Origin: Afipia sp. 64-13
GTDB lineage: Bacteria > Pseudomonadota > Alphaproteobacteria > Rhizobiales > Xanthobacteraceae
Direction: 5' to 3'
Assembly (NCBI GenBank): GCA_001897755.1
Contig: MKUJ01000003.1
Span: forward strand, 298,370 to 362,369
DNA length: 64,000 nt
A program made the translations under genes and the position numbers. Every line of letters starts with the position of its first letter. Position 1 is the first letter of the stretch. Under the pieces are notes generated by a model, which was given only the letters and a program-made list of their open reading frames with translations, had not been told where the DNA came from and did no database searches. This document shows positions 1-64,000 of this stretch, one piece after another.

Positions 1-1689
1 CGGATCCCGAACCAGTTCGAGACCCTCGCGAATCGTATAGGCGAACAGGCGCTGGAAACTGAACAAGGCACCGGCCCGGCCTTGCTGCTGCGACCGATCG
101 AGGCCGAGCTCAATGGCCGACGCCTGGTCCGGGACTGCCGTCGACCCCTTGTCCCGCGTGTCCGCTTCGAGAAAGCCGACAAAAGCCTCCTCCAGATTTC
201 CTGCACCGCGCGTCTTGATGAGACCCGGCGGCGTATCGATCGCCAGAACGCGGCCTTCATGCATCAAAGCGAGACGGTCGCAGCGCGACGCTTCGTCCAT
301 GAAGTGGGTCGAGACGAAGATAGTCATGCCCTGATTGCGCGACAGATCGAGCAACAAGTCCCAGAACTGATCGCGCGCCAGTGGATCGACGCCCGCCGTG
401 GGCTCGTCCAGAATGAGCAGATCCGGCTTGTGGACGATGGCGACCGCAAGCGAAAGGCGCTGCTTGATGCCGAGCGGCAGCGCGGAGGCCAGCCGGTCGA
501 GATCATCCGCGAGATCGCAGGCTTGTGCGAGGTCGGCAATCCGCTTTTCGGCAAACGCCGATGGCAGATGAAAGAGACGAGCGTGCAGCTCCAGATTCTG
601 GCGCACCGTCAGTTCGCTATAGAGAGAGAATGCCTGCGACATGTAACCGACACGGCGGCGTGAATCGCGGTCGGTCGCATCGAGCCGTTTGCCGAACACC
701 GTGACCTCGCCTTCGGTCGGCGGCAGAAGTCCGGTCAGCATCTTCATGGTCGTGGTCTTGCCCGAGCCGTTCGAGCCGACAAATCCGAATATCTCGCCTT
801 CCCGAATGGCGAAACTGACGCGGTCCACCGCAGTGAAGTCGCCGAACCGGCAGGTCAGATTCTCCGCGGCAATCACGATCTGATGATCGCGGCCATGGAA
901 CGGCCGGATCTTTTCCGCCGGGCGGCGGATGCCTTGATGATCCGGCAGGAGAGCGACGAATGCATCCTCGATCGAGCCGGCGCCGGTCTGGCGCTTGAGA
1001 TCGGAAGGCGAGCCGCTGGCGAGCACCTTTGCGTCATTCATGGCGATCAGCCAGTCAAAGCGTTCCGCTTCCTCCATGTAAGCGGTGGCGACCAGCACGC
1101 TCATGTCGGGATTCTGGACGTGCAGATCGTCGATCAATTCCCAGAATTGACGGCGCGCCAGAGGATCGACACCGGTTGTCGGCTCATCGAGGATCAGAAG
1201 GTCCGGGTTGTGAATCAGCGAGCAGCACAGGCCGAGCTTCTGTCGCATGCCGCCGGAAAGCTTCTTTGCCGGCCGATCGGCGAATGGAGCAAGACCCATG
1301 CGCTGCAAAAGGAACTCTGTCCGACGCTCACGCTCTGCGCGCGAATGGCCGAACAATCGTGAAAAGAATTCGATATTTTCAACCACGCTGAGATCGGCGT
1401 AAAGATTCTTTCCCAGTCCCTGCGGCATGTAGGCGATGCGGGGGCATATCATGGCGCGCGCCGCAGCGCTGGAGATATCCTGACCGAAGACCGAGACGCT
1501 TCCCTGCTGGATTTGACGCGCGCCGGCCAGGATCGCGAGCAGCGAGGATTTCCCGACCCCGTCCGGCCCGATCAATCCAACAATGCGATGAGCGGGAATT
1601 TCGAGCGAGACATTGTCCAGTGCGACATCCCGACGATAGCGATGGGAAAGACCTGTAACCGACGCAACGACGTCGTCCCTTTCGCTCAC
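1..1689 (-). CDS. ABC transporter with two fused ATP-binding domains followed by the start of an ABC-2 permease (RbbA/YhiH-like); 3' end runs off the window
   Basis: The reverse-strand frame is open from the window edge up to a GTG at 1689. It is absent from the ORF track because it has no in-window stop. My translation shows two Walker A motifs ([16 protein letters not shown]), an LSGGMRQK signature and two Walker B motifs (LLILDEP twice). It then runs into an ...[10 protein letters not shown] permease-type N-terminus. The GTG overlaps the HlyD stop (GTGA). The + strand ORFs 82..663, 883..1362 and 1029..1391 are antisense shadows. Confidence 0.8.
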
Positions 1690-2846
1690 GGCGCCGCTTC
1701 CAGATTCTTCGGCCATGCGATGGAGGGATCCCAGCGGATGAACGTCACGCCGGGCAAGCCGCTTCTGATCGAATCGCTGTGAGTCAGCAGCCGCTGCTGA
1801 TCGATCCGCACGCGGACGCGAAACATCAGCTTGTCACGCTCGCTCTTGGTCTCGACGGTCTTCGGGGTGAATTGCGATTTGCTGGCGACAAAGGAGACGT
1901 TGGCCGGGATCGGATGAGTGGGGTAGGCATCGAGCACGATGCGGGCCTCGTGTCCCACTTTGACTTTTCCGGCGATCTCCGTGGGAAGATAGATGTCCAT
2001 ATAGACGTAAGAGAAGTCCAGCAAGGTGAACACCTTGCCGCCGGCGGGCAGAACCTCGCCGATATTCGCCAGCCGATATTGAATGCGTCCCCGCTTCGGG
2101 GCGACCAGAGTGTTGTCGGCGATCTGGACCCTGTAGAAGCCCGTATCGTGCCGGGCGGCGTCCAGCGCGCGCTGCGCGCGCGAGACCTGGGCCTGAGCGA
2201 CGACGACCCCTGCATTGGCTGCGTCGAGCTGCTGCTGCCTCTGGTCCAGCAGTTCGCGCGTTGCCCAGCCGTTCTTGACCAGCTCACGGGTGCGCTCGAT
2301 CTCCTGCGCCGCCAGCGTCTGTTGCGCTTTCTGCTGGGTCAGCACGGCCTCCGCCTGCTCGATCGCATGCTGGGCTTCGCGTCCCTGTGCCTCGGATTTG
2401 GAAAGCGATTGTTCGATATCTCTCGTGTCCATCCGCGCGACGACCTGGGCGGGGGAGACCATATCGCCGATATCGACAAACAGGTCGGCAATGCGGCCGG
2501 CGTATTTCGTCGCGATGTCGACCTCGTCGGCCTCGATGCGACCGTTGCCGTAGCTGATCCCGGCGGGAAGCGATGGGTGCAGCTGCTTCCACCAATAGCC
2601 GCCTCCGCCCGCGAGCAGCAGCACCGCCGCCAGCGACGCCACGATCAACCCGACGCGCAGACGGCGCGGGGCTCCGGCCGCAGGAACCGGCAAGTGCGCG
2701 CCATCGGCAGCAAGCGTTTCGTTTGCAGCAAGCGTTTCGTTTAAAGGCTCCGGATGACCGTCCTTCTCCGGACGTTCGCTTTGCTGCAGATCCATGGCGC
2801 GCCTTGAACATGAACCTCGCCTTGCGGATGGGCGAGCAATCATCAA
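1686..2846 (-). CDS. HlyD-family membrane fusion protein, partner of the downstream fused ABC protein
   Basis: 386-aa ORF with one N-terminal TM helix ([16 protein letters not shown]), a long coiled-coil segment and a beta-rich C-terminus typical of HlyD/EmrA-like adaptors. It is translationally coupled to the ABC gene. The true start is uncertain (an internal MDLQQ... start is possible). Confidence 0.8.
2707..2742. repeat. Perfect 18-bp tandem duplication (gcagcaagcgtttcgttt x2) inside the HlyD gene
   Basis: Read directly at 2707-2724 and 2725-2742. It is in frame and gives [12 protein letters not shown] in the N-terminal cytoplasmic tail. Confidence 0.9.
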
Positions 2847-2940
2847 TCATGCCTATTGCATCGCGCGCCGATCTTGATCGAAATCAAGCGGATGGGATGG
2901 AACGCGATCTAGGAATAGCGGATGTCAGAGGGATAAGGTC

Positions 2941-4701
2941 ATGAACGATCCCTTCGCCTCGAAAATTGTTCCCCTGAAGAGCGGAGCCGCCCTCGCCCCG
3001 CGTCAGACGGCATCCGCATTAAAGCCGCTTTCGATCGACCGCGTGATCCATGCCGCCGGAGCGCGACTGACCGGATCGCTCTCGCCGATCTCCCTTGCGC
3101 TCGCTTATCTGGACTTCGCCTGGCATCTCGCAAACTCGCCGGGTCGCCAGATTCAGCTTGCCGGCCGCGCGCTCGAACTGCCCGGAAGATTGGCCGATCC
3201 GCAACAATGGATCAGCCCGTCGCCGCGCGACCGCCGCTTCGATGATGCGGCATGGAAAAGCTTCCCGTTCAACGTGATCGCGCAGAGTTTTCTGCTCACG
3301 GAAGACTGGTGGCGTGAGGCGACCAAGGGACCCGCCGGCGTCGCGAAGTCGCATGCCGATGTCGTTGCCTTCGCCGCGCGGCAGATTCTCGACATGTATT
3401 CACCCTCCAACTATCCCTGGCTCAATCCGGAAGTTCTGAGGGCTACGGCCGAGCAAGGCGGCTCCAACCTCGTCAAGGGGATCCGCAATTTCGCCGAAGA
3501 CATCGCCAGCGCCGCGACCGGCGGCAAGTCCGACGACGGTCATTTCGTCGTCGGCGAGAACGTGGCGATCACGCCCGGCAAGATCGTCTTCCGCAACGAG
3601 TTGTTCGAGCTCATTCAGTACGAGCCGGCCACCGCGACCGTTCATCCCGAGCCGGTGCTGATCGTGCCGGCCTGGATCATGAAATATTATATTCTTGATC
3701 TTTCTCCCGAGAATTCACTGATCCGTTATCTCGTCTCGCAGGGTTTCACCGCGTTCTGCATATCCTGGCGGAATCCGGACGCCAGGATGCGCGACGTCGC
3801 CTTCGACGATTACCGTCGCAACGGCGTGATGGCCGCGCTGGATGCGATCCGCGCGATTTGCGGCACCGCCAGGGTGCACGCCTGCGGCTATTGTCTGGGA
3901 GGCACGATTCTCGCCATCGCGGCCGCCGCCATGGCGCGCGATCGCGACAATCATTTGGCGACGGTGACGCTGCTCGCGGCCCAGACCGATTTCAGCGAGC
4001 CCGGAGAGCTCCAGCTTTTCACCGACGAAAGTCAGCTGGCGTTGCTCGACGATGTGATGTGGCGTCAGGGCTATCTCGACAGCACGCAGATGGCGGGCGC
4101 GTTCCAGCTTCTCAGATCGAACGATCTGATCTGGTCGCGCGTCGTCAAGTCCTACCTTCTTGGCGAGCGCGAGCGCCCGAGCGATCTGATGGCGTGGAAC
4201 ACGGACGCGACGCGCATGCCGTATCGGATGCATTCGGAATATCTGCATCAGATGTTCCTTCACAACGATCTGGCGGAAGGACGCTATATCGCCGGCGACG
4301 AGCCTGTCACGCTGCGGGATATTCATGTTCCGATCTTCGGCGTCAGCACCGAAACCGATCATGTCGCGCCGTGGCGCTCGGTCTACAAGATTCATCTTCT
4401 GAACAGCGGCGACATCACTTTCGTTCTCACCTCCGGCGGACACAACGCGGGGATCGTCAGCGAGCCGGGCCATCCGGGCCGTTATTTCCGTACCGCGCGC
4501 CGCTATTGCGAAGGCGGCTATCTTTCACCCGACGAATGGACCGCCAGAGCCGACAAGCAGGACGGCTCATGGTGGCCGGCATGGACCAACTGGCTCAAAG
4601 GCCATTCCGGCGCAGACATTTCGCCGCCGCCGCTCGGCGCACCGGAACTGGGTTATCCGGTTTTGGAGAATGCGCCCGGCACGTATGTGCGCGAGCACTA
4701 A
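2941..4701 (+). CDS. phaC: Class I poly(3-hydroxyalkanoate) synthase
   Basis: 586-aa ORF of PhaC length and layout, with the lipase-box GYCLGG carrying the catalytic Cys. An alpha/beta-hydrolase core follows (DFSEPGEL..., HVAPW). Confidence 0.9.
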   Translation: MNDPFASKIVPLKSGAALAPRQTASALKPLSIDRVIHAAGARLTGSLSPISLALAYLDFAWHLANSPGRQIQLAGRALELPGRLADPQQWISPSPRDRRFDDAAWKSFPFNVIAQSFLLTEDWWREATKGPAGVAKSHADVVAFAARQILDMYSPSNYPWLNPEVLRATAEQGGSNLVKGIRNFAEDIASAATGGKSDDGHFVVGENVAITPGKIVFRNELFELIQYEPATATVHPEPVLIVPAWIMKYYILDLSPENSLIRYLVSQGFTAFCISWRNPDARMRDVAFDDYRRNGVMAALDAIRAICGTARVHACGYCLGGTILAIAAAAMARDRDNHLATVTLLAAQTDFSEPGELQLFTDESQLALLDDVMWRQGYLDSTQMAGAFQLLRSNDLIWSRVVKSYLLGERERPSDLMAWNTDATRMPYRMHSEYLHQMFLHNDLAEGRYIAGDEPVTLRDIHVPIFGVSTETDHVAPWRSVYKIHLLNSGDITFVLTSGGHNAGIVSEPGHPGRYFRTARRYCEGGYLSPDEWTARADKQDGSWWPAWTNWLKGHSGADISPPPLGAPELGYPVLENAPGTYVREH

Positions 4702-4878
4702 CACAAGAAAGCCGCATAAGACGCGCGATATTTTTTGTCACGCGATCGCTCATCATCGAGCGGGGAACCGATGCCCTGCACTCGAACAAAGTCCGTGGAA
4801 CCCGTGACGCGTTGAGCCACCTCAAAGTGAGATGCTCTCAATTTTATTAGGTTAAAATTTCAACCGGAGGATTGCGTC

Positions 4879-5259
4879 ATGTGTAGTGCCCAAACTCCTT
4901 TGGAAATGCCTGCTATCTGGAACAACGACTCGACCCGGGCTTTCGCCTGCAAGTTCTGGGAAGGCCAGACCCGACTGCTCGACAACATGCAGCAGTTCGC
5001 AAGCGGCTGGTTTGAGCGGCGTCACGTCGGCACGCGAGCCGCGCTCGAGGCTGCTCAGAAAGCCTGCGAGGCCAGGAACCCCGCCGATACCTTCGCGTGC
5101 TATCAGGAATGGGCCGCGGGTGCAGCGTCGCGGATTCTCGACGACCAGTTGGCGTATCAGCAGCTTGTTCACGCCGCGGTTTCGTCGATGGCTTCGGCTC
5201 AGCCGGAACTGGCGGACGTGAACATGCCGGCGCCCCTGCGCGCGCCAAGAGCCGCATAA
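4879..5259 (+). CDS. Small helical protein, possibly phasin-like (PHA granule associated)
   Basis: 126-aa ORF with a GGAGGA Shine-Dalgarno 8 nt upstream of the ATG. It is Ala/Gln-rich and predicted helical, and sits directly downstream of phaC. The functional call rests on context and composition only. Confidence 0.4.
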   Translation: MCSAQTPLEMPAIWNNDSTRAFACKFWEGQTRLLDNMQQFASGWFERRHVGTRAALEAAQKACEARNPADTFACYQEWAAGAASRILDDQLAYQQLVHAAVSSMASAQPELADVNMPAPLRAPRAA

Positions 5260-5380
5260 ATCGCGATCACGGTCCGGAGCCGATCTGCTTTGGCCGGACG
5301 TTGACTTGCCTGTCCTGGACAGCGGGTAGCCGTTCCGTCATCATGACGCACGGCTACCGAGGCTTGCCGAGCGGACCGCG

Positions 5381-5746
5381 ATGAAATTGAAATCGATTGT
5401 CGCCATGACCATCCTTGCCGGCATCCATGCCGCAACTCCCGGTCATGCGCAGATCGCGGGCAGCGAGCAGGAATTTCGGCAATTGTCGGCCGCTCTGAAG
5501 GCCGATGACGCGGAAAGACGATCGGCCATCGCGACCTGTATCAGACAAGGCATCGGCGAGAACCCCACCGGGGCAGCCGAGTTCATGGGCGTGCCGGTGG
5601 ACAAAGCAGCCGAGGCATGGTGCACCCGCATGACCAACGGGATCGCCGACGGCAAACTCACGCTGGTCGATGTCACGGCGCTCGACAAGGGGACGGTCAC
5701 ACCCGCCGCGCGGGGCGTGCTGACGACGATGTCGGAAGGCAAATAG
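5381..5746 (+). CDS. Secreted hypothetical protein
   Basis: 121-aa ORF with a clear signal peptide (MKLKSIVAMTILAGIHAATPGHA/Q). No recognisable domain. Confidence 0.5.
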   Translation: MKLKSIVAMTILAGIHAATPGHAQIAGSEQEFRQLSAALKADDAERRSAIATCIRQGIGENPTGAAEFMGVPVDKAAEAWCTRMTNGIADGKLTLVDVTALDKGTVTPAARGVLTTMSEGK

Positions 5747-5798
5747 AAGCAGCCGACGCCCAACGCGGCAGGCTCACGATCATTCGCGGCGCGGCAAA

Positions 5799-6554
5799 TC
5801 AAGCGCTTCCGAACGAGCCCAGCGATTTTCCGCCGCACACATAAAGCACCTGACCGTTCATATAGAACGCTTCATCGGCCGCGAACACATGGACCGCGTA
5901 AGCGACTTCGTCCGCCGAGCCGATCCGGGCGATCGGCTGCGCTTTCACCATCCGGTCCCAGACTTCGGGCTTCAGACCGCGCGTCAGCGGCGTATCGATA
6001 AATCCGGGCGCAACGCAATTCGACGTCACGTCGAACTTTCCGAGTTCGATGGCCATGGACCGCGTCAAGCCGACAACACCGGCCTTGGCCGCCGAATAAT
6101 TCGCCTGGCCCGGATTTCCGAGCCACGCCCGCGACGAGACATTGACGATACGTCCGCGCTTCTGCTCCATCATGATGCGAGCGGCCGCCTTGCTGAACAG
6201 GAAATAGGATTTCAGATTGACGGCCAGAACCGAATCCCAGTCGGCCTCCGGCATCCGGGTCAGATAGTTGTCTTTGACGATCCCGACATTGTTGACCAGA
6301 ATATCCAGCGTCTGGAACCGCTCGACGGTCTGGGCCACCGCCCGGTCGACGTCGGCGGAATTGGTCGCATCCGCGACGATCGCGATGGCTTCGCCTCCCT
6401 TCTCGACGATCTTTCCGACGGCCCGGTCTGCTGCCGCTTCATCACGATCGACCACGACCACCTTCGCGCCATGGGCGGCGAGGCGATTGGAAATCGCCTC
6501 GCCGATCCCAGATGCCGCGCCGGTGACGAGAGCAACTCTGTCTTGAACACGCAT
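5799..6554 (-). CDS. Short-chain dehydrogenase/reductase, 3-oxoacyl reductase (FabG)-like
   Basis: 251 aa with the TGAASGIG cofactor motif, NNVG, the catalytic S...YSAAK tetrad and a PGFIDT motif. Confidence 0.85.
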   Translation of the reverse strand: MRVQDRVALVTGAASGIGEAISNRLAAHGAKVVVVDRDEAAADRAVGKIVEKGGEAIAIVADATNSADVDRAVAQTVERFQTLDILVNNVGIVKDNYLTRMPEADWDSVLAVNLKSYFLFSKAAARIMMEQKRGRIVNVSSRAWLGNPGQANYSAAKAGVVGLTRSMAIELGKFDVTSNCVAPGFIDTPLTRGLKPEVWDRMVKAQPIARIGSADEVAYAVHVFAADEAFYMNGQVLYVCGGKSLGSFGSA

Positions 6555-6585
6555 TCTTTCATAGCCTCTTCACGGCGCCGGACGC

Positions 6586-7590
6586 TCAGCTTCCCTTGAG
6601 ATGGTGGACGTTCTCGAACCACATGTCCTTCCAGCTCGCCGGCGCGGCCTTGATGCGTCCGACCTTCTTCATGAACAACACCGACTTCATGGTGTTCTCC
6701 GGCGTTTCCACGAATGCGATCTGCGGATCGCTGATGATCTTGACCACGTCGTCTTCGGTAAGCGATTTGTCCTTCGACAGGGTCAGATAGATCTTGGCGG
6801 CTCTAGGCTTTTCGTTGTGAATGATATCGAGCGCCTTTTTATAAGCCGCTAGAAACGCCGCATAAGTTTTCGGGTTTTTCTCTTTGAAATCGGTGGTCGT
6901 CCAGGCCATCGTCAGCGTCGCCGGACCGCCAAGGGTATCGAAGGAATTCAGGATGGTGTGGATGTCCGGCCGCTTGAGCTGAACATAGGTGAACGGCTGA
7001 GACGTAAAGCTGCAGGTGATTTCATTATTCCCCGACAGCAGAGCGACCGAACCATCCGCTTGCGACATCGCAACCGTGAGAGGATCGAGCCGCTCATATT
7101 GAGCATCCCCCCATATTCTTGCCGCCTCCATCTGGAGAAAGACAGCCTGGGTCGAGACCTTGATGGCCGGAACCACGATTTTTTCCGTCCCCTTGAAATC
7201 GCGCACCGATTTCAATCCGGGATCGCGGCAGTTCAGGTACTCCGGCTGGGAGCTCGTCGCGACGACGCCTTTGACCTTTCCGTTGCTCTTCGACCATAAA
7301 GTGATGAACGGCGTGATGCCTGAAAACGCAAACTGCAATTCGCCGGCGAGCATGGCGTCGGTTGCGGAATTTCCGCCGGCGAAGGTGTGCCAGGATACGG
7401 GAACGTCTCCCAAGCCTGCCTTCTTGACCTCTGCCTCAAGAAGCTTTTCGTGCTTCATCACCATGGTCGGCAGAAATGCCAGGCTTTGCTGATCCGCCAA
7501 GGCAATCTTGGAGACCTCCGCCTTGGCGGGAATAACCAGACCAGCAACAAGAGAGCCAATTACGAGTGACGCGATTTTTATCTTTGTCAT
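6586..7590 (-). CDS. Periplasmic substrate-binding protein, NMT1/sulfonate-nitrate ABC-type family (orphan, no adjacent permease or ATPase)
   Basis: 334 aa with a signal peptide (MTKIKIASLVIGSLVAGLVIPAKA). The two-lobe SBP-like sequence resembles aliphatic sulfonate/nitrate binding proteins. Confidence 0.7.
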   Translation of the reverse strand: MTKIKIASLVIGSLVAGLVIPAKAEVSKIALADQQSLAFLPTMVMKHEKLLEAEVKKAGLGDVPVSWHTFAGGNSATDAMLAGELQFAFSGITPFITLWSKSNGKVKGVVATSSQPEYLNCRDPGLKSVRDFKGTEKIVVPAIKVSTQAVFLQMEAARIWGDAQYERLDPLTVAMSQADGSVALLSGNNEITCSFTSQPFTYVQLKRPDIHTILNSFDTLGGPATLTMAWTTTDFKEKNPKTYAAFLAAYKKALDIIHNEKPRAAKIYLTLSKDKSLTEDDVVKIISDPQIAFVETPENTMKSVLFMKKVGRIKAAPASWKDMWFENVHHLKGS

Positions 7591-7633
7591 TCTATCTTAT
7601 CCTCCCTGCTTCGCTTGCGCGAATGTGCTCAGT

Positions 7634-8788
7634 TCATAGAGTGGCCTCAGTTCCAAAAAGAGCCGTCACCTGGCTCGACAACGTGCCACCATTGCCGTGG
7701 CACAATGCGATTTCCGCGTTCTTGATTTGCCGTTCGCCGGCGGTGCCGCGCAGTTGTTCGGCGGCTTCGATCATCGTGAAAATGCCGTACATACCGGGAT
7801 GAACGCAGGATAGGCCGCCGCCATTGGTATTGACCGGTAACTTCCCGCCCGGCGCGATCGCACCGTCCGCAACGAAACGCCCGCCCTCGCCTTTGGCGCA
7901 AAAGCCCAGATCCTCGAGAAACAGGAGCACGTTGATTGTGAACGCGTCGTAGAGCTGAACGACGTCCACATCCGACGGCTTCAATCCGGCCATCGCGAAT
8001 GCGCGAGAGCCGGATTCCGCGGCAGCCGTCACCGTCAGGTCGGGCATCGCGGAAATCTGACGATGCCACTGCGCTGCGGCACCGCCGAGAAAATAGACCG
8101 GCTTCCGCTTCAAATCGCGCGCCCGCTCCGCGGAGACCATGATGACGGCGCCGGCCCCGTCCGTCACAAGACAGCAATCACGCACGGTAAGCGGGTCGCA
8201 CATCATGCGAGCGGACAGAACTTCCTCGACACTCGTCGGCTCGCGGCGATAGGCGAACGGCGTCAATTGCGCCCATTGCCGTGCCGCCACCGCGACCCGC
8301 GCGAGATCTTCCCGCGTGGTGCCGTATTGGTGCATATGGCGCGCCGCGGCCAACGCATAGGCGGCAACCGGAAAGCGCGGTTTGTAAGCGCCCTCATGAA
8401 TTGGCATTTCGGCGCTTGTCGTATGCTTGCCCGCGCCGGTGCGGGAATTGCTGCCGTAACAGATCAGCGCGACCTCGCACAGGCCGGCACGGATCGCCAT
8501 CGCGGCCTTCAATGCGTAGTCGATGAAAGACGCTCCGCCCAGGTTGGTGCTCTCCGCGATCTTCGGCTTCAGACCGAGATATTCGCCGACCGTGAGCGTG
8601 GGAAAGAAATTGACCAGATTCGCCGTGAACAGCCCGTCGACGTCGGTCAGCTTCAGACCTGCATCATCCAGCGCCTTTGCCGTGGCTTCGGCGAGCAATT
8701 CCAGATGCGTTCGCCCCGGCGCCTCACCGATACCGGCCATTCCCGTCCCGACGATTGCGGCGCTACCTCGAAGTGGATGCTTTTGCAT
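7634..8788 (-). CDS. Thiolase-superfamily protein, SCP-x / lipid-transfer type
   Basis: 384 aa with a thiolase-like fold and C-terminal NTNGGGLS and CHGNGG motifs. It is paired with an upstream DUF35 gene, as is typical for this subfamily. Confidence 0.85.
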   Translation of the reverse strand: MQKHPLRGSAAIVGTGMAGIGEAPGRTHLELLAEATAKALDDAGLKLTDVDGLFTANLVNFFPTLTVGEYLGLKPKIAESTNLGGASFIDYALKAAMAIRAGLCEVALICYGSNSRTGAGKHTTSAEMPIHEGAYKPRFPVAAYALAAARHMHQYGTTREDLARVAVAARQWAQLTPFAYRREPTSVEEVLSARMMCDPLTVRDCCLVTDGAGAVIMVSAERARDLKRKPVYFLGGAAAQWHRQISAMPDLTVTAAAESGSRAFAMAGLKPSDVDVVQLYDAFTINVLLFLEDLGFCAKGEGGRFVADGAIAPGGKLPVNTNGGGLSCVHPGMYGIFTMIEAAEQLRGTAGERQIKNAEIALCHGNGGTLSSQVTALFGTEATL

Positions 8789-8800
8789 GTTGACGCGACC

Positions 8801-9193
8801 TCACGCGGGCTCAAAAAAAACGGCGAGCTGTTCGCCTGCCTTGCGAATGACTCCGGCGACTTTCATGCCGATCCTGACCTCGCCGGGATCGATGCCGGTG
8901 ATTTGCGTCATCAGGCGCGGCCCTTCGGCCAGCGTCACCATCGCAAGATTGTAGTCGCCTCCTTTGTCGGGCGCCTGTCGGATGGTCGTCGTCGAGTAGA
9001 CCTCCGCCTTGCCGCTGGCTTCGACGCATTGCAGATCGCTGGATCCGCAAACAGGACAAAGCGCGCGCGGATAGAAGATATGCGAGGAGCAGGAGGCGCA
9101 GGACTGGATCAGGATCTTTCCCGCCTCGAGTCCCGACCGAAAGACCTTTTCAGGACCATCGCCAGAAAAGCGATTGACGTCATAAACGCTCAT
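8801..9193 (-). CDS. DUF35 OB-fold / zinc-ribbon protein (thiolase partner)
   Basis: 130 aa with a four-Cys rubredoxin-like ribbon (CASC...CPVC) followed by an OB-fold segment. It lies immediately upstream of the SCP-x-type thiolase. Confidence 0.8.
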   Translation of the reverse strand: MSVYDVNRFSGDGPEKVFRSGLEAGKILIQSCASCSSHIFYPRALCPVCGSSDLQCVEASGKAEVYSTTTIRQAPDKGGDYNLAMVTLAEGPRLMTQITGIDPGEVRIGMKVAGVIRKAGEQLAVFFEPA

Positions 9194-9220
9194 CGGTGCC
9201 GTTCCCTCTCGGTTCGCGAC

Positions 9221-10369
9221 TCAACAGGCCGCTTCTTTCATCATGTTCTTGGCGATAATGATCTGCTGAATCTGGCTCGTTCCCTCGTAGAGGCGGAACA
9301 GCCGGACATCGCGATAGAAACGCTCGACTTTGAAATCGGCGATATAACCCGACCCTCCATGAATCTGGACGGCCCGATCGGCGACGCGCCCCAGCATTTC
9401 GGTCGAGAACAGCTTCGAGCATGACGCCAGCGTCGTGACGTTCTCACCGGCGTCGCGGCGTCTCGCCGCATCGAGGACCATGCAGCGCGCCGCATATGCC
9501 TCCATCCGGCTGTCGGCCAGCATCGCCTGCACCAACTGGAATTCCGCAATCGCCTTGCTGAATTGCTTGCGGCTCATCGCATAATTCAGGCTGTCCGCGA
9601 TCAGCCGCTCGGCGGTCCCGACACAGGCGGCCGCAATATGCAACCGGCCGCGATCCAGCACCTTCATCGCCGTCTTGAAACCTTTATTTTCCTCGCCCCC
9701 AAGCAATGCATCCTTGGGCACGCGGCAATCATCGAAGATCACATCGCAGGTGTGGCTTCCCTTCTGGCCCATCTTTTTGTCGATTTTTCCCAGGCTCAAG
9801 CCCGGCGTGGACGCATCGACAAGAAAGGCCGAGATTCCCGCCGCGCCTTCTCCACCGGTTCGGGCAAATACGGTGAAGACGCCAGCCTCCGGCGCATTGG
9901 TGATAAAGCGCTTGGTGCCGTTGATGACGTAGCTGTCACCATCGCGAACCGCGCGCGTGCGCACGGAGGCGGAATCGGAGCCGACATTCGGCTCCGTCAG
10001 ACAGAATGATCCGATGATTTCGCCACTGGCCAGACGCGGCAGATAACGGCGGCGCTGTTCTTCGGTCCCGTCCATGACGAGACCTTGCGATCCGATCCCG
10101 ATGGTCGTGGCGAACGCCGAGCGGAACGCGCAGGACGCCTTCCCCACCTCCATCAGAACGAGGGCCTCCTCCTCCATCCCGAGACCGAGGCCGCCATACT
10201 CTTCGGGGATGGTGAGAGCAAACAGCCCAATCTCTTTCATTTCGGCGAGCACGTCGGGCGGAACGCGATCTTCCGCTTCCATCCGGTCTTCGTTCGGAAT
10301 CAGTCTCTCGGTGACAAACCGGCTGACGGTATCGAGGAGCTGCTGGAATGTATCTTGATCGAGAGCCAT
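9221..10369 (-). CDS. Acyl-CoA dehydrogenase
   Basis: 382 aa with the canonical ACAD three-domain pattern (...LTEPNVGSD..., ...RLYEGTSQIQ... with catalytic Glu). Confidence 0.9.
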   Translation of the reverse strand: MALDQDTFQQLLDTVSRFVTERLIPNEDRMEAEDRVPPDVLAEMKEIGLFALTIPEEYGGLGLGMEEEALVLMEVGKASCAFRSAFATTIGIGSQGLVMDGTEEQRRRYLPRLASGEIIGSFCLTEPNVGSDSASVRTRAVRDGDSYVINGTKRFITNAPEAGVFTVFARTGGEGAAGISAFLVDASTPGLSLGKIDKKMGQKGSHTCDVIFDDCRVPKDALLGGEENKGFKTAMKVLDRGRLHIAAACVGTAERLIADSLNYAMSRKQFSKAIAEFQLVQAMLADSRMEAYAARCMVLDAARRRDAGENVTTLASCSKLFSTEMLGRVADRAVQIHGGSGYIADFKVERFYRDVRLFRLYEGTSQIQQIIIAKNMMKEAAC

Positions 10370-10387
10370 GACATTCCTTTCAGGATT

Positions 10388-11263
10388 TCAACGATCCGCC
10401 ACCAGCGCGTTCGAGCCGGAGAGATGAACCATCTGCACTCCCGCCGCGAGTTGCCGTAACCTGTCGCCAAGATCCGGGATCATGCCGGGTTGAATGCGAC
10501 TGGAAGGACCACCGCAGGTGAATGCAAGAACCTGACCATTGGGAAGGCGCAGCGGCACGCCGACCGCATTGATGTTCGGCTCCCAATCGCCGATCGTCGA
10601 GCAATAGCCGAATTTGGTGTATTCCTCGCACGCCGCTTCGATCCCCCGCTTGAGGCGCGGCCAATTCTGCGGATACGCAGCCTTGATGTCCGACAAAAGC
10701 TGCGCACGCTCGCTTTCGGAAATCGCCGCGATATAGGCCCGCCCCGACGAGGTGGTGGCGATCGGAATACAGGAGCCGACGTCCAGCGGCAGCGTGACAA
10801 CAGAGCGATTTCGCACCCGTTCGACAAAGATGATGTGGAGCATGTCGCGGGCGCCGAGCGAAACGGTGCCGCCGCTGTAGTCCGCAAGCTCCTGCATTGC
10901 CGGCCGGGCCATCTGCCTGATGCCGAGATTGGCCAGAACCGGATAGCCGAGACTCAAGACGTGCGGATGCAATCGAAACCGCCCGGTTTCGCTGCAACTG
11001 CTCAAATAGCCCAGATAACGCAGCGTGTGGGTGAGGCGCGTCACCGTGGCTTTCGCCAATCCGGTTCGCCGCGCCAATTCGAGATTCGTCAGACTATCGT
11101 CGCCGGGCTTGAAAGCACTCAGAACGCTAAGCCCTCTCGCAAGGGCCGTAATCAGATAGCGATCTTCGCCGGCAGCTTTCTTTGTCGTCGCTTTTTGCGG
11201 CGTGCGCGTGTCTTCGGCACGCGCCTTTGCCTTGCGAGATGCGGCCGGCGCACGGCCTTTCAT
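10388..11263 (-). CDS. IclR-family transcriptional regulator
   Basis: The ORF is open to 11374, but the likely start is MKGRAP... at 11263. It has a basic N-terminal tail, a wHTH (LTNLELARRTGLAKATVTRLTHTL) and an IclR effector domain. It is divergent from the enoyl-CoA hydratase operon. Confidence 0.8.
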   Translation of the reverse strand: MKGRAPAASRKAKARAEDTRTPQKATTKKAAGEDRYLITALARGLSVLSAFKPGDDSLTNLELARRTGLAKATVTRLTHTLRYLGYLSSCSETGRFRLHPHVLSLGYPVLANLGIRQMARPAMQELADYSGGTVSLGARDMLHIIFVERVRNRSVVTLPLDVGSCIPIATTSSGRAYIAAISESERAQLLSDIKAAYPQNWPRLKRGIEAACEEYTKFGYCSTIGDWEPNINAVGVPLRLPNGQVLAFTCGGPSSRIQPGMIPDLGDRLRQLAAGVQMVHLSGSNALVADR

Positions 11264-11420
11264 CTCAACGGGTGTTCGCTGCAAATCTTCGCGCTGTTTC
11301 CTCACCCTCGACCACGCAAGCTGGTTCTTCTTGCCAGGAACTATGACAGCCCCTAGATTTGCGGTCAACAACAATAAAACTAAGTTTCATCTAGTGAAAC
11401 TACGAGGGAGGACGCCGGTC

Positions 11421-12191
11421 ATGCAACCCGTCTTGGTCGAGAAACCCGCGCCGGGAATTACGCTTCTGCGCATCAATCGCCCGCAGGCCCGCAACGCGCT
11501 CAATCTCGAAGTCCGGCGTTTGATGGCGTCACAGATCGCGACATTCAATGCCGATGCCGACATGCGATGTCTGGTCCTCACGGGCAGCGAGCAGGTTTTC
11601 GCCGCCGGCGCGGACATTGCCGAAATGGCCGATGCCGGGCCGATCGACATGATGGAGCGCGCGCCGCATCTTCTCTGGCAGGCGCTCGCCGCGTGTCCGA
11701 AACCCATCATTGCCGCCGTCAACGGATTTGCGCTCGGCGGCGGATGCGAGCTCGCGATGCACGCCGATATCATTATCGCAGGCGAAAGCGCCCGCTTCGG
11801 ACAACCCGAGGTCAAAATCGGCATCATTCCCGGCGGCGGCGGAACGCAACGCCTGATCCGGGCCATCGGCAAGTACAAGGCGATGCGCCTGATGCTGACG
11901 GGCGAATTCATCAGCGCCGGCGAAGCCGACGTCATGGGCATGGTGAGCCTTGTCGTTCCCGACAAGGAAACCGAGCCGCGCGCGATCGAGATGGCGAGCC
12001 GCATCGCCTCGATGCCGCAACTGGCTGTTCGGATGATCAAGGAGGTCACGCTGGCGGGCGCGGACGTCGCGCTCGATGCCGGGCTTCAACTCGAACGCCG
12101 AGCCCTGCATGTCCTTTTCGCTTCGCAGGACAAGAGCGAAGGCATGCGCGCCTTCCTCGAAAAACGCGCGCCTCACTTCACAGGAAGGTAA
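11421..12191 (+). CDS. Enoyl-CoA hydratase (crotonase family)
   Basis: ATG at 11421 is preceded by GAGGGAGG. The protein reads MQPVLVEKPAPGITLLRINRPQARNALN..., with the FAAGADI and GGGCELAM crotonase motifs. The track ORF from 11202 is an upstream extension. Confidence 0.9.
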   Translation: MQPVLVEKPAPGITLLRINRPQARNALNLEVRRLMASQIATFNADADMRCLVLTGSEQVFAAGADIAEMADAGPIDMMERAPHLLWQALAACPKPIIAAVNGFALGGGCELAMHADIIIAGESARFGQPEVKIGIIPGGGGTQRLIRAIGKYKAMRLMLTGEFISAGEADVMGMVSLVVPDKETEPRAIEMASRIASMPQLAVRMIKEVTLAGADVALDAGLQLERRALHVLFASQDKSEGMRAFLEKRAPHFTGR

Positions 12192-13723
12192 TGACCATGA
12201 CATCGCTCGTTGAAAAACCGGATCTCGTCGTCGGCGTGGTCGGCACCGGCACGATGGGACGCGGCATCATCCAGGTGACCGCCGCCGGCGGCATTCCCGT
12301 GATGATTTACGATTCCAAGACCGGCGCCGCGGAAGACGCCCGGACATTTGTCTCCACGATGCTGCAACGCCTTGCCGAAAAGCAGAAAATGACGCCGGAC
12401 GACGCGAAGGCGGCCACGGACCGCATCACCATTGCGAAGGAATTGAAAGACCTTGCCGCGTGCGACATCATCGTCGAAGTCATCGTCGAAAAACTCGACG
12501 CCAAGCAGGCCCTGTTTGGCGAGCTGGAAAAGATCGTGCGACCGGACGCCATTCTGGCAAGCAACACGTCCTCGCTGTCGATCACATCGATCGCGTCGCG
12601 TTGCCAGCATCCGGAACGAATCGGCGGGCTGCACTTCTTCAATCCCGTGCCGCTGATGAAACTGGTCGAAGTGATCGGCGGCGCACGCACCGCGCCGTGG
12701 GTTATCGAAAACCTGACAAATCTCGGAAAGCGCATGACGCGGCAGCCGGTCGTCGTCGCCGACAGTCCCGGATTCCTCGTCAATCACATCGGCCGGGCGT
12801 TCGTACCGGAATCGCTGCGCATCCTTGACGAAGGCATCGCGTCGCCGTCGCAGATCGACGACATCATGAGAGACGCCGCGGGATTCCGCATGGGGCCGTT
12901 CCAGTTGTTCGACATGGTCGGCGCCGACGTGGCGCATCCGGTGATGGAGTCGCTTTACGACCAGTTCTACCAGGAGCCGATGTATCGCCCGTCGCCGACC
13001 GCACGGCGGCTGGTCGAGGCCGGAATGCTCGGACGAAAGACCGGCGCCGGATTCTATCGCTACCAGGACGGGAATGCCGACGTTCCTGCAGAGCCGGCAA
13101 GACCGGCGCCCGGCGAGAAGGTTGCGGTCTGGCTCGGCGGCATGGATCAGAATTCCGCCTCGACGCTGCGAACACTGCTGACCAACGCCACGATCGAGAG
13201 CGGGGAAAAGCCCAGCGACACGGCGCTGTGCGTGATCGCGCCGATCGGCAAGGATCTGGCGAGCGCCATCGCATCGGAGCAACTCGATCCGTCCCGCACC
13301 ATCGCCATCGATCCCTTGTTCGGGCTCGACAAGCGATGCACGATCATGACAAGCCCCGCGACGACGCCTCGCTATCGCGAGGCGGCGTTGGCCATGTTCG
13401 ATGCCGGTCATCCCGTCACCGTGATCAACGACAGCCCCGGTTTTGTGGCGCAGCGCATCGCGGCGATGATCGTCAATGTCGGCTGCACCATCGCCCAGCT
13501 TGGCATCTCTCCGCCGGCCGATATCGATCTCGGCGCCAGGCTGGGTCTGGGTTATGCGCTTGGCCCGCTGGAACTGGGCGACAGACTCGGCCCGGGCCGC
13601 GTGCTCACGATTCTCGATGCACTTTATGCATTTTATCATGAGCCCCGCTATCGGGCGAGCCCGTGGCTGCGGCGCCGTGCCAACCTCGGTCTGTCCCTTC
13701 GCGCTCCGGAGCAAATGGCATGA
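12191..13723 (+). CDS. 3-hydroxyacyl-CoA dehydrogenase, long form with duplicated C-terminal domain
   Basis: The start overlaps the previous stop (TAATG). It has the Rossmann motif VVGTGTMGRGI, the NTSSLSIT and HFFNPVP motifs, and an extra C-terminal repeat. Confidence 0.9.
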   Translation: MTMTSLVEKPDLVVGVVGTGTMGRGIIQVTAAGGIPVMIYDSKTGAAEDARTFVSTMLQRLAEKQKMTPDDAKAATDRITIAKELKDLAACDIIVEVIVEKLDAKQALFGELEKIVRPDAILASNTSSLSITSIASRCQHPERIGGLHFFNPVPLMKLVEVIGGARTAPWVIENLTNLGKRMTRQPVVVADSPGFLVNHIGRAFVPESLRILDEGIASPSQIDDIMRDAAGFRMGPFQLFDMVGADVAHPVMESLYDQFYQEPMYRPSPTARRLVEAGMLGRKTGAGFYRYQDGNADVPAEPARPAPGEKVAVWLGGMDQNSASTLRTLLTNATIESGEKPSDTALCVIAPIGKDLASAIASEQLDPSRTIAIDPLFGLDKRCTIMTSPATTPRYREAALAMFDAGHPVTVINDSPGFVAQRIAAMIVNVGCTIAQLGISPPADIDLGARLGLGYALGPLELGDRLGPGRVLTILDALYAFYHEPRYRASPWLRRRANLGLSLRAPEQMA

Positions 13724-14442
13724 GCGAAGAGGCCATCGTCGTCACCGGGGCCAGCCGCGGGATCGGCCTTGCTCTCGTCGAACAGCTAGCCGCTCACCGC
13801 CACAAGATCATCGCCATCTCGAGAAGCGCGCCCGAACAGCCGCTGCCCGCCGAGTTCGTTTCGATCGACCTCGCCGACGCGGCATCCGCCCGCGACAAAT
13901 TAGGCGAGATCGCCTCGCACTATAAGGTGACGCGCCTCGTCAACAACGCCGGCGCGCCGTATCCCGAGCTTCTGGACGACGTCACGCTTGAGAATTATCA
14001 GGCCGCGATGGACATCAATCTTCGGGCCGCGCTGTTGTGCACGCAGGCATTCCTTCCGACGATGCGCGAGTCCGGCTTCGGCCGCATCGTCAACATTTCC
14101 AGCCGCGCGGCGCTGGGAAAAGAAAGACGCGCCTCTTACGGCGCGGCAAAAGCCGGCCTCATCGGTTTCACCCGCACCTGCGCTCTCGAGCTGGCATCCG
14201 CGGGCATCACGGTGAATGCCGTCGCGCCCGGCCCCATCGCGACCGAGCTTTATCTGCGCAACAACCCGAGCGATGAAAAATCCATGAAGGCCGTTGCGTC
14301 GCGCATTCCCATGCAACGCCTCGGACGACCCGACGAGGTCGCCGCGGCGATATCGTTTTTCCTGAGCGATGCCGCTTCCTACGTCACCGGCCAGGTGCTG
14401 TACGTCTGCGGCGGCACCAGCGTCGGGGTCGCGCCTCTATGA
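13720..14442 (+). CDS. Short-chain dehydrogenase/reductase
   Basis: ATGA overlap with the upstream gene. It has the TGASRGIG and NNAG motifs and the S...YGAAK catalytic motif. Confidence 0.85.
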   Translation: MSEEAIVVTGASRGIGLALVEQLAAHRHKIIAISRSAPEQPLPAEFVSIDLADAASARDKLGEIASHYKVTRLVNNAGAPYPELLDDVTLENYQAAMDINLRAALLCTQAFLPTMRESGFGRIVNISSRAALGKERRASYGAAKAGLIGFTRTCALELASAGITVNAVAPGPIATELYLRNNPSDEKSMKAVASRIPMQRLGRPDEVAAAISFFLSDAASYVTGQVLYVCGGTSVGVAPL

Positions 14443-16556
14443 GCGAACATTCCGAGAGATTTGACGCGCTCTTCCAGCCGCGCGGCATCGCGGTGATCGG
14501 CGCATCGGCGGATTTGACCCGCATCGGAGGTCAGCCGATCCAGGCCCTGCTGGCCGCGGGATATGCAGGGCGCGTCTATCCGGTCAATCCGAAATACGAG
14601 GCGATCGCCGGCATTCCCTGCGTCGCCGATATCGCGAACATCGACGGGCCCTGCGATCTCGCCATCGTAGCGGTTCGCGCCGACCTGGCGGCAGACGCCA
14701 TTATCAAATGCGGAGCCAAGGGAATCAAATTCGCGATCGTCCTCAGCGGCGGCTTCAGGGAAATCGGCGGCAACGGCAAGGCTCTGGAGGAAACGCTCAT
14801 AGCCGCGGGCCGCAAGGCCGGTGTCCGGATCATCGGCCCGAACTGCCAGGGGATGCTCGCCGTCCACGACAGGGTCTTCGCCGTCTTCGGCTCCATCGCG
14901 GGCGAGATCGGCCTGCGCGCCGGCAATGTGTCGCTGTGTTTTCAAAGCGGCGGCGTGGGTTTTGCCATCGCAACGCTGTGCGATTCTCTCGGCATCGGCA
15001 TTCGCCATTGCGTTTCCACCGGCAACGAGGCCGATGTCAAAGCACCTGAGCTGATTGAGGCGCTTCTCGAAGATCCCAAGACAGCGATGGTCGGGACCTA
15101 TCTCGAAGGCGTGGCGGACGGCCGCGCGCTGATGGCCGCCGGCGACAAGGCCATGCGACTCGGCAAGCCTCTTTTGCTCTGGAAAGGCGGCAAAAGCGAA
15201 ACCGGCGCAAAAGCCGCCGCGTCGCACACGGCTCAATTGACCGGAAGCTACGACATCTTCCGGGCTGCATGCCGGCAGGCAGGCATTATCGAGGTCGAGG
15301 ATTCCGAGGAAATGGCCGATCTCATTCGCGCCTTCTCCGCCGGACGCCTGCCGGACGGCCGCAGCGTGGGCGTGATCGGCATTTCGGGGGGCATGGGAAT
15401 TGTCTTCGCCGACGCCGCCATCGCGCACGGGCTCGAACTTCCCGCCTTCAGCGACACGACCGTCGAAACGTTGACGCGCATCATCCCGAGCTTCGGCTCC
15501 TCGGCCAATCCGGCGGACGTCACCGCTTCCGTCTTCAACGACACCGCCATTCTGACGCAGGCCATTCAGGCTATTCTGGACGATCCGGGCATTCACCAGC
15601 TTTGCCTGCTGCTGGCTTCCGTGCCAGATCCTATCGCCACCCAGAACGCCGAGGTCGTGATCGCGGCGGCGACCCGCAGCTCCAAGCCTATCCTGATCGG
15701 CTGGTCGCTCAAACGTCAGCGCGCGGAAAACGCCTATGCCCTGTTCGAGGCAGCAGGCATCCCGATCTTTCACACGCCCGGCCGCACCGCGCGCGCCGCC
15801 GCAGGTCTTGCACGATATGCCGGTATGAAGGCCTCGCACCGGCCAACGCCGACAGCAATTCAAAGCCGGACGCCGGTTCAGCAATTGAAAGCAGGGGTCG
15901 CACTCGACGAGGAATCGAGCAAACAGCTGCTCGCATCGTATGGCGTGCAGGCGCCGCGCGAGGTGCTGGTCCGACCCGATCAGAAATTGGCGGACCGCAT
16001 CGCCGGTCTGGACTATCCGATGGTGGTGAAAATCGTCTCGGAAGACATTCCGCACAAGACCGAAGCGGGAGGCGTTATTCTCAATCTTCCCGATCTGCGA
16101 GCGGTCGAACTTGCGGCCGCACGTGTCGTAGCCAATGCCGAAAATTACAAGCCGCTGGCGAGGATCGGCGGCGTACTGATTTCTGAAATGATCGCCGACG
16201 CCATCGAAATGATTGTCGGGACCGTCAATGACGACGCCTTCGGACCGGTGATCGTTGTCGGATTCGGCGGAATATTCGCGGAGATTCTCAAGGACGTGGC
16301 TTACAGGGTCGCGCCATGCGATGCGGCCACTGCCCGGCAGATGCTGGAAGACCTGCAAGGATACGCCGTGCTCAACGGCGCGCGGGGAAGACCGATGGCT
16401 GACGTGGACGCACTGGTGTCTGCGATCGTCGCGGTTTCGAATCTTGCCTGGGACTTGCGAGACCAGATCAAGGAGATGGACATCAATCCCCTGCTCGTTC
16501 GGCCCAAGGGCAAGGGTGTGCTGGCCGCCGACGCACTGATCGTTCCTGTCGGATAG
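14439..16556 (+). CDS. ADP-forming acyl-CoA synthetase (CoA-binding + succinyl-CoA-synthetase-like + ATP-grasp domains)
   Basis: 705 aa. The N-terminal CoA-binding domain (IAVIGAS...) and the C-terminal ATP-grasp segment (YPMVVKIVSEDIPHKTEAGGV) are both present. There is an ATGA overlap with the SDR gene. The 755-aa reverse ORF 14379..16646 is a low-complexity shadow. Confidence 0.85.
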   Translation: MSEHSERFDALFQPRGIAVIGASADLTRIGGQPIQALLAAGYAGRVYPVNPKYEAIAGIPCVADIANIDGPCDLAIVAVRADLAADAIIKCGAKGIKFAIVLSGGFREIGGNGKALEETLIAAGRKAGVRIIGPNCQGMLAVHDRVFAVFGSIAGEIGLRAGNVSLCFQSGGVGFAIATLCDSLGIGIRHCVSTGNEADVKAPELIEALLEDPKTAMVGTYLEGVADGRALMAAGDKAMRLGKPLLLWKGGKSETGAKAAASHTAQLTGSYDIFRAACRQAGIIEVEDSEEMADLIRAFSAGRLPDGRSVGVIGISGGMGIVFADAAIAHGLELPAFSDTTVETLTRIIPSFGSSANPADVTASVFNDTAILTQAIQAILDDPGIHQLCLLLASVPDPIATQNAEVVIAAATRSSKPILIGWSLKRQRAENAYALFEAAGIPIFHTPGRTARAAAGLARYAGMKASHRPTPTAIQSRTPVQQLKAGVALDEESSKQLLASYGVQAPREVLVRPDQKLADRIAGLDYPMVVKIVSEDIPHKTEAGGVILNLPDLRAVELAAARVVANAENYKPLARIGGVLISEMIADAIEMIVGTVNDDAFGPVIVVGFGGIFAEILKDVAYRVAPCDAATARQMLEDLQGYAVLNGARGRPMADVDALVSAIVAVSNLAWDLRDQIKEMDINPLLVRPKGKGVLAADALIVPVG

Positions 16557-16721
16557 CCTGGAATTGCCGTATCGCCATCCCGGCGCCGACGCGCGGCCTT
16601 CGCATGAAGACAAGCGTCCCCGGACGCCGCGCGATCGCAATATCACGCTGGCGGCGCGCCGAGTCGCGAGCGAGCAGCTTTAGCCGGGACCGTCTCAAGC
16701 CCGGTATCGGGTCGTAAAGTC

Positions 16722-17021
16722 TTAGTGACCCAATGACCACCGCCGCTCGATCGGCGTCGGCGTCTTGCGACCCGCGCAGAGCGCACAACCGCAGCCGGCA
16801 AGATGCTTGCGGGAAACCACCCGCGGCTCCGACGCCGTCTTCTCCGAGCGGGAAAGCGCCCGGCGCAGTCCCGACGTCATCGTGCTGAGGTGCGGCGTCG
16901 CCATCATCCGTGCCGCCTCGGCCGCACAGCTCGGGCAGCACATCGCCTTCTCCGCGTCCGACATCTCGGCCCACTCATCGAAGGGGCCGCATTCCTCGCA
17001 GGCGTAGCTGTAAAGGGGCAT
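16722..17021 (-). CDS. fmdB: FmdB-family zinc-ribbon putative regulatory protein
   Basis: 99 aa starting MPLYSYACEECG...CPSC (the CxxC...CxxC FmdB signature). It sits downstream of the formamidase and AmiS genes. Confidence 0.75.
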   Translation of the reverse strand: MPLYSYACEECGPFDEWAEMSDAEKAMCCPSCAAEAARMMATPHLSTMTSGLRRALSRSEKTASEPRVVSRKHLAGCGCALCAGRKTPTPIERRWSLGH

Positions 17022-17030
17022 TCGATCCTC

Positions 17031-17543
17031 CTAGATCTTTCCTTCGAGCATCAGCAGGCCGGGCAACCATCCGGTGAAAATGCCGACCAGCAGCGTCGCC
17101 ACACCCGTTGCAGGCAGGATCGGACGCTTCAGCGCCAGCAGCAGGAAATACATGAACCAGAGCACCGCCCACGCGGTCCAGTTGAACGCCATCCAGAGGC
17201 CCGCGACATCCGCCGACACCTTGAACGCGCCGATCGCCACCGGCACGACCGTGATCGCCACGAACAGGCTGAACCAGCCAAGGCCGCGCCCATCCACGGT
17301 GACCACCCGGTTGTAGGCGACCCAGAGATAGGTCGTCGTAAACAGCAGCGTCAGCGCCGCGCCGCGCACCGAGCCTGCATCCGCTCCTGGCCCGAACGCG
17401 GAGTAGAGCGCAACACACAGCGTGATGAAGCCCGACACCACGTTGATGAAAGTAATCTCGCGGTCCTCGATCTTCCCGAGCAGCCACAGGCCGTTCAGGG
17501 TCAGAACCGCGCCGACATAAAGTAACGCCAATCCGAGAAGCAT
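17031..17543 (-). CDS. amiS: AmiS/UreI-family amide/urea channel
   Basis: 170 aa with six hydrophobic helices and an AmiS/UreI-like N-terminus (MLLGLALLYVGAVLTLNGLWLLGKI). Confidence 0.8.
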   Translation of the reverse strand: MLLGLALLYVGAVLTLNGLWLLGKIEDREITFINVVSGFITLCVALYSAFGPGADAGSVRGAALTLLFTTTYLWVAYNRVVTVDGRGLGWFSLFVAITVVPVAIGAFKVSADVAGLWMAFNWTAWAVLWFMYFLLLALKRPILPATGVATLLVGIFTGWLPGLLMLEGKI

Positions 17544-17739
17544 CGCCCGTCCTCCGCCAGCACCGGCCGGCCCGGCCGCGTGACCGGGCCTTCCGCATGC
17601 ATCCGTTGATCGACAGAGCGTTTCCCGCGAAGCATGTCCTCGGGCTTGACCGAGGACAGAAGCCGGTTCGCATCAGGAAAACGCGCCAAAGTGAAAGTCA
17701 GGAGTCCTTCACCGTGATCCGGAGAAGGACTCCGGGCGA

Positions 17740-18966
17740 TCAGCTCGCTCTTGCGACATCCACCCCGCTCACCTGCTTGGTCGGGCCGGTGGAGGACGGG
17801 TTGATGTCGAACTCGAAGATCTTGGTCGGGATCGCCACGGTGGCGCAGACGTTCGGGATATCGACGATGCCGGCGATGCGCCCTTCCACCGGCGCGGTGC
17901 CGAGGATCGAGTAGGCCTGCTCGCCCGAGTAGCCGAACTTCTTCAGATACTCGATGGCATTGAGACAGGCGCGGCGATAGGCGACATGAGCGTCGAGGTA
18001 GTACTGCTCGCCGGTATGCTCGTCGACCGAGATGCCCTCGAAGATCAGATAGTCGTCAAAATGCGGATCGATCGGGCTCGGCTTGAAGATCGGGTTGATG
18101 ACGCCGTACTTCGCCATACCGCCCTTGATCAGGCCGACGCCGATGTCGATCCAGCCCGCCATCTCGATGGCGCCGCAGAAGGTGATCTCGCCGTCGCCCT
18201 GCGAGAAGTGGATGTCGCCCATCGAAAGGCCGCCACCCTTCACATAGACCGGGAAGTAGCAGCGCGAGCCGCGCGACAGGTTCTTAATGTCGCAGTTGCC
18301 GCCATGCTCGCGCGGCGGCACCGTGCGCCAGCCTTCCTTGGCCGCCTTGTCGCGCGCGCCACCGGACATCTGACCCATCAGCGCGGTATCGGCATAAGGC
18401 AATGCCGCAAGCGGCGGCACGCGGTTGGGATCGGTCGCGACCAGCGCGGCCTCGCGGCGGTTGGCTTCGGCGAGCAACTTATGGTCCGGCAGACAGCCGA
18501 TCAGGCCGGGATGGACGAGGCCGGGGAAACGCACCTTCGGGATGTGCCGCGAGGTGGTGTAGACACCGTGGAAATCCCAGCACGTCTTGACCGCATGAGG
18601 ATAGTGCTCCGTCAGGAATCCGCCGCCGTTTTTCTTGTCGAACAGGCCGTTGAAACCCCATTCCGAGCCCTCGATCGGGCCGATGTCGAGGATGTCCACG
18701 ACCATCAGATCGCCCGGCTCGGCTCCTTCCACGCCGAAGGGGCCGCTGAGATAGTGCACCTTGGTCAGGTCAACATCGCGAACATCGTTGGCGCTGTCAT
18801 TGTTTTTGATCTGGCCGCCGGTCCAGTCGTAGCATTCCACCCGAAATTCCGAACCCGGCTTGAAGGTCTCCACCATCGGAATATCGGGATGCCAGCGGTT
18901 GTGGGTCTTGACGGACTGATTTTCCGGAGCGCCGTTGATGTCGATCTTGAATACAGTCTTGGCCAT
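17740..18966 (-). CDS. fmdA: Formamidase (acetamidase/formamidase family)
   Basis: 408 aa of FmdA-like sequence and length. Motifs include ...HNRWHPDIP... and ...GGNCDIKNLSRGSR...HFSQGDGEITFCGAIEM. Confidence 0.9.
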   Translation of the reverse strand: MAKTVFKIDINGAPENQSVKTHNRWHPDIPMVETFKPGSEFRVECYDWTGGQIKNNDSANDVRDVDLTKVHYLSGPFGVEGAEPGDLMVVDILDIGPIEGSEWGFNGLFDKKNGGGFLTEHYPHAVKTCWDFHGVYTTSRHIPKVRFPGLVHPGLIGCLPDHKLLAEANRREAALVATDPNRVPPLAALPYADTALMGQMSGGARDKAAKEGWRTVPPREHGGNCDIKNLSRGSRCYFPVYVKGGGLSMGDIHFSQGDGEITFCGAIEMAGWIDIGVGLIKGGMAKYGVINPIFKPSPIDPHFDDYLIFEGISVDEHTGEQYYLDAHVAYRRACLNAIEYLKKFGYSGEQAYSILGTAPVEGRIAGIVDIPNVCATVAIPTKIFEFDINPSSTGPTKQVSGVDVARAS

Positions 18967-19215
18967 GTGCGTCCTCCTGTGCCGAGCTCGGCGTTATTGT
19001 TTCGCTGACAGCGCGCCCGCAAATCCTGCGAGGACGCATGTGCGCTTGATGGGAGGCTAGGACGCGGATGTAAGCGGCTTGTGATCGGAACAATGCGGCT
19101 ATGTAATTTTTTGTAATGGGAACCTGTGCCACAGCCCCAAGGACAGGAAAATCCGGCTATGATCCCTGCGATGGATGGATCGGTGGCGTGAAACCCCGCG
19201 AGCGAGGGGAGTGCC

Positions 19216-19947
19216 GTGCAAAATCAGCGTATTCTGATGGTGGATGACGATCCGCGGCTATGCGGGTTCGTCACCAAATTCCTCGCCCGGGAGGGTTACG
19301 CCGCCGAATTCGTATTCGACGGCCATGCCATGCAGCAGGCATTGGCGAATGTTCCGTTCGATCTCATCATCCTCGACCTGACATTTCCGAACGGCGAGGA
19401 CGGCATCACCCTCGCGCGCACCATCCGCAACCGCTATGACACGCCGCTGGTCATGCTGTCGGGGCGGCACGACACCCTGGACAAGGTGATCTGCCTCGAG
19501 ATCGGCGCCGACGATTATCTCACCAAGCCGTTCGAGCCGCGCGAATTGCTGGCGCGCATCCGTACCGTACTGCGCCGTACCAAATCCGCGCCGCCGGGCA
19601 AACCGTCCGCCGCTCGTTCCGACAGCGAGGTCATTCTGTTCGCAGGCTGGCGCTTCGATCTGTCCCGCCGCGAGTTGTGGTCGCCGGACGCGCGCAGCGT
19701 GGTCCTGACCAGCCAGGAATTTCATCTCCTCGCCGCGCTGGTGCAGCGCGCCGGGCGGGTGCTGACGCGCGATCAGATTCTGGACCTGATCGCCAACCGG
19801 CAATGGACGCCCTTCGACCGCAGCATCGACGTGCTGATCGGCAAGCTCCGCCGCAAGCTTAATGACAGCAGTCGCGGCAGCCAGATGATCAAGACGGTTC
19901 GCGGGGCCGGTTACGTCTTCACGCTCTCTCCGGAATCGTCGCATTGA
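19216..19947 (+). CDS. OmpR-family response regulator
   Basis: GTG start. The receiver domain (ILMVDDD...DLIILDL...) is followed by a winged-helix output domain (...TVRGAGYVF). Confidence 0.9.
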   Translation: MQNQRILMVDDDPRLCGFVTKFLAREGYAAEFVFDGHAMQQALANVPFDLIILDLTFPNGEDGITLARTIRNRYDTPLVMLSGRHDTLDKVICLEIGADDYLTKPFEPRELLARIRTVLRRTKSAPPGKPSAARSDSEVILFAGWRFDLSRRELWSPDARSVVLTSQEFHLLAALVQRAGRVLTRDQILDLIANRQWTPFDRSIDVLIGKLRRKLNDSSRGSQMIKTVRGAGYVFTLSPESSH

Positions 19948-21521
19948 GTCCGCGCCTGCCGCAACGCGACCGACAGGACCTCCATCTCCACGGGCTTCTG
20001 CAGGATCGGCACGCTGACCTCGGCCTCCTCCTCGCATAGCGCCTTGAGCGCCGTTGCCGGCAGCGCCGTCGCCAGAAGCACGGCGGTGCCGGGCCAGCGT
20101 TGCCGCACCATCCGGCACAGCATGGCTCCGTTGATGGATCCCGGCAGCATCACATCGCTGAGCATCAGATCGAACGACGCTCCCGACTCCAGGATCCGCA
20201 AGGCCTCGTCGGCATTTTCCGCCGTCGCGATCTCATATCCGAGGCGTCGGAGCTGGCGAACGAACAAGGTTCGCACCGGCGCCTGATCCTCGACCAGAAG
20301 AATCCGCCTGCCGTCCGTGACGGGGTCCGAAACCGGCGCTTGAGCCTTGATGTCGTGGACGCATAACGGCAAATAGAGCGACACTTTCGTGCCGACGCCG
20401 GGGGAGCTTTCGATGGCGAGATTGCCGCCGGATTGCCGGACGAAGCTGTAAACGGTGCTCAGTCCGAGACCGCTGCCCTGCTCCGCCGTCTTGGTCGTGA
20501 AAAACGGCTGGAGCGCCTTCTCCCGCACATCCGCGGTCATACCGCAGCCATTGTCGGTGACGGCAATCCGGGCGTAGCGGCCCGGCTTCATGTCCGGCAA
20601 CAGGAGCGACGATTGCCCGGACAATTCGACGTCGGCGACATCGAACGCGATGCGACCGCCGCCTGTCATGGCGTCCCTGGCATTGATGGCGAGGTTGAGC
20701 AGGCTGGCATCGAACTGATAACGGTCGACGAACACGGGACATTCCGCCTCGGGAACGGTGACGGCGAGCGCAATGTCCTGCCCCAATGTCCGCCCGGCGA
20801 GGCGCGACAGGTCGCCGACCAGCACACGCAAATCCATGATCTCGGGCGACAAGGGCTGGTTGCGCCCAACCGCCAGAAAACGCCGCGTCGTCTCGACACC
20901 GCCAAGCGCCGCATCGAGCGCGTCTTCAATCAGCTCGCGCACCACCCTTGTGTCGGCAATCGACGGAGCCCTTGCGTCCTCCTGCGCGAGGCGAAGATTG
21001 CCGATAATCACCGAGAGCAGATTATTGAAGTCATGCGCGATTCCCGCGGTCAGCCGGCCCAGCGCCTCCATGCGCCGACTGTGGCGAAGCTGTTCTTCCG
21101 CCTCGCGCCGGGAGCGAAGAAGTTCGAGACGTTCGAAGCAGCGATCGAGCGTCGCCAGCAGATCGTCGGGATCGAACGGCTTGCAGAGATAATCGTAGGT
21201 TCCGACGCGAAGCGCCTTGATCGCGGTCTGGACCGAAGCATAGGCAGTCATCATCACGACAAGGAGATCAGGATTGCGCTGGTGAAGCTCCGCCGCCAGT
21301 TGAACGCCGTCGGCATGTCCAAGCCTGATATCGACCAGCGCGACATCGACGGCGGAGCCGAGCGGACGCGCCTTGTCAGGCCCATAAGCAACCTCGACAT
21401 GATAGCCTTCGAGCTGAAGCAGGGATGCCAGACTTCCAGCCACATCGATGTCGTCATCCACGATCAGGATGCGACGCGGGCGCCGGCTATTCTCCCTGTC
21501 AGGAAAAATCACGTCATTCAT
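19911..21521 (-). CDS. Hybrid sensor histidine kinase with REC domains at both ends (REC-HisKA-HATPase-REC)
   Basis: The likely start MNDVIF... at 21521 overlaps the upstream gene stop (ATGAATGA). It has an N-terminal receiver (ILIVDDDIDV...), the H-box IAHDFNNLL, the G-boxes of HATPase_c and a C-terminal receiver (ILLVEDQ...). No TM segments. Its 3' end overlaps the convergent response regulator gene by 37 nt. Confidence 0.85.
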   Translation of the reverse strand: MNDVIFPDRENSRRPRRILIVDDDIDVAGSLASLLQLEGYHVEVAYGPDKARPLGSAVDVALVDIRLGHADGVQLAAELHQRNPDLLVVMMTAYASVQTAIKALRVGTYDYLCKPFDPDDLLATLDRCFERLELLRSRREAEEQLRHSRRMEALGRLTAGIAHDFNNLLSVIIGNLRLAQEDARAPSIADTRVVRELIEDALDAALGGVETTRRFLAVGRNQPLSPEIMDLRVLVGDLSRLAGRTLGQDIALAVTVPEAECPVFVDRYQFDASLLNLAINARDAMTGGGRIAFDVADVELSGQSSLLLPDMKPGRYARIAVTDNGCGMTADVREKALQPFFTTKTAEQGSGLGLSTVYSFVRQSGGNLAIESSPGVGTKVSLYLPLCVHDIKAQAPVSDPVTDGRRILLVEDQAPVRTLFVRQLRRLGYEIATAENADEALRILESGASFDLMLSDVMLPGSINGAMLCRMVRQRWPGTAVLLATALPATALKALCEEEAEVSVPILQKPVEMEVLSVALRQARTQCDDSGESVKT

Positions 21522-24165
21522 TGACCGAATCTTCCATGTCGGAAACGGGAAGTCTGATGTCGACGCGACTACCTTCCCCGGGCTGGGAAGTAATGGTGAT
21601 CGTCCCGCTGTGACGCTCGATGATCCGCGCGACATGCGCCATGCCCAGACCCACGCCGAAGGTCTTGGTGCTGAACAACGGCTCAAATACCCGCGCGCAG
21701 ATGTCCTGCGTCATACCAATCCCGTTGTCCGTGACCGACAGACATACCACGTCTCCGACATTCTCGGTCGACAGCACGATCTTTCCCTCGCGCGAAGGAC
21801 GCTCGTCGATGGCCTGCATGGAATTCTGCACGAGATTGACGAGAGCCTGCCGCAATCGCTCTCCGTCCGCCTGAATGAAGCGACCGGACCGCAGATCGAA
21901 TTCGATCGGAACAGACGACAGCTCTTTAAGCTCCGCGGAGTTCAGCTCGACCCAGCTATCGATAGCAAGCGGCGCCATGTTGGGATGAGGCCGCCGCGAG
22001 AATTGCAGCAGATCTTCGATGATGCGGGCGCAGCGCTCCACATTGCGCTGAATGCGATCGACCTCCCGTCGCCAGCCAGACCCGCCGCCCATCCCCTGCG
22101 ACCGCTTCAAGATCGCGACCGAGGTCGTCAGCGCTCCCAGCGGATTGCGCAATTCATGGCTGACGGTCGCCGTGATCTGTCCGATGGTTGCAAGGCGCTC
22201 GGCCTTGGCGAGCTCGCCCTGAGCATCGTTCAGTTTTTCCAGCGAGGCGACGAGATTGCGCTGGGCAAGCTCGCGGCTTTCGTTGGAAAGAACGATCCAC
22301 CATGCGCTGATCGCCAGCAGCGGCAGCAACGCGAGAAAAACCCGCAACAGCAATGCGTCGTTCGAAAGATGCGGCACATCCGCGCCCGGCTCCACCAGGC
22401 GATAGGTGAGAAGAAACAGCGCGGCGGCGACCACCGACAGAGCGAGCAGAAGGCCCCCGACCTTGAGCAAGCGTTGCGGCATGTGGGGCGCAAGCCGGCG
22501 CGAGAAACCCGGACCGAAATATCGCGATCGCGAGGATTCGAGCGCGACACTCGATTTCTTGCAGGAATCGTGGCAATGCGCCTCAAGGCTGCAGCATAAC
22601 GAACAGATCGGCCGCTCGTAGAAGCTGCAATAGGCCATATCCTCGCGCTCATAGGAATGATCGCAAATCTCGCAACGCAGGACCGTGCCTTCCAGAGCGG
22701 CCAACGCAAGCGGCGGCTGGCGCGCGATATAATATCGACCGCGCGTCACGATCCCGATCAGGATGGCAACGGCGAAGGAGACGACAAACGACAACGGCGC
22801 CGAGTAGGCCTGCGCCGTCGCCCCGAAGAAGCCGTTAAAGGCCGCGATCGCAACCAGCGATCCGACCGCCATGCCGCCGCATCCCACCGGATTGAAATTG
22901 GGCAGATGGGCCCGTTTGAATTCGACAAAAGCCGGACTGACCTTAAGCGGTTTCAGCACCCACAGATCGGCGACGATCGCGCCGATCCATGCGGTCGCGA
23001 TATTCGAATAGACCGCGAGCACGAGCTCGAGCGTCTGGAAGATGCCGAGCAGCATCAAAAGCAGGGAAATGAGGATGTTGAAAACGAGCCAGACCACCCG
23101 ACCGGGATGATAGTGCGTCACCCGCGAGAAGAAATTCGACCAGGCGAGCGAGCCTGCATAGGCGTTGGTGACGTTGATCTTGACCTGCGAAAGCAGAACG
23201 AAGAACGTCGCCGCGAACAACACAGTCGAGGTATCGTTGAAGACGTAGTGATAGGCGCCGATATACATGCGGATCGGCTCAAGGGCGACGGCCGGCAGCA
23301 CTCCACCGTTCAAGGCAAGGACCGCAAGGAGGCTTCCCCCGAGCACCTTGAGGCCGCCGATCAGGATCCAGCCGGGGCCTGCGAACACCACGGCCGCCCA
23401 CCATCGCAGACGGTTCTCCGGGGTCTTTTTCGGCAGAAACCGCAAATAGTCCGCCTGCTCGCCGACCTGCACCACGAGCGAGCACATCACGCTCAGGGCC
23501 GCGCCGAACGCAAGGGGGCTGAATCCTCCCTTGCTGCCGTCGATGCCGGCGAAATCGATCCAGACCTGAATATCCTCCGGCTTCTTCCAGACGATCATCA
23601 CAAAGGGCGCGATCATCATCAGCAGCCACAGCGGCTGCGTCACCAGTTGCAGACGGCTGATCATGGTGATGCCCATCATCGTCACCGGAATGATGATGAC
23701 GGACGACACGATATAACCGACCACCAGCGGCACATCGGCATAAAGCTTCAGGGCCTGCGCCATGATGGCGCCTTCGAGCGCAAAGAAAATGAAGGTGAAG
23801 CTCGCGTAGATCAGCGACGTGATGGTTGATCCGATATAGCCGAACCCCGCGCCGCGGGTCAGAAGATCGAGATCGATGTTGTATCTGCTGGAATAATAGG
23901 AGATCGGAAGATTGGTGATGAAAATGAAAATCGATCCGACCAGGATCGCCAGAGCGGCATTGCTGAAGCCGTAGCTGAACGTGATCGCGCCGCCGATCGC
24001 CTCCAGCGCGAGAAACGAAATGCCCCCCAGCGCGGTATTGCTGATGACGAATGGCGACCATCGTCGAAATGACTGCGCGGCGTAGCGGAGGGAATAGTCT
24101 TCGAGCGTCTCGTTCGCGATCCAGGAATGATAAGATCGCAATGCTGGCAGCCGCGGCGTCTCCAC
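21514..24165 (-). CDS. Permease-histidine kinase fusion: NCS1/cytosine-purine-permease-like 12-TM domain, Cys-rich segment, 2 TM helices, HisKA + HATPase
   Basis: 883 aa. Residues 1 to about 480 are polytopic and permease-like. Residues 498-535 read CEICDHSYEREDMAYCSFYERPICSLCCSLEAHCHDSC. Two further TM helices follow, then the H-box VSHELRNPL and an HATPase_c domain (NLVQNS..., DNGIGM, GVGLGM). Confidence 0.8.
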   Translation of the reverse strand: METPRLPALRSYHSWIANETLEDYSLRYAAQSFRRWSPFVISNTALGGISFLALEAIGGAITFSYGFSNAALAILVGSIFIFITNLPISYYSSRYNIDLDLLTRGAGFGYIGSTITSLIYASFTFIFFALEGAIMAQALKLYADVPLVVGYIVSSVIIIPVTMMGITMISRLQLVTQPLWLLMMIAPFVMIVWKKPEDIQVWIDFAGIDGSKGGFSPLAFGAALSVMCSLVVQVGEQADYLRFLPKKTPENRLRWWAAVVFAGPGWILIGGLKVLGGSLLAVLALNGGVLPAVALEPIRMYIGAYHYVFNDTSTVLFAATFFVLLSQVKINVTNAYAGSLAWSNFFSRVTHYHPGRVVWLVFNILISLLLMLLGIFQTLELVLAVYSNIATAWIGAIVADLWVLKPLKVSPAFVEFKRAHLPNFNPVGCGGMAVGSLVAIAAFNGFFGATAQAYSAPLSFVVSFAVAILIGIVTRGRYYIARQPPLALAALEGTVLRCEICDHSYEREDMAYCSFYERPICSLCCSLEAHCHDSCKKSSVALESSRSRYFGPGFSRRLAPHMPQRLLKVGGLLLALSVVAAALFLLTYRLVEPGADVPHLSNDALLLRVFLALLPLLAISAWWIVLSNESRELAQRNLVASLEKLNDAQGELAKAERLATIGQITATVSHELRNPLGALTTSVAILKRSQGMGGGSGWRREVDRIQRNVERCARIIEDLLQFSRRPHPNMAPLAIDSWVELNSAELKELSSVPIEFDLRSGRFIQADGERLRQALVNLVQNSMQAIDERPSREGKIVLSTENVGDVVCLSVTDNGIGMTQDICARVFEPLFSTKTFGVGLGMAHVARIIERHSGTITITSQPGEGSRVDIRLPVSDMEDSVNE

Positions 24166-24325
24166 TGGGCATTTCCCCTCTGTGCCGTGGGCGATCCTAT
24201 CTCCTCTCCTCTTCCTTTGCCAGCCGGGCCGGTCGTTCCTGGTGCTGCGGCCCGCGCAAGGTCGAAGTCTGGATTTAGATCAAAGTCATCGGGCCCTGCC
24301 AGCGGAGGAATGAGGCTTGCAGGAC

Positions 24326-26338
24326 TCAAACCAATCCGCCGGGCCGAGAGTATGCGGCGCGCTCGCCGCCCACCTCCTCCGGCCGGGATGGCATGAATGT
24401 CTGCGACATCGACCGCGAGACATCCCGGATCGGATCGCTCAGCAGCCGCAACCCGTTGAGAACGACAAGGACCGTTCCTCCCTCGTGTCCCACGACCGCA
24501 AGTGGAAGAGGCAGTTCGAACATGGCGGCGCCGATCACAAGAACGAGCATCGCGCCGATCGCAAAGGTCAGGTTCTGACGAATGATCCGGGCGGTCCGTT
24601 TCGACAGGCGATGCGCGGCCGCCAGCCGCTCCATGTCCTCCGAAAGCAACGCCACATCGGCGGCCTGAAGCGCCACTTCGGAGCCCGCCACGCCCATGGC
24701 GATGCCGACATCGGCGCGCGCCAGCGCCGCGGCGTCGTTCACGCCATCGCCGACAAACGCAATCTTCCTTCCCTGCGCCGCCTTTGCGACCATGACAACC
24801 TTGTCCTGCGGCAGCATCTCCGCGTGAATCTCGTCAGTCCGCAAACCCAGTTCCTGCCCGATCCGCAGAGCGACCGGACGCCTGTCGCCCGTCATCATCA
24901 GGATCGTCGCAACGCCGCTGGCTCTCAGCGCCGCGAGCGCGGCGGCCGAGGTCTCGCGCGGTCTGTCTGCCACGCTGACGGCACCGAGCAGATTGTCCCC
25001 GCGCCCCATGTAAATCACGGTCTCGGCGCTGTTCTGCAGATCACGCAACGCATCGTGATCGGCTGACGCGCCCATGGCCTCGACCATCCGGCGGTTTCCC
25101 GCCCAGATCGGTCCGAGATCGTCTTCGCCCATGATGCCGGCGCTGGGCAGCGACTTCACATTTCGGACGTCATGAAGAGCCACGTCGCACTGGGCCGCCT
25201 CGCGCCGCAAGGCATCCGCGATAGGGTGTTCGGAATGGGCCTCAAGACTGGTCAGCGTCGACAGGAAGCCGCTCTGGTTTCCGTCCAACGCGACAATGCC
25301 CGTCACGGTGGCGCGTCCCGCCGTCAGCGTACCCGTTTTATCGAACGCAAAAACCTTCACCGATGCCAGGGTTTCAAGCGCAGCCCCGCCCTTGAACAGA
25401 ACGCCTCCTCGCGCCGCCGCCGAAAGAGCCGACAGGATCGCGGCCGGCACGGAAATCACGATGGCGCACGGGCTTGCCGCCACCAGCATGGTCGCCGCCC
25501 GGTAGAGCGCCGTCTCCCAGTTGTTTCCAAGCCAGAGGAAGACACCGAGCGCAACAGCGGACCCCAACAGGACCGCAATCGTATAACGCTGCCCGAACCA
25601 GGCGCTGAACCGCTCGGACGGCGCCTTCGCCGCTTGCGCCTCCGTGACGAGCGCAATCATCCGGGCGACCGTGCTCTGCTCCAGAGTCTTTGCGACCCGC
25701 ACCTCGAGCACGCCGTCGAGGTTGACCGTTGCTTCAAAGACCTGCGAACCGGGCTCCCTGCGCACCGGCATCGATTCACCGGTGATGGTGGATTCGTCCA
25801 GCGATCCGCGGCCCGCGACGATCACGCCGTCGGCCGGAACCCGGGAGCCGGGGCGAAGAATCACCAGATCACCCACCCCAAGGTCGGCAGCCGGTATCTC
25901 CTCGACCGCGCCGTCCTGTGTTTTGCGGAAGGCCGTCTCCGGCCGCAGCGACATCAACGCCTCGATGGCGCGCCGGGCCCGGCCCATGGCCCGCTCCTCG
26001 AGCGTGGTGGACAGGCTGAAGAGCGTGAGCAGAACCGCGCCCTCGACGGTGGCGCCGACGATCGCCGCCGCGATCGCGGCAACGACCATCAAGAGGTCGA
26101 TATCAAGGGTATGCTCGCGCCACAGCGCTTGCAGCGCGCGCCATCCGGCCGGCACACCCCCGGCGAGATAGACAAGCACCGTGCCGCTCAGGACGAGCTG
26201 AGATGCGAGCGGGCCATCAAGCAGCCAGGTTCCGGCCAAAGCCAGCGCCAGACCAATCACGGTCGCCGCGGTCAGAACCACGGAGATGCCCGATAGAAAA
26301 CGCGGCAACACACCCTCCAATAATGCGTGATCGATCAC
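24326..26338 (-). CDS. P1B-type heavy-metal translocating ATPase lacking an N-terminal metal-binding domain; SPC / HEGGT motifs suggest the P1B-4 (Co/Zn-type) subgroup
   Basis: 670 aa with a GTG start. It carries the DKTGTLT phosphorylation motif, the TGES actuator motif, GDGVNDA, the TM motif ASPCAIV and a late-TM HEGGT. Confidence 0.9.
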   Translation of the reverse strand: MIDHALLEGVLPRFLSGISVVLTAATVIGLALALAGTWLLDGPLASQLVLSGTVLVYLAGGVPAGWRALQALWREHTLDIDLLMVVAAIAAAIVGATVEGAVLLTLFSLSTTLEERAMGRARRAIEALMSLRPETAFRKTQDGAVEEIPAADLGVGDLVILRPGSRVPADGVIVAGRGSLDESTITGESMPVRREPGSQVFEATVNLDGVLEVRVAKTLEQSTVARMIALVTEAQAAKAPSERFSAWFGQRYTIAVLLGSAVALGVFLWLGNNWETALYRAATMLVAASPCAIVISVPAAILSALSAAARGGVLFKGGAALETLASVKVFAFDKTGTLTAGRATVTGIVALDGNQSGFLSTLTSLEAHSEHPIADALRREAAQCDVALHDVRNVKSLPSAGIMGEDDLGPIWAGNRRMVEAMGASADHDALRDLQNSAETVIYMGRGDNLLGAVSVADRPRETSAAALAALRASGVATILMMTGDRRPVALRIGQELGLRTDEIHAEMLPQDKVVMVAKAAQGRKIAFVGDGVNDAAALARADVGIAMGVAGSEVALQAADVALLSEDMERLAAAHRLSKRTARIIRQNLTFAIGAMLVLVIGAAMFELPLPLAVVGHEGGTVLVVLNGLRLLSDPIRDVSRSMSQTFMPSRPEEVGGERAAYSRPGGLV

Positions 26339-26386
26339 GGGCGGACCTTCGCCGCCACCGTCAGATATCCAACGACATCTGATAGT

Positions 26387-26401
26387 TTAGAATCATTCTA
26401 A
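26387..26401. promoter_or_regulatory. Perfect palindrome TTAGAAT-C-ATTCTAA about 50-60 nt upstream of the ATPase start; possible metalloregulator operator
   Basis: Read directly in the 104-nt gap between the ATPase and the DUF4336 gene. No regulator gene is adjacent, so the function is speculative. Confidence 0.25.
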
Positions 26402-26442
26402 TCTTATTGGAAGTCTCGCCGCAATGCAATATCGCCGAGGCG

Positions 26443-27216
26443 TCAGGGAAAATCGCCGGCACGCTCGCGGAGCAGCCATGAAAAGGCCCGTCGCAAAAAG
26501 GAGGCGCCACCTGTCCTGGCAATCTCGCCATGCGCCACGACGACATGCTCGGGATGCTTTCCGATCAACGCACGAATCTTGGGGCGCGCGCTTGCGCGGT
26601 TGCGGAAACTGATCCGGTAGTCGATCGGCGGATAACCCCACCCCTCGACCATTTTCGAAAGCCGTGCGATCGGCCGCATCCACAAGGGCCAATGAGTTTT
26701 CAGGAATGTCTCGCTGAAAGTCTGCGACAGGTCGGCGATGATGACGGTGCGGGAGGCGCGGTGAAAGAAGATCAGTTCGTCCACGAAAGGCGAATTGGTG
26801 AAATAGAACTGGTCGATCTGACCTCTCCATTCGGCCGGCGGGTCGTCGTCCAGTATCCCGGCAAAACGGAGGTCTCTGCATTTGGCGATCGTCGCCGCCG
26901 TCGCCCACACACCGGCGTCCGGGAATGCGGCCTGCCACTCGCCGAGAAACAGATAGTGCAGGCTGTTGGGGCTGACGATATGCCGGACTGGCCCCAGCGC
27001 GCGAATCTCGTGCTCAATCGCCGCCGTCCTTTCGACCGGCGACCAGAGCCACAATCCTCCATCGGCAAGACGGACGATGACCATACGTGTTGGATAGTCG
27101 AAGCCCTTGAACGAGACGACTCCGCCATCCGCAAACCACAGATTCAAACCCAGCGGCTCCAGCATGGTCGCGAAGTCTAGTCCCCCGGACGGGCGCCTTC
27201 CAGCCTTCCAAGGCAT
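26443..27216 (-). CDS. DUF4336-like (metallo-beta-lactamase-fold) hypothetical protein
   Basis: 257-aa ORF; the alternative start MLEPLG at 27165 is more likely. The sequence pattern (...VIVRLADGGLWLWSP...HIVSPNSLHYLF...) matches what I recall of DUF4336. Confidence 0.6.
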   Translation of the reverse strand: MPWKAGRRPSGGLDFATMLEPLGLNLWFADGGVVSFKGFDYPTRMVIVRLADGGLWLWSPVERTAAIEHEIRALGPVRHIVSPNSLHYLFLGEWQAAFPDAGVWATAATIAKCRDLRFAGILDDDPPAEWRGQIDQFYFTNSPFVDELIFFHRASRTVIIADLSQTFSETFLKTHWPLWMRPIARLSKMVEGWGYPPIDYRISFRNRASARPKIRALIGKHPEHVVVAHGEIARTGGASFLRRAFSWLLRERAGDFP

Positions 27217-27388
27217 GCCCAGGACATGCCCGATTCCGTTCGCCGCTGTTCCCCGCGCGCCTGGATGCTTGCAGAGCTGGCCGTGAAGGCGATCGACAGT
27301 AGAGCGCCGCAGCTCGTCGTTGGCCGTCGGAAAAATACTTGAAATATTCGGCGCCCCTAAAAGGCTCCGGACACAGCGCTGGATCAGG

Positions 27389-27931
27389 TCACGGCCGAAT
27401 CAACATGGCGTCCTTGAAAGGATTGCGAAGCGTATTGAGCACCGGATTGATGTTGTCCGGCTTCCAGCAAACGATATAGCCGACGCGCGTAGCGCCGTTG
27501 CCGTCGTGCGGCGACCGGAACACGACGCCGAGCCCGGTCAGGCCAGACGCAGATCCCGCATTGCAGACTTATGCCCTCGCCGCTCCCCACTTCGCTCAAG
27601 ATATTATCGCGGTTGAGACGGAGTGTGATGATCTCGGGATGGTCCGACGGTGCCGCGAGATGCCGGAGCAGGATGTTACGATTCTGGGCCAGGATCGTTA
27701 TGACTGATGAGGAAACGTTCGCTCTTCAGCTCGGGCCAATGGATGACGGGCTTGTCCGCGAGGGAGTGGCTGTTCGGCAGCGCCACCATGATGCGCTCTG
27801 ACCAGAGCGCAAGAGAGTAGAAGACATCGCTTGCTGACGATCGGCTGCCTGACGCGAAACTCATGCGCAGCCGCGCTAAAACTGCCATTGCGGGCGCGGG
27901 CAACAATATAGCGAAGGTGGCGCAGGTCCAT
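27389..27931 (-). pseudogene. Decayed LysR-family regulator (HTH retained, internal deletion and at least two frameshifts)
   Basis: The N-terminus MDLRHLRYIVARARNGSFSAAAHEF... is a LysR HTH. Effector-domain pieces appear in two other frames (...LWSERIMVALPNSHSLADKPVIHWPELKSERFL...; ...GVVFRSPHDGNGATRVGYIVCWKPDNINPVLNTLRNPFKDAMLIRP*). The total is far shorter than an intact LysR of about 300 aa. Confidence 0.6.
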
Positions 27932-28010
27932 TCTCCTCCCTCACTTGGCGTACTGACATCGAGATGTGGCACGGTCATCATCCGAGCCTCAATATAATTG
28001 AAGTCGTATT

Positions 28011-29750
28011 TCAACTACGAGTTGGGTATCGCCATTCAAATTCCGCGTCATCCCATGCTGCCAAGGGCTGAAGATTTGGCACCCACGCCAAGCCACTTTT
28101 GCTATCCGAAGATTCTGCATCGGTCGTAATTACCACGTCAATCAATGCAGGCCGGTTAGCGAGGGCTCGAGCAAATGAGGCCGCCAGTTCCTCCACCCGA
28201 GTTACGCGTTGTGCGTACATTCCAAATGCGCGCGCCATCGCTGCATAATCTACATTCTGCAATTTGGTGCCGACTATCTTGCCATACGTCTTTCTCTGAT
28301 CATCGACTTCGATCTGCCAAGCACTGTTGTTGGCAACCACGATAACCACCTTGGCGCCGTGACGAACCGCGGTATCGACTTCAATTGCGTTAAATCCAAA
28401 CGATCCGTCTCCAGTCACGACGAATACCGTGGCATCAGGCCGCGCAAGGCTAGCCGCAACTCCATACGGAACCCCGACCCCTATGCAGCCGAAAGGACCC
28501 GGATCGAGTACCATCGACGCTGAAATTGCCACCCTCGCAAAGGACAGAAAATCACCACCGTCAATGGCGACAATTGAACGCTGGTCAATATGGTTCTGAA
28601 GTTCGCTCAAGAGCCTATTCGGGTGTATAGCCCCATCGGCACCGTTCGGAGCTGATGCAATTCTTTGCACAAAGGCGTCGGCTTTTTCGCGATGTTTGCT
28701 TTTGATAAAGCCAATCCATTCTTGATCGACCGAGGACTTCCGGTCTCCCGCGTGCCGAACGAGAGCACCCAAGCTTTCGCTGATTGTTCCAAACAATTCT
28801 ACGTCTCCGCGTCGGTTATCGCGAATCTCCAGCGCGCAATCACTGATCCGCAGGAAACGAGCATCTTTAAATATCGCGGGAGATCCGAAGGCCAATTGGA
28901 AATCGAGCCGCCGCCCAACGGTTACAATAACGTCGGCCGAGCTCATAACGGCGCCACGCATTGACGCTACCGTTGAAGGGTGATCATCAGGAACGACGCC
29001 GCGGCTCTCCCCGGTGTCAAGATGAACCGCGTCAAGACGCTCAAGCAGCGCCAGAAGCTCCTTTGCAGCCGCGCGAGCGCCACGACCGCTGATAAATACA
29101 GGACGTTTCGCCTCCCAGAGCATATCCACAGCGGATGCGACATCGCATCGGCTTGGCTGGAACACCCGCCTTGATCGGGGCTTGAAATACTCTTGCATCT
29201 GCATGGCCGACGGAACTCGAGCGCGGAGCACGTCCGTGGGAAAGTCGAGGTACGCCGGTCCAGGCTCACTTCCATCGCCGAGTGCTGATGATATCGCATC
29301 GTCCAAAAATTTGGGGATCATTGCCGGATCGAATACCGTTCTTGCGTACCGCGTTATCGGACGGACGAGTTGGACGTGATCCAGATCCTGTAGCGCCCCA
29401 CGTCCCATCTGGGGGATGGGCGGCGTTCCGGAAAGAATAAGAACTGAAGCTCGAGAAACGTCCGCATTAGCGATTCCCGTAATCGCGTTCGTCAAACCTG
29501 GTCCCGCCGTAACCAGCGCGACACCAATTTCTCCAGTAACTTCGGCGTGCGCCTGCGCCATATGTACGGCCGCGCGCTCATCTCGCACGTCGATGATTTC
29601 GATTTTTTCTCGGTCCACGCTCATCCAAATGGGCATGATGTGACCGCCGCAAAGCGAGAAAATTCGCTTGATCCCGCGCTCCTTCAGAAACCGTGCAATA
29701 ATTTCGGCACCACAATTGTCGGTCAACTGCATCGAAGATCTTTCCGACAT
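28011..29750 (-). CDS. Thiamine-diphosphate-dependent enzyme of the acetolactate synthase / oxalyl-CoA decarboxylase / 2-hydroxyacyl-CoA lyase superfamily
   Basis: The likely start MSERSS at 29750 has a GAGAGG SD; the track ORF extends to 29915. It has the N-terminal Pyr domain (...TAGPGLTNAITGIANA...) and the ThDP motif GDGSFGFNAIEVDT...NN. Confidence 0.85.
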   Translation of the reverse strand: MSERSSMQLTDNCGAEIIARFLKERGIKRIFSLCGGHIMPIWMSVDREKIEIIDVRDERAAVHMAQAHAEVTGEIGVALVTAGPGLTNAITGIANADVSRASVLILSGTPPIPQMGRGALQDLDHVQLVRPITRYARTVFDPAMIPKFLDDAISSALGDGSEPGPAYLDFPTDVLRARVPSAMQMQEYFKPRSRRVFQPSRCDVASAVDMLWEAKRPVFISGRGARAAAKELLALLERLDAVHLDTGESRGVVPDDHPSTVASMRGAVMSSADVIVTVGRRLDFQLAFGSPAIFKDARFLRISDCALEIRDNRRGDVELFGTISESLGALVRHAGDRKSSVDQEWIGFIKSKHREKADAFVQRIASAPNGADGAIHPNRLLSELQNHIDQRSIVAIDGGDFLSFARVAISASMVLDPGPFGCIGVGVPYGVAASLARPDATVFVVTGDGSFGFNAIEVDTAVRHGAKVVIVVANNSAWQIEVDDQRKTYGKIVGTKLQNVDYAAMARAFGMYAQRVTRVEELAASFARALANRPALIDVVITTDAESSDSKSGLAWVPNLQPLAAWDDAEFEWRYPTRS

Positions 29751-29802
29751 TCTCACCTCTCTTCTGATTTGGAGAAGATTGACAAAATCGTCTCGGCAAA
29801 CA

Positions 29803-30561
29803 TTACGCTGGTAAATAGAAAGGAATATCGTTCTTCTTTCCGCTGACGACTTCGACGCGATAAGCTTCCCGAATATTTCGAGGCGACAAGACTTTGTCGC
29901 TCCGTCCCTGCGCAATTATAGTTCCGCCGGAAATCAGAATGAGCTTCTGACAGAATCGGGCAGCCATGGACAAATCATGGAGAACAACAGCAACAGCATT
30001 CTGTTGACTGGCGTATCTTCGAAGCAAGCTCATCACCATCAACTGGTGCCGTGGATCAAGTGCCGCTATTGGTTCGTCCGCCAATAACAGCGGAGCTTCG
30101 GCACAGATCGCCCGAGCCAGCATGATCCGCATGCGCTCACCCCCTGAAAGCTGCGCAACTGTTTTAGATGCGAAGACAGTTGTGTCTGTGAGTTTCATTG
30201 CACGAGCGACCGCCGTTTCGTCGTCTTCGCTCAGCCAATGGAACATCCTGCGATGCGGCAAGCGGCCGAGCTCCACAAGCGTTCTCGTATTGAGCGGCCA
30301 ATGTGACGTTCCATCTTGTTCAAGGTACGACACCAACTTTGAAAGCGTGCGGGCACCGAGATCAGCCGCGGCTTTCCCATCATACGTGATTTCACCCGCG
30401 CTCGGCGCCCGTAGATTTGCAAGCATACGGAACAGGGTCGATTTACCCGAACCATTGGGTCCGACCAGACCAACGAGTTCTCCGCGATCGACCCTAAATG
30501 TAATTCCGCTGAGGAGCGTCTTCCCACCCAAGTCAACAGCAACATCTTTCACGTGCAACAT
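29803..30561 (-). CDS. ABC transporter ATP-binding protein, FecE/BtuD (iron-siderophore/cobalamin) type
   Basis: 252 aa with Walker A GPNGSGKST, signature LSGGERMR and Walker B LLLADEP. Confidence 0.85.
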   Translation of the reverse strand: MLHVKDVAVDLGGKTLLSGITFRVDRGELVGLVGPNGSGKSTLFRMLANLRAPSAGEITYDGKAAADLGARTLSKLVSYLEQDGTSHWPLNTRTLVELGRLPHRRMFHWLSEDDETAVARAMKLTDTTVFASKTVAQLSGGERMRIMLARAICAEAPLLLADEPIAALDPRHQLMVMSLLRRYASQQNAVAVVLHDLSMAARFCQKLILISGGTIIAQGRSDKVLSPRNIREAYRVEVVSGKKNDIPFYLPA

Positions 30562-30563
30562 CG

Positions 30564-31589
30564 TTAAGACCTCGGTCTGGCCTTGCTGATGAGGCTGAGA
30601 AAGAAGGGTGCCCCTATAAGCGCCGTAACGACGCCAAGTTTCAGTTCAGGAACGATCGGCAGAAGCCGAACGAGAATATCCGCCAAAAGCGTGAAGCACG
30701 CTCCACCCAAACCACTTATCAGGAGAAGGCGACTCGGCTGATGTCCCACCAACGGTCGCAATAGATGAGGCACCACCAAACCGATAAATCCGACCGACCC
30801 ACTCGCCGCTACAGAACTGCCTACCGCAAGGGCGGTCCCGAGAATGACCAGCATGCGCAATTGACCAACATCGAAGCCGAGGCTTCTCGCGGTATCCTCA
30901 CCGAGGGAGAGGCCATCGAGTCCCTTTCCGGAAGCCAGCAGTAACGCCCAGCCCAGAGCCATCAGCGGTGCAACGAGCCAAACATATTGCAAGCTCCGAT
31001 CTGCAAGCGAGCCCAATAGCCAAAACACGATCTCAGTCGCCGCATATGGATTAGGCGATAAGTTGAGCGCTAAGGCTGTGAGCGCGCCAGGAAAGCTGCT
31101 CACCGCCACTCCAGCAAGTACGATGGTCGTGTTGTCTGCTCCGCGACCACTCGCAACTTTCAGCAAGACAGTCGCAATAATCGCACCGATCACCCCACCT
31201 AACGGGAGGGCAAGCGGGATGAGTTCGGAGAGGCCGAAATAGAATACGACGACTACGCCAAACGCCGCTGCACCGGTAACACCGGTTATACCTGGTTCAG
31301 CCAATGGATTTTGCAGCATGCCCTGCATAGCAGCTCCCGCAATTCCCAAGCTAAATCCAACCAACGCCCCCAAGAGGGCGCGAGGGATTCTTAGCTCTAG
31401 AAGAACGATAGCCGCGAGACTCCCCTTCCCGGTAATGACGTCGTTTAGCGCGACTCCAAAATCGAGTGGGGCATACCCTATTCCCATTGAAACGGCACAG
31501 AGGATGATTACGCCAGCGGCCAGCGCTGCTGCAAAATTGCGTTGCTGCGTGCCGTAAATTTGCCTGTCAAGCAGCAACTCCTTATTCAT
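30564..31589 (-). CDS. FecCD/BtuC-family ABC permease
   Basis: 341 aa with about 9-10 TM helices and a typical FecCD sequence (...LRIPRALLGALVG...GAPFFL...). Confidence 0.85.
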   Translation of the reverse strand: MNKELLLDRQIYGTQQRNFAAALAAGVIILCAVSMGIGYAPLDFGVALNDVITGKGSLAAIVLLELRIPRALLGALVGFSLGIAGAAMQGMLQNPLAEPGITGVTGAAAFGVVVVFYFGLSELIPLALPLGGVIGAIIATVLLKVASGRGADNTTIVLAGVAVSSFPGALTALALNLSPNPYAATEIVFWLLGSLADRSLQYVWLVAPLMALGWALLLASGKGLDGLSLGEDTARSLGFDVGQLRMLVILGTALAVGSSVAASGSVGFIGLVVPHLLRPLVGHQPSRLLLISGLGGACFTLLADILVRLLPIVPELKLGVVTALIGAPFFLSLISKARPRS

Positions 31590-32457
31590 GCTGACGGCTT
31601 CTCCTAAGTTCGTTGGCCGTAGCGTCCAATATCGTGGCAGCCTCCGCCAGACCGAAACCAGGACAACTCCAAAGCCGAGATGGGATAATTACGACACGTA
31701 TTCTCTCCGACAATCGCAAGAGCGCTCGGTGGCCTAGAATCTGCGAGGCGAGAGACGGCTTGGACTCTTCAGCCGATTCAATGATGAGCACATCTGGTGG
31801 CTCACTGAGCAGAACCTCCAGCGGCACATGATGATAGGCTCCAAACGATCTCCCTGCTGCCAAATTGGCAAAACCTGATCTTTGTATAACATCGTCCACG
31901 AGCGTTCCCGGCCCAGCCGTGAAGCCATTTGGGCTAAAGACGATCGCTGTTGGACGGCTGCGCTCCGGCAAAACCGATATATCTGCGAGGCGCCGGTCAA
32001 GTCGCCCTATGAGTTCATTTCCGCGCTCAACTTCCCCAACGGCCCCGGCAATCTCTCTTATCTGACGACGCGCGTCCTCAATGCTGCTGATCGGCGGCAG
32101 TTCCAAGATGGGAATGCCAGCCCTTTTGATCATTGAGGTGGCGATCGGCGTCGTGACTGTCCCCGCCACGACCAGATCGGGCGCAAGCGGTATAACTTCA
32201 GCCGCAAGACCATGATTGGATGGAATACTTCTGGCAAGCGCGACGACATCGGATTCCGACGGCTCTTTCGCCAGCCAGGTTACAGATAGAACGCGCTTCG
32301 GATCCGCGATCTGTAGAACTAGCTGATCGGTACAAATGTTGAGCGAGACAATTCGCTGCGGTCTCTGATCGATACGCGATAACGTGTCTGACTGCGCGTG
32401 TCCCGAAGCGATCAATAGCAGAAACGTCAAGATCGAAATGTCACGATGCCACATCAT
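31582..32457 (-). CDS. Periplasmic binding protein, BtuF/FecB class (cluster A/8 type)
   Basis: The likely start MMWHRDISILTFLLLIASGHAQS at 32457 gives a signal peptide; the track ORF extends to 32568. It has RIVSLN...TDQL-type motifs and overlaps the permease gene by 8 nt. Confidence 0.75.
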   Translation of the reverse strand: MMWHRDISILTFLLLIASGHAQSDTLSRIDQRPQRIVSLNICTDQLVLQIADPKRVLSVTWLAKEPSESDVVALARSIPSNHGLAAEVIPLAPDLVVAGTVTTPIATSMIKRAGIPILELPPISSIEDARRQIREIAGAVGEVERGNELIGRLDRRLADISVLPERSRPTAIVFSPNGFTAGPGTLVDDVIQRSGFANLAAGRSFGAYHHVPLEVLLSEPPDVLIIESAEESKPSLASQILGHRALLRLSERIRVVIIPSRLWSCPGFGLAEAATILDATANELRRSRQHE

Positions 32458-32580
32458 CGCCAATCGCCGACTGCTAATCAGTTCGAAAAAGACCCTCGCT
32501 GCACCGGAGCGTAGCGAGATAACGCGGGAGAAAACGGGTGCTTGGAATGGATTCTTGCATGCGGACAAACCGATCTAGTT

Positions 32581-32841
32581 CTATGCTGTACGAAGCTTGG
32601 TAAGAAATTTTCGAGGTTTAAACGTATCGCCGCAGCAAGTGCTCCAACATCCTCTGCGGAGGCGCGCACGAGGCCCGCCAGCCGCTTGCTTCTCGTGATA
32701 AGTGACAATTGAGATCGCCGTCGCGACCTGGTTACGAAGGGCGACACTACGTTCGTTGTTTAGCGTGCCGCGGAGAGCGACGAGATGAACAACGAACGCA
32801 GCACCGGCGATCAGGACAGTGATGGCGACCAAGATTCCCAA
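32581..32841 (-). pseudogene. Possible N-terminal remnant of a membrane sensor / chemoreceptor (TM helix + start of a periplasmic single-Cache-like domain)
   Basis: The 86-aa ORF starts with a TM helix (GILVAITVLIAGAAFVV) then reads ...VATAISIVTYHEKQAAGG, reminiscent of sCache_2 sensors. The reading frame then degenerates and a neighbouring frame continues. Weak call. Confidence 0.3.
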
Positions 32842-32881
32842 GCGCTGAGGGATCGTAAGCGCGGGAATCTTGCTACTCTCC

Positions 32882-34183
32882 TCAGCGATTTACGACGCGA
32901 GACGGGTTCGCGAAGACCAGCGCCGCACCGACAATCAATGCGCCAGCGAGCACTATGACGCCGATATTCGTACTCCCGGTGAAATCCTTAATCCAACCCA
33001 AGAGATAAGGACTGATGAAGCCGGCGACACTGCCAACGGAGTTTGCCAGCGCCAATCCCATTGCGGCCGCAGGACCACTTAGAATGGCTGGCGGCAGCGT
33101 ATAGAATTGCGGAATGCACGTTAGAACGCCGGCGGCTGCGACCGTAAGAGCGGCAAGCGCGAGTGTTGTGTTCTGCGCATATAGAACACTGAGCACAAGC
33201 CCGGCGGCACCAACAACTGCCGGAAGCGCAAGATGCCAGCGCCGCTCTTGGAAATGGTCTGAGCTGCGCCCAATCAGATACATGGCGATCAGTGCGCCGG
33301 CGTAGGGAATGGCAGTTAGCAGACCGACATCGAGCGGATCCTTTACACCCGTCGCCTTGATAATGCTCGGCAGCCAGAAGCTCAGGCCGTACAGACCCAT
33401 TGTAAAGAAGAAGTATGTAAAGCTGAGCAACCAAACCCGGCCATTTGTCCATCCGTCACGCATGGAGTGCAACGGCTTGTCCTTTGCTTCGCGCGCTACA
33501 TCCGATTTGATCTGCTCTTTCTCCGCTGCGCTCAGCCACCTCGCCTCATCGATGGTATTATTCAGAAAGAGTAAGCACACGATGCCAAGAATAACCGCGG
33601 GGATTGCCTCAAGAAGAAACATCCATTGCCAACCAGCATGTCCCCACAAGCCATCCATGGCACTCATGATATAGCCGGAGAGCGGGCCACCGATCATGCC
33701 CGACAACGGAATGCCGGCCAGAAACAAAGCGGACGCCTTGCCGCGATGCGAGGAGGGAAACCAGATCGTCAAATAGTAGAGAATGGCGGGAATGAAACCG
33801 GCTTCTGCCGCTCCCAACAAGAACCGCAATATATAGAATGTTGCGGGAGATGTGACATACATCGTGAGGGCGGAAATGATGCCCCATGTAATCATGATGC
33901 GAGCGATCCAGAGCCGGGGACCAACCCGAACGAGAATCAAATTACTCGGGATCTCAAAGATGACGTATCCTACGAAGAAGATACCCGCTCCCAAGCCGTA
34001 GATCGTCTCTGAGAACTTCAGATCGTTAAGCATCTGCAACTTTGCAAAGCCGACGTTCACGCGATCCAGATACGCGACGACGTAGCAAAGGAGCAGAAAC
34101 GGAATTAAACGCCGGATGAGCTTCGCGTAGACAATTGTCCGACTTTCCTCTTTTGTCGCTTGATCGATAGCCACATTAGTCAA
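32882..34183 (-). CDS. MFS transporter, anion:cation symporter (tartrate/phthalate-type) family; candidate organic-acid (2-hydroxyisobutyrate) importer
   Basis: 433 aa with 12 TM helices and an N-terminal LDRVNVGFAKLQM motif typical of ACS-family carboxylate permeases. Confidence 0.85.
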   Translation of the reverse strand: MTNVAIDQATKEESRTIVYAKLIRRLIPFLLLCYVVAYLDRVNVGFAKLQMLNDLKFSETIYGLGAGIFFVGYVIFEIPSNLILVRVGPRLWIARIMITWGIISALTMYVTSPATFYILRFLLGAAEAGFIPAILYYLTIWFPSSHRGKASALFLAGIPLSGMIGGPLSGYIMSAMDGLWGHAGWQWMFLLEAIPAVILGIVCLLFLNNTIDEARWLSAAEKEQIKSDVAREAKDKPLHSMRDGWTNGRVWLLSFTYFFFTMGLYGLSFWLPSIIKATGVKDPLDVGLLTAIPYAGALIAMYLIGRSSDHFQERRWHLALPAVVGAAGLVLSVLYAQNTTLALAALTVAAAGVLTCIPQFYTLPPAILSGPAAAMGLALANSVGSVAGFISPYLLGWIKDFTGSTNIGVIVLAGALIVGAALVFANPSRVVNR

Positions 34184-34200
34184 TTCAGCCTCCCCTTATT

Positions 34201-35100
34201 TTAGCGCAGCGGCACGGGTGCACCGCTGGCGTAATCGTAGAATCCCCTCCCTGTTTTCACGCCGAGCCAGCCGGCTTCCACATGCTTCACGAGCAGTGGG
34301 CACGGTCTATATTTTGAATCGGCAAGTCCTTCATGAAGCACCTGCATGATCGAAAGGCAGGTATCGAGTCCGATAAAATCAGCCAATTGAAGCGGGCCCA
34401 TTGGATGGTTGGCGCCCAGGCGCAACGAATCGTCGATGGATTGAATGGAGCCAACGCCCTCGTAAAGGGCGTATACAGCCTCATTGATCATCGGGATCAG
34501 CACCCGATTCACAATGAATCCTGGGTAATCCTCCGACGTGGTGATAAGTTTGCCGAGCGCAGCAACAAATTTCGCGGTCGCGTCATACGTTGTTTGGTCT
34601 GTTGCAAGGCCCCGAATAACCTCAACCAACTTCATGGTTGGCACGGGGTTCATGAAATGAATGCCGATGAAACGTTGCGGGCGGTCCGTCGCCGTCGCAA
34701 GACGGGTGATTGAAATTGACGATGTATTGGTAGCCAACACTGTTGTCGGATTCAGAAACGGATAAACCCCACCGAATATCTTTCTCTTTGTCGCTTCGTC
34801 CTCGGTAGCAGCCTCAATCACCAGATCACATTGTTCGAATGCACGAAGTTTCGGCGTGGAAACTATTGCCGACAACAGCTTGTCAACTTGTTCGTCGGTT
34901 ATTTTTCCCGCATCGCGACGCTTCTGTAAGGACTTCGTGATGCGACCGATTCCGCTGTTGATCTTTTCATCCGAAACATCGTTGAGGTAGACCCTCAACC
35001 CAGCGGCAGCACAGACTTGCGCAATGCCCGATCCCATTTGGCCCGCGCCAATGATTCCGATAGACTGAAATCCGCTAGCTATCTCTGCGCCCATGGTCAT
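34201..35100 (-). CDS. 3-hydroxybutyryl-CoA dehydrogenase
   Basis: 299 aa with the Rossmann motif IIGAGQMGSGIA, the NTSSISIT and HFMNPVP motifs and a C-terminal dimerisation domain. Confidence 0.85.
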   Translation of the reverse strand: MTMGAEIASGFQSIGIIGAGQMGSGIAQVCAAAGLRVYLNDVSDEKINSGIGRITKSLQKRRDAGKITDEQVDKLLSAIVSTPKLRAFEQCDLVIEAATEDEATKRKIFGGVYPFLNPTTVLATNTSSISITRLATATDRPQRFIGIHFMNPVPTMKLVEVIRGLATDQTTYDATAKFVAALGKLITTSEDYPGFIVNRVLIPMINEAVYALYEGVGSIQSIDDSLRLGANHPMGPLQLADFIGLDTCLSIMQVLHEGLADSKYRPCPLLVKHVEAGWLGVKTGRGFYDYASGAPVPLR

Positions 35101-35702
35101 TTCTGCTGATTAGAGCTGCCGAGGCTCTTTCCTCGCTCCCACATCACGTCGGGCACTCCGTTCGTGCGGTTCTCGATGCGTGAAACGACAAAGAGCAGAT
35201 CTGAAAGGCGGTTGAGATAGCTAAGGCCGCATTCGAACGAGTTGCCATGCACCTGTTGAAGTCCCTCGCCCCCGCGGTCCAATTCACTCAGTGTGAACAA
35301 GCCGCGCTCCGCTCGACGACAAACAGTCCGCGCGACATGAGCGAAAGCCGCGGAAGGTGAACCGCCAGGCAAGATGAACTCTTTGAGCATACTCAAGTCA
35401 GCGTTCAGTTTCTGGATCGTCTCATCAAGTCGCGAGACGTGAGACTCAGAAAGAAGCGGCGTGCCGGGTACGCTGAGCTGTGCGCCCAAGTCAAACAGGT
35501 CGTGCTGCACATGAATGAATGCGCCTTTGACTTCCGGCGATTGCGCGAAGGACAGAACCGCACCGATCCAGCTATTCAATTCATCAATCGAACCGAGATT
35601 CTCGATGGTAGGGTTATTCTTTTCGACCCTGACCCCATTGCCGAGACTTGTTTGTCCCTTGTCGCCCGTACGAGTGACGATACGTGAGAGCCGGTGACCC
35701 AT
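35097..35702 (-). CDS. PduO-type ATP:cob(I)alamin adenosyltransferase
   Basis: 201 aa. The N-terminus ...IVTRTGDKGQTSL is the PduO/MMAB signature. It overlaps the hbd-like gene by 4 nt. Confidence 0.85.
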   Translation of the reverse strand: MGHRLSRIVTRTGDKGQTSLGNGVRVEKNNPTIENLGSIDELNSWIGAVLSFAQSPEVKGAFIHVQHDLFDLGAQLSVPGTPLLSESHVSRLDETIQKLNADLSMLKEFILPGGSPSAAFAHVARTVCRRAERGLFTLSELDRGGEGLQQVHGNSFECGLSYLNRLSDLLFVVSRIENRTNGVPDVMWERGKSLGSSNQQK

Positions 35703-35704
35703 GT

Positions 35705-37024
35705 CTAAACCCTCTCCTGTTGCAAGGACCGATACTCGCGCGCATAAGCACAGTATGTTGTGACGATCGATTGCATCATTGCTCGTCGCTGGTCATCAAG
35801 CTTCGAGATTGGCTTCGCGGGGCGGCCGGCATACAGCCACCCGGCATCCAGGCGCTGCCCGGCGAATGTCGTCGAACCCGCAGCGAGTAACACATCATCA
35901 TCAATATGGACGTTCGCGCTAATTAGACTGCCAATTCCAATGAGACATCGACTTCCGATACGGGAGTCCTCAATGGTCACATTGTGCCCAATAGTTGTGT
36001 CCTGCCCGATGATGACGCCATCACGACGTGCGACAATCGTCGTGTTGTCCTGAATATTTGTATTGTTGCGGACGACGATCGATCCATGGCCGGCATTAAG
36101 CTCACAAGAAAAGAAAACGCTTGCTTGATCGCGTAGATCGACATGCCCTGTTATAGAAGCGGTAGATGCAACAAAGTTGGACGCACTGCGGCCAGCTCGG
36201 TTTGGGATAGCGCTAAATAGTGCCGCAACGATATCGCGTTCAATTTTTGCCGCGCGCTCATTGGCTTCCGCTTGGGACTGCTGTCGAATAATAACGGCCG
36301 GATTTCCACCATAGACATAACCGGAAAGCAGTTTCGAACGCGGATAAACTGTTGAGCCTGCCTCGATCAGGACGTTATTCTCAACCTCAGAGCCATCCAA
36401 AATAGTGACGTTATCTTCAATTATACAGTCATCCCCGACCGTGCAGGCGTGAACGACAGCGTTCCTTCCCACGCGAACGCGATTACCGATCCGCGTCGGA
36501 TAAACCTCGTGCGCGATATGAACAGTCGCCCGCTCCCCGAGAAAGAAATCATCTCCAATATCGACAAAATGACCGTCAGCTCGGATGACTGATAGCGGCG
36601 CAAGCGTCGCATGCGATCCCAGCGTCACCTTCCCGAGCACACTTGAACCGGGTCCAGCGTAACGTGGGTTCGTCCTAAGAGCCGGGGAAATACCCTCATA
36701 AGGGAGAATGTAAGGAGGCAACGACCCTTTTTCTTGGAGCATATCGGTGGGCTTTCTGTCTAAGAGAGCGCGGCAAGTCGCCTCACTAGCAATGCGAAAG
36801 ACTTCTGACGGATGCAGATGTCGCGCAACCTGCAACGCGGCGCGACTAAGCGGCTCAAGACCTTCAACGCCCAACGCTCGTGCCGTAAAATAGCGACATA
36901 AGCCGAGGCGCCTATGGCCGACTGACAGGCTATGAGCCAGCAAAGATTTCAACGCCTCGGTATCGCCGTCCCGCACTGCGCGCCTGAGTCCCTTCACGTC
37001 TTTGCGCGATCGCTGCATGATCAA
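35705..37024 (-). CDS. Protein with two tandem left-handed beta-helix (gamma-carbonic-anhydrase / PaaY / CaiE-like) domains after a ~110-aa unknown N-terminal region
   Basis: 439 aa with two blocks of hexapeptide repeats (…IGNRVRVGRNAVVHACTVGDDCIIEDNV…; …IGHNVTIEDSRIGSRCLIGIGSLI…). Its start abuts the hcmA stop. Confidence 0.75.
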   Translation of the reverse strand: MIMQRSRKDVKGLRRAVRDGDTEALKSLLAHSLSVGHRRLGLCRYFTARALGVEGLEPLSRAALQVARHLHPSEVFRIASEATCRALLDRKPTDMLQEKGSLPPYILPYEGISPALRTNPRYAGPGSSVLGKVTLGSHATLAPLSVIRADGHFVDIGDDFFLGERATVHIAHEVYPTRIGNRVRVGRNAVVHACTVGDDCIIEDNVTILDGSEVENNVLIEAGSTVYPRSKLLSGYVYGGNPAVIIRQQSQAEANERAAKIERDIVAALFSAIPNRAGRSASNFVASTASITGHVDLRDQASVFFSCELNAGHGSIVVRNNTNIQDNTTIVARRDGVIIGQDTTIGHNVTIEDSRIGSRCLIGIGSLISANVHIDDDVLLAAGSTTFAGQRLDAGWLYAGRPAKPISKLDDQRRAMMQSIVTTYCAYAREYRSLQQERV

Positions 37025-38731
37025 TCAGAAAACAGGTGTCTCTCGATACGTCCCCCAAACCTTCTTCAGTTCCTCAACAATGTCCCCCATCGTCGCCCCC
37101 GATCGCACCAGTTCGATCGTGATCGGCATAATGTTCTGGGAGGGATCGCGCGCGACGTCGACAAGTTGTTTCATGAGCAATTCGAACCGGACCGGATCAC
37201 GGTTTCGTCGCACGCTCTGCGTGCGCTTGACTTGGCGGTCGGCGGTCGTCTGATCATAGGGGTGAGTGTGAATTGCAGGATCAGGCGTACCGTCGACAAA
37301 GCAGTTAACGCCAATAACCGGCTTTTCACCCGACTGTTTCCGCAAAGCAGTTTCGTACGCAAAGTCGGCGATATGCCGCTGGAACCAACCATCCGCAATC
37401 AGCTTAAGCGTACCTCCGCGGCTCTCGACATCCTCGAGGATCTCGAAAATTCGCCGCTCGTATTCTGTCGTCAGCGATTCAACGTAGTAGGAGCCGCCGA
37501 GTGGGTCAGTGACCTGAGTAACATTTGTTTCCTCGGCGATTACCTGCTGCGTACGGAGCGCCATACGCATAGCGTCTTCGGTCGGAATCGCGAACGCTTC
37601 GTCGTATCCATTCGTATGAAGCGATTGACACCCACCGAGCACGGCAGCCAACGCCTGCATCGAGGTTCGAATGACGTTGACCATGTACTGCGGCTTGGTC
37701 AGCGACGCAGCCGCAGTCTGGCAGTGGAATCGAAGGCGCATTGACTCAGGATTTTTCGCGCCAAATCGCTCCTTCATGATCTTCGCGTAACAGCGCCGAA
37801 GGGCACGAAACTTGGCAACCTCTTCGAAGAAATCAGCCTGGCAAACGAAGAAGAACGCCAAGCGAGGCGCAAAGTCATCAATCTTCATTCCCGTTTTGAG
37901 AACCTCTTCGACATAAACGATAAGGTTCGCAAGGGTAAAGGCCGCTTCATGAAGGGGCGACGAGCCTGCTTCTGAGATATGGTACCCCGATATATTAATC
38001 GGGTTATACCGCTTCATGTTCTTGGCACTGTAAGTGATAATGTCGCGAACGATGCGAACCGACGGCTCAACTGGAAAAATGTATTCTTTCTGTGCCATAT
38101 ATTCTTTGAGAATATCGGCTTGAACCGTACCCGAAAGTTTGTTGAGGTCGTAACCTCGTTTCTCCGCCAGTACGATGTACATCGCCAGGAGAATCCAGGC
38201 GGACGGATTAATTGTCATCGAAACCGAAATCTTTTCGAGGTCGATGTCGGCAAACAGCGCCTCCATATCGGCAAGCGTATCGATGGCAACGCCCTCGCGG
38301 CCAACCTCACCCTCGCTCATGGGATGGTCAGAATCGTACCCCATCAACGTCGGCATATCGAAGTCAGTTGAAATGCCGGTCTGGCCCTGTGCGATCAGGT
38401 ACTTGAAGCGGACGTTGGTATCCTCGCCCGTGCCAAAACCGGCGATCTGACGCATCGTCCAGTTCCGCGATCGATACATCGTTGGATAAGGACCACGGGT
38501 GAACGGATAACGCCCAGGCAATCCGATATCCTCGATCGGCGTCCTCTCAAGGTCCGCAGCCGTATAAGTGCGCTTGACCGGGAAATCACCAAGCGTAAAA
38601 AATTCGCTTTTGCGTTCTTTCTGCTTGCCAAGGAAGGTCGCAACCTCGTTTTCTTCCCATGATTTCTCTTCTGCGCGAAGTTGATCAATCGCCTTCTGAG
38701 ACAGTGGTTGATAGCCAGACGACTTGGTCAT
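37025..38731 (-). CDS. hcmA: 2-hydroxyisobutyryl-CoA mutase large (substrate-binding) subunit, methylmalonyl-CoA mutase family
   Basis: 568 aa with an acyl-CoA mutase TIM-barrel sequence. The specificity positions read WTMRQIAGFGTGED (Ile where MCM has Tyr and ICM has Phe) and GISTDFDMPT (Asp), the HcmA pattern as I recall it. Synteny fits too: a separate small B12 subunit, a MeaB-like GTPase and a CoA ligase. Confidence 0.8.
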   Translation of the reverse strand: MTKSSGYQPLSQKAIDQLRAEEKSWEENEVATFLGKQKERKSEFFTLGDFPVKRTYTAADLERTPIEDIGLPGRYPFTRGPYPTMYRSRNWTMRQIAGFGTGEDTNVRFKYLIAQGQTGISTDFDMPTLMGYDSDHPMSEGEVGREGVAIDTLADMEALFADIDLEKISVSMTINPSAWILLAMYIVLAEKRGYDLNKLSGTVQADILKEYMAQKEYIFPVEPSVRIVRDIITYSAKNMKRYNPINISGYHISEAGSSPLHEAAFTLANLIVYVEEVLKTGMKIDDFAPRLAFFFVCQADFFEEVAKFRALRRCYAKIMKERFGAKNPESMRLRFHCQTAAASLTKPQYMVNVIRTSMQALAAVLGGCQSLHTNGYDEAFAIPTEDAMRMALRTQQVIAEETNVTQVTDPLGGSYYVESLTTEYERRIFEILEDVESRGGTLKLIADGWFQRHIADFAYETALRKQSGEKPVIGVNCFVDGTPDPAIHTHPYDQTTADRQVKRTQSVRRNRDPVRFELLMKQLVDVARDPSQNIMPITIELVRSGATMGDIVEELKKVWGTYRETPVF

Positions 38732-38740
38732 ATTTGATTC

Positions 38741-39703
38741 CTATCTAATCGAAACGGCGACGAGTTCGGTCGCAGAAGTGTATGGGTCGGATTCACGACG
38801 CTGCAGGCGATCGGCGATGGACGGCCTGAACTGCGCTGACTCGCGCGCAAAGCGCTCCATCAGGATCGTCTCAGCCGTCTTTTGAAGGCGGAAGTTGGCG
38901 ATCGACGCGCGACGACGAACACCGCCTTCGCCGTCAAAAGCGACGCGGCGATGGTCTTGCAGTGCCTTAATGAGGTCACCAAAGCCTTCGCCGGTGTACG
39001 AACTGACGCCGACGACGCGGGTCTTCCAATCCGATGCGGCCGCCAATCCGACGCCCAAGGTCAACATCTGCTTGATGTCAACTAACGTCTTGTTTGCGTC
39101 ACTTCGATCGCACTTTGACACGACATGAATATCGGCGATTTCCAGCATGCCGGCCTTGATCGCCTGGATCTCATCACCAAGTCCCGGCGCCGATACGACA
39201 ACGGTCGTATTTGACGCCTTAACGATCTCGACCTCATCCTGCCCGACGCCGACAGTCTCGATAATGATTGTATCGAAGCCCGCTACATCGAGGATATCGA
39301 CCGTATCGAGTGTCGCGCGAGCCATGCCGCCGACAGCGCCGCGCGTCGCCATACTCCGGATATATATACCGTCGTCATTCGCCAGGTCGGACATCCTCAC
39401 CCGATCACCGAGGATGGAGCCCCCGGAGTATGGGCTGGACGGATCGATCGCGACGATGCCAACAGTTAAACCACTCTCTCGGAGCCGCGCCGTTAACGCT
39501 GCGACAAGCGTGGACTTTCCGCTACCCGGAACTCCAGTGATACCGATCACATGCGAGCGGCCTGCCCTTTTATAGATCTGAGACAGAGCCTCACGTGCTT
39601 CGGTCGAGCCAGACTCCGCGCGCGACATAAGTCGCCCAATTGCGGCGATTTCGCCGGCCGCAATTCGGTCGACCAACTCTATCGAAGGCACATAACGCGT
39701 CAT
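38741..39703 (-). CDS. MeaB/ArgK-family G3E GTPase, mutase chaperone (MeaH-like in hcm loci)
   Basis: 320 aa with P-loop GVPGSGKST, switch motifs and a VVSKCD (NKxD-like) motif. Confidence 0.85.
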   Translation of the reverse strand: MTRYVPSIELVDRIAAGEIAAIGRLMSRAESGSTEAREALSQIYKRAGRSHVIGITGVPGSGKSTLVAALTARLRESGLTVGIVAIDPSSPYSGGSILGDRVRMSDLANDDGIYIRSMATRGAVGGMARATLDTVDILDVAGFDTIIIETVGVGQDEVEIVKASNTTVVVSAPGLGDEIQAIKAGMLEIADIHVVSKCDRSDANKTLVDIKQMLTLGVGLAAASDWKTRVVGVSSYTGEGFGDLIKALQDHRRVAFDGEGGVRRRASIANFRLQKTAETILMERFARESAQFRPSIADRLQRRESDPYTSATELVAVSIR

Positions 39704-41130
39704 GACGCGCCTCCGATCTTGAGCTGATTGTTCATATCCCGGAACACAGCACGATCGTCGATAACTCGACGAGCTTTAAAATCGGTGCGTGGCAAGGTGC
39801 CCTTTGGAACGATCTCCGCTTTTGTGCGCAGCCCCAAAAGTTTTTGTATGCGACGGCTCACCTCATCTCTGAACTGATCAGCACCACCGTTAAGCGCTGA
39901 GCTCTCATTGCATTCGACGCGCAGGAGCAACTCGTCCATCGCAGCGTCTCTCGTAATGATGATTTGATGCTCGCCGCCATAGCTGGGCATCTCGTTGAGC
40001 GCAGCGTCTATCTCACTAGGATAGACGTTCTCTCCGCGGATCGTGAACATGTCATCAATCCGACCGAAAATTCCTTGCGGCAGTCGTGGATATGTTCGAC
40101 CACACGGATTAGGATCGTCGGTCCAGAGAGTCAGATCTCCGGACGCGAGTCGGATCATGGGCTGCGATGTACGCTCGAGGTGCGTATATACGGGCGTACC
40201 GCGTTTCCCGTAAGGGACGCGACGCATCGTGTTTGGATCACAAACTTCCGTATAAACGACGTCCTGCCAGCACAACATTCCTTCCGTTTCGGCAGATCCC
40301 GCCACGTTCATCCACGGCGACATTTCAGCCATGGAGCCCGAGTCAAACACCTTTGCACCGTAAAGATCAGCGATACGATCGCGCACGCCCGGGATCGACG
40401 CGCCCGGCTCACCTGAAAAGAACATGTATTTCAGGCCAAAGTCTCTGGGATTGAGACCCTCGTCAGTCGCGGTCTGCGCGAGATGAAGCGCGTAAGTTGG
40501 CGTGCCATAGAACCCGGCAGGCTTCATGGAATCGAGCCATTGAGCGCAACGCGCCGTCATACCGGGCGCTCCGGCACCAAACGGAAATGCCTTCGCGCCG
40601 AGACGTTCAGCTCCCGCCAATGCACCCCAGCTTCCCATATAGAGGCTAAGGATTGCGGCGATGCAGATCATATCTCCCGGACGCATTCCCATCGCCCACA
40701 TAATCCGAGCGTGAGCATTTGCGATTGTCGACCAGTCGTTGCGACCGATTGCGAATGCTGTCGGCCGCCCCGTCGTTCCACTGGTCCCATGGATATGGAA
40801 GATCTCGCTATCAGGTACGCAGAGGTAGTCACCGAAAGGCGGTGCGAGTGCCTGCGAATCACGAAGGTCTTTTTTGGAGACGACTGGGACTTTATCTTCA
40901 AAGTCCTCAAGGGAGCGCAGATGCTCAGGATGGAATCCTGCCTCATCCCATTTGCGACGATAGAATGCTGAATTCGCGTAGGCGTAACGGCAAACCAATT
41001 GAATCCGCTCAAGGATCGCCTTCTCGCGCTCCGCTGCCGGCATCGTTTCCCGTTTTGGAAACCAGTAGCGGCTATCTGAAGGCGGTAGATACGATGCATC
41101 GTACGCCGCGGGGAATGACCAATACTCCAT
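39700..41130 (-). CDS. hcl: Phenylacetate-CoA-ligase-like adenylate-forming enzyme; candidate 2-hydroxyisobutyrate-CoA ligase
   Basis: 476 aa of the PaaK-type ANL family (…HGTSGTTGRPT…, …YGTPTY…). Its position between the meaB-like gene and hcmB matches the described hcm locus organisation. Confidence 0.7.
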   Translation of the reverse strand: MEYWSFPAAYDASYLPPSDSRYWFPKRETMPAAEREKAILERIQLVCRYAYANSAFYRRKWDEAGFHPEHLRSLEDFEDKVPVVSKKDLRDSQALAPPFGDYLCVPDSEIFHIHGTSGTTGRPTAFAIGRNDWSTIANAHARIMWAMGMRPGDMICIAAILSLYMGSWGALAGAERLGAKAFPFGAGAPGMTARCAQWLDSMKPAGFYGTPTYALHLAQTATDEGLNPRDFGLKYMFFSGEPGASIPGVRDRIADLYGAKVFDSGSMAEMSPWMNVAGSAETEGMLCWQDVVYTEVCDPNTMRRVPYGKRGTPVYTHLERTSQPMIRLASGDLTLWTDDPNPCGRTYPRLPQGIFGRIDDMFTIRGENVYPSEIDAALNEMPSYGGEHQIIITRDAAMDELLLRVECNESSALNGGADQFRDEVSRRIQKLLGLRTKAEIVPKGTLPRTDFKARRVIDDRAVFRDMNNQLKIGGAS

Positions 41131-41144
41131 GTCCGTAGCTCCAG

Positions 41145-41552
41145 TCAGCGCTCGCCGCGTTCGGAAACGAGGCGATTGAGCGTAGCGACAATGGCTTCCG
41201 GGGGGGTATCCTGGAGAAGAACCTCAGCGACACCCATCTTTTTGAGCTCGACAACGTCTTCGTCGGGCATCACACCACCCGCGACGACAATCATGTCTGT
41301 CGCGCCCTTGCTGCTCAGAAGCGCAAAAATTTTCGGGAAGACGGTGAGCTGCACGCCGGAAAGCAAGCTAACGCCCAAGACATCAACGTCTTCCTGAATG
41401 GCGGCGTTGACGACCTCCTCGGGCGTACGATGCAACCCCGAGTAAATGACATCCATTCCAGCGTCGCGAAGCGTACGAGCTACGACCTTCACACCGCGGT
41501 CGTGACCATCAAGGCCGACCTTCGCCAAAAGCACACGAATAGGTTGCGACAC
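41145..41552 (-). CDS. hcmB: 2-hydroxyisobutyryl-CoA mutase small (B12-binding) subunit
   Basis: 135 aa. It carries the base-off/His-on cobalamin-binding motif in VGLDGHDRG (DxHxxG), then ...SLLSG... and GG motifs. Confidence 0.8.
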   Translation of the reverse strand: MSQPIRVLLAKVGLDGHDRGVKVVARTLRDAGMDVIYSGLHRTPEEVVNAAIQEDVDVLGVSLLSGVQLTVFPKIFALLSSKGATDMIVVAGGVMPDEDVVELKKMGVAEVLLQDTPPEAIVATLNRLVSERGER

Positions 41553-41617
41553 AGTTTCCCCCTCATTATCAATCCGTTTTGGGTTTGAGTTCTGGGTTTT
41601 GTACTCCGCATATCGTG

Positions 41618-41645
41618 TTCAGAACTCTGAATTCAGAACTCTGAA
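41618..41645. promoter_or_regulatory. Two abutting copies of the palindromic 14-mer TTCAGAACTCTGAA; candidate GntR operator in the hcmB / gntR divergent region
   Basis: Read directly at 41618-41631 and 41632-41645. A partial inverted half-site (GAGTTCTG) lies at 41587-41594. The second copy ends at the regulator's ATG. Confidence 0.4.
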
Positions 41646-42361
41646 TGACTCAGGCTTGCGCTGGTGTCAAGCGCGATACATATTGCAGTGCGGAATCAGA
41701 AGAGGATGGCGTGGAGTCTTTAGAAACACCGCGGAGCTTGGTCGACCAAGCCTATGAAGTCATTCTGGATGCCTTGTGCGATGGCACCTTCAAGGCTGGC
41801 GAACGATTGACCCAGGAGGACATTGCCGCACGATTGAACGTTTCGCGTCAGCCGGTGACGCATGCCCTTGCCGTCTTAAAGGCGCAGGGCTTCGTAGCTC
41901 AGGGACGTCGTGGCGTGGTCGTAACGTCGGTTGAGCCCGATTTTTTTAGAGCAATCTATCAATTTAGATCTGCGGTCGAACCTCTCGCAGTACGACTTGC
42001 AACGCCCCACATAACGAAACAAGCAATCGTCCGCGGTCGGTCTTTAGTGGAGCACGGGCGCAATTTAGTTGTCGCTGGAGATAGCAGAGCGACCCTTCAA
42101 GCTGACATCGATTTCCATTCTTTTATTTACGAGCTATCCGGCAATCCGCTTATTTCTGAAACAATGCGATTGCATTGGCGCCATTTGCGGCGCGCTATGG
42201 GCGAAGTCCTTCGTCATCCGGGAATGTCAATAAGCGTCTGGCAGGAACACGGAAGAATTCTTGAGAGCATGATCCGCGGTGACGCCGACGCTGCGTCGGA
42301 ACTAATGCGTCGACACATAATTGATGCGGTTGAGCGAGTTGAGAGGACCGAAGAGCCATAG
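41645..42361 (+). CDS. GntR-family (FadR/FCD subfamily) transcriptional regulator
   Basis: 238 aa with a wHTH (...LTQEDIAARLNVSRQPVTHALAVLKAQGFV...) and an all-helical FCD-like C-terminal domain. The exact start is uncertain. Confidence 0.85.
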   Translation: MTQACAGVKRDTYCSAESEEDGVESLETPRSLVDQAYEVILDALCDGTFKAGERLTQEDIAARLNVSRQPVTHALAVLKAQGFVAQGRRGVVVTSVEPDFFRAIYQFRSAVEPLAVRLATPHITKQAIVRGRSLVEHGRNLVVAGDSRATLQADIDFHSFIYELSGNPLISETMRLHWRHLRRAMGEVLRHPGMSISVWQEHGRILESMIRGDADAASELMRRHIIDAVERVERTEEP

Positions 42362-42652
42362 ATGCCGAGAAAGTCACATCGTATCGACGTCTAAATCACA
42401 GCGATGACTACCGCGCAGGCTCCCGCTGCTCTACCTAAAAGCCCTTGAAGCGAGCGATCAGCATATCACCGAGACGATCGGTCCGGCCGGATAAGGCTTG
42501 CGCTGGAGGTCTTGTTCTTTCGGCGAAACTTGCCTCCAGCAAATCGCGTCTGCAATATCGATCTTGCGCTTTGTCACGGATTCGCCATCCGCAAATGTGA
42601 TTCATTCCCACGAGGTCAAATCGGACGCGGCTTGACCGGGACTGACGCTGGC

Positions 42653-42683
42653 AATTTTTCCGCAATTAGGTAGCAAACGCCAC
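42653..42683 (+). repeat. Left target-site duplication (aatttttc) + left terminal inverted repeat
   Basis: Read directly; see the mobile element entry. Confidence 0.75.
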
Positions 42684-42726
42684 CAGACTGCGATCTCATC
42701 GCCTGACATAATAACCCCATCTATAT

Positions 42727-43176
42727 TTGGGGTTTTTGATGGACGTTGTTCGCGAACTACGCCGCAAGCAGGATGATTTGAGAGCTGACCGCCAGGCACT
42801 GGCCGATCAAATGGCCGAAATCGACGATCAGATCGCGGCGTTCGACACTGTTATTCAGACTTACGAGCCGGATCATCTGCCGGCGAAGAAAAAACCTCGT
42901 CAGAACGGGAAACGCGGCAACTTTCTCGACGGATTGTTCGTAGGCGACAATCTCAACGCGCGCATTCTCAACACGCTGCGACTGGCGCAAACGCCGATTT
43001 CATCGCATGAATGTGCAACCCGCGTCGCTTTGCAAAAAGGTGTCGCGGAGGACGACCCGCGCATCTCCGATATCTCTGGCCGGGTTTCGATCCAATTGTC
43101 CAATCTCGCGAGAAACAACCGGGTCGAGCAGATCAAGGGAGATGGACGAGCCTCTCTTTGGCGGATTGCCGCCTAA
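42727..43176 (+). CDS. Hypothetical coiled-coil + putative winged-helix protein at the transposon left end
   Basis: The ORF starts at TTG 42727, but ATG 42739 (MDVVRELRRKQDDL...) is more likely. It has an N-terminal heptad-rich helix, a basic linker (KKKPRQNGKRG) and a C-terminal segment resembling a wHTH. Its stop codon interlocks with the transposase stop (cCTAAc). Confidence 0.5.
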   Translation: MGFLMDVVRELRRKQDDLRADRQALADQMAEIDDQIAAFDTVIQTYEPDHLPAKKKPRQNGKRGNFLDGLFVGDNLNARILNTLRLAQTPISSHECATRVALQKGVAEDDPRISDISGRVSIQLSNLARNNRVEQIKGDGRASLWRIAA

Positions 43177-44183
43177 CCCCGCCAGACGAAATCGAAATCT
43201 TTCGGCTTGTTGCCTTGGAAGTAGCCGCAGAGATTCCGGGACGTCGGGTGCATTAGAGAGCGCACGAGCATCTCCATCGTAAGTCGCCGATTGCCTTTGC
43301 GACGAAGGTCTTCGCGCCACGCAAGCTCTGCTGCGTACCAGTCGAGATACTTGACCGAAAATCGGTGATGGATTCCGCGGTACGATCGCCGGACACGCGA
43401 GAAGAAGCTCTCGATGATGTTGGTCGATACGCCTTCACCATGCGAGAACGCCTTGGAGTGGTTCACACGCGTGAGCGGATTCAGGCCGCAAAGTTCGTCA
43501 TAGGCCAGATGTTCGTCGGCATAGACGTGAGCTTCGCGGCTCACATGAGACTTAACCAGATCCCAGGCGCAGTTGGCGTTCTCGGACTGTGTTACGCGCG
43601 TCACCGTTTGCCCGCGCCATCCGCGCTCACGCACGGCCATAACGACGACGCGTTGCGGTGTCTCGATCGTACGTCGATCCACACGATCTTCCTTGCGGTT
43701 TTCCTGACGAACAAATCCTAACAAATACATGCCGTCGATCTCGACTTCACCGTCGAGCAGCATGTTTCCGCGACGGGCTGCCAGAGCCTCTCGCAACTTC
43801 ATCAGGTTCAACCAAGCCGTTTTATTTTGGACTCCCAGCTCGCGTGCGACCTGCAGTGCAGCCTTGCCCTTCGCGCCGTTTGCCGACATGGCGATGATCG
43901 CAAGAATCTGCCTGAACATGAGCTTCCGGCTGGCGAAGAGCGTTCCGCTCGTGACCGTGAACTCCTTCTTGCATTCCTTGAAGGAACACTTGAAGCGACG
44001 GCCGCGTGCCAACTCATAGCACCGTACGTTGCCGCACTCGGGACAAACCGGTTCGCCGTTGGTCAGGGGCCAACGCGCACGCTTGAACAAGCGATACGCG
44101 CCGGGTTCGGTCATTCGCATGACCTTCTGGAGCGGCAGATCGCGCGCGTCCTTGGAAAGGAGGAAATGCTGTCCCATCAGCAC
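43173..44183 (-). CDS. IS1595-family DDE transposase (N-terminal zinc ribbon + ISXO2-like DDE domain)
   Basis: 336 aa with the zinc ribbon CPECG...FKCSFKECKKEF, an HTH region (…GKAALQVARELGVQNKTAWL…) and a DDE core (…EIDGMYL…, …YADEHLAY…). Confidence 0.85.
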   Translation of the reverse strand: MLMGQHFLLSKDARDLPLQKVMRMTEPGAYRLFKRARWPLTNGEPVCPECGNVRCYELARGRRFKCSFKECKKEFTVTSGTLFASRKLMFRQILAIIAMSANGAKGKAALQVARELGVQNKTAWLNLMKLREALAARRGNMLLDGEVEIDGMYLLGFVRQENRKEDRVDRRTIETPQRVVVMAVRERGWRGQTVTRVTQSENANCAWDLVKSHVSREAHVYADEHLAYDELCGLNPLTRVNHSKAFSHGEGVSTNIIESFFSRVRRSYRGIHHRFSVKYLDWYAAELAWREDLRRKGNRRLTMEMLVRSLMHPTSRNLCGYFQGNKPKDFDFVWRG

Positions 44184-44497
44184 CTCCCCCGAGGGGAAGC
44201 CAGATGGTCAGCGTATGGACCAGCCCCCGACCGAAGTCGTCAGAGCAGCACCTTGATAATGATGATGGGAAACCATTGAATACCTCGTTCTTGCACACAC
44301 CGCAGTAATTTGCGTGGCGAACGAGCGTTTCCGGATCAGACGGCCCCAAGCATAGCCGGGACGCGTGCATGAAAACGGCGGTCTGTCCGCTCGCCACGCA
44401 AATCTATGGCTATGTGAGAACGATAGGTCATGGCGGCCTCTTATCCGGGATGCCCGGTCAGATCCAGACTGCGAAGGATTCAACGTAAGCGTGATGC

Positions 44498-46600
44498 TTA
44501 CGAAGCTTCGTCAATTTTAGTCGCAGTTTCAGCAATCAGGCGGAGTCTGGGCTGACGAAGAAGGATTTCCCGAACCTCGTCTCCGGAGAGCGGCCGCTCC
44601 ATCAATTGCTCGGCAAGGTATTCAACCGCCTCGTGCTGCGATCCGATGATCCGCCGCGCGACGTCGAGTTGTTTGGCGAGAATGGCCTCGACGCGCATCC
44701 GCAAATCACCGTTGGTCCGAAGGCTGGCCAGCAAGTCCGCATCACTACGCGACGACAGGTAGGTTAATCTCCCGCCAAGACCGACGCTGGCCTCCATGAG
44801 GACGGCCTTGATCGTCGCCAGATAGAGATCGGTCCCGGGACCACCCCCGGCGCCGTCGGAACGACACCCCAGAAAGATTTCTTCGGCGGCAATGCCTCCA
44901 AGGAGGACGGCAATGTCGGCCAGGTAGGTTTCGTGGGTGCAGTCGTAGGTCGTGATCGGCATTGCGCGGACACCGCCTGCGATGCTGGTTTTACCCCGCT
45001 CAATTTGGGTCGCGATGGCCGCAACCAGAACCATGTCGAAGCCGATTTCCGTGATAACGGCGGCATGGCCAGCCTCGTGGATGGCCGCCCGCCAGCGCGA
45101 GTCCTCGGGAATGTCGATCATTTCTGGAAGCGATGCCAAGACATCCTCAATGACCATCTCCCGGCGTTCCTGCCGGGCGCGTCGGCGGGCCTCGCGGGCA
45201 AGACGTTCCAGATCGGCGCCGCTGGTGCCGTTGGTCCGCTCGATGACCTCGGACACTCCGACATCGGCCAGTGCCCCGCGCAGATGCCATCGCAAGATGC
45301 CCTCACGGGCCGACGCATCCGGCAATGGAATCTCGATGGTGCGGTCGAGCCGTCCGGATCGGGTCAGCGCCTTGTCGAGGCGACCGGGGTGGTTGCAGGC
45401 ACCGATGACCACGACGCCTTCCCGAGACTCGGCGCCATCGATGCATTCCAGCAGCGCGGCGACGACCTCGGTCGAGTATTGAGCATAATCGCCATCGAAA
45501 CGTTCGCGATCACCGACCGCGTCGATTTCGTCCAGAAACAGGATACTCGGCGCTTTGCTTTTCGCTTCATCGAAGGCGGAGCGCATGGCTTTGAGCATGT
45601 CCCCGAGATGTCCTCGAGCTTGCCACCGCGCGATGCTGCCGAGGACCAACGGTACGCCGCAGGTCTTCGCCAAAGCCTTCGCGTAGGTGGTCTTGCCCGT
45701 TCCGGGAACGCCATGAAGCAGTACTCCGCGATCGACGTCGCTCCATGGCAACGTGCCATTGGCCCACGCTTTCAGGTCCACGGCCAGGTCCTGTCCCCAA
45801 CTGCCAGCTTCGCCAAGACCGTGCATGTCATCCAGCAACGGCACGGTGTCGTCGCCTCTGGATGTGTCGGATTTGGGTTGCGCGGCCTTCAGGCGTTCCA
45901 ACCGCTCCAGCACCTGACGAAGGGATCGTCCCCGACGAATGGCCGCACCGATCATCGAGGCCGGAGCCTGCATCAGCAAATCGAGCGATGCGGAATCCGG
46001 CACCTGGCCCAGCGTCAGGCGGCAAGATGCTTCGACATGACGTCGTGTCGGTCCTTCCATCGTGACGACGGCGTCGGCGGCGGCGATCAATGCGTCCGGC
46101 GTGGCGTCAATGCTGGAAACGATGATCAGCAAGCGCGACTTTCGAAGAACCGAAATTACGTCAGCTTCTCCGAGGATCGGTTGCGAACCCGGACGGCGCT
46201 TGCCCGCGAGGTTCAAAACTTCATAGGTGTTCCCGCGCGAGACCCGTTCCGCGGCATCACCGATGTCAGATGGCGCCATGCCGTCCGCAATGACGACCAC
46301 GACGATCGCAGGCAGGCCCAGACGCACATAAGGCTCATGGCGAAGCGCGCGTGCCAAACAGCAATGCGCGAGGAACTTCGTGGCGTTCGCCTTGAAGATT
46401 TTCAGCAGACTGGAACGGGCGTCCGGGGAATGGAAAGACAAACTTGGCATTGAAAATACCGATGCTTGGAAAGCGCACCGCAACGGGTGCAGACATCGGG
46501 CAGGACGACGGCGTGCGCAGCCGTAGAGCGTCAAAACGCTCTCAACACGGCTCGAATTGGCAATGGATGGTTGGAATATCTTCACCGCATGCTGAATCAT
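44498..46600 (-). CDS. Soluble FtsH-like protein: unknown ~270-aa N-terminal region + AAA+ ATPase + M41 zinc metalloprotease, no TM helices
   Basis: It has Walker A GVPGTGKT, Walker B ILFLDEID, the second region of homology ...TRSGRLDR and the HEXXH site AIHEAGHAAV. The maximal ORF starts at 46600, but that part overlaps a non-coding repeat. MPSLSF... at 46453 is the more likely start. Confidence 0.8.
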   Translation of the reverse strand: MIQHAVKIFQPSIANSSRVESVLTLYGCARRRPARCLHPLRCAFQASVFSMPSLSFHSPDARSSLLKIFKANATKFLAHCCLARALRHEPYVRLGLPAIVVVVIADGMAPSDIGDAAERVSRGNTYEVLNLAGKRRPGSQPILGEADVISVLRKSRLLIIVSSIDATPDALIAAADAVVTMEGPTRRHVEASCRLTLGQVPDSASLDLLMQAPASMIGAAIRRGRSLRQVLERLERLKAAQPKSDTSRGDDTVPLLDDMHGLGEAGSWGQDLAVDLKAWANGTLPWSDVDRGVLLHGVPGTGKTTYAKALAKTCGVPLVLGSIARWQARGHLGDMLKAMRSAFDEAKSKAPSILFLDEIDAVGDRERFDGDYAQYSTEVVAALLECIDGAESREGVVVIGACNHPGRLDKALTRSGRLDRTIEIPLPDASAREGILRWHLRGALADVGVSEVIERTNGTSGADLERLAREARRRARQERREMVIEDVLASLPEMIDIPEDSRWRAAIHEAGHAAVITEIGFDMVLVAAIATQIERGKTSIAGGVRAMPITTYDCTHETYLADIAVLLGGIAAEEIFLGCRSDGAGGGPGTDLYLATIKAVLMEASVGLGGRLTYLSSRSDADLLASLRTNGDLRMRVEAILAKQLDVARRIIGSQHEAVEYLAEQLMERPLSGDEVREILLRQPRLRLIAETATKIDEAS

Positions 46601-46666
46601 CCCGCCCGGATTAGGCGGTTCTTGGGGATCAGTGTATGCAGCGGTGGAATTTCATGGCGAGAACGT
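46547..46666 (+). repeat. Copy 1 of a ~120-nt dispersed direct repeat (upstream of the FtsH-like gene)
   Basis: By manual alignment it matches 50382-50505 at roughly three quarters of positions. There are long identical runs (cgaattggcaatg; gctgaatc.tccc.cccgg; tggggatcag; cggtggaatttcatgg.gagaacgt). Confidence 0.7.
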
Positions 46667-46769
46667 ATAGGGAACGATTGAGCGTCCGTCAATCCCTTCG
46701 TGTCTATCAGGAAGCAGACGCTCCTCCGATAAACTTCCCAGATGGTAAGGTATTCGTGCGTCATCGCGT

Positions 46770-48401
46770 CTACCAAGCGTAAGTACTGTTGGCACCTGAC
46801 GCGATTCCAGAGACACCGCTGGTCAGACCAACGACCTGAACAGGCGTTGATCTGTTCGTCGTCGTAGTGTCGCCGAGTTGGCCGCTGTTGTTGCTTCCCC
46901 AGCACTTCGCTCCACCGGAGACAATAGCGCAGGTATGGTTGTCGCCTGCTGCGATAGCGGTAACTCCACTGGTCAGCCCAGCAGAAACCGGAGATGTCGT
47001 CCACGTCACGGCCGTGTTGCCGAGTTGGCCGCTGTTGTTGCTTCCCCAGCACTTCGCTCCACCGGAGACAATAGCGCAGGTGTGATAGGTACCGGCGGTA
47101 ATTGAGGTGACACCGCTGGTTAGCCCGGAGACCTGAACCGGTGCTGTCCTATTCGTCGTGCTACCATCACCGAGTTGACCACCGCTGTTGCTTCCCCAGC
47201 ACTTCACGGCTCCGCCGGAGACGATGGCGCAGGTGTGGCTGTCGCCTGTCGCGATCTTGGTGACACCACTGGTTAGCCCAGAGACCTGGACCGGAGACGT
47301 CCTGTTCGTCGTGCTACCGTCCCCGAGTTGGCCGTTGCCATTGTATCCCCAACACTTCGCCCCACCGGAGACAATAGCGCAGGTGTGATAGGAACCTGCC
47401 GCGATCGAGGTAACTCCACTCAGCCCCTGCACTTTAACCGGAAGCAATTTATTTTCAGTGGTCCCAATGCCGAGTTGGCCGTAGCCGTTAAATCCCCAGC
47501 AATCGACGGTCCCGTCAATTGCAAGACCGCAGGCATGATAAATCCCTGCGGCAACCTGCTTGTAGGTCTTTCCGCCGAGAACAGGGGCAGATGTACTTCT
47601 GTCGATCTTGGTTCCATCGCCAAGTTGGCCGCTGCTGTTGTATCCCCACGCCATCACGTTCGAAGGCGGCAACGTGTTTTTCAGAGAAAACACGCCGCTT
47701 GTCGCTTCGGTTTCGTCGAAGTCATCCTTGACCTTGACGGTGAGGTTCTCGAGCGAACACACATCGGTCGGCGTTCCGGAGATCTTGCCGTCCGTTGCCG
47801 AGAACGACAGGCCCGGGCATTGCGTGCCGAAGTCCGTCATCGGTGCCGACGATTGCATCAGCGTATAAGTAGCCGTGTCGACAAGCCCCTTTAAAACGTA
47901 AGCTGGCTGCGCATCCAGCGCCGTGTTGACCGTTCCCTTGATCTCTCCGGCAGGACCGCCAGTGATCGCAAGGATGGGGTGAACCGTAACGGACGCAGAT
48001 CCGGCCGTCACCGTTTTGACCCCCTCGCTCGCCGTGGCGGTCACCTGAAAGGTGATCGGGTCTTCCACGGTTGGCGCGGTCGCGGTGACGCCGCCTTCGA
48101 CGGTCGCGAACCCGATAGATGGCTCTGCGGGCGTCTGCGTGAACGACCACGAGGGAGTTGTCAGCGTCGAATCCAGCGTTCCAGAGATCGTCGTTCCTGC
48201 ACGGTATTTGTCGGCCACGAAACCGAAGGATGCGGACGCCGGAGTCTCGGGCGATGTGTCTTCGCCGCCGTTGTCGGGATTCCCGGAAACATCCGAAACA
48301 GGGCTGCCCTTGCTGCGGAAATAATAGCTGTCAGCCAGGGCCGATGCCGACAGGGCGATGGAGAAAACGGCCGTCGCCAGCAAGATCGCCTTCGAGTTCA
48401 T
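46770..48401 (-). CDS. Secreted RCC1-repeat (beta-propeller) protein with N-terminal Ig-like/beta-rich region
   Basis: 543 aa with a signal peptide (MNSKAILLATAVFSIALSASALA). At least six or seven RCC1 blades carry the motif (C/A)WG.N..GQLG(D/N) and HTCAIVSGGAKCWG. Confidence 0.8.
   Translation of the reverse strand: MNSKAILLATAVFSIALSASALADSYYFRSKGSPVSDVSGNPDNGGEDTSPETPASASFGFVADKYRAGTTISGTLDSTLTTPSWSFTQTPAEPSIGFATVEGGVTATAPTVEDPITFQVTATASEGVKTVTAGSASVTVHPILAITGGPAGEIKGTVNTALDAQPAYVLKGLVDTATYTLMQSSAPMTDFGTQCPGLSFSATDGKISGTPTDVCSLENLTVKVKDDFDETEATSGVFSLKNTLPPSNVMAWGYNSSGQLGDGTKIDRSTSAPVLGGKTYKQVAAGIYHACGLAIDGTVDCWGFNGYGQLGIGTTENKLLPVKVQGLSGVTSIAAGSYHTCAIVSGGAKCWGYNGNGQLGDGSTTNRTSPVQVSGLTSGVTKIATGDSHTCAIVSGGAVKCWGSNSGGQLGDGSTTNRTAPVQVSGLTSGVTSITAGTYHTCAIVSGGAKCWGSNNSGQLGNTAVTWTTSPVSAGLTSGVTAIAAGDNHTCAIVSGGAKCWGSNNSGQLGDTTTTNRSTPVQVVGLTSGVSGIASGANSTYAW
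46872..47400. repeat. 147-bp (49-codon) tandem repeats encoding RCC1 blades, two units sharing a 63-nt identical stretch
   Basis: 46872-46934 is identical to 47019-47081. More diverged units follow at about 47166 and 47316. Confidence 0.75.
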
Positions 48402-48439
48402 ATGCGCACCCTTTTCCTATAAGGGTGCGACGATCGGGC

Positions 48440-48508
48440 CGCCGGCGCAACTTCGCCGGCGCAATCGTGCAACGCGGTTTCACCTCGGCAATGACGAGAT
48501 GAAACCGC
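48440..48508 (-). terminator. Two hairpins directly after the GmrSD-like stop codon (putative terminator)
   Basis: One stem is gcggtttca/tgaaaccgc (48474-48508) and the other is a GC stem cgccggcg/cgccggcg (48440-48461). Neither has a clear U-tract. Confidence 0.3.
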
Positions 48509-50277
48509 TATTTGGCCGCGACCAACATGGGTACTGAACCTCCAAGCAGATCCACCAGCTTCTTCCGGAGTCGATCTCGCCGAGCGGCATAGAAGGCTTC
48601 GAACCCCTCAAGATCAGCAGGCAGGTCGCCCAGTTCATGCTTGGTGCGATAATGGACCTGAGATGTTGCATCAGGCAAATGCGTCGATAGCCAAGCTGTC
48701 GGTAGCGCTGCCTTTTTCTCGTTGTTAATGGCACCTTCAAGCAATTGAAGGTTCGGCAACGTGTTTGCGTGCTGGGCCATGACTTCGGCCTCCGCAGCGC
48801 TGAATCCCTGCTTCTGTAGGCGCGCTGGAGTGAACCTTGAAATCGGGTAGACATGATCGACGTGAAACTGGTTACGGAGGTCAACAAACGGGAAAAGGAG
48901 AGACAGCAGCGGAAATGTTCTCTTGTCGCCGTACTCGAGATGCAAAAGATCTTCGATCTCGGCAGGTTCGAACGTCAGAGACTTGCCACGCTGGCTCATG
49001 GCTTGCCGCAACTGTTCGACAGGAAATGCTTCTCCCGGGGCCGCCTGCAATACCTCGCGAAGCGCCGTTAAGAGCGTATCGAGACCACTTCCCCAAATGC
49101 CAGAAGCCTTGACGATGGACTTGACCAACCAATCCTTGATCGCCTCGCGATCATTCGCGAATTGGCTGTGAGTCACGTAGTTGGCGGGCGCGTTGCGCTT
49201 GTAGAGATAATAAGCAATCGGCAATAGCGCGCTGTCCGCCTTCAAGGTCTGCCCGTTTAAACCGAAGCTGGAGGCGAGTTCGACGGTTCGGACCAGAGCC
49301 GACCGAATGGAAGGCCAGTTCGATTCCAAAGCCAGCATGTTGGCGGTTGTGAAATTCTCGACCTTGAATCCGACGGACGCAATATCAGCCAGCATGAGGC
49401 CAGCCTTCAAAACGAAATCCTGACTGAGTACGAACCCTGTTCCGATACGGTTCAGATCATCGACCAGCTTATGGATTTCGGCACGCGCATCGACATGCGT
49501 CCATTGTGCGACGGCGATACTCAGAAGCAGGTCCGAATAGGACAGGATCGTTCCACCCGAATTCAACCGAATGAAAATATTGAGTACTCGCTCGAGATCC
49601 TGTGCTTCTTCCTCATAGTAATTGATGAGGTTGTGGGAGTGTACCACGCGGTGAAGACGGTCGAGTATTGCGTAAGCTCCCTGCAGAGCGTCACCCTGAA
49701 GCCCTCGCTCCATCAGTGTCGCCAGCATCGCAGGACCATCTTTCATGCCAAGGATATTAGGCACCTTGAACCAGTGGGCTTTTTCGTCTCGCTCGACCTG
49801 TCCATCGTCCAAAAACTTGAAACGATACCTCACCCCGTCTTCGTCGGGCGTGGGCGAAGCCAGCAAATCCAGATGTAGCGTCCGGATGGGAAAAGCGTCG
49901 GGGTTCGTCCACCATTTATTTGGCTGCTTGATCGCCATCGCGCCTCTGAGACCGATGTTCAAGGCAGTCAGGCGCTGCTGCCCGTCCAAGACGGCAGTTA
50001 CGCTCTGGTGTTGAAGTATCCCGATTTCCGGACAGTGGGCGGCATCACGTTGATGGTAGTTCAGGACAAAATCATAGAATTTGAATTTTCCACCGGTCGG
50101 GGCCTCGACCTTCCAGAATAAGAAGGTCCCGAACGGATAGCCCTGCATAAGGCTGTCAAACAGTCGTTCGATCTGTTCTGGCTTCCAGACAAACTCCCGT
50201 TGAATCGCTGGGAGTACGTAGCTCTTTGTTTGTATACGCCCCAGCGCCTCGGCGATGGTGCCGCCCGGTTTATACAT
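48508..50277 (-). CDS. GmrSD-family type IV (modification-dependent) restriction-like enzyme: DUF262 (ParB-like NTPase) + DUF1524 (His-Me finger nuclease)
   Basis: 589 aa. The N-terminal motifs are LPAIQREFVW and DGQQRLTAL. The C-terminal motifs are HVDHVYPIS and ...NLQLLEGAINNEK. Confidence 0.8.
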   Translation of the reverse strand: MYKPGGTIAEALGRIQTKSYVLPAIQREFVWKPEQIERLFDSLMQGYPFGTFLFWKVEAPTGGKFKFYDFVLNYHQRDAAHCPEIGILQHQSVTAVLDGQQRLTALNIGLRGAMAIKQPNKWWTNPDAFPIRTLHLDLLASPTPDEDGVRYRFKFLDDGQVERDEKAHWFKVPNILGMKDGPAMLATLMERGLQGDALQGAYAILDRLHRVVHSHNLINYYEEEAQDLERVLNIFIRLNSGGTILSYSDLLLSIAVAQWTHVDARAEIHKLVDDLNRIGTGFVLSQDFVLKAGLMLADIASVGFKVENFTTANMLALESNWPSIRSALVRTVELASSFGLNGQTLKADSALLPIAYYLYKRNAPANYVTHSQFANDREAIKDWLVKSIVKASGIWGSGLDTLLTALREVLQAAPGEAFPVEQLRQAMSQRGKSLTFEPAEIEDLLHLEYGDKRTFPLLSLLFPFVDLRNQFHVDHVYPISRFTPARLQKQGFSAAEAEVMAQHANTLPNLQLLEGAINNEKKAALPTAWLSTHLPDATSQVHYRTKHELGDLPADLEGFEAFYAARRDRLRKKLVDLLGGSVPMLVAAK

Positions 50278-50381
50278 TGGCCCCCGCAGAATCTCTTTGA
50301 TGAAAGCTCTATTTTAACGCGTCGCGTTCCGCTGACCAGCCCGAAAAGATGGCTTCCTGCGGACGTCAACGCGCCCGCAAA

Positions 50382-50505
50382 ACGGTTCGAATTGGCAATG
50401 TGACGTCGTGGATACGTTTCTCCGCGCGCTGAATCGTCCCACCCGGCTTTGGGGAGGTCCCTGGGGATCAGGGTATGTATCGGTGGAATTTCATGGTGAG
50501 AACGT
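50382..50505 (+). repeat. Copy 2 of the ~120-nt dispersed direct repeat (upstream of the GmrSD-like gene, overlapping the annotated 5' end of the CoiA-like ORF)
   Basis: See copy 1. It has the same orientation and a similar distance (about 100-230 nt) from the start of the minus-strand gene to its left. Confidence 0.7.
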
Positions 50506-52468
50506 GAACATTCTCGCGCTTGTCACCCCTTTGTGTCGAAAGGGAATCGGACGATTCTCCAATGGAATCCAGAACAGCAGAGCGACCGTGACCCAGCACG
50601 TACCTCCCAGATACTCGTCCAAGGATGCCAATCTCGTCTACGGCGTCGATACCCTTGGCGTGATGCGACATATCTCCGAGGTCGAACGGGGAGACGCGTG
50701 TGGATGCACTTGTCCTGCCTGCAACGCGCCTCTGACCGCAAGAAAAGGCCAAGATAACGTCCATCACTTTGGACATCAGGCCTCCACTTCTTGTTCGAAC
50801 GCTCCGGAAACAGCGTTGCATAGGCTTGGAAAGGAGATCGTAGCGACGAAGTTGCTCCTCGTTCTTCCGGAGGTCAGAGCAGAATTCAATGGCGAGGCCG
50901 ACATCCTTCACAAGGCTGGGCCAGTCTCATTCGACAAAGCAATCCAAGAAGCGCGACATCTCCAGAACGTGGTGCCGGATCTTTATGTCGAACGTGACGG
51001 ACACCGCCTGCTTGTCGAGATTTACGTCACCCACGCGTGCGACGAATTGAAACGCGCGGAACTAAAGAATCGAGGCATTGCCACGGTCGAGATCGACTTG
51101 TCACGCCTTCCCAGGAATGCATCGCGCTCCGAGGTTGAAGAAGCCGTCTTCGAGAAAGCTAGGCGCTATTGGGTTTTCCACCCCAAGATTGATGCCGCAA
51201 TCACGGCAATGCACACGCGGCATCAATCCAAGCTGGACGCGCAACGCCTTAAATTCGAGAAGGAAGTTGCAGACTGTCTACGTCGGTACGATGTCGGCTT
51301 GAAGGAATTGGCAAACCGCAAGGTGGAGCCACCCGATGAGGATGGAGAATTCTTCCGCATTGGGTTGGGGACTCATATCGGATGCTCCGTAGGTGGCGCG
51401 GGCGGATTTCTTGTAACCGAGCGGGAATGGCAATTTGCGATCCTTCGGACCTTCCTGCCGGAAGACGCGCAACCCTTACCCTATCGGCTGAAGGCCTTTT
51501 TCGACTGGCTCAAGAAGCAGCAGTGGATTCGAGCGGGATTCCAATACATCCGTCCCGAACTCGAAGACGCCGTGCGTGGTCAGAATGACCAGTTCCGAAG
51601 TCCGTACCGTGCCGTCGAAGCCTATCTCGACCATCTTGTTGAGAGAGGAATTCTCCAGAAGCATCGATCGTATTCACTTTCCACCAATCTGCTCGATGAG
51701 CTTCTTGATCTCCGCGCCATCGATCAACGCAAGACGTCCCGCAGAAAAAGCCTATCTGAACGCATCGAAAAGATACTGGGATGTATTCCGGATCGTGAGC
51801 GTGGTGATCTGACCGCCAAATCGTGGATGACGTTGCCGCAGAATGGAGGAAAATCATTCGACGCCGTCATCGAAGACGACGATGAGGTTTTCGACGACAT
51901 GATCGTTCCCTTGCGAAAGATTGAGGCGATGATGTTCCGGAACGGCCCATCGGTCTTTCAGACACTTGGTTTGCCGATAGAGCATGAACAAGAACGCCAG
52001 ATGGAGGCACGAAGGCTGGAAGCCGAGGCCAAGGAACTGGAGAAGGCCGAAGCATTGAGGAAAGCCGCAGAGGAGCGCGGAAAAACTCTTGCATCCATCG
52101 CTTCAGAGCATGGTCCCGAATGGACATCTTTAATCGAAACGCCGCACCCGGCTTTCAATGGGAAGACGCCGCTGGCGACCGCGATTGAAGGAGTAGATGG
52201 CCTGAACCAAGCCCTGATATTCCTGCAAGGCGCACTCGATAAACGCGCTCGTGAACGGTCAGAAGCTGAAGAAGTACACCGATGGCTTATGGCGCTGGAG
52301 CATCAAGCGATCACAATATTGAGCGACATGGCACGACCATTCCTGAAGTCGCCTTATCCGTTGGGGCCGCTTGGAAAGAAATTCAGGCCTTGGGACTACT
52401 GCGTATCGGAAGCGACTTTCAAGGAATGCGTCGAACTTGCCAAGGGCTTGCTGAAGAAGCGGCGATAG
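50408..52468 (+). CDS. Large hypothetical protein with CoiA-like N-terminal module (zinc ribbon + HF.H + PD-(D/E)xK-like nuclease core) and ~450-aa helical C-terminal extension
   Basis: The N-terminal module reads GCTCPACNAPLTARKGQDNVHHFGHQ...C...ETALHRLGKE, then VVPDLYVERDGHRLLVEIYVTH, like the competence protein CoiA family. The first ~35 codons of the maximal ORF (GTG 50408) lie inside the dispersed repeat. The real start is probably downstream (TTG 50531 or GTG 50588). Confidence 0.6.
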   Translation: MDTFLRALNRPTRLWGGPWGSGYVSVEFHGENVNILALVTPLCRKGIGRFSNGIQNSRATVTQHVPPRYSSKDANLVYGVDTLGVMRHISEVERGDACGCTCPACNAPLTARKGQDNVHHFGHQASTSCSNAPETALHRLGKEIVATKLLLVLPEVRAEFNGEADILHKAGPVSFDKAIQEARHLQNVVPDLYVERDGHRLLVEIYVTHACDELKRAELKNRGIATVEIDLSRLPRNASRSEVEEAVFEKARRYWVFHPKIDAAITAMHTRHQSKLDAQRLKFEKEVADCLRRYDVGLKELANRKVEPPDEDGEFFRIGLGTHIGCSVGGAGGFLVTEREWQFAILRTFLPEDAQPLPYRLKAFFDWLKKQQWIRAGFQYIRPELEDAVRGQNDQFRSPYRAVEAYLDHLVERGILQKHRSYSLSTNLLDELLDLRAIDQRKTSRRKSLSERIEKILGCIPDRERGDLTAKSWMTLPQNGGKSFDAVIEDDDEVFDDMIVPLRKIEAMMFRNGPSVFQTLGLPIEHEQERQMEARRLEAEAKELEKAEALRKAAEERGKTLASIASEHGPEWTSLIETPHPAFNGKTPLATAIEGVDGLNQALIFLQGALDKRARERSEAEEVHRWLMALEHQAITILSDMARPFLKSPYPLGPLGKKFRPWDYCVSEATFKECVELAKGLLKKRR

Positions 52469-52485
52469 ATAATCAAAATTATCTA
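52466..52485. terminator. 8-bp perfect AT-rich hairpin (tagataat-caaa-attatcta) spanning both convergent stop codons
   Basis: Read directly. The TAG of the CoiA-like gene (52466-52468) and the TAG of the GIY-YIG/alpha-CTD gene (complement of 52483-52485) form the two ends of the stem. Confidence 0.35.
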
Positions 52486-53439
52486 TTCTGAAATCGAAAA
52501 GGATGCCTCTGCGAGCCACTGAGCAAGGTCCATGCCGAGATGCAGGCCTGACAGGGCGAGCAATTCCTTGATTTCATTGAGCGCCTTCCGCCCGAAATTT
52601 GGCGTTCTGAGCATCTCGGCTTCGGATTTCTGCACCAGTTCGCCGACATAGTTGATCCCATCGTTCTTTAGGCAGTTTGCCGATCTGACAGACAACTCCA
52701 ATTCGTCGGTGCGTTCGAGAAGTTTGCCTGCCTGAAGCGACAGAAGCTCGATGTTCGGTGGGGGCCAGCCCGTGACGGATAAGCCGAGATGTAGCCCGAC
52801 CTGTGCCAAAATCTCTTTCAATTCATTCAGTGACTTGCGTCCGAAGTTCGAGGTTCGGAGCAGTTCGGCTTCTCCCTTTTGCGCGAACTCGCCGACGTAG
52901 CGGATGCCTTCATTATTCAGGCAATTGTAGGTGCGTACCGAAAGTTCGAGTTGGTCGATATCTCGAAGAAGATGGATTGATGGCGGGATTCCGACGGGAG
53001 GAACGTAGGGCAACGGATCAGGCGGAGGTGGCGTCCAGCCGAATTCGTAATCACTCGACCGCCAGGATGTTGTGGCGCTCGCGCGTTGCGCATCATCTAG
53101 AAACTCAGTCAGCGCCTCCACAGCAATACCAAATCGACAATTGACGATCTCACGACCTTTTTGCCGATGGCCTTCTTTATTGTACATGCGCAATTGACGA
53201 TATCGCTTTAGGCGACGGCGGGCATCGTGTTCGACCCGTCCGCCCTCATCGACCCAGACATAATAGAGCAGAACCCAGTCGTCGATGCTGCCGTAGGCAG
53301 TTCTGCGGAGCCGTCTTTCTTGCTGTCGGATGTTCACGGTCGTGCCGATTTTGAGGACACGATGAGACAGCGACCCTGCTATGTAGACATAACCGGAACC
53401 GTAATATCTATCGCGGAAAGTATCCGACCAGTCATCCAT
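52483..53439 (-). CDS. GIY-YIG/T5orf172-like domain fused through a Pro-rich linker to two tandem RNA polymerase alpha-subunit C-terminal domains (alpha-CTD)
   Basis: 318 aa. Residues ~14-112 read GYVYIAG...LKIGTT...RQQERRL...GREIV. Residues ~156-231 and ~238-305 each read (D/E)LELSVR(T/S)(Y/A)NCL(N/K)N(E/D)GI.YVGE..QK.EAE(L/M)LRT.NFGRK.LNE(L/I)KE.LA..GLHLG. That is the alpha-CTD helix-hairpin-helix sequence nearly motif for motif. Confidence 0.8.
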
Positions 53440-53472
53440 CTGGTGTTCTCAGCAATAAGATTGTGGCGTCTG

Positions 53473-54309
53473 TCACGGTCGAAGCTGACCTGAAACACTC
53501 GATTGCAATTTCTGACTGATCAATTTCGCCAATTCAGCAATCGTATTGAGCATTAATTCCCGCATCTTCAGATCATCGGAATATGTCAGTCGCAGTTTCA
53601 GACAGTGCGACCCAAGCATCGCAATCCCGGCGATAGACATGTCTTCTCCGATAAGGAAGTGCTGCAATACAAACGGCTCGGCGACGTGAACAGGCCATGG
53701 TGTCTTTGCATCGGGATGTGCGGCTAGGACTTGATTGCAAACCAATTGCAGTTCTCGTTCTCTGATCTCGCTGGAAGAGGCTCCCTCCATTCGTCCGTCC
53801 GCTGCGCCATAGATATAGATTGCGGCCTTTGCACCCAGCGCGGAGTACAACAGTGAGGTGTCAAGAATGGCATCGCCCTGGCTGTTGTCGATTGTACCAT
53901 CAAAATGAAGCCACCCGATTTGCGAGGGGGCGCAGAATGCGATTCGTGGGTCGGACCATTCAATCAGAGGCGCGGAGGCGTCTGGCGTCCCGTCAACGTG
54001 ACTTACATCGAAATATAGAGAGCGAACCTCTGAAACGATCTGATCTTGTGTGAACGCGACCGTTTCAATTCGAAGCTTCTGTATCGTTGACACAACTTCC
54101 GGAACAGCTTCAGATTCCAATAGCCGCCACAGTTCCTGTCTTCCCCGCCCAAGGCCACGAAGGAGATTTAACTGCGTTCGGGTTGCATACCTCGAAGAAC
54201 ACGGCTCGATAACGAATGGATCTGCAATCCGGCCGCTGCCCCCTCGTATGAGAACATCGATCCCAAAATCAGCCTTGAGGGCTTCGCGGATAGTCATTGC
54301 TCTGGTCAT
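53473..54309 (-). CDS. Hypothetical protein, first gene of the two-gene module with the GIY-YIG/alpha-CTD protein
   Basis: 278-aa ORF, co-oriented with and 33 nt upstream of the next gene. I recognise no motif. The transposon right IR lies ~130 nt upstream. Confidence 0.55.
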   Translation of the reverse strand: MTRAMTIREALKADFGIDVLIRGGSGRIADPFVIEPCSSRYATRTQLNLLRGLGRGRQELWRLLESEAVPEVVSTIQKLRIETVAFTQDQIVSEVRSLYFDVSHVDGTPDASAPLIEWSDPRIAFCAPSQIGWLHFDGTIDNSQGDAILDTSLLYSALGAKAAIYIYGAADGRMEGASSSEIRERELQLVCNQVLAAHPDAKTPWPVHVAEPFVLQHFLIGEDMSIAGIAMLGSHCLKLRLTYSDDLKMRELMLNTIAELAKLISQKLQSSVSGQLRP

Positions 54310-54438
54310 CCCGGCAGGTCTTCGGGATGCCAGTGTACAGATGATTTGGTGTTGGGGAGATGCGTCGTCGATCTAACGAGGGATTCAAACTTCGAAAGAG
54401 AAAATATGTAATTGAATCAGTTATTTATGCGCGATTTT

Positions 54439-54469
54439 GTGGCGTTTGCTACCTAATATCGAATTTTTC
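54439..54469 (-). repeat. Right terminal inverted repeat + right target-site duplication (aatttttc)
   Basis: Read directly; see the mobile element entry. Confidence 0.75.
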
Positions 54470-54616
54470 TGCAGACGTCCCGTGGACCACCCTTCCCCGC
54501 TAGCCATGGGCAATGCACGGTCTCAAGCTGATCTGCCTTTAAACTCGGCATTTGAAGAACTTTGAGCGACTAGGTAGTGCACGGAAGCGTTATCCGGATT
54601 TGGTCTGCGCAAGGCA

Positions 54617-54820
54617 ATGAATCTTTCAATGTCTCCCTACATCTCGTTCTGCACGATTGAGCCGCGAACCGGTTTGTGTCTTGGGTGCGCGCGCACCTTA
54701 ACCGAGATTACTGATTGGCAATTTATGAGCTCGGACAAACAAGCGGAAATCAACAAAACATTGATCCAACGGTTTACCGAAGCTGGAATCGAGGTTCCGC
54801 AGGCGTTCTTGAACGATTGA
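54617..54820 (+). CDS. DUF1289-family small Cys protein (C-terminus probably replaced at a rearrangement junction)
   Basis: 67 aa. SPYISFCTIEPRTGLCLGCARTLTEITDW fits the DUF1289 C..C...C.GC pattern. The last ~15 codons are the reverse complement of a TonB-receptor-like fragment. Confidence 0.6.
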   Translation: MNLSMSPYISFCTIEPRTGLCLGCARTLTEITDWQFMSSDKQAEINKTLIQRFTEAGIEVPQAFLND

Positions 54821-55010
54821 GTTGTACGCTTGGTATCGTGCCCAAAGTCTCTTCACGGTCTGTCCCGGCGACCGCCTGATGTCGTCGGCGGTGATGACAC
54901 TGGTCGAGGCCCCTATAACATTTATCGTGTTGCTAGCTTCCACGAGACGACTGGCTTCGTTGTTGATGGCGGCAAGAGTCGCAACTACCGGCTCGAATGC
55001 TCGCGCAGGG
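54780..55010 (-). pseudogene. Fragment of a TonB-dependent receptor plug domain (frameshifted)
   Basis: The minus-strand translation gives ...NTINVIGASTSVITADDIRRSPGQT. After a frame change it reads ...EETLGTIPSVQLN..., which resembles the TBDR plug consensus. There is no barrel portion. Confidence 0.3.
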
Positions 55011-55536
55011 CTCCGGCAGGCGCCGCCACCATGGCCTCGTTTTCTGAAGAACTGCCGTGGTATGAAGGGCGTTTTCCGCGCATGGCGCAAAGCTGCCATC
55101 AAAACCTTGATAGCCGAAATACATGCTATTTCATGAGCTTAGATGGCGCGCCGCCTCAGGTGATGATGCGAACTATGTCTACTCCATAGCCCTCTAAGGC
55201 CCTCCTTTTGCGAGAAACGAGGCCTGCCGCTCCGCGGGGCTTGGTGGGCAGCTTGCTGTTCATCGTCTTCAAGTCGATCACAAGCCTGCTCATATGCATG
55301 CGGTGGGTGATGGCCATACCAAGATCGATCTGATCAGTCCGCGATTGCGGTCCCGAGCGCCGGGCGATGGAGGTCGTGCCCCGGCACCGGGCTACGCGTC
55401 TGGCACGATAATCGCCCGGCTTGTTGGCAGGAATACCGACCTTTGCGTGCGGGTGGCGATTTGTCCGGGGATTACGCGATCCCGACGGCCGCCTTTTGCA
55501 GAATAGTGGTAGGCGCGCCTCGCGGCAGGCGGCGCA

Positions 55537-57299
55537 GTGTTGATGCCCGCCCGCATCCAATTTCTTTCATCAAACGAAAAGGACGTCCAGTTGACGACCG
55601 ATACCTCCGTGCGTTCCGATCTTCCTTCCTCCTCTCCGGCGGTGACCCGTGTTGTCTCCTACCTTCGCGTCTCGACCGGCCGGCAGGCTGAGAGCGACCT
55701 GTCGATTCCCGACCAGCGTCGTCAGATCGAGCGCTATTGCGCCGCTCGCGGCTGGACGATCGTGGAAGACTATGTCGAGCCTGGCAGCAGCGCGACGGAC
55801 GATCGGCGCCCGGCCTTTCAGCAAATGATCGATGCGGCCTTGGTCAGGCCGCCGGCATTCAGCACGATCCTCGTTCACAGCTTCTCGCGTTTTTTCCGCG
55901 ATCAGTTCCAGTTTGAGCGCTATGTCCGCAAACTCGCGAAGAACGGCATGCAGGTCATCTCGATCACCCAGGACCTAGGCGACAATCCGATGGGCATGAT
56001 GATGCGCCAGATCGTGACCCTTTTCGACGAATATCAGTCGAAGGAAAACGCCAAGCACACGCTACGCGCCATGTGCGAGAATGCCCGGCAGGGCTACTGG
56101 AACGGCGCCCGGCCGCCTGTCGGCTATCGCACGGTGGCGGTCGAAAAGCGGGGTTCGAAAATCAAGAAGACGCTGGAGATCGATCCGCTCCACGTCGGGA
56201 CGGTACGGCTGATCTTCCGACTTGCGCTTGAAGGCGCCGATGGCAGCGGCCCGATGGGCGTGAAGGCGATCACGCGCCTTCTCAATGAACGCGGCATTCG
56301 TACGCCGAATGGCGGGCGCTGGGGCCTGTCGCAGATCCACACCATCCTGACCCGCCCCACCTACATCGGCGAACATCGCTTCAACCGTCTTGAGGCCCGT
56401 ACCAAACAACGCAAAGCAAAGATGGAACACGCCATCATGTCCGTGCCGCCGCTGATCGCCGAGCATGACTTCAACGAAGTCCAACGCCTGCTCCAATCAC
56501 GCAATTTCAAAATGATGCACCCACAGGCTGTCGGCGGACCGATATTGCTCACCGGAATTTGCTTCTGTGCCTCGTGCGGCGGCGCGATGACCCTTCGCAC
56601 CGGCAGGGGCAGCACAGGACGATCGTATCGCTACTACACCTGCTCGACCCGAGCGCGGCGGGTCGAACAGGATGCCAGGGACCGGCGGTCCCGATGGACC
56701 GGCTGGACGACGCCGTGATCGACTTCCTCCGCTCGACGCTGCTCGCTCCCAAACGGATCGAGACGTTGATGACCCCGCTTATGACACATCGTGAAGACTG
56801 GGCGGATCGTCGGCGCCAGCATGTTGTTGAGTTAAGAGCGCAGGTGGATGAGGCAGAGCGCAAGCTCCGAAATCTGTATGAAGCCGTCGAAAACGACATG
56901 CTTGCCAGTACAGATCGGATGTTCAAGGAGCGCATCGCCCAACTCTCCACCCGCCGGGAGCAGGCAGAGACCGAAGCTGATCGCGTCGAGGCAATGGTGA
57001 TCCGGACAGGCCCTATGCTGTCTATGCAGGACGTGATCCGTATGGCGAAGGATGCGCGGATGAGATTTCAGACGGCCGGTAAACCGCCTCGTCAAATCAT
57101 CCGGACACTGCTCCAGCGGGTGGAGGTTGTTGGCAAGGATGAAGCTCGCGTGGAAGGATCGCGAGACGGACTACTGAAGGCGATCGCCTCTACAACCGGT
57201 AACAGGGCGATCATGACGGCAGGCGCTGGTGGGTTGAGCTGGCATCTGGCTGCCCGGGAGGGCATGGAAGATGCCTATGTTTTCTGTGTAGCGATGTAG
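55537..57299 (+). pseudogene. Large serine recombinase (resolvase domain + recombinase domain + zinc ribbon + coiled coil) interrupted by a frameshift near 56650-56690
   Basis: Frame 1 gives VVSYLRVSTGRQ...(catalytic Ser)...CASCGGAMTLRTG...YYTCSTRA and then runs into nonsense and a stop at 56718. The -1 frame continues with ...GCQGPAVPMDRLDDAVIDFL... and a coiled coil to 57299. The probable start is GTG 55642. This could also be a sequencing error. Confidence 0.75.
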
Positions 57300-57468
57300 G
57301 GCAAACAGGCCGGAGTGCAGGGGGATACCATCGCACTCTTCGGCCTAACTGACGGCTTAAGGAGCCAAGAGCGAACCGTCCGATTCTGAGCGTACAGGAT
57401 CGAACATCCGCCACTAACGGCATGGTGATCACCGAGCCTAGCTAGCGGCAACACTCGCTTTAGCAAGT

Positions 57469-58737
57469 CTATGCAAACGGCGCGGCGGCGAGGATGTTCT
57501 GGCCCTGGACGATGATGTTGCACCAACGCCTGGCCCGCGTCGCTGCGTTGTAAAGCAGCCGGCGCTTGTGCTCGATATCGCCACCAACCTGATACGGCCA
57601 TATGACCACGACGCCGTCGAACTCACGGTTCTTGGCCTGTTGCACTGTCATCGCAGTGAAGAGATGCGGTGCGCCACCGCCATACTGCCTGCGCAACGCC
57701 ACGTTTCGCGCGATCACCGCCTCGATCTCCACACGCGTAAATTCCGTCCGCCCGACAGCATGGATTTGATTTTCCACCCACAGCATTGCAGCTCGCACGG
57801 GCCCCGACGGCGGCAGCGAGCGTAGCGCAGCGCATGTCCCCGCAGCGGTCGCGTTGGCAGCGAGCACAAGCCCTCCGAGGATGACCTGCGTCTCGTCCCG
57901 ATCAGTGCCCTCCCACTGGATCGAGTACGGTCCATTTTGCTGCTGTCCACAGGGGCCTTGCCCCACGCGCGTTATTACGGACTGGACGAATCCACCTTGC
58001 AGCGCCGGTGTTATCACCGCGACGTTGCCTCCTTGGCGCCACGCAATGGCGTTTGCGAGCAAGGTCGCGGCCAGAGGAACGCTAACGCCGGGCTGCAAAA
58101 TGCGGAAGCCCGGTCCATTCACTGGCGCTTGGCCGTTCCGGATCGCCGTCGCGGCCGCCAGAAGGCCTCCAATACTCGTCCGGCGCACTTGGACTAGGGT
58201 TTCGAGCTCTGCCGCGCCCTGCAACCAAGTCACCAGGGGATTTGGCCGCAGCGCCTGGTCGAGGCATTGAAACTCGTCTGCCGCGATCAATGTGTGGGTG
58301 GCGCCCGACAGCGCGGCCAGCATCCGTAGTCGCTGCGGTCTCAGATCCTGTCCCTCATCCACCAGCACGATTGGAAAGCTAGCGGCCGTCCAGGCCCGGA
58401 CCTGTTGCTGCTCAAGAAGCAGTCCGGCAGTATCGCAGACCGCATCGAACTCGCCTTCCGCGATAGGCGCGACGCCGAGAGCCGCTGCAAGGCCGCGCCA
58501 GCGCCGGTAGATGCGCCATGCGAAGGCGTCAACCGTACAGCATTCCACCCGACCCATGAGGCCGGCAACGGTCCGAAGCCGGTCCGACAAGCGGCGCCTC
58601 GCACCGTGCATGAAGGTCAGCGCAAGCACGCGCTGCCCGTCGATCAAAGGATGGGCCGCAAGCGTCTCCGAGAGCATCTCCATGAGACGATGCGTTTTTC
58701 CGCATCCAGCAGCTCCCTCGACCGCCCGAACCGTCAC
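57469..58737 (-). CDS. gajB: UvrD-like superfamily 1 helicase, Gabija GajB-like
   Basis: 422 aa with Walker A GAAGCGKTH, motif II VLVDEGQDL and C-terminal motifs ...QQAKNREFDGVVVI... and LLYNAATRARR. There is an ATGA overlap with the upstream OLD-family gene. Confidence 0.75.
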   Translation of the reverse strand: MTVRAVEGAAGCGKTHRLMEMLSETLAAHPLIDGQRVLALTFMHGARRRLSDRLRTVAGLMGRVECCTVDAFAWRIYRRWRGLAAALGVAPIAEGEFDAVCDTAGLLLEQQQVRAWTAASFPIVLVDEGQDLRPQRLRMLAALSGATHTLIAADEFQCLDQALRPNPLVTWLQGAAELETLVQVRRTSIGGLLAAATAIRNGQAPVNGPGFRILQPGVSVPLAATLLANAIAWRQGGNVAVITPALQGGFVQSVITRVGQGPCGQQQNGPYSIQWEGTDRDETQVILGGLVLAANATAAGTCAALRSLPPSGPVRAAMLWVENQIHAVGRTEFTRVEIEAVIARNVALRRQYGGGAPHLFTAMTVQQAKNREFDGVVVIWPYQVGGDIEHKRRLLYNAATRARRWCNIIVQGQNILAAAPFA

Positions 58738-60548
58738 GGTTGGAATACCCTGACCGCCGGATTAGCAGCATCTGCGGAAAACAGCGGGTTGTTCTCTCCC
58801 TTCACTACGTCGGTGATCGCGTTGAGCAGCGACCGCGCTCGCGCGCAACAGGCTTCCGTGGCGCCGATCGCGCCCGCGATGATCTCGTAGCTTGACGTGT
58901 CCTTCTTCAGTCCCCCAGCAGCGCGATTGTCGCTCTTCAGGCGCAAGACCAGCTCGGCCACAGTTGCTGCCGGTTGGTCGATCTGGATCGCCGGAAGACA
59001 GGCGTTTGCATCGGCATTGATGATCCAGCCAATGGTATCCTCAAGCATCTGGCCATCCGCCCACCGAAGGATCACGCCCGAGTTTGGAGATCCGGCCGCC
59101 ACAAGAGTTGCGGCGTATCCGACGCCCTCCACGTCCCCGTCGACCATCGCCGCAACGCGGGGGTGCAAGGGCGCCATAGCCTCGGCCGTTCTGACGACCG
59201 CGCCATCATGCGTCGGAATCACGCCGACATATGCGTCGAACCGACACTCGTCCGCCGCCGCCCAGCTTTGATGCAGATCGACCGCGCGAACCAGCAGCCC
59301 GAGCCATTCGTAGTCGGTACGGCCTTCGGGAACCAAGACGAACTCGTGCATTACGGCCGCGATCGTTTCGACACGGTTGACCTGGAATAGCTTCCGCACG
59401 CTGTTCGGCATGTCGGCAGGCAGCGTGGACGTCAGCAAAGGAACCGCGGTCAGCCTCCCTCCGTCATTCCGGAGAACCGCCACGCCTTTCGGGTCCGCGA
59501 GTGCAGCCACCACCGGCGAATGAGTCGAGACGAACGTCTGTCGGGAAAGAGCCTGGATTCTATGAACCAGTCGGCGCTGTAGGGCCGGTGGTACATGCAG
59601 TTCCGGTTCCTCAAGCGCCATCCAAAAACCTTCGCTGGCTTCGGCACGCATACGGCCAAACTGCAAAAGCAGAAGCAAATGCTGGAGCGAGAGAAGGCCG
59701 CTACCATGCCGCCTTGCCGGCAAGGGGAGATCAGCTCCCTCATGGGCATAGTGCGAAACGACGGATTCAAGTAGGCCATCGCTGTCAGTAGCCGTCACGC
59801 GCAAATGGAGCGTGGGGGAAGTGCGGAAAAAGCCGCGTAGCTCCTGATTCAGGCGATTGACGATCGGAGCCAGGCGCTCATCCTGCTCAAGCCGCGCATT
59901 CGGCGCGCGCAATCTGTCCCGCTCGCTAAGGACAGACTCGGACGGCTGGCCTTCGCCGGCAGCGACAACCCTGCGAAACAACTCCGATCCGAACGATACA
60001 GTCCGATCCCATGTCCGGGTGGCCGGCACGAAAAAGAACCCGATGTCTCGGATCAAACGCGCGGAGAAAGCAGTGGCGCTCTCGTCGGCAAAGACATCGC
60101 CTACCGCATCGTCGTCATGGAAGTACCGAAGCGTCTCCACTTCGAGCGACGGCCTATGGAATCGCGCGGCGAAGGCGACCTGGCAAGCTAGCTTCCATGA
60201 TGGGTCGTTGCGGGTGGGCATCACGGTGCCATCGACGGGATTCCACCACTTTACGATTCCGCGATCGTCCCGAAACCATTCCATGTGCTGAGCCGCGTCA
60301 TCACCATCAAAATCGATGACCGTGGCGACAAGGCGAATTCGGTCCGCGGGCTGAGGGTTACTGCCGTAGAAATCATGCTCGGTCAGTTGACGCACCATTC
60401 GATCCCGGCCGAACAAGAGCGCCAATGCTTCGATGACTGTCGTCTTCCCACAATTATTTGAACCAACCAGTACGGTATGAGGTGAAAAGCGAACGACCCC
60501 TTCACGGATGCCGCGGAAATTCTCGATCTCTAGTTTTGCGATTTGCAC
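58734..60548 (-). CDS. gajA: OLD-family ATP-dependent endonuclease (ABC-type ATPase + TOPRIM), Gabija GajA-like
   Basis: The N-terminus reads KLEIENFRGI...VLVGSNNCGKTT. Walker B/D-loop is LEEPELHVPP, and TOPRIM motifs are VLVPEGRTDYE and MVDGDVEG. The likely start is GTG 60548 (VQIAKLEIENF); the maximal ORF reaches 60569. Confidence 0.8.
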   Translation of the reverse strand: MQIAKLEIENFRGIREGVVRFSPHTVLVGSNNCGKTTVIEALALLFGRDRMVRQLTEHDFYGSNPQPADRIRLVATVIDFDGDDAAQHMEWFRDDRGIVKWWNPVDGTVMPTRNDPSWKLACQVAFAARFHRPSLEVETLRYFHDDDAVGDVFADESATAFSARLIRDIGFFFVPATRTWDRTVSFGSELFRRVVAAGEGQPSESVLSERDRLRAPNARLEQDERLAPIVNRLNQELRGFFRTSPTLHLRVTATDSDGLLESVVSHYAHEGADLPLPARRHGSGLLSLQHLLLLLQFGRMRAEASEGFWMALEEPELHVPPALQRRLVHRIQALSRQTFVSTHSPVVAALADPKGVAVLRNDGGRLTAVPLLTSTLPADMPNSVRKLFQVNRVETIAAVMHEFVLVPEGRTDYEWLGLLVRAVDLHQSWAAADECRFDAYVGVIPTHDGAVVRTAEAMAPLHPRVAAMVDGDVEGVGYAATLVAAGSPNSGVILRWADGQMLEDTIGWIINADANACLPAIQIDQPAATVAELVLRLKSDNRAAGGLKKDTSSYEIIAGAIGATEACCARARSLLNAITDVVKGENNPLFSADAANPAVRVFQP

Positions 60549-60553
60549 GATTA

Positions 60554-60569
60554 CCCCCCCCACACACAC
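60554..60569. repeat. C8 homopolymer followed by (AC)4, immediately 5' of the gajA start (G8 + (GT)4 on the coding strand, at the Shine-Dalgarno position)
   Basis: Read directly as ...ttaCCCCCCCCACACACACtt... Confidence 0.9.
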
Positions 60570-60694
60570 TTAATAAAATACTTCCTAGCTGCGTAAAAGG
60601 TTTAGACGTGCGATATCAGGCCTTCGACGCATGCAACTGCCCCAAATATGAGACACCGCAACCCGCAGAACAGTTCGAGTCGGCATGCCGATCT

Positions 60695-61447
60695 CTAGGT
60701 CTGTTCTTCGAGCAAGCTTCTCAGGTTGCATGTGATCTTGGCCGAAATATCGGGCTGCGACATTCCGTGCAATCGCGCTATGCCCTCCACGGCGATCCAC
60801 ACATCGCTCGGCGTTGTGGGGCGGCCATCGGTTTGGGTGAACGGTCCGTCCGTCTCCGTCAAAATGCGATCTATAGGCAAAGCCTTGGTTGCTGCCGCGC
60901 GTTTCTCGTTGACGAGCATTTCGGCGTTCACTGAAAAATAGCAGCCGAGATCGACGGCTCTCCTGGCCTCTGCTGTGGTGCCGGTGAACCAATGAAGCAC
61001 CACCCGCCCGCGCGAGGGCGGCATGTATTGCTCGATCATATCGAGCACGGCCTTGGTCGCACGGACACTATGTGTCGACACGATCTTGTTCCCCGCCGCC
61101 GCACAGAGCGATAGCACGCGAGCGAAGACCTCCTTTTGGGCGTTGAAAGACTTGTAGAACCGCGGGCCGGCATCCAATCCGACCTCCCCAACATAGCGAG
61201 TTCGCGGCAGTAGCTCCTCCCATAGCCCGATCTCACGAGCGCGGTCGGCGACCAACTGAGGGTGCAGGCCGAGAGCCGCGCGAACGTGACGGGTGGCGGA
61301 TGCAAGTTCGTGGTTCCGCGGCCAAGCCTTGGGCGTGGTGGTCACAGCGAGAGTGAACACGCCATCGCGCTCGCAACGCTCCACCGCGGCCGCATGGTCG
61401 GGGTAGAGATCGAGGTGGCAATGAAAATCGACGAGACCTGATCGCAT
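60695..61447 (-). CDS. qatD: TatD-family metal-dependent hydrolase/DNase, QatD
   Basis: 250 aa with the TatD motifs DFHCHLD, GLHP, EVGLD, STHS, HWFTG and TETDGP. It is the last gene of a four-gene co-oriented block. Confidence 0.8.
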   Translation of the reverse strand: MRSGLVDFHCHLDLYPDHAAAVERCERDGVFTLAVTTTPKAWPRNHELASATRHVRAALGLHPQLVADRAREIGLWEELLPRTRYVGEVGLDAGPRFYKSFNAQKEVFARVLSLCAAAGNKIVSTHSVRATKAVLDMIEQYMPPSRGRVVLHWFTGTTAEARRAVDLGCYFSVNAEMLVNEKRAAATKALPIDRILTETDGPFTQTDGRPTTPSDVWIAVEGIARLHGMSQPDISAKITCNLRSLLEEQT

Positions 61448-61455
61448 GAGGCCTC

Positions 61456-62805
61456 TTACGACGGTGCGGCGCGAACGCCAGTCAGTAGGCGTCCGACTTC
61501 CTCCAGTCCACGGCGGTATACATCGGCCAAGTCATCGTGGCGGGAGGGGTCATCATAGAGTGGCCCCGGCTTGTGGATGAGAGCCTTGGCGAGTTCCGGG
61601 CGCTTCGATAGTCGTTCGATCGCGATCTGGAAGGATCGGACTTGCTGACCTTTGGCCTGTCGGGTGTCCAATGTGGCAGCTTTCAGGTCGGGTACGCCGT
61701 AAACGGTCGAATCTTTGCCTCGCAGAGAGGCCCGCCGAATGAGGCATGGCAGGCAGTATCCACAATGCCCCTGCGGCTTCTTGGTCCAACGCCCCTTCGT
61801 CGGTGACGAACAAGATAGTGACAGCGGGGCGAGCTGCTTCAACACGGCCGGACTGGCGCATTGGGCGACCATCTCCCCCTTGGTCTTGTCCCAATAGGGA
61901 TTCTCAACCTTTCCTCCGACGCCGAGCGCGTGGAGCAAATCGTTCCACCGGGTCATATAGAACGGATGCGTCGTCCGAGTGCTGAGCGCGCCGAGCCGAA
62001 GCCGATCGAGTGGCACATTGAGCGCGATCAGACCATTCTCCGGAACCTTCAGCACGAAGTCACGGCCTAGCGCGGTGCCGGCGGCGACACCTAGGGAGAA
62101 GAACAGGAACGAGCGGCCGCGCGTCGTGTCCTCCGATGCGACATCCTCGACGAGCCCGCTATCGAAGCTCATCCACACTCGCAGCCGATCGAAGGCGGAT
62201 GATTTGTAAGCGGCTTTCAAACCGTCGAAACACTGCTCCTGCGACTTGCTCACCAACCCTTCGCCCGCATGGCTGACCAGAAGCGGTGTCTCGCCAGCAT
62301 TCAAACTATCGATCGCGCCGATCAGGCTGTCCAAACCACCGGAGAACAGACTCACGCCATCGAACGGGGCAGGAATAAGGGTGGGTACCGCGACAGGAAC
62401 CAGCTTCGCATAGTCCTTGGCACGTTTGCGGAAGCCCACGTCCCATCTATCGCCGGTCAGGAAGTTGAGGGCGCGGACCAAGATGGGTGCCGCAGCCGTC
62501 CATCGCACCGGATCGCTCACGGGGATGACTAGCCGAATTTCACGCGTCCAGGCGTCCTGCGATTCCGTGGAGCGGGAGAGGCGGGTGTCCGCTGCGTGGA
62601 CATGGGCGGCAACGACGAGCATGTCCGCGCCGATTTCGCTCGGGGTCAGATGCAGCGCCTTGAGGTCGGCTAAAGCGCGGCCGATCCCGTGATCGAGACG
62701 CTTGCCTGCCACCAACTGCAAGGTCGATGCGACCTCGTCGCGCGCCTTCGGGACGCGGGTCTTATCGTCTGGACCGAAACGGCCGATGATGACATGGCGC
62801 CTCAT
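61456..62805 (-). CDS. qatC: QueC-like PP-loop ATPase, QatC
   Basis: 449 aa with the PP-loop SLFSGGLDS and the C-terminal Cys cluster CGYCLPCLIRR, as in QueC. An N-terminal extension is present. Confidence 0.8.
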   Translation of the reverse strand: MRRHVIIGRFGPDDKTRVPKARDEVASTLQLVAGKRLDHGIGRALADLKALHLTPSEIGADMLVVAAHVHAADTRLSRSTESQDAWTREIRLVIPVSDPVRWTAAAPILVRALNFLTGDRWDVGFRKRAKDYAKLVPVAVPTLIPAPFDGVSLFSGGLDSLIGAIDSLNAGETPLLVSHAGEGLVSKSQEQCFDGLKAAYKSSAFDRLRVWMSFDSGLVEDVASEDTTRGRSFLFFSLGVAAGTALGRDFVLKVPENGLIALNVPLDRLRLGALSTRTTHPFYMTRWNDLLHALGVGGKVENPYWDKTKGEMVAQCASPAVLKQLAPLSLSCSSPTKGRWTKKPQGHCGYCLPCLIRRASLRGKDSTVYGVPDLKAATLDTRQAKGQQVRSFQIAIERLSKRPELAKALIHKPGPLYDDPSRHDDLADVYRRGLEEVGRLLTGVRAAPS

Positions 62806-63680
62806 TTTTCTGCCTCCCCATCACCCATCGTCTGCAACACGTCGAAGGTGGATTGATAGACGCTGGTCACAAAGCCCATCACCGCATCAGGGGTCAGCGA
62901 CTGAATATTGACGCCCGCGGCGTTGATGGCGTCGCTGACACCGCGCTGGATGAAATCACGTAGTTGCGCCTCCACTCTCTCGGCCGCTTGCGGGTCGGTC
63001 GGCAAGGTCACGACCTTGGTGCCTATGTCGTTGCAGATACGAGCCTCGATCGCGTGCGTGGCATATAGTTCGAATACGGTTTGGATCTGGCCGGGTGTCA
63101 GCGCATCGATGTCGGTAATGCCGGCCCCAGCGAGATCGGCGATGGTCTCGACGAAGGCGTCTCGCGCGATGCCTTCGTCGATCGACCCGCCTTCGGGGCA
63201 GATGTAATCCGCGAGCCCCGCGAACACTTCCTCGATCGGCCGTCCGGCGAGGCTTTCTAGGTTGAGTGTTCGCAGCGCTTCGCGAACGCCATTGGCGCTG
63301 GCGTCGTTGAGGAATCGGACGAGCCCGGCACCCGCTCCTCGGGAAGAGCCCATGCGCTGCGCGGCCTGGCTCGAGCCGCCCGCCGATTTGGACACATACT
63401 GCGAGACAGCGCGGCCGAGGCTTTTGCGATCACTGCCGCCCGAGCTTGCGAAGCGCGTGAAATTGTTTCGGGCTGATGTGAAGCGATCCGATGCCCCTGC
63501 CGGCGCGGTTGGTCTAGACGCCGGCGCGGGAGGAACTGCTGGCGGTGATCCATCAGGCGACGTCGGTTGTGTTCCGTCGCCATCAGCCGCGCCCGTGCCG
63601 GTGCCGCCGCCGCCCTGCAGCCAACTCGGTATGAGCGGCGTGCTACCGCCCGCGCCACCATAGGCGCTCGACGTGCCCAT
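62802..63680 (-). CDS. qatB: QatB-like protein (Gly/Pro-rich N-terminal region, helical C-terminal domain)
   Basis: The start MGTSSAYGGAGGS at 63680 gives an ATGA overlap with the upstream gene; the maximal ORF reaches 63755. There is a 4-nt overlap with qatC. The assignment rests mainly on synteny. Confidence 0.6.
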   Translation of the reverse strand: MGTSSAYGGAGGSTPLIPSWLQGGGGTGTGAADGDGTQPTSPDGSPPAVPPAPASRPTAPAGASDRFTSARNNFTRFASSGGSDRKSLGRAVSQYVSKSAGGSSQAAQRMGSSRGAGAGLVRFLNDASANGVREALRTLNLESLAGRPIEEVFAGLADYICPEGGSIDEGIARDAFVETIADLAGAGITDIDALTPGQIQTVFELYATHAIEARICNDIGTKVVTLPTDPQAAERVEAQLRDFIQRGVSDAINAAGVNIQSLTPDAVMGFVTSVYQSTFDVLQTMGDGEAEK

Positions 63681-64000
63681 CAGCGGCCGCCTTTCCGTGT
63701 ACGAAGCGCGGCGCTGGCCGTCGTCTTCAAAAAGGCCGATTGTGACGTCGACCATTTTTGGAGGAGCTTTTCGAACCGGGCTACGGCGTCAGCATCTTTG
63801 ATGATGCTTTCCCAGCCGGACGCTGGCCACGGCCCGCACCGATCAGCCGGCAAGGCTTCGAGCAGATCGAGAAGGTTGGCTTGGAGCGTCGGGTGCGCGC
63901 GAACCAACACGGCGAGCCCGTCAATGCCGGGCGGCGCCGTATTGAAGGCATCGCCGCCCATAACGCGCCCGCGCAGTTCCTCGAAGACCTGCGCGGCTTC
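63680..64000 (-). CDS. qatA: C-terminal part of the first gene of the Qat operon (expected QatA ATPase); 5' end outside window
   Basis: An open reverse frame runs from the window edge to a TGA at 63680-63682. Only ~106 C-terminal codons are visible, with no diagnostic motif in them. The call is by position only. Confidence 0.4.
   Translation of the reverse strand, partial: EAAQVFEELRGRVMGGDAFNTAPPGIDGLAVLVRAHPTLQANLLDLLEALPADRCGPWPASGWESIIKDADAVARFEKLLQKWSTSQSAFLKTTASAALRTRKGGR

Follow-up and report, generated by a model that had tools for sequence, protein, structure and literature searches.

Introduction

Insertion sequence-like elements with passenger genes have reportedly been described for the IS1595 family, in its ISNha5-type group, by Siguier, Gagnevin and Chandler in 2009 and in ISfinder. 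In ISfinder, ISNha5-type termini read CGGnnTT and members of the group are 3.5–7.9 kb long. The IS1595 family, which includes the ISNha5 group, makes 8-bp target duplications and encodes a single transposase with a C-terminal DDE domain and, in all groups except IS1016, an N-terminal zinc finger or ribbon (PMC8101967). IS-like elements with passenger genes, termed transporter IS (tIS), have been recognised in both the IS1595 and the IS66 family (bioRxiv 10.1101/2021.05.26.445724), and the passengers of ISNha5 include transcription regulators (PMC11891212).

Here we describe a segment of 11,817 bp (42653–54469, by direct sequence reading) in a 64-kb window, the whole stretch of Afipia sp. 64-13 DNA that was analysed. 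A DDE domain, a zinc ribbon, an 8-bp duplication and one transposase between short inverted repeats (IRs) place the segment in the IS1595 family, and IS-like structure combined with passenger genes unrelated to transposition makes it a tIS. We are confident that it is an IS1595-family tIS that inserted as one unit and duplicated the 8-bp target AATTTTTC. Nothing that we found contradicts the transposon reading, and the central proposal of an earlier note on this DNA, a passenger-carrying IS1595-family transposon, is supported by an empty site, the transposase and the family termini.

Results and discussion

Ends of the element and the empty site

The element is delimited by the following features:
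42653..42660, no strand: left target-site duplication copy, octamer AATTTTTC, read directly and present once in the empty-site contig L048
42661..42683, forward strand: left terminal inverted repeat, CGCAATTAGGTAGCAAACGCCAC, from direct reading, repeat finder and motif search
54439..54461, reverse strand: right terminal inverted repeat, GTGGCGTTTGCTACCTAATATCG on the forward strand, reverse complement CGATATTAGGTAGCAAACGCCAC
54462..54469, no strand: right target-site duplication copy, octamer AATTTTTC

The left junction runs gctggc, AATTTTTC, CGCAATTAGGTAGCAAACGCCAC, cagact, and the right junction tttt, GTGGCGTTTGCTACCTAATATCG, AATTTTTC, tgcagacg. Direct reading and the repeat finder confirmed the IRs where the earlier note had placed them, with matches at 21 of 23 positions, a 19-bp perfect core and mismatches at positions 3 and 4 only (CGCA versus CGAT); the octamer that it had reported at both ends was likewise read directly. 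The pair is the longest inverted repeat in 40000–57500, and the 19-mer core occurs exactly twice in the window with up to three mismatches allowed, against no match in 100 dinucleotide-preserving shuffles. The probability that the same 8-mer would adjoin both ends by chance is 1 in 65,536. The predicted empty site exists: a search with the joined-flank 24-mer CGCTGGCAATTTTTCTGCAGACGT matched OEIU01000641.1 (L048), a contig of metagenomic origin belonging to a related strain, in which bases 1–273 match window positions 42408–42664 at 91% and bases 262–470 match 54462–54670 at 98%. The flanks of this contig are contiguous around a single AATTTTTC, and the window has precisely the element and one octamer in addition; as an empty site, the contig indicates that the 11.8 kb entered as a single unit, by transposition with 8-bp duplication. 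The insertion lies in intergenic DNA, flanked on one side by the gene for a GntR-family regulator and on the other by a spacer close to tRNA-Arg, in a hotspot adjoining the tRNA-Arg site.

Every contig that encodes the identical transposase or the flanking proteins has the element at one and the same position, and none of them showed this exact element inserted elsewhere. Where aligned, the element-bearing contigs are 99.9–100% identical to the window, so that one strain appears to be their source. The intact state of transposase, IRs and duplication would fit an insertion that is recent and perhaps still mobile.

Transposase and relatives sharing the termini

43173..44177, reverse strand: IS1595-family transposase, 334 aa from the ATG at 44177, with Pfam and NCBIfam matches

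This is the only transposase domain among the eight open reading frames of the element (Pfam), and its assignment to the IS1595 type, already made in the earlier note, is borne out by an N-terminal zinc ribbon (PF12760 Zn_ribbon_IS1595, E = 3e-08), a C-terminal ISXO2-like DDE domain (PF12762 DDE_Tnp_IS1595, E = 1.3e-40, 152 of 153 profile positions) and a score of 130 bits against NCBIfam NF033547 transpos_IS1595 (cutoff 75). The GTG start at 44183 given by the ORF lister lengthens the protein by two residues; the exact 334-aa product is already on record in databases. Compared over its full length with 13 homologues (48–90% identity), the transposase shares invariant C45, C48, C64, C69, D148, D221 and E256. 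Its nearest named relatives are proteins of Nitrobacteraceae and Rhodopseudomonas (81–82% identity), and a PLSDB search gave no match to Nitrobacter plasmids. The enzyme would bind the conserved 19–25-bp termini and cut with an 8-bp stagger at a target resembling GA(N4)TC.

The terminus consensus CGGyATTAGGTAGCAAACGCCACCA, built on 41 distinct termini (tip C-G-G-y-A-T-T), bounds relatives in many Alphaproteobacteria and runs past the left IR of the window element as CA(G)A to ~42687. Its core is present in 24 stretches of species-representative genomes, the named ones all Alphaproteobacteria but one, and the ~25-bp terminus is conserved between transposases just 39% identical. Five relatives are independent insertions with their own 8-bp duplications and differing passengers:
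L013, 5207 bp: duplication GAATTTTG, carries the transposase
L049, 2752 bp: duplication GAACAATC, carries the transposase
L050, 3021 bp: duplication CGTTAATC, carries the transposase
L016, 931 bp: duplication GATGGTTG, cassette without transposase, MNT/HepT toxin–antitoxin pair
L026, 1041 bp: duplication GAGATAAC, cassette without transposase, two response-regulator genes

A further transposase-less unit, L025, measures ~170 bp. Other copies with different cargo, which the earlier note had suggested looking for, are thus represented by relatives that share the termini and differ in their passengers (inositol monophosphatase, the MNT/HepT pair, response regulators), and its supposition that 11.8 kb is unusually large holds against complete transposase-bearing relatives of 2.75–5.2 kb. 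The tips of the window element, CGCAATT and CGATATT, depart from the majority CGGy at position 3; other members of the family also have CGA or CGC tips, among them the L016 cassette with its perfect duplication.

Backbone genes and the 140-bp cassette

42739..43176, forward strand: 145-aa accessory protein, long N-terminal helix and C-terminal winged helix in the model
44498..46600, reverse strand: FtsH-like AAA+/M41 zinc protease, 650–700 aa depending on the start codon
46529..46666, reverse strand: ~140-bp promoter-like cassette, copy 1, upstream of the FtsH-like gene (repeat finder, alignment)
50364..50505, reverse strand: ~140-bp cassette, copy 2, upstream of the GmrSD-like gene, 77–87% identical to copy 1

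Two genes that the earlier note had counted as cargo, the coiled-coil/winged-helix gene and the FtsH-like protease gene, turned out otherwise. The gene of the 145-aa protein and the transposase gene converge, with an overlap of 4 bp at the 3′ end of the latter; the former adjoins one IR in every transposase-bearing relative examined (by HMM, in L011, L013, L018, L022, L030, L035, L049 and L050), and by this conserved position its product is a partner of the transposase. The protein has 24 homologues and no match in Pfam, PADLOC or PHROG. Its AF2 model (pLDDT 79.6) finds its best Foldseek matches in MarR and ArsR-SmtB winged-helix proteins (E about 3e-3), from which we infer a DNA-binding regulator; it would regulate transposition or the promoters of the element, or act on them as a cofactor.

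The FtsH-like protein matches Pfam AAA (E = 7e-34) and Peptidase_M41 (E = 3.5e-13), has a Walker A motif GVPGTGKT and an HEAGH motif, and scores 185 bits against FtsH_fam, far under the 600-bit equivalog cutoff. Copies adjoin the transposase in L011 (90% identical), L012/L013 (70–81%) and L022 (77%). Homology with L013 spans the left end (window 42654–42665) to 46676, where its stop marks the boundary between backbone and cargo; homology with L011 and L022 runs as far as those sequences go, to window 46024 (end of the L011 contig) and 46308 (end of the L022 locus). On these alignments the FtsH-like gene belongs to a backbone of ~4 kb (42653–46676) common to the sub-lineage, comprising the left IR, the winged-helix gene, the transposase, the FtsH-like gene and a promoter-like leader. 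Within that leader, cassette copy 1 reads TTGACG-17-TATACG and has ACGTTC repeats and an 8-codon open reading frame.

It is tempting, if rather improbable, to regard the winged-helix gene, the sub-lineage FtsH-like protease and the 140-bp cassette as a transposon-encoded control module and not as passengers, their roles being a matter of inference only. The winged-helix protein would then bind the ACGTTC(TC) direct repeats overlapping the cassette promoter, or the IRs, and such binding would govern expression of the transcription unit formed by the FtsH-like and transposase genes; cargo lying behind a cassette copy, as the GmrSD-like gene does here, would be controlled likewise, and the cassette would also provide the shared homology that lets related elements exchange and accumulate cargo. 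Such a module, if real, would give IS1595-type tIS a mode of regulation and cargo acquisition not described before.

Passenger genes

Passenger DNA amounts to 7.8 kb, with at least five passenger genes within 46770–54309:
46770..48401, reverse strand: RCC1-repeat protein, 543 aa, Pfam RCC1 E = 6e-60, six repeats
48508..50277, reverse strand: GmrSD-like type IV restriction-type enzyme, 589 aa, Pfam GmrSD_N E = 3.4e-29
50408..52468, forward strand: CoiA_N-domain protein, 626–686 aa, Pfam CoiA_N E = 4.7e-07 only
52483..53439, reverse strand: T5orf172/alpha-CTD protein, 318 aa, Pfam and NCBIfam
53473..54309, reverse strand: 278-aa protein, open reading frame

The earlier note saw in this cargo a defence mini-island, which stands for the GmrSD-like gene, the sole match to a catalogued defence family (PADLOC HEC-05, PDLC04151, E = 3.4e-224, residues 2–578 of 589). 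The same protein matches phrog_17051 (E = 1.5e-173), contains LDGQQRL in its N-terminal DUF262/GmrSD_N domain (the DGQQR motif) and ends in a His-Me-finger-like nuclease motif HVDHV...N, reading HVDHVYP...NLQLLEGAINNEK; by these matches and motifs it is a member of the GmrSD/HEC-05 family, and it is predicted to give the host restriction of modified phage DNA. For the 318-aa protein the link to defence is guilt by association: an N-terminal T5orf172 (GIY-YIG-like) domain is joined to two RNA-polymerase alpha-CTD domains, the family keeps constant length and the alpha-CTD domains with T5orf172 recorded for some members, and homologues occur by themselves within variable or defence regions. The mini-island reading does not extend to the RCC1, CoiA-like and 278-aa genes, for which no defence evidence was found. 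The RCC1 gene has internal repeats of 147–153 bp (repeat finder), and its product an N-terminal signal-peptide-like sequence, judged by eye. The CoiA_N protein had no match in PADLOC, NCBIfam or PHROG; calls of its gene give 550, 626, 661 or 686 aa, and the true start probably lies downstream of cassette copy 2. The 278-aa protein had no match in Pfam, PADLOC, NCBIfam or PHROGs.

Origin of the element

Cargo would have been stacked onto a compact ancestor, one step involving the duplicated 140-bp cassette, which today lies ahead of both the FtsH-like and the GmrSD-like gene. An unlikely alternative is an origin in two parts, in which a ~4-kb element (left IR to ~46676) adopted a distant second end 7.8 kb away, for example a solo IR or one end of a cassette lacking a transposase, captured the intervening genes and moved once as a whole. 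The sharp end of backbone homology at 46676 would fit such a history, as would the solo or extra ends and transposase-less cassettes common in the family; L049 offers an example of how an element could grow by using another outer end, with a third, like-oriented IR (8367–8385, one mismatch) 2.4 kb beyond a complete element. However, no convincing IR remnant was found at the backbone/cargo boundary, where the sole IR-like 19-mer (46706–46724) has five mismatches, about the chance expectation in 17.5 kb, and the wrong orientation, and the duplicated cassette speaks rather for recombination among related elements. This alternative concerns history only; even then the last event would be transposition of the 11.8-kb unit.

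The large serine recombinase encoded 1 kb to the right (55537–56718), in a hotspot beside the tRNA-Arg site, might instead have integrated an island with the repeats as attachment sites, yet serine recombinases act through a 2-bp crossover and are not known to produce 8-bp direct duplications or 23-bp terminal IRs, the recombinase lies outside the duplicated octamers, and the same termini flank IS1595 transposases elsewhere; with an empty site that differs by exactly the element and one octamer, such integration is effectively refuted. Equally negligible is a host regulatory or REP-like repeat bracketing the segment by chance, a doubt raised in the earlier note and suggested by the presence of the core in many alphaproteobacterial genomes, because the 23-bp sequence terminates IS1595-type elements across an entire family, has only two copies in the window, and in paired copies is always inverted, tip-out, with locus-specific 8-bp duplications around an IS1595 transposase or small cassette.

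Comparison with known systems

The IS1595-family tIS described here is clean and fully delimited, with a matching empty site, and is notable mainly for its size, about twice that of complete transposase-bearing relatives, and for its restriction-type gene. It leaves known transposition mechanisms unchanged and indicates that blocks of several genes, including one for restriction-type defence, can be moved by a minimal element with one transposase. The ~25-bp terminus, the obligatory winged-helix partner and the transposase-less cassettes with toxin–antitoxin or signalling genes together offer a search key for annotating Alphaproteobacteria.

Among known systems, ISNha5-type tIS share with the window element one zinc-ribbon and DDE transposase, short IRs, an 8-bp duplication, internal passengers, Nitrobacter-related alphaproteobacterial hosts and a regulator-like gene, here that of the 145-aa predicted winged-helix protein. 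Their CGGnnTT tip fits the family consensus CGGyATT, from which the window copy deviates at position 3; the likeness is one of description, and at 11.8 kb the window element exceeds the 3.5–7.9 kb of that group and, unlike it, carries a GmrSD-like restriction-type gene and five other genes. The relatives L016, L026 and L025 resemble MICs and MITEs (e.g. IS231-MIC231) in being transposase-less within the same IRs, with 8-bp duplications, and are presumably moved in trans, whereas the window element has its own intact transposase and is not a MIC. Tn7-like elements are transposon vehicles for anti-phage genes in or near defence hotspots, and the window element shares both the vehicle and the setting; it differs in using one DDE transposase in place of TnsABC(D/E), in having no dedicated attachment site, and in carrying a single catalogued defence gene among its cargo.

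Ends of the element and its empty site

The 11,817-bp element (42653-54469, octamers included) is delimited by 23-bp terminal inverted repeats. By direct reading, the octamer AATTTTTC (42653-42660) is followed by the left repeat, IR-L (CGCAATTAGGTAGCAAACGCCAC, 42661-42683), and at the other end the right repeat, IR-R (GTGGCGTTTGCTACCTAATATCG, 54439-54461), is followed by the same octamer (54462-54469); the prior chance of one 8-mer abutting both ends is 1 in 65,536. IR-L and IR-R are identical at 21 of 23 bases, with mismatches at positions 3 and 4 only and a perfect 19-bp core. A repeat finder returned the pair as the longest inverted repeat of 40000-57500, and the 19-mer matched exactly twice across the 64-kb window with up to three mismatches allowed, while none of 100 dinucleotide-preserving shuffles gave any match. 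The repeats and octamer described in the earlier note are therefore confirmed by reading, repeat finder and shuffles.

Joined-flank DNA (CGCTGGCAATTTTTCTGCAGACGT) scanned through the metagenome collection matched one contig, OEIU01000641.1 (L048). Bases 1-273 of L048 align with 42408-42664 of the window (91%) and bases 262-470 with 54462-54670 (98%), more right-flank blocks align as far as 55152, and the octamer is present as a single copy. L048 is a related strain with an uninterrupted target, to which the window strain adds exactly the element and a further 8-bp target copy. The earlier note had staked its claim of a single insertion unit on contiguous flanks in a related strain, and L048, with joined flanks and one octamer, bears it out. 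A reading of the 23-bp repeats as regulatory sequences was rejected because the same repeats delimit elements with their own 8-bp duplications elsewhere, as was a serine-recombinase att-site origin, since the empty site differs by the element and one octamer.

Gene content and transposase

Eight ORFs fill the element.

Open reading frames of the element
42739-43176, plus strand: 145-aa protein, no family match
43173-44177, minus strand: transposase, 334 aa, Zn_ribbon_IS1595 and DDE_Tnp_IS1595; NCBIfam transpos_IS1595 130 bits against a cutoff of 75
44498-46600, minus strand: FtsH-like protein, up to 700 aa, AAA and Peptidase_M41; far below the FtsH equivalog cutoff
46770-48401, minus strand: RCC1 protein, 543 aa, six RCC1 repeats; signal-peptide-like N-terminus, by eye
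48508-50277, minus strand: GmrSD-like protein, 589 aa, GmrSD_N; PADLOC HEC-05, E 3.4e-224, full length
50408-52468, plus strand: CoiA_N protein, up to 686 aa, CoiA_N only
52483-53439, minus strand: T5orf172/alpha-CTD protein, 318 aa, T5orf172 and two RNA-polymerase alpha-CTD domains
53473-54309, minus strand: 278-aa protein, no family match

The transposase looks catalytically intact, because it aligns end to end with 13 homologues (48-90% identity) in which the zinc-ribbon cysteines C45, C48, C64 and C69 and the residues D148, D221 and E256 are invariant. An exact-protein look-up found no match for a 336-aa GTG-start form; the 334-aa ATG-start form is the product on record.

A family of elements sharing the termini

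P0001 (90% identity) and P0003 (83%), close relatives of the transposase, are encoded on contigs L011-L013. The element in L013 is complete at 5,207 bp, with ends CGGCATTAGGTAGCAAGCGCCAC and its inverse, flanked on both sides by GAATTTTG, and in L011 the tip CGATATT occupies yet another site, the third. Species-representative genomes scanned for ATTAGGTAGCAARCGCCAC gave 24 matching stretches, from Rhodopseudomonas, Mesorhizobium, Microvirga, Aureimonas, Phyllobacterium, Tsuneonella, Aurantiacibacter and Tardiphaga, from Acetobacteraceae and Hyphomicrobiales MAGs, and from one MAG labelled Pseudomonadales. The terminus is kept even around the transposase of L018, only 39% identical to that of the window.

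Delimited family elements, from scan loci and two annotated plasmids
L049, Microvirga ossetica plasmid: 2,752 bp; inositol monophosphatase, transposase, partner gene; duplication GAACAATC
L050, Phyllobacterium zundukense plasmid: 3,021 bp; hypothetical gene, frameshifted transposase, partner gene; duplication CGTTAATC
L016, Aureimonas sp. SK2: 3935-4865, 931 bp; without transposase, MNT/HepT toxin-antitoxin pair; duplication GATGGTTG
L026, uncultured alphaproteobacterium (MAG): 6638-7678, 1,041 bp; without transposase, two response-regulator receiver genes; duplication GAGATAAC
L025, Mesorhizobium sp. AaZ16 plasmid: 2978 to ~3160, ~170 bp; MITE-like, without transposase, right repeat degenerate; duplication apparently GGTTGTT(G)

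The 8-bp duplications are clear in L016 and L026. Across 41 distinct termini the consensus is CGGyATTAGGTAGCAAACGCCACCA, and position 3 is G in 29, A in nine and C in three, so that the CGC and CGA tips of our element are minority variants; such tips recur in the family, including in L016 with its perfect duplication. Counted by eye, 19 of 44 ends (window, L011-L037, L049 and L050) have 'TC' next to the tip, against about three expected (1 in 16), and GA begins four of six verified duplications, a post hoc observation that suggests a loose palindromic GA(N4)TC target preference.

Some loci carry more unusual arrangements of these termini. The Microvirga plasmid L049 (NZ_CP016618.1) has repeats at 8367-8385, 10795-10813 and 13520-13538, the one at 8367-8385 being an additional repeat in the same orientation, 2.4 kb outside the complete 2.75-kb element, with an HTH-domain gene between; it could be an alternative outer end, usable by the transposase and enlarging the element. 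In Rhizobiales bacterium 62-47 (MKVX01000007.1, L020 160-199), facing family repeats lie 2 bp apart, CGAAATTAGGTAGCAAACGCTAC-ca-GTGGCGTTTGCTACCTAATTTCG, with no matching 8-bp flanks, and this pair is a minimal 'ends-only' remnant. One Rhodopseudomonas faecalis contig (NZ_QJTI01000017.1) has two related elements (L035 4631-8000 with L015 1-39, and L022); the former is ~3.4 kb if L015 directly follows L035, and its end 8-mers differ (CACAACAG and GATGTCTG), which could come from recombination between copies or from nested insertions. The 8-kb genome loci with a single repeat were surveyed for their contents, and several of these repeats may be solo ends; the repeat of L029 lies among lytic transglycosylase, TatD DNase and C39-like peptidase genes, and that of L028 near an IS4/IS5-type transposase.

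Backbone and cargo

DNA homology with the close relatives covers 42658-46676 in L013 (75%), and extends up to the contig end in L011 (84%) and the locus end in L022 (76%). The ~4 kb comprising IR-L, the 145-aa gene, the transposase, the FtsH-like gene and its leader is therefore an inherited backbone, and by this comparison only 46677-54438 (7.8 kb) is specific to the element. The sole candidate for an internal repeat remnant at the boundary of backbone and cargo (46706-46724) has five mismatches, near chance, and was rejected.

The earlier note had counted the 145-aa winged-helix gene as cargo, a view that gives way to its position in the relatives: an HMM places its homologue beside the repeat, on the side of the transposase 3' end, in every transposase-bearing relative examined (L011, L013, L022, L030, L035, L049 and L050, and weakly L018, E 1.7e-05). 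AlphaFold models the protein (pLDDT 79.6) as a long N-terminal helix joined by a disordered linker to a C-terminal winged helix, and the best Foldseek matches, weak at E ~3e-3, are to MarR, ArsR-SmtB and Fur-type winged-helix repressors. Transcription regulators are included among ISNha5 passengers (PMC11891212), with which a winged-helix protein agrees, and we infer that the 145-aa protein regulates the element or serves it as a cofactor, and is not cargo. Conservation of the FtsH-like gene is limited to the 82-90% sub-lineage; the gene is frameshifted in L012 and L013 and missing from L035, L049 and L050, which makes it an old passenger that the element can do without.

Upstream of the FtsH-like gene lies a ~140-bp leader (46529-46666), also found upstream of that gene in L013 (2980-3100), with a second copy (50364-50505, 77-87% identity) upstream of the GmrSD-like gene. 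The cassette has a promoter-like pair TTGACG-17-TATACG, direct ACGTTC(TC) repeats that are spaced by roughly one turn of the helix and span the -10 element, and an 8-codon ORF (MKFHRxIx-stop) that none of the three copies has lost. Rfam, scanned over 42000-55500 with E up to 1, gave no match, and the cassette is therefore not a known Rfam RNA family. With copies at both sites, the RCC1 and GmrSD-like block is bracketed by direct repeats, the pattern that would be expected from recombination between two related elements with different cargo.

Defence content of the cargo

The earlier description of the cargo as defence-like is partly supported. It stands for the GmrSD-like gene, the only cargo match to a catalogued (candidate) defence family (HEC-05), which has DGQQR and His-Me-finger motifs. 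Profile searches gave no defence evidence for the RCC1, CoiA_N and 278-aa proteins, and for the T5orf172/alpha-CTD gene the link is only guilt by association. The FtsH-like protein matches the IetA and TRIP13 profiles through its AAA domain only. The T5orf172/alpha-CTD family comprises about 100 clusters of ~310-320 aa with two alpha-CTD domains; T5orf172, a GIY-YIG-like domain present in the window protein, is recorded for some of the homologues in precomputed annotations. Its named members come from Nitrobacter, Bradyrhizobium and Rhodopseudomonas. One copy adjoins CBASS, mCpol/Cap15 and reverse-transcriptase genes, and another an HNH-helicase gene. In three homologue neighbourhoods (L051, L052 and L053) the gene occurs singly, and these neighbourhoods have no gene in common with one another or with the window, which gives no support to a multi-gene module that includes the 278-aa or CoiA-like genes; it could act on its own in defence or anti-defence, as a gene so far uncharacterised.

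Genomic setting

The target lies between the gene of a GntR-family regulator, at the end of a B12-dependent mutase operon, and a spacer that in L048 runs into a tRNA-Arg(ACG) (L048 938-1014). To the right of the element is an island (55153-64000).

Genes of the island right of the element
55537-56718: large serine recombinase
57469-58737: GajB (Gabija), E 7.5e-18
58734-60569: GajA (Gabija), E 1.2e-50
60695-61447: QatD, E 7e-126
61456-62805: QatC, E 1.4e-210

This defence island (recombinase, Gabija and Qat) appears to be integrated at the tRNA-Arg(ACG), because homology between L048 and the window stops ~9 nt into the tRNA 3' end; no tRNA was found anywhere in the window, so the far end of the island would lie beyond base 64000. 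The element sits ~0.7 kb from this occupied integration hotspot. G+C is ~0.54 over ~28-55 kb (0.51-0.57 over the MFS/B12-dependent mutase/GntR operon) compared with ~0.62 (0.60-0.65) elsewhere, and the low value is common to most of the transposon, except that 44-49 kb, with the FtsH-like and RCC1 genes, reaches 0.58-0.63. The operon, too, may be a horizontal acquisition.

Copies and mobility

Wherever a contig encodes the identical protein, be it the transposase, GntR, the 133-aa flank protein or the 278-aa protein, the element occupies one and the same site, and the contigs that were aligned match the window at 99.9-100% identity; all of them appear to be one strain sampled many times, including MAG GCA_017308625.1. 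An empty-site look-up through the exact flanking proteins (GntR and the 133-aa ORF) returned only contigs with the element and, given this identity, adds no independent information. The element-bearing contigs gave no sign of a second site, an excision product or a circle junction. The insertion postdates the divergence from the L048 strain, and the parts of the element look intact. In PLSDB, neither megablast with the entire element nor blastn with the backbone found a close copy, tblastn with the transposase returned plasmid homologues at ≤58% identity only, and no Nitrobacter plasmid was among the matches.

In one sample, represented by JGI 3300006187 and Logan SRR5413244 (contigs L045/L046 and L058/L064/L065), which break at identical points and may be a single data set, the contig of the left flank ends at 42682, the last base but one of IR-L, and the right-flank contig at 52822, inside the alpha-CTD gene, with the element interior joined to neither flank. 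These breaks could stem from low coverage or a structural variant.

Relation to known insertion sequences

The IS1595 family is characterised by an 8-bp duplication, a single transposase, an N-terminal zinc finger and a C-terminal DDE domain (PMC8101967), and all four features were found in the element. IS-like elements with passenger genes, termed transporter IS, have been reported for the IS1595 and IS66 families (bioRxiv 10.1101/2021.05.26.445724), and by that definition the element is a transporter IS. Judged by its tip consensus, regulator-like gene and Nitrobacteraceae relatives, it likely belongs to the ISNha5 group. The element is of a previously known kind, an unusually large transporter IS of the IS1595 family.

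Follow-up and report, generated by a model that had tools for sequence, protein, structure and literature searches.

T5orf172 homing endonucleases possess a terminal nuclease and modular, often repeated DNA-binding domains that can be swapped (PMC10448857). In ICP1, T5-like and other phages, these enzymes carry CapR, DUF723 or DUF4397 zinc fingers as 'beads on a string' repeats, are encoded in phage genomes near essential genes, and show module exchange and frameshifted copies (PMC10448857). The ICP1 protein Odn (Gp88) is a single-gene chimera whose HEG-type T5orf172 nuclease has gained a new target through a DNA-binding domain taken from a different protein, and it acts in conflict between genetic elements (PMC8263062). 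In I-TevI, a GIY-YIG homing endonuclease of phage T4, a flexible linker separates the catalytic head from a DNA-binding module with minor-groove contacts. This enzyme can also repress without cleaving (PMC8096241). The alpha-CTD of RNA polymerase has relatives in other proteins as well. PglW of type 2 BREX, a 1400-aa kinase/STAND protein of a multi-gene system, has an alpha-CTD-like helical domain after its enzymatic modules, which is interpreted as a nucleic-acid-binding part (PMC12839542). Phage stand-alone alpha-CTD proteins (on IMG/VR contigs, and in BFVD as 'RNA polymerase, alpha subunit, C-terminal') indicate that mobile elements have repeatedly captured this domain.

In this study, we analyzed a gene in the window (the whole stretch of 64,000 nucleotides examined) that encodes a T5orf172 domain and two alpha-CTDs in one protein. 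The initial annotation had proposed that this architecture is undescribed, and our literature search found no published account of a T5orf172 domain fused to an alpha-CTD. Like Odn, the fusion is a single-gene chimera of an HEG-type T5orf172 domain and a captured DNA-binding domain; E180 of Odn aligns with E70 of the fusion, and Foldseek matches the two structures to each other. However, the captured domain of Odn is an N-terminal RepA_N domain derived from the target element, whereas that of the fusion is a C-terminal tandem alpha-CTD derived from host RNA polymerase. In addition, Odn is phage-encoded and keeps the catalytic Arg (R148), whereas the fusion is cargo of a chromosomal island and has Gln at this position. 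With the phage T5orf172 homing endonucleases the fusion family shares the terminal nuclease, the repeats, module exchange, and frameshifted copies, but it differs in its alpha-CTDs, its residence in bacterial islands, and the lack of both a constant site and the canonical Arg. I-TevI resembles the fusion in its order of head, linker, and minor-groove binder but comes from another GIY-YIG subfamily, binds DNA through an unrelated domain, is intron-encoded, and possesses R27, which is essential. The similarity to PglW is local and weak (E 4.5e-6 over ~50 residues, a partial match to the PADLOC model), and the phage alpha-CTD proteins are single-copy, lack T5orf172, and are fused to other modules, such as a sigma-region-4-like HTH.

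Architecture of the fusion protein

The fusion gene comprises the following parts.

52483..53439, minus strand: 318-aa fusion gene (T5orf172 domain, linker, and two alpha-CTD copies), from the ORF list and Pfam
53035..53409, minus strand: N-terminal T5orf172 (GIY-YIG-superfamily) domain, aa 11-135, from Pfam PF10544, alignment to ICP1 Odn and gp121, and Foldseek
52969..53034, minus strand: Pro-rich flexible linker, aa 136-157 (22 aa), from the translation and pLDDT
52774..52968, minus strand: alpha-CTD copy 1, aa 158-222, 66% identical to the Bradyrhizobium RpoA CTD
52720..52773, minus strand: inter-repeat segment with an RpoA-type C-terminal tail, aa 223-240, from comparison with the 3' end of Bradyrhizobium rpoA
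52525..52719, minus strand: alpha-CTD copy 2, aa 241-305, 80% identical to the Bradyrhizobium RpoA CTD

Pfam searches and re-translation bore out the earlier reading of the 318-aa ORF as a T5orf172/GIY-YIG domain, a linker, and two alpha-CTDs. PF10544 (T5orf172) matched aa 16-107 with 26.9 bits against a cut-off of 20, relatives of the N-domain scored up to 47 bits, and RNA_pol_A_CTD matched the protein twice (E 2.4e-46). The AlphaFold model of the full-length fusion was confident (mean pLDDT 86), with a dip to 67-70 in the linker, whose length and sequence vary in the family alignment. In Foldseek searches, alpha-CTD copy 2 of this model matched the alpha-CTD of Caulobacter in complex with AT-rich DNA (9zum) with 78% identity and an rmsd of 0.6 A, and the PDB matches of the full-length model were dominated by RNA polymerase chains. 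The stand-alone model of the N-domain was of moderate confidence (pLDDT 69). A Foldseek search of a library of predicted viral structures gave dozens of T5orf172/GIY-YIG matches to this domain, including Odn, at a probability of ~1.0 but with E-values of only 2e-3 to 4e-2. Against the PDB, the N-domain gave nothing significant with Foldseek (Slx1 at rank 43, E 2.3), and a profile sequence search yielded only spurious TPR matches. No PHROGs family matched the fusion or the adjacent 278-aa protein described below; in PADLOC-DB v2, the fusion had only the partial PglW match via its alpha-CTD and the 278-aa protein had none.

The fusion copies share with the alpha-CTD of RpoA the fold, 66-80% identity (Bradyrhizobium CTD), and the GWPPxNIE tail after the CTD. 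The 3' end of Bradyrhizobium rpoA encodes GWPPENIDEL, and the WPPPNIE tail noted earlier after copy 1 was recovered there by re-translation, as GWPPPNIE. Given that this RpoA-type tail lies between the copies, the duplicated unit was the CTD together with its tail. Unlike RpoA, the fusion has a tandem CTD and many relaxed RpoA-invariant sites, and it lacks the alpha N-terminal dimerisation/assembly domain (PF01000, PF01193), the CTD alone being matched. Without the assembly domain, the fusion does not qualify as a polymerase subunit. Of the rpoA equivalog models in NCBIfam, the best scored 231 bits against a cut-off of 302. In RefSeq, the only name given to proteins of this kind is 'RNA polymerase subunit alpha C-terminal domain-containing protein'.

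Distribution and domain swapping in the family

Approximately 100 homologous clusters of the fusion were found, the named ones coming from Bradyrhizobium, Nitrobacter, and Rhodopseudomonas. As the initial annotation had presumed, the homologs occupy mobile or defense settings rather than housekeeping ones: they always lie in variable islands rich in defense, repair, or mobile-element genes, including CBASS, gasdermin, Dcm/Vsr with AAA_15, DndB, Gabija, Qat, and HEC-05. The position of the fusion differs in almost every locus, and over 18 loci there is no constant neighbor, with no flanking gene common to more than 4 of the 18. Nor was a constant target site in conserved phage genes found for the fusion over these 18 loci and the phage records. 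Isolated-phage records contained no match to the N-domain, and PLSDB plasmids contained no full-length fusion. Comparison with a 90%-identical copy gave a dN/dS of ~0.1 in every module. The fusion gene stands alone as the entire functional unit, and selection on it is strongly purifying.

The T5orf172 domain of the fusion belongs to a large clade in which it is usually preceded by a zinc-ribbon-like module at the N-terminus. Of 150 proteins representing this N-domain clade, 77 have the Zn-T5 arrangement, and 13 carry one to three alpha-CTDs, including one Zn-T5-aCTD hybrid. In the tree, the Zn-less alpha-CTD forms constitute one clade and the hybrid is placed elsewhere, which indicates that an alpha-CTD was captured at least twice. 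In the lineage of the window fusion, the alpha-CTD replaces the zinc ribbon. The same T5orf172 clade also contains members fused to IF2_N and to an FtsZ/tubulin GTPase domain.

The HEG-like architecture of the fusion, its sporadic distribution, and the existence of frameshifted or truncated copies (P0089, P0092, P0044, and L139) would accord with an active homing endonuclease gene of the classical kind, which propagates by cleaving a cognate empty site. Nevertheless, we regard such a gene as very unlikely, given that the fusion is found in a different place in almost every locus without a constant flanking gene, is absent from the phage records and PLSDB plasmids, and probably moves in the window as cargo of an IS1595-type transposon. 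Moreover, selection on the intact copies is strongly purifying, and they lack the catalytic Arg.

Catalytic and DNA-contact residues

Y19, K30, E70, and E97 are invariant in the alignment of the fusion family. Y19 and K30 correspond to the Tyr of the first motif (GIY) and the Lys of the second motif (KIG/YIG), both of which are thus retained, and E70 aligns with the catalytic Glu (I-TevI E75 and Odn E180), being present in all 66 fusions and in 98 of 98 Zn-T5 relatives. The catalytic Arg column was defined as the position 8 residues past the Gly of the YIG/KIG motif, ungapped (I-TevI R27 and Odn R148). The initial annotation had assumed a standard GIY-YIG active site, but the R in its motif string is not the catalytic Arg; the Arg column holds Gln (Q40) in the window protein, and the absence of the Arg contradicts the assumption. 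None of the 66 members of the fusion clade has Arg in this column (Q in 53, Y in 12, and E in 1), whereas all 98 Zn-T5 relatives do. The early-branching fusions P0185 and P0198 retain the Arg, indicating that it was lost after the fusion had formed, with purifying selection continuing. R74 and R96 are both present in 74 of 82 sequences without R40 but in only 1 of 122 with R40, and their fixation alongside the loss of R40 could represent a relocated catalytic Arg. A missing Arg combined with an invariant Glu makes cleavage activity uncertain, and, as far as the alignment tells, cleavage by the fusion clade may have been lost or may be non-canonical. Loss of the Arg under continued selection offers a tractable case for studying relocation versus repurposing of catalytic residues in GIY-YIG-type domains.

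These features raise the question of whether the protein is a catalytically dead, domesticated DNA binder that would occupy UP-like elements and promoters and compete with the alpha-CTDs of RNA polymerase. Such a protein would serve a mobile element as a transcriptional interference or hijack factor, which was the third option of the initial annotation, and would resemble I-TevI in its autorepression. The post-fusion loss of an Arg that is never found in the clade, under continuing selection, accords with this possibility, as does the original annotation of T5orf172 as a DNA binder; parts of homing endonucleases are also known to have been domesticated or to moonlight as regulators (PMC8096241). 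However, an inactive scaffold would have less need of the invariant catalytic Glu (the Odn E180 equivalent), Y19, K30, and E97, and R74 and R96, fixed where R40 is lost, could supply the Arg from elsewhere. The alpha-CTD surfaces bear on the matter in both directions: in the window protein, copy 2 agrees with Bradyrhizobium RpoA at all residues that contact sigma or activators, but the 261 determinant is relaxed across the family. On balance, we consider a dead regulator unlikely, although with a real chance of being correct.

To quantify conservation of the alpha-CTD copies, retention was scored against an RpoA reference of 80 loci, all genuine rpoA, obtained from the genome-collection scan with the full-length fusion alignment, in which one of two search patterns derived from the alpha-CTD. 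Both copies of the window protein have the equivalents of R265, N268, C269, G296, and K298 reported in the initial annotation, and N294 is likewise among the DNA-contact residues of RpoA kept in the fusion. In the Caulobacter structure, these residues touch the minor groove of AT-rich DNA (PMC13004042). No class of residues is better retained than the DNA contacts, which score 0.94 for copy 2 and 0.88 for copy 1, compared with 0.77 and 0.55 for the sigma-contact determinant and 0.79 and 0.68 for other RpoA-invariant sites. The DNA contacts are nearly invariant across the family in copy 2, and copy 1 is the more relaxed alpha-CTD, in which only 56% of family members keep N268. The activator-contact (287) determinant of copy 2 is retained at 0.93, nearly equal to the DNA-contact residues, so the alpha-CTD may also bind protein. 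RpoA-invariant surface positions that are relaxed are K256, E259, N274, I278, D280, V306, M310, and H313. Synonymous sites are saturated between the fusion CTDs and rpoA. Recent gene conversion with rpoA was considered and ruled out, third-codon-position identity being only ~0.5. A neighbor-joining tree of the 65-aa CTD sequences was too poorly resolved to date the duplication.

The first option of the initial annotation had been that the tandem alpha-CTD serves as an integrated decoy or guard, baiting phage factors that bind or ADP-ribosylate alpha-CTD and thereby releasing the T5orf172 effector. Phages are well known to attack alpha-CTD (PMC7824862), and copy 2 is still 80% identical to the host RpoA CTD despite saturated synonymous sites. 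The well-kept 287 determinant, the defense-island setting, and the housekeeping fragments (IF2_N and the FtsZ/tubulin GTPase domain) carried by other members of the T5orf172 clade would also suit a bait; if a decoy were at work, these fusions would point to a sensor family with 'housekeeping-domain bait', and the T5orf172 effector switched on by the bait would be a non-canonical one. A bait, however, would hardly be expected to relax many RpoA-invariant surface positions while keeping the DNA-contact residues best, and variation from one to three copies together with substitution for a Zn ribbon is expected of a DNA-binding module. The presumed effector lacks its catalytic Arg, and no phage partner is known. 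The decoy has gained no specific support and appears distinctly unlikely.

The comparative evidence best fits the second option of the initial annotation, in which the alpha-CTDs aim the T5orf172 domain at A/T tracts. We tentatively favor the interpretation that the fusion is a single-gene derivative of a T5orf172 homing endonuclease whose zinc ribbon was swapped for a tandem host alpha-CTD, yielding an A/T-tract-targeted conflict factor. Its layout is that of homing endonucleases, with a terminal T5orf172 domain, a 22-aa linker, and two alpha-CTDs (one to three in the family). The zinc-ribbon DNA-binding module has been replaced by two host alpha-CTDs captured with the C-terminal tail of RpoA. 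A point against this interpretation is that DNA binding by an isolated alpha-CTD is weak and of low specificity. In the proposed mechanism, each of the two alpha-CTDs of the fusion would occupy one subsite in the narrowed minor groove of A/T-rich, UP-element-like DNA, in the manner of the paired alpha subunits of RNA polymerase, and the flexible Pro-rich linker would allow the T5orf172 head to reach nearby DNA. There, the head would most likely nick or cleave or, if inactive, occupy the site. In a host with ~62% G+C, A/T tracts would mark promoters and A/T-richer incoming DNA, and we therefore infer that the protein is most likely a stand-alone factor in conflicts between genomes, comparable to ICP1 Odn, that travels as cargo of the island and the transposon. 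If so, a lineage of selfish nucleases would have twice borrowed the DNA-reading tail of host RNA polymerase for targeting, and the targeting module would have stayed RpoA-like over long evolutionary time. The principle of Odn, known from a conflict between phage and satellite, would then reach bacterial islands and a core domain of transcription, and the protein would provide a natural tandem binder of the A/T-tract minor groove.

Genomic setting of the fusion gene in the window

The features surrounding the fusion gene are as follows.

42665..42692, no strand: left terminal inverted repeat, 28 nt, an IS1595-type transposon end
43173-44183: IS1595 DDE transposase
53473..54309, minus strand: 278-aa ORF, co-oriented and 33 nt upstream of the fusion gene
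54430..54457, no strand: right terminal inverted repeat, 28 nt, 86% complementary to the left arm

The inverted repeats bracket the transposase and its cargo, which includes the fusion gene and the 278-aa ORF, in agreement with the earlier description of the pair as cargo of an IS1595-type transposon. Direct repeats of 12 nt flank the ends (AATTTTTCCGCA and AATTTTTCTGCA); given that they differ by one base and that the right one is offset by 4 nt, the target-site duplication is not clean. Profile matches to HEC-05, CoiA_N, GajA/GajB, and QatB/C/D likewise bore out the GmrSD-like, CoiA-like, Gabija, and Qat neighbors described previously. The GmrSD/HEC-05 match had an E-value of 3e-224, the CoiA_N protein is also nearby, and GajA/GajB and QatB/C/D lie in the neighborhood of the fusion. 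The defense-island setting agrees with the proposal of a candidate defense system, but PADLOC recognized neither of its two proteins, apart from the partial PglW match, and a defense role of the fusion is putative, being suggested by its neighborhood.

The initial annotation had regarded the 278-aa ORF and the fusion gene as a two-gene module. The ORF list and the junction sequence confirmed that the former is co-oriented with the latter and lies 33 nt upstream, and, judged by this spacing, the two genes are probably co-transcribed in the window. The 278-aa protein had no match in Pfam, NCBIfam, PADLOC, PHROGs, or the PDB, even when a 19-sequence profile was used against the PDB. The close spacing, the lack of a promoter-like site between the ORFs in the window, and the recurrence of the pair throughout the contigs of the window's own lineage and at one further locus (L130) would be consistent with an obligate two-gene defense system. 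Outside that lineage, however, the 278-aa ORF adjoins the fusion only in L130, where it carries an in-frame stop while the fusion is intact, and it is absent beside fusions of 90% and 86% identity and at 9 further informative loci. Furthermore, its homologs P0160 and P0131 occur in unrelated contexts with no fusion nearby, and the protein has no similarity to those encoded upstream of the fusion at other loci. These comparisons largely refute an obligate two-gene system, which we consider extremely improbable. As it is not co-conserved, the 278-aa ORF is not part of the system, and in annotation it should not be counted as a partner of the fusion.

Structure and conservation of the fusion gene and its neighbor

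The initial annotation described a pair of co-oriented ORFs separated by 33 nt, and both ORFs are real.

52483-53439, minus strand: fusion ORF, 318 aa, with T5orf172 and two RNA_pol_A_CTD stretches by Pfam
53473-54309, minus strand: 278-aa ORF, co-oriented, 33 nt upstream of the fusion ORF

The quoted peptides and sub-feature coordinates of the fusion hold on re-translation, and Pfam confirmed both domain types: a T5orf172 domain (N-domain) at aa 16–107 (26.9 bits, cut-off 20) and, as proposed, tandem RNA polymerase alpha C-terminal domains (alpha-CTDs; E 2.4e-46), designated as CTD1 and CTD2. The protein was ruled out as an RpoA paralog because NCBIfam rpoA models touch it by their C-terminal ends only, with scores under the cut-offs. 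An AlphaFold model made with 18 family members as input was confident (mean pLDDT 86), dipping only in the linker. Its top PDB match was the Caulobacter alpha-CTD on AT-rich DNA (9zum; 78% identity, rmsd 0.6 Å); a Foldseek search of the PDB with the N-domain model gave no significant match. Among viral predicted structures, the full model retrieved dozens of T5orf172/GIY-YIG proteins at a probability of about 1.0, including a Rhizobium phage endonuclease and the ICP1 origin-directed nuclease (Odn, Gp88) itself, as well as phage alpha-CTD proteins.

In many IMG/VR viral contigs (L086–L129), proteins of 86–334 aa contain a single alpha-CTD-like domain (e.g., L109:5794-6663, L112:1604-2497, and L119:542-1420). 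A recurrent type of about 290–330 aa resembles a phage transcription-hijack factor: a sigma-70-region-4-like HTH forms its C terminus, preceded by an alpha-CTD and by an N-terminal domain of unknown kind. The 16.5-kb plasmid NZ_CP150953.1 of Yoonia sp. BS5-3 (PLSDB) carries an unannotated alpha-CTD-like coding stretch at 16018-16257, 65% identical to the query CTDs.

A homolog search with the fusion returned about 100 clusters of the same architecture (48–100% identity); the few with organism names belong to Bradyrhizobium, Nitrobacter, and Rhodopseudomonas, and the remainder are mostly metagenomic. RefSeq calls them 'RNA polymerase subunit alpha C-terminal domain-containing protein' and nothing further. 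Relative to a 90%-identical, unsaturated copy, dN/dS was 0.12 for the N-domain, 0.10 for CTD1, and 0.11 for CTD2. Third-codon-position identity was only about 0.5 between the fusion CTDs and Bradyrhizobium rpoA and 0.37 between CTD1 and CTD2; thus, capture and duplication of the alpha-CTD are old, the RpoA-like protein sequence has been maintained by selection, and recent gene conversion with rpoA was rejected as the source of the likeness. As judged from these comparisons, the fusion constitutes a genuine single-gene family under selection. Frameshifts or truncations affect some of its members (P0089, P0092, P0044, and L139). The fusion was not found in PLSDB plasmids, nor the N-domain in isolated-phage records; one relative with a zinc-ribbon-like module before T5orf172 (Zn-T5), 39% identical, lies on an IMG/VR viral contig.

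The initial annotation had joined the two ORFs into a two-gene system, a reading that is hardly tenable: the genes are not co-conserved across diverged fusion loci, and the 278-aa ORF is, on this distribution, not a partner of the fusion. By tblastn against every fetched locus encoding the N-domain, the 278-aa protein had just two locations, the window and L130; in L130 its gene has an in-frame stop (…DNS*GDA…) and adjoins an intact fusion whose N-terminal domain is 99% identical to that of the window. Upstream of a 90%-identical fusion (P0002) lies a divergent HNH-DEAD helicase, and upstream of an 86%-identical one (P0003) lie unrelated genes; three Bradyrhizobium/Rhodopseudomonas fusion genomes also have other genes there, none similar to the 278-aa protein. 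Every contig with an identical fusion carries the same island, so these contigs represent one lineage sampled many times. All-against-all ORF clustering of 18 independent fusion loci found no neighbor common to more than four; the commonest were an RNase_T-like exonuclease (four loci, position varying) and SRAP (three loci).

The 278-aa family comprises about 50 clusters, all without annotation, and searches of Pfam, PADLOC, PHROGs, and the PDB, extended to profile level, gave no relative of the protein. Reciprocally, the diverged relatives examined lacked a fusion gene nearby; some are in an operon with Methylase_S-like and QueC-like genes and a family A DNA polymerase, and others are placed among IS elements. 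In L208:4979-12743, L209, and L210, diverged homologs occupy a conserved string with overlapping starts and stops (Methylase_S-like, 278-aa homolog, 106 aa, 258 aa, 639-aa QueC-like, 219 aa, family A DNA polymerase, and 135 aa), which may be an uncharacterized DNA-modification or replication module.

Origin of the N-domain and the alpha-CTD copies

A profile of the N-domain alone collected 986 representative clusters, 658 of them at E <= 1e-10.

Architectures among the best 150 of 986 N-domain representatives
Zn-ribbon-like module (C..H..HCxQC, about 75 aa) + T5orf172: 77
T5orf172 alone (many partial): 34
Zn-T5 with other C-terminal extension: 12
T5 + alpha-CTD x1: 5
T5 + alpha-CTD x2: 6
T5 + alpha-CTD x3: 1 (P0214; P0041 is another x3 form)
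Zn-T5-alpha-CTD hybrid: 1 (P0220; Pfam-confirmed)

When T5 domains are placed in a neighbor-joining tree, the alpha-CTD forms that lack Zn fall into a single clade without any Zn member, and the hybrid P0220 lies elsewhere, among Zn-T5 proteins. Because of this placement, the alpha-CTD is considered to have been captured at least twice, and the tree indicates that it replaced the Zn module in the lineage of the window. Zn-T5 relatives have no conserved neighbor either. Phage T5orf172 homing endonucleases carry the nuclease at one terminus and have modular, repeated, and exchangeable DNA-binding domains (PMC10448857), and the N-domain clade shows the same pattern of a terminal nuclease with swappable modules. 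Odn likewise combines T5orf172 with a captured DNA-binding domain, that of RepA, from which its specificity derives (PMC8263062).

The window's copies are 80% (CTD2) and 66% (CTD1) identical to the Bradyrhizobium RpoA CTD. As the reference for retention, 80 bona fide rpoA loci of alphaproteobacteria were used (52 different CTD sequences; 55/63 sites at least 90% invariant).

Retention of RpoA residues (copy 2; copy 1)
DNA-contact sites: 0.94; 0.88
287 (activator-contact) determinant: 0.93; 0.80
261 (sigma-contact) determinant: 0.77; 0.55
Other RpoA-invariant sites: 0.79; 0.68

Across the family, copy 2 keeps R265 and C269 in 100% and N268 in 96% of members, and copy 1 keeps N268 in only 56%; in the Caulobacter structure, these are the residues through which the narrowed minor groove of AT-rich DNA is read (PMC13004042). 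The repeated unit takes in the RpoA C-terminal tail (GWPPxNIE), so the capture involved the whole rpoA 3' end. A DNA-binding role for the copies, which may also bind protein, is favored by how their residues are retained, by their varying number, and by their taking the place of the Zn module. That the fusion is an integrated alpha-CTD decoy appears improbable. In the same T5orf172 clade, a Tubulin/FtsZ GTPase domain (E 3e-19) precedes Zn-T5 in P0222, and IF2_N domains occur in P0189 and P0303; these housekeeping-fragment fusions could be genuine, and then relevant to the decoy idea, or gene-calling artefacts.

Active site and possible role of the fusion

The family profile was aligned to Odn and ICP1 gp121 (both from HQ641347) with ungapped motif spacing. 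Y19 of the fusion corresponds to the Tyr of GIY, K30-I31-G32 to the KIG motif, and E70 to Odn E180, whose mutation to Ala abolishes cleavage (PMC8263062). The catalytic-Arg column (Odn R148, I-TevI R27; eight residues past Gly) is Q40 in the fusion; Arg occupies it in 98/98 Zn-T5 relatives versus 0/66 close fusions (Q 53, Y 12, E 1). Since a few early-branching fusions (P0185 and P0198) retain this Arg, its loss came later than the origin of the fusion. R74 and R96 are both present in 74/82 sequences without R40 versus 1/122 with R40, an association confounded by shared ancestry. The active site, as aligned, is not canonical: either the guanidinium group may have been relocated or the N-domain may no longer cleave canonically. 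A catalytically dead occluder of a promoter or UP-element, or a hijack factor, is a conceivable but unlikely identity of the fusion.

Our tentative preference, held at a little short of even confidence, is that the fusion is a free-standing chimera derived from a homing endonuclease gene and carried as island and transposon cargo. Through the tandem alpha-CTDs, its T5orf172 head would be tethered to DNA that is A/T-rich and UP-like; the protein would probably act in inter-genome conflict, by analogy with Odn. The literature search found no paper linking T5orf172 with alpha-CTD, and PADLOC has no model for the fusion, in agreement with the initial view that no defense system of this architecture had been described. 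The design principle is already known; what is new is the domain that was captured, its arrangement in tandem, its recurrence, and an active site without the Arg.

Genomic setting

The proposed neighbors were all found in the window (GmrSD/HEC-05, a CoiA_N protein, GajA/GajB, QatB/C/D, and an IS1595 transposase), of which about 28–55 kb has a G+C of about 0.54 versus 0.62 elsewhere. At the loci examined, the fusion lies without exception in variable regions rich in defense, repair, or mobile genes.

Contexts of the fusion
Patatin with CBASS
Gasdermin
Vsr/Dcm with AAA_15
DndB
FRG/DUF2971 with HNH helicase
HEC-05, Gabija, and Qat (window)

A classical homing endonuclease is very unlikely, as the fusion has no constant insertion site. 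Three fusion loci (L001:7168-7902, L004:2514-3245, and L197:1550-2284, with their flanks) have in common a SRAP gene preceded by two small ORFs of about 125 and 150 aa, and the RNase_T-like exonuclease is close by at four loci; this may be a common Bradyrhizobium island frame in which the fusion takes differing positions.

In the window, the fusion is inside an 11.8-kb IS1595-type unit bounded by inverted repeats.

42665-42692: left inverted repeat, 28 nt
54430-54457: right inverted repeat, 28 nt

These repeats, the near-identical 12-nt direct repeats that flank them on the outside, and the location of an IS1595 transposase at one end make the suggested transposon cargo plausible. The unit (42665-54457) also carries an FtsH-like AAA/M41 protease (IetA-like by PADLOC), a 543-aa RCC1-repeat protein, HEC-05/GmrSD, a 686-aa CoiA_N protein, and the 278-aa ORF. 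A direct-orientation repeat of about 140 nt (46529-46666 and 50364-50505; 84–87% identity) marks the 5' ends of the AAA-protease gene (minus) and the CoiA-like gene (plus). Adjoining the island, a large serine recombinase at 55537-57299 is split into two overlapping ORFs (393 and 246 aa), as in related contigs (391 and 201 aa), and is probably a frameshifted pseudogene. The low-G+C stretch also houses a metabolic cluster (28000-42400) encoding a TPP enzyme, FecCD-type ABC and MFS transporters, 3-hydroxyacyl-CoA dehydrogenase, cobalamin adenosyltransferase, methylmalonyl-CoA mutase with MeaB, an AMP-binding enzyme, and a GntR regulator, so the acquired region seems larger than its defense part.
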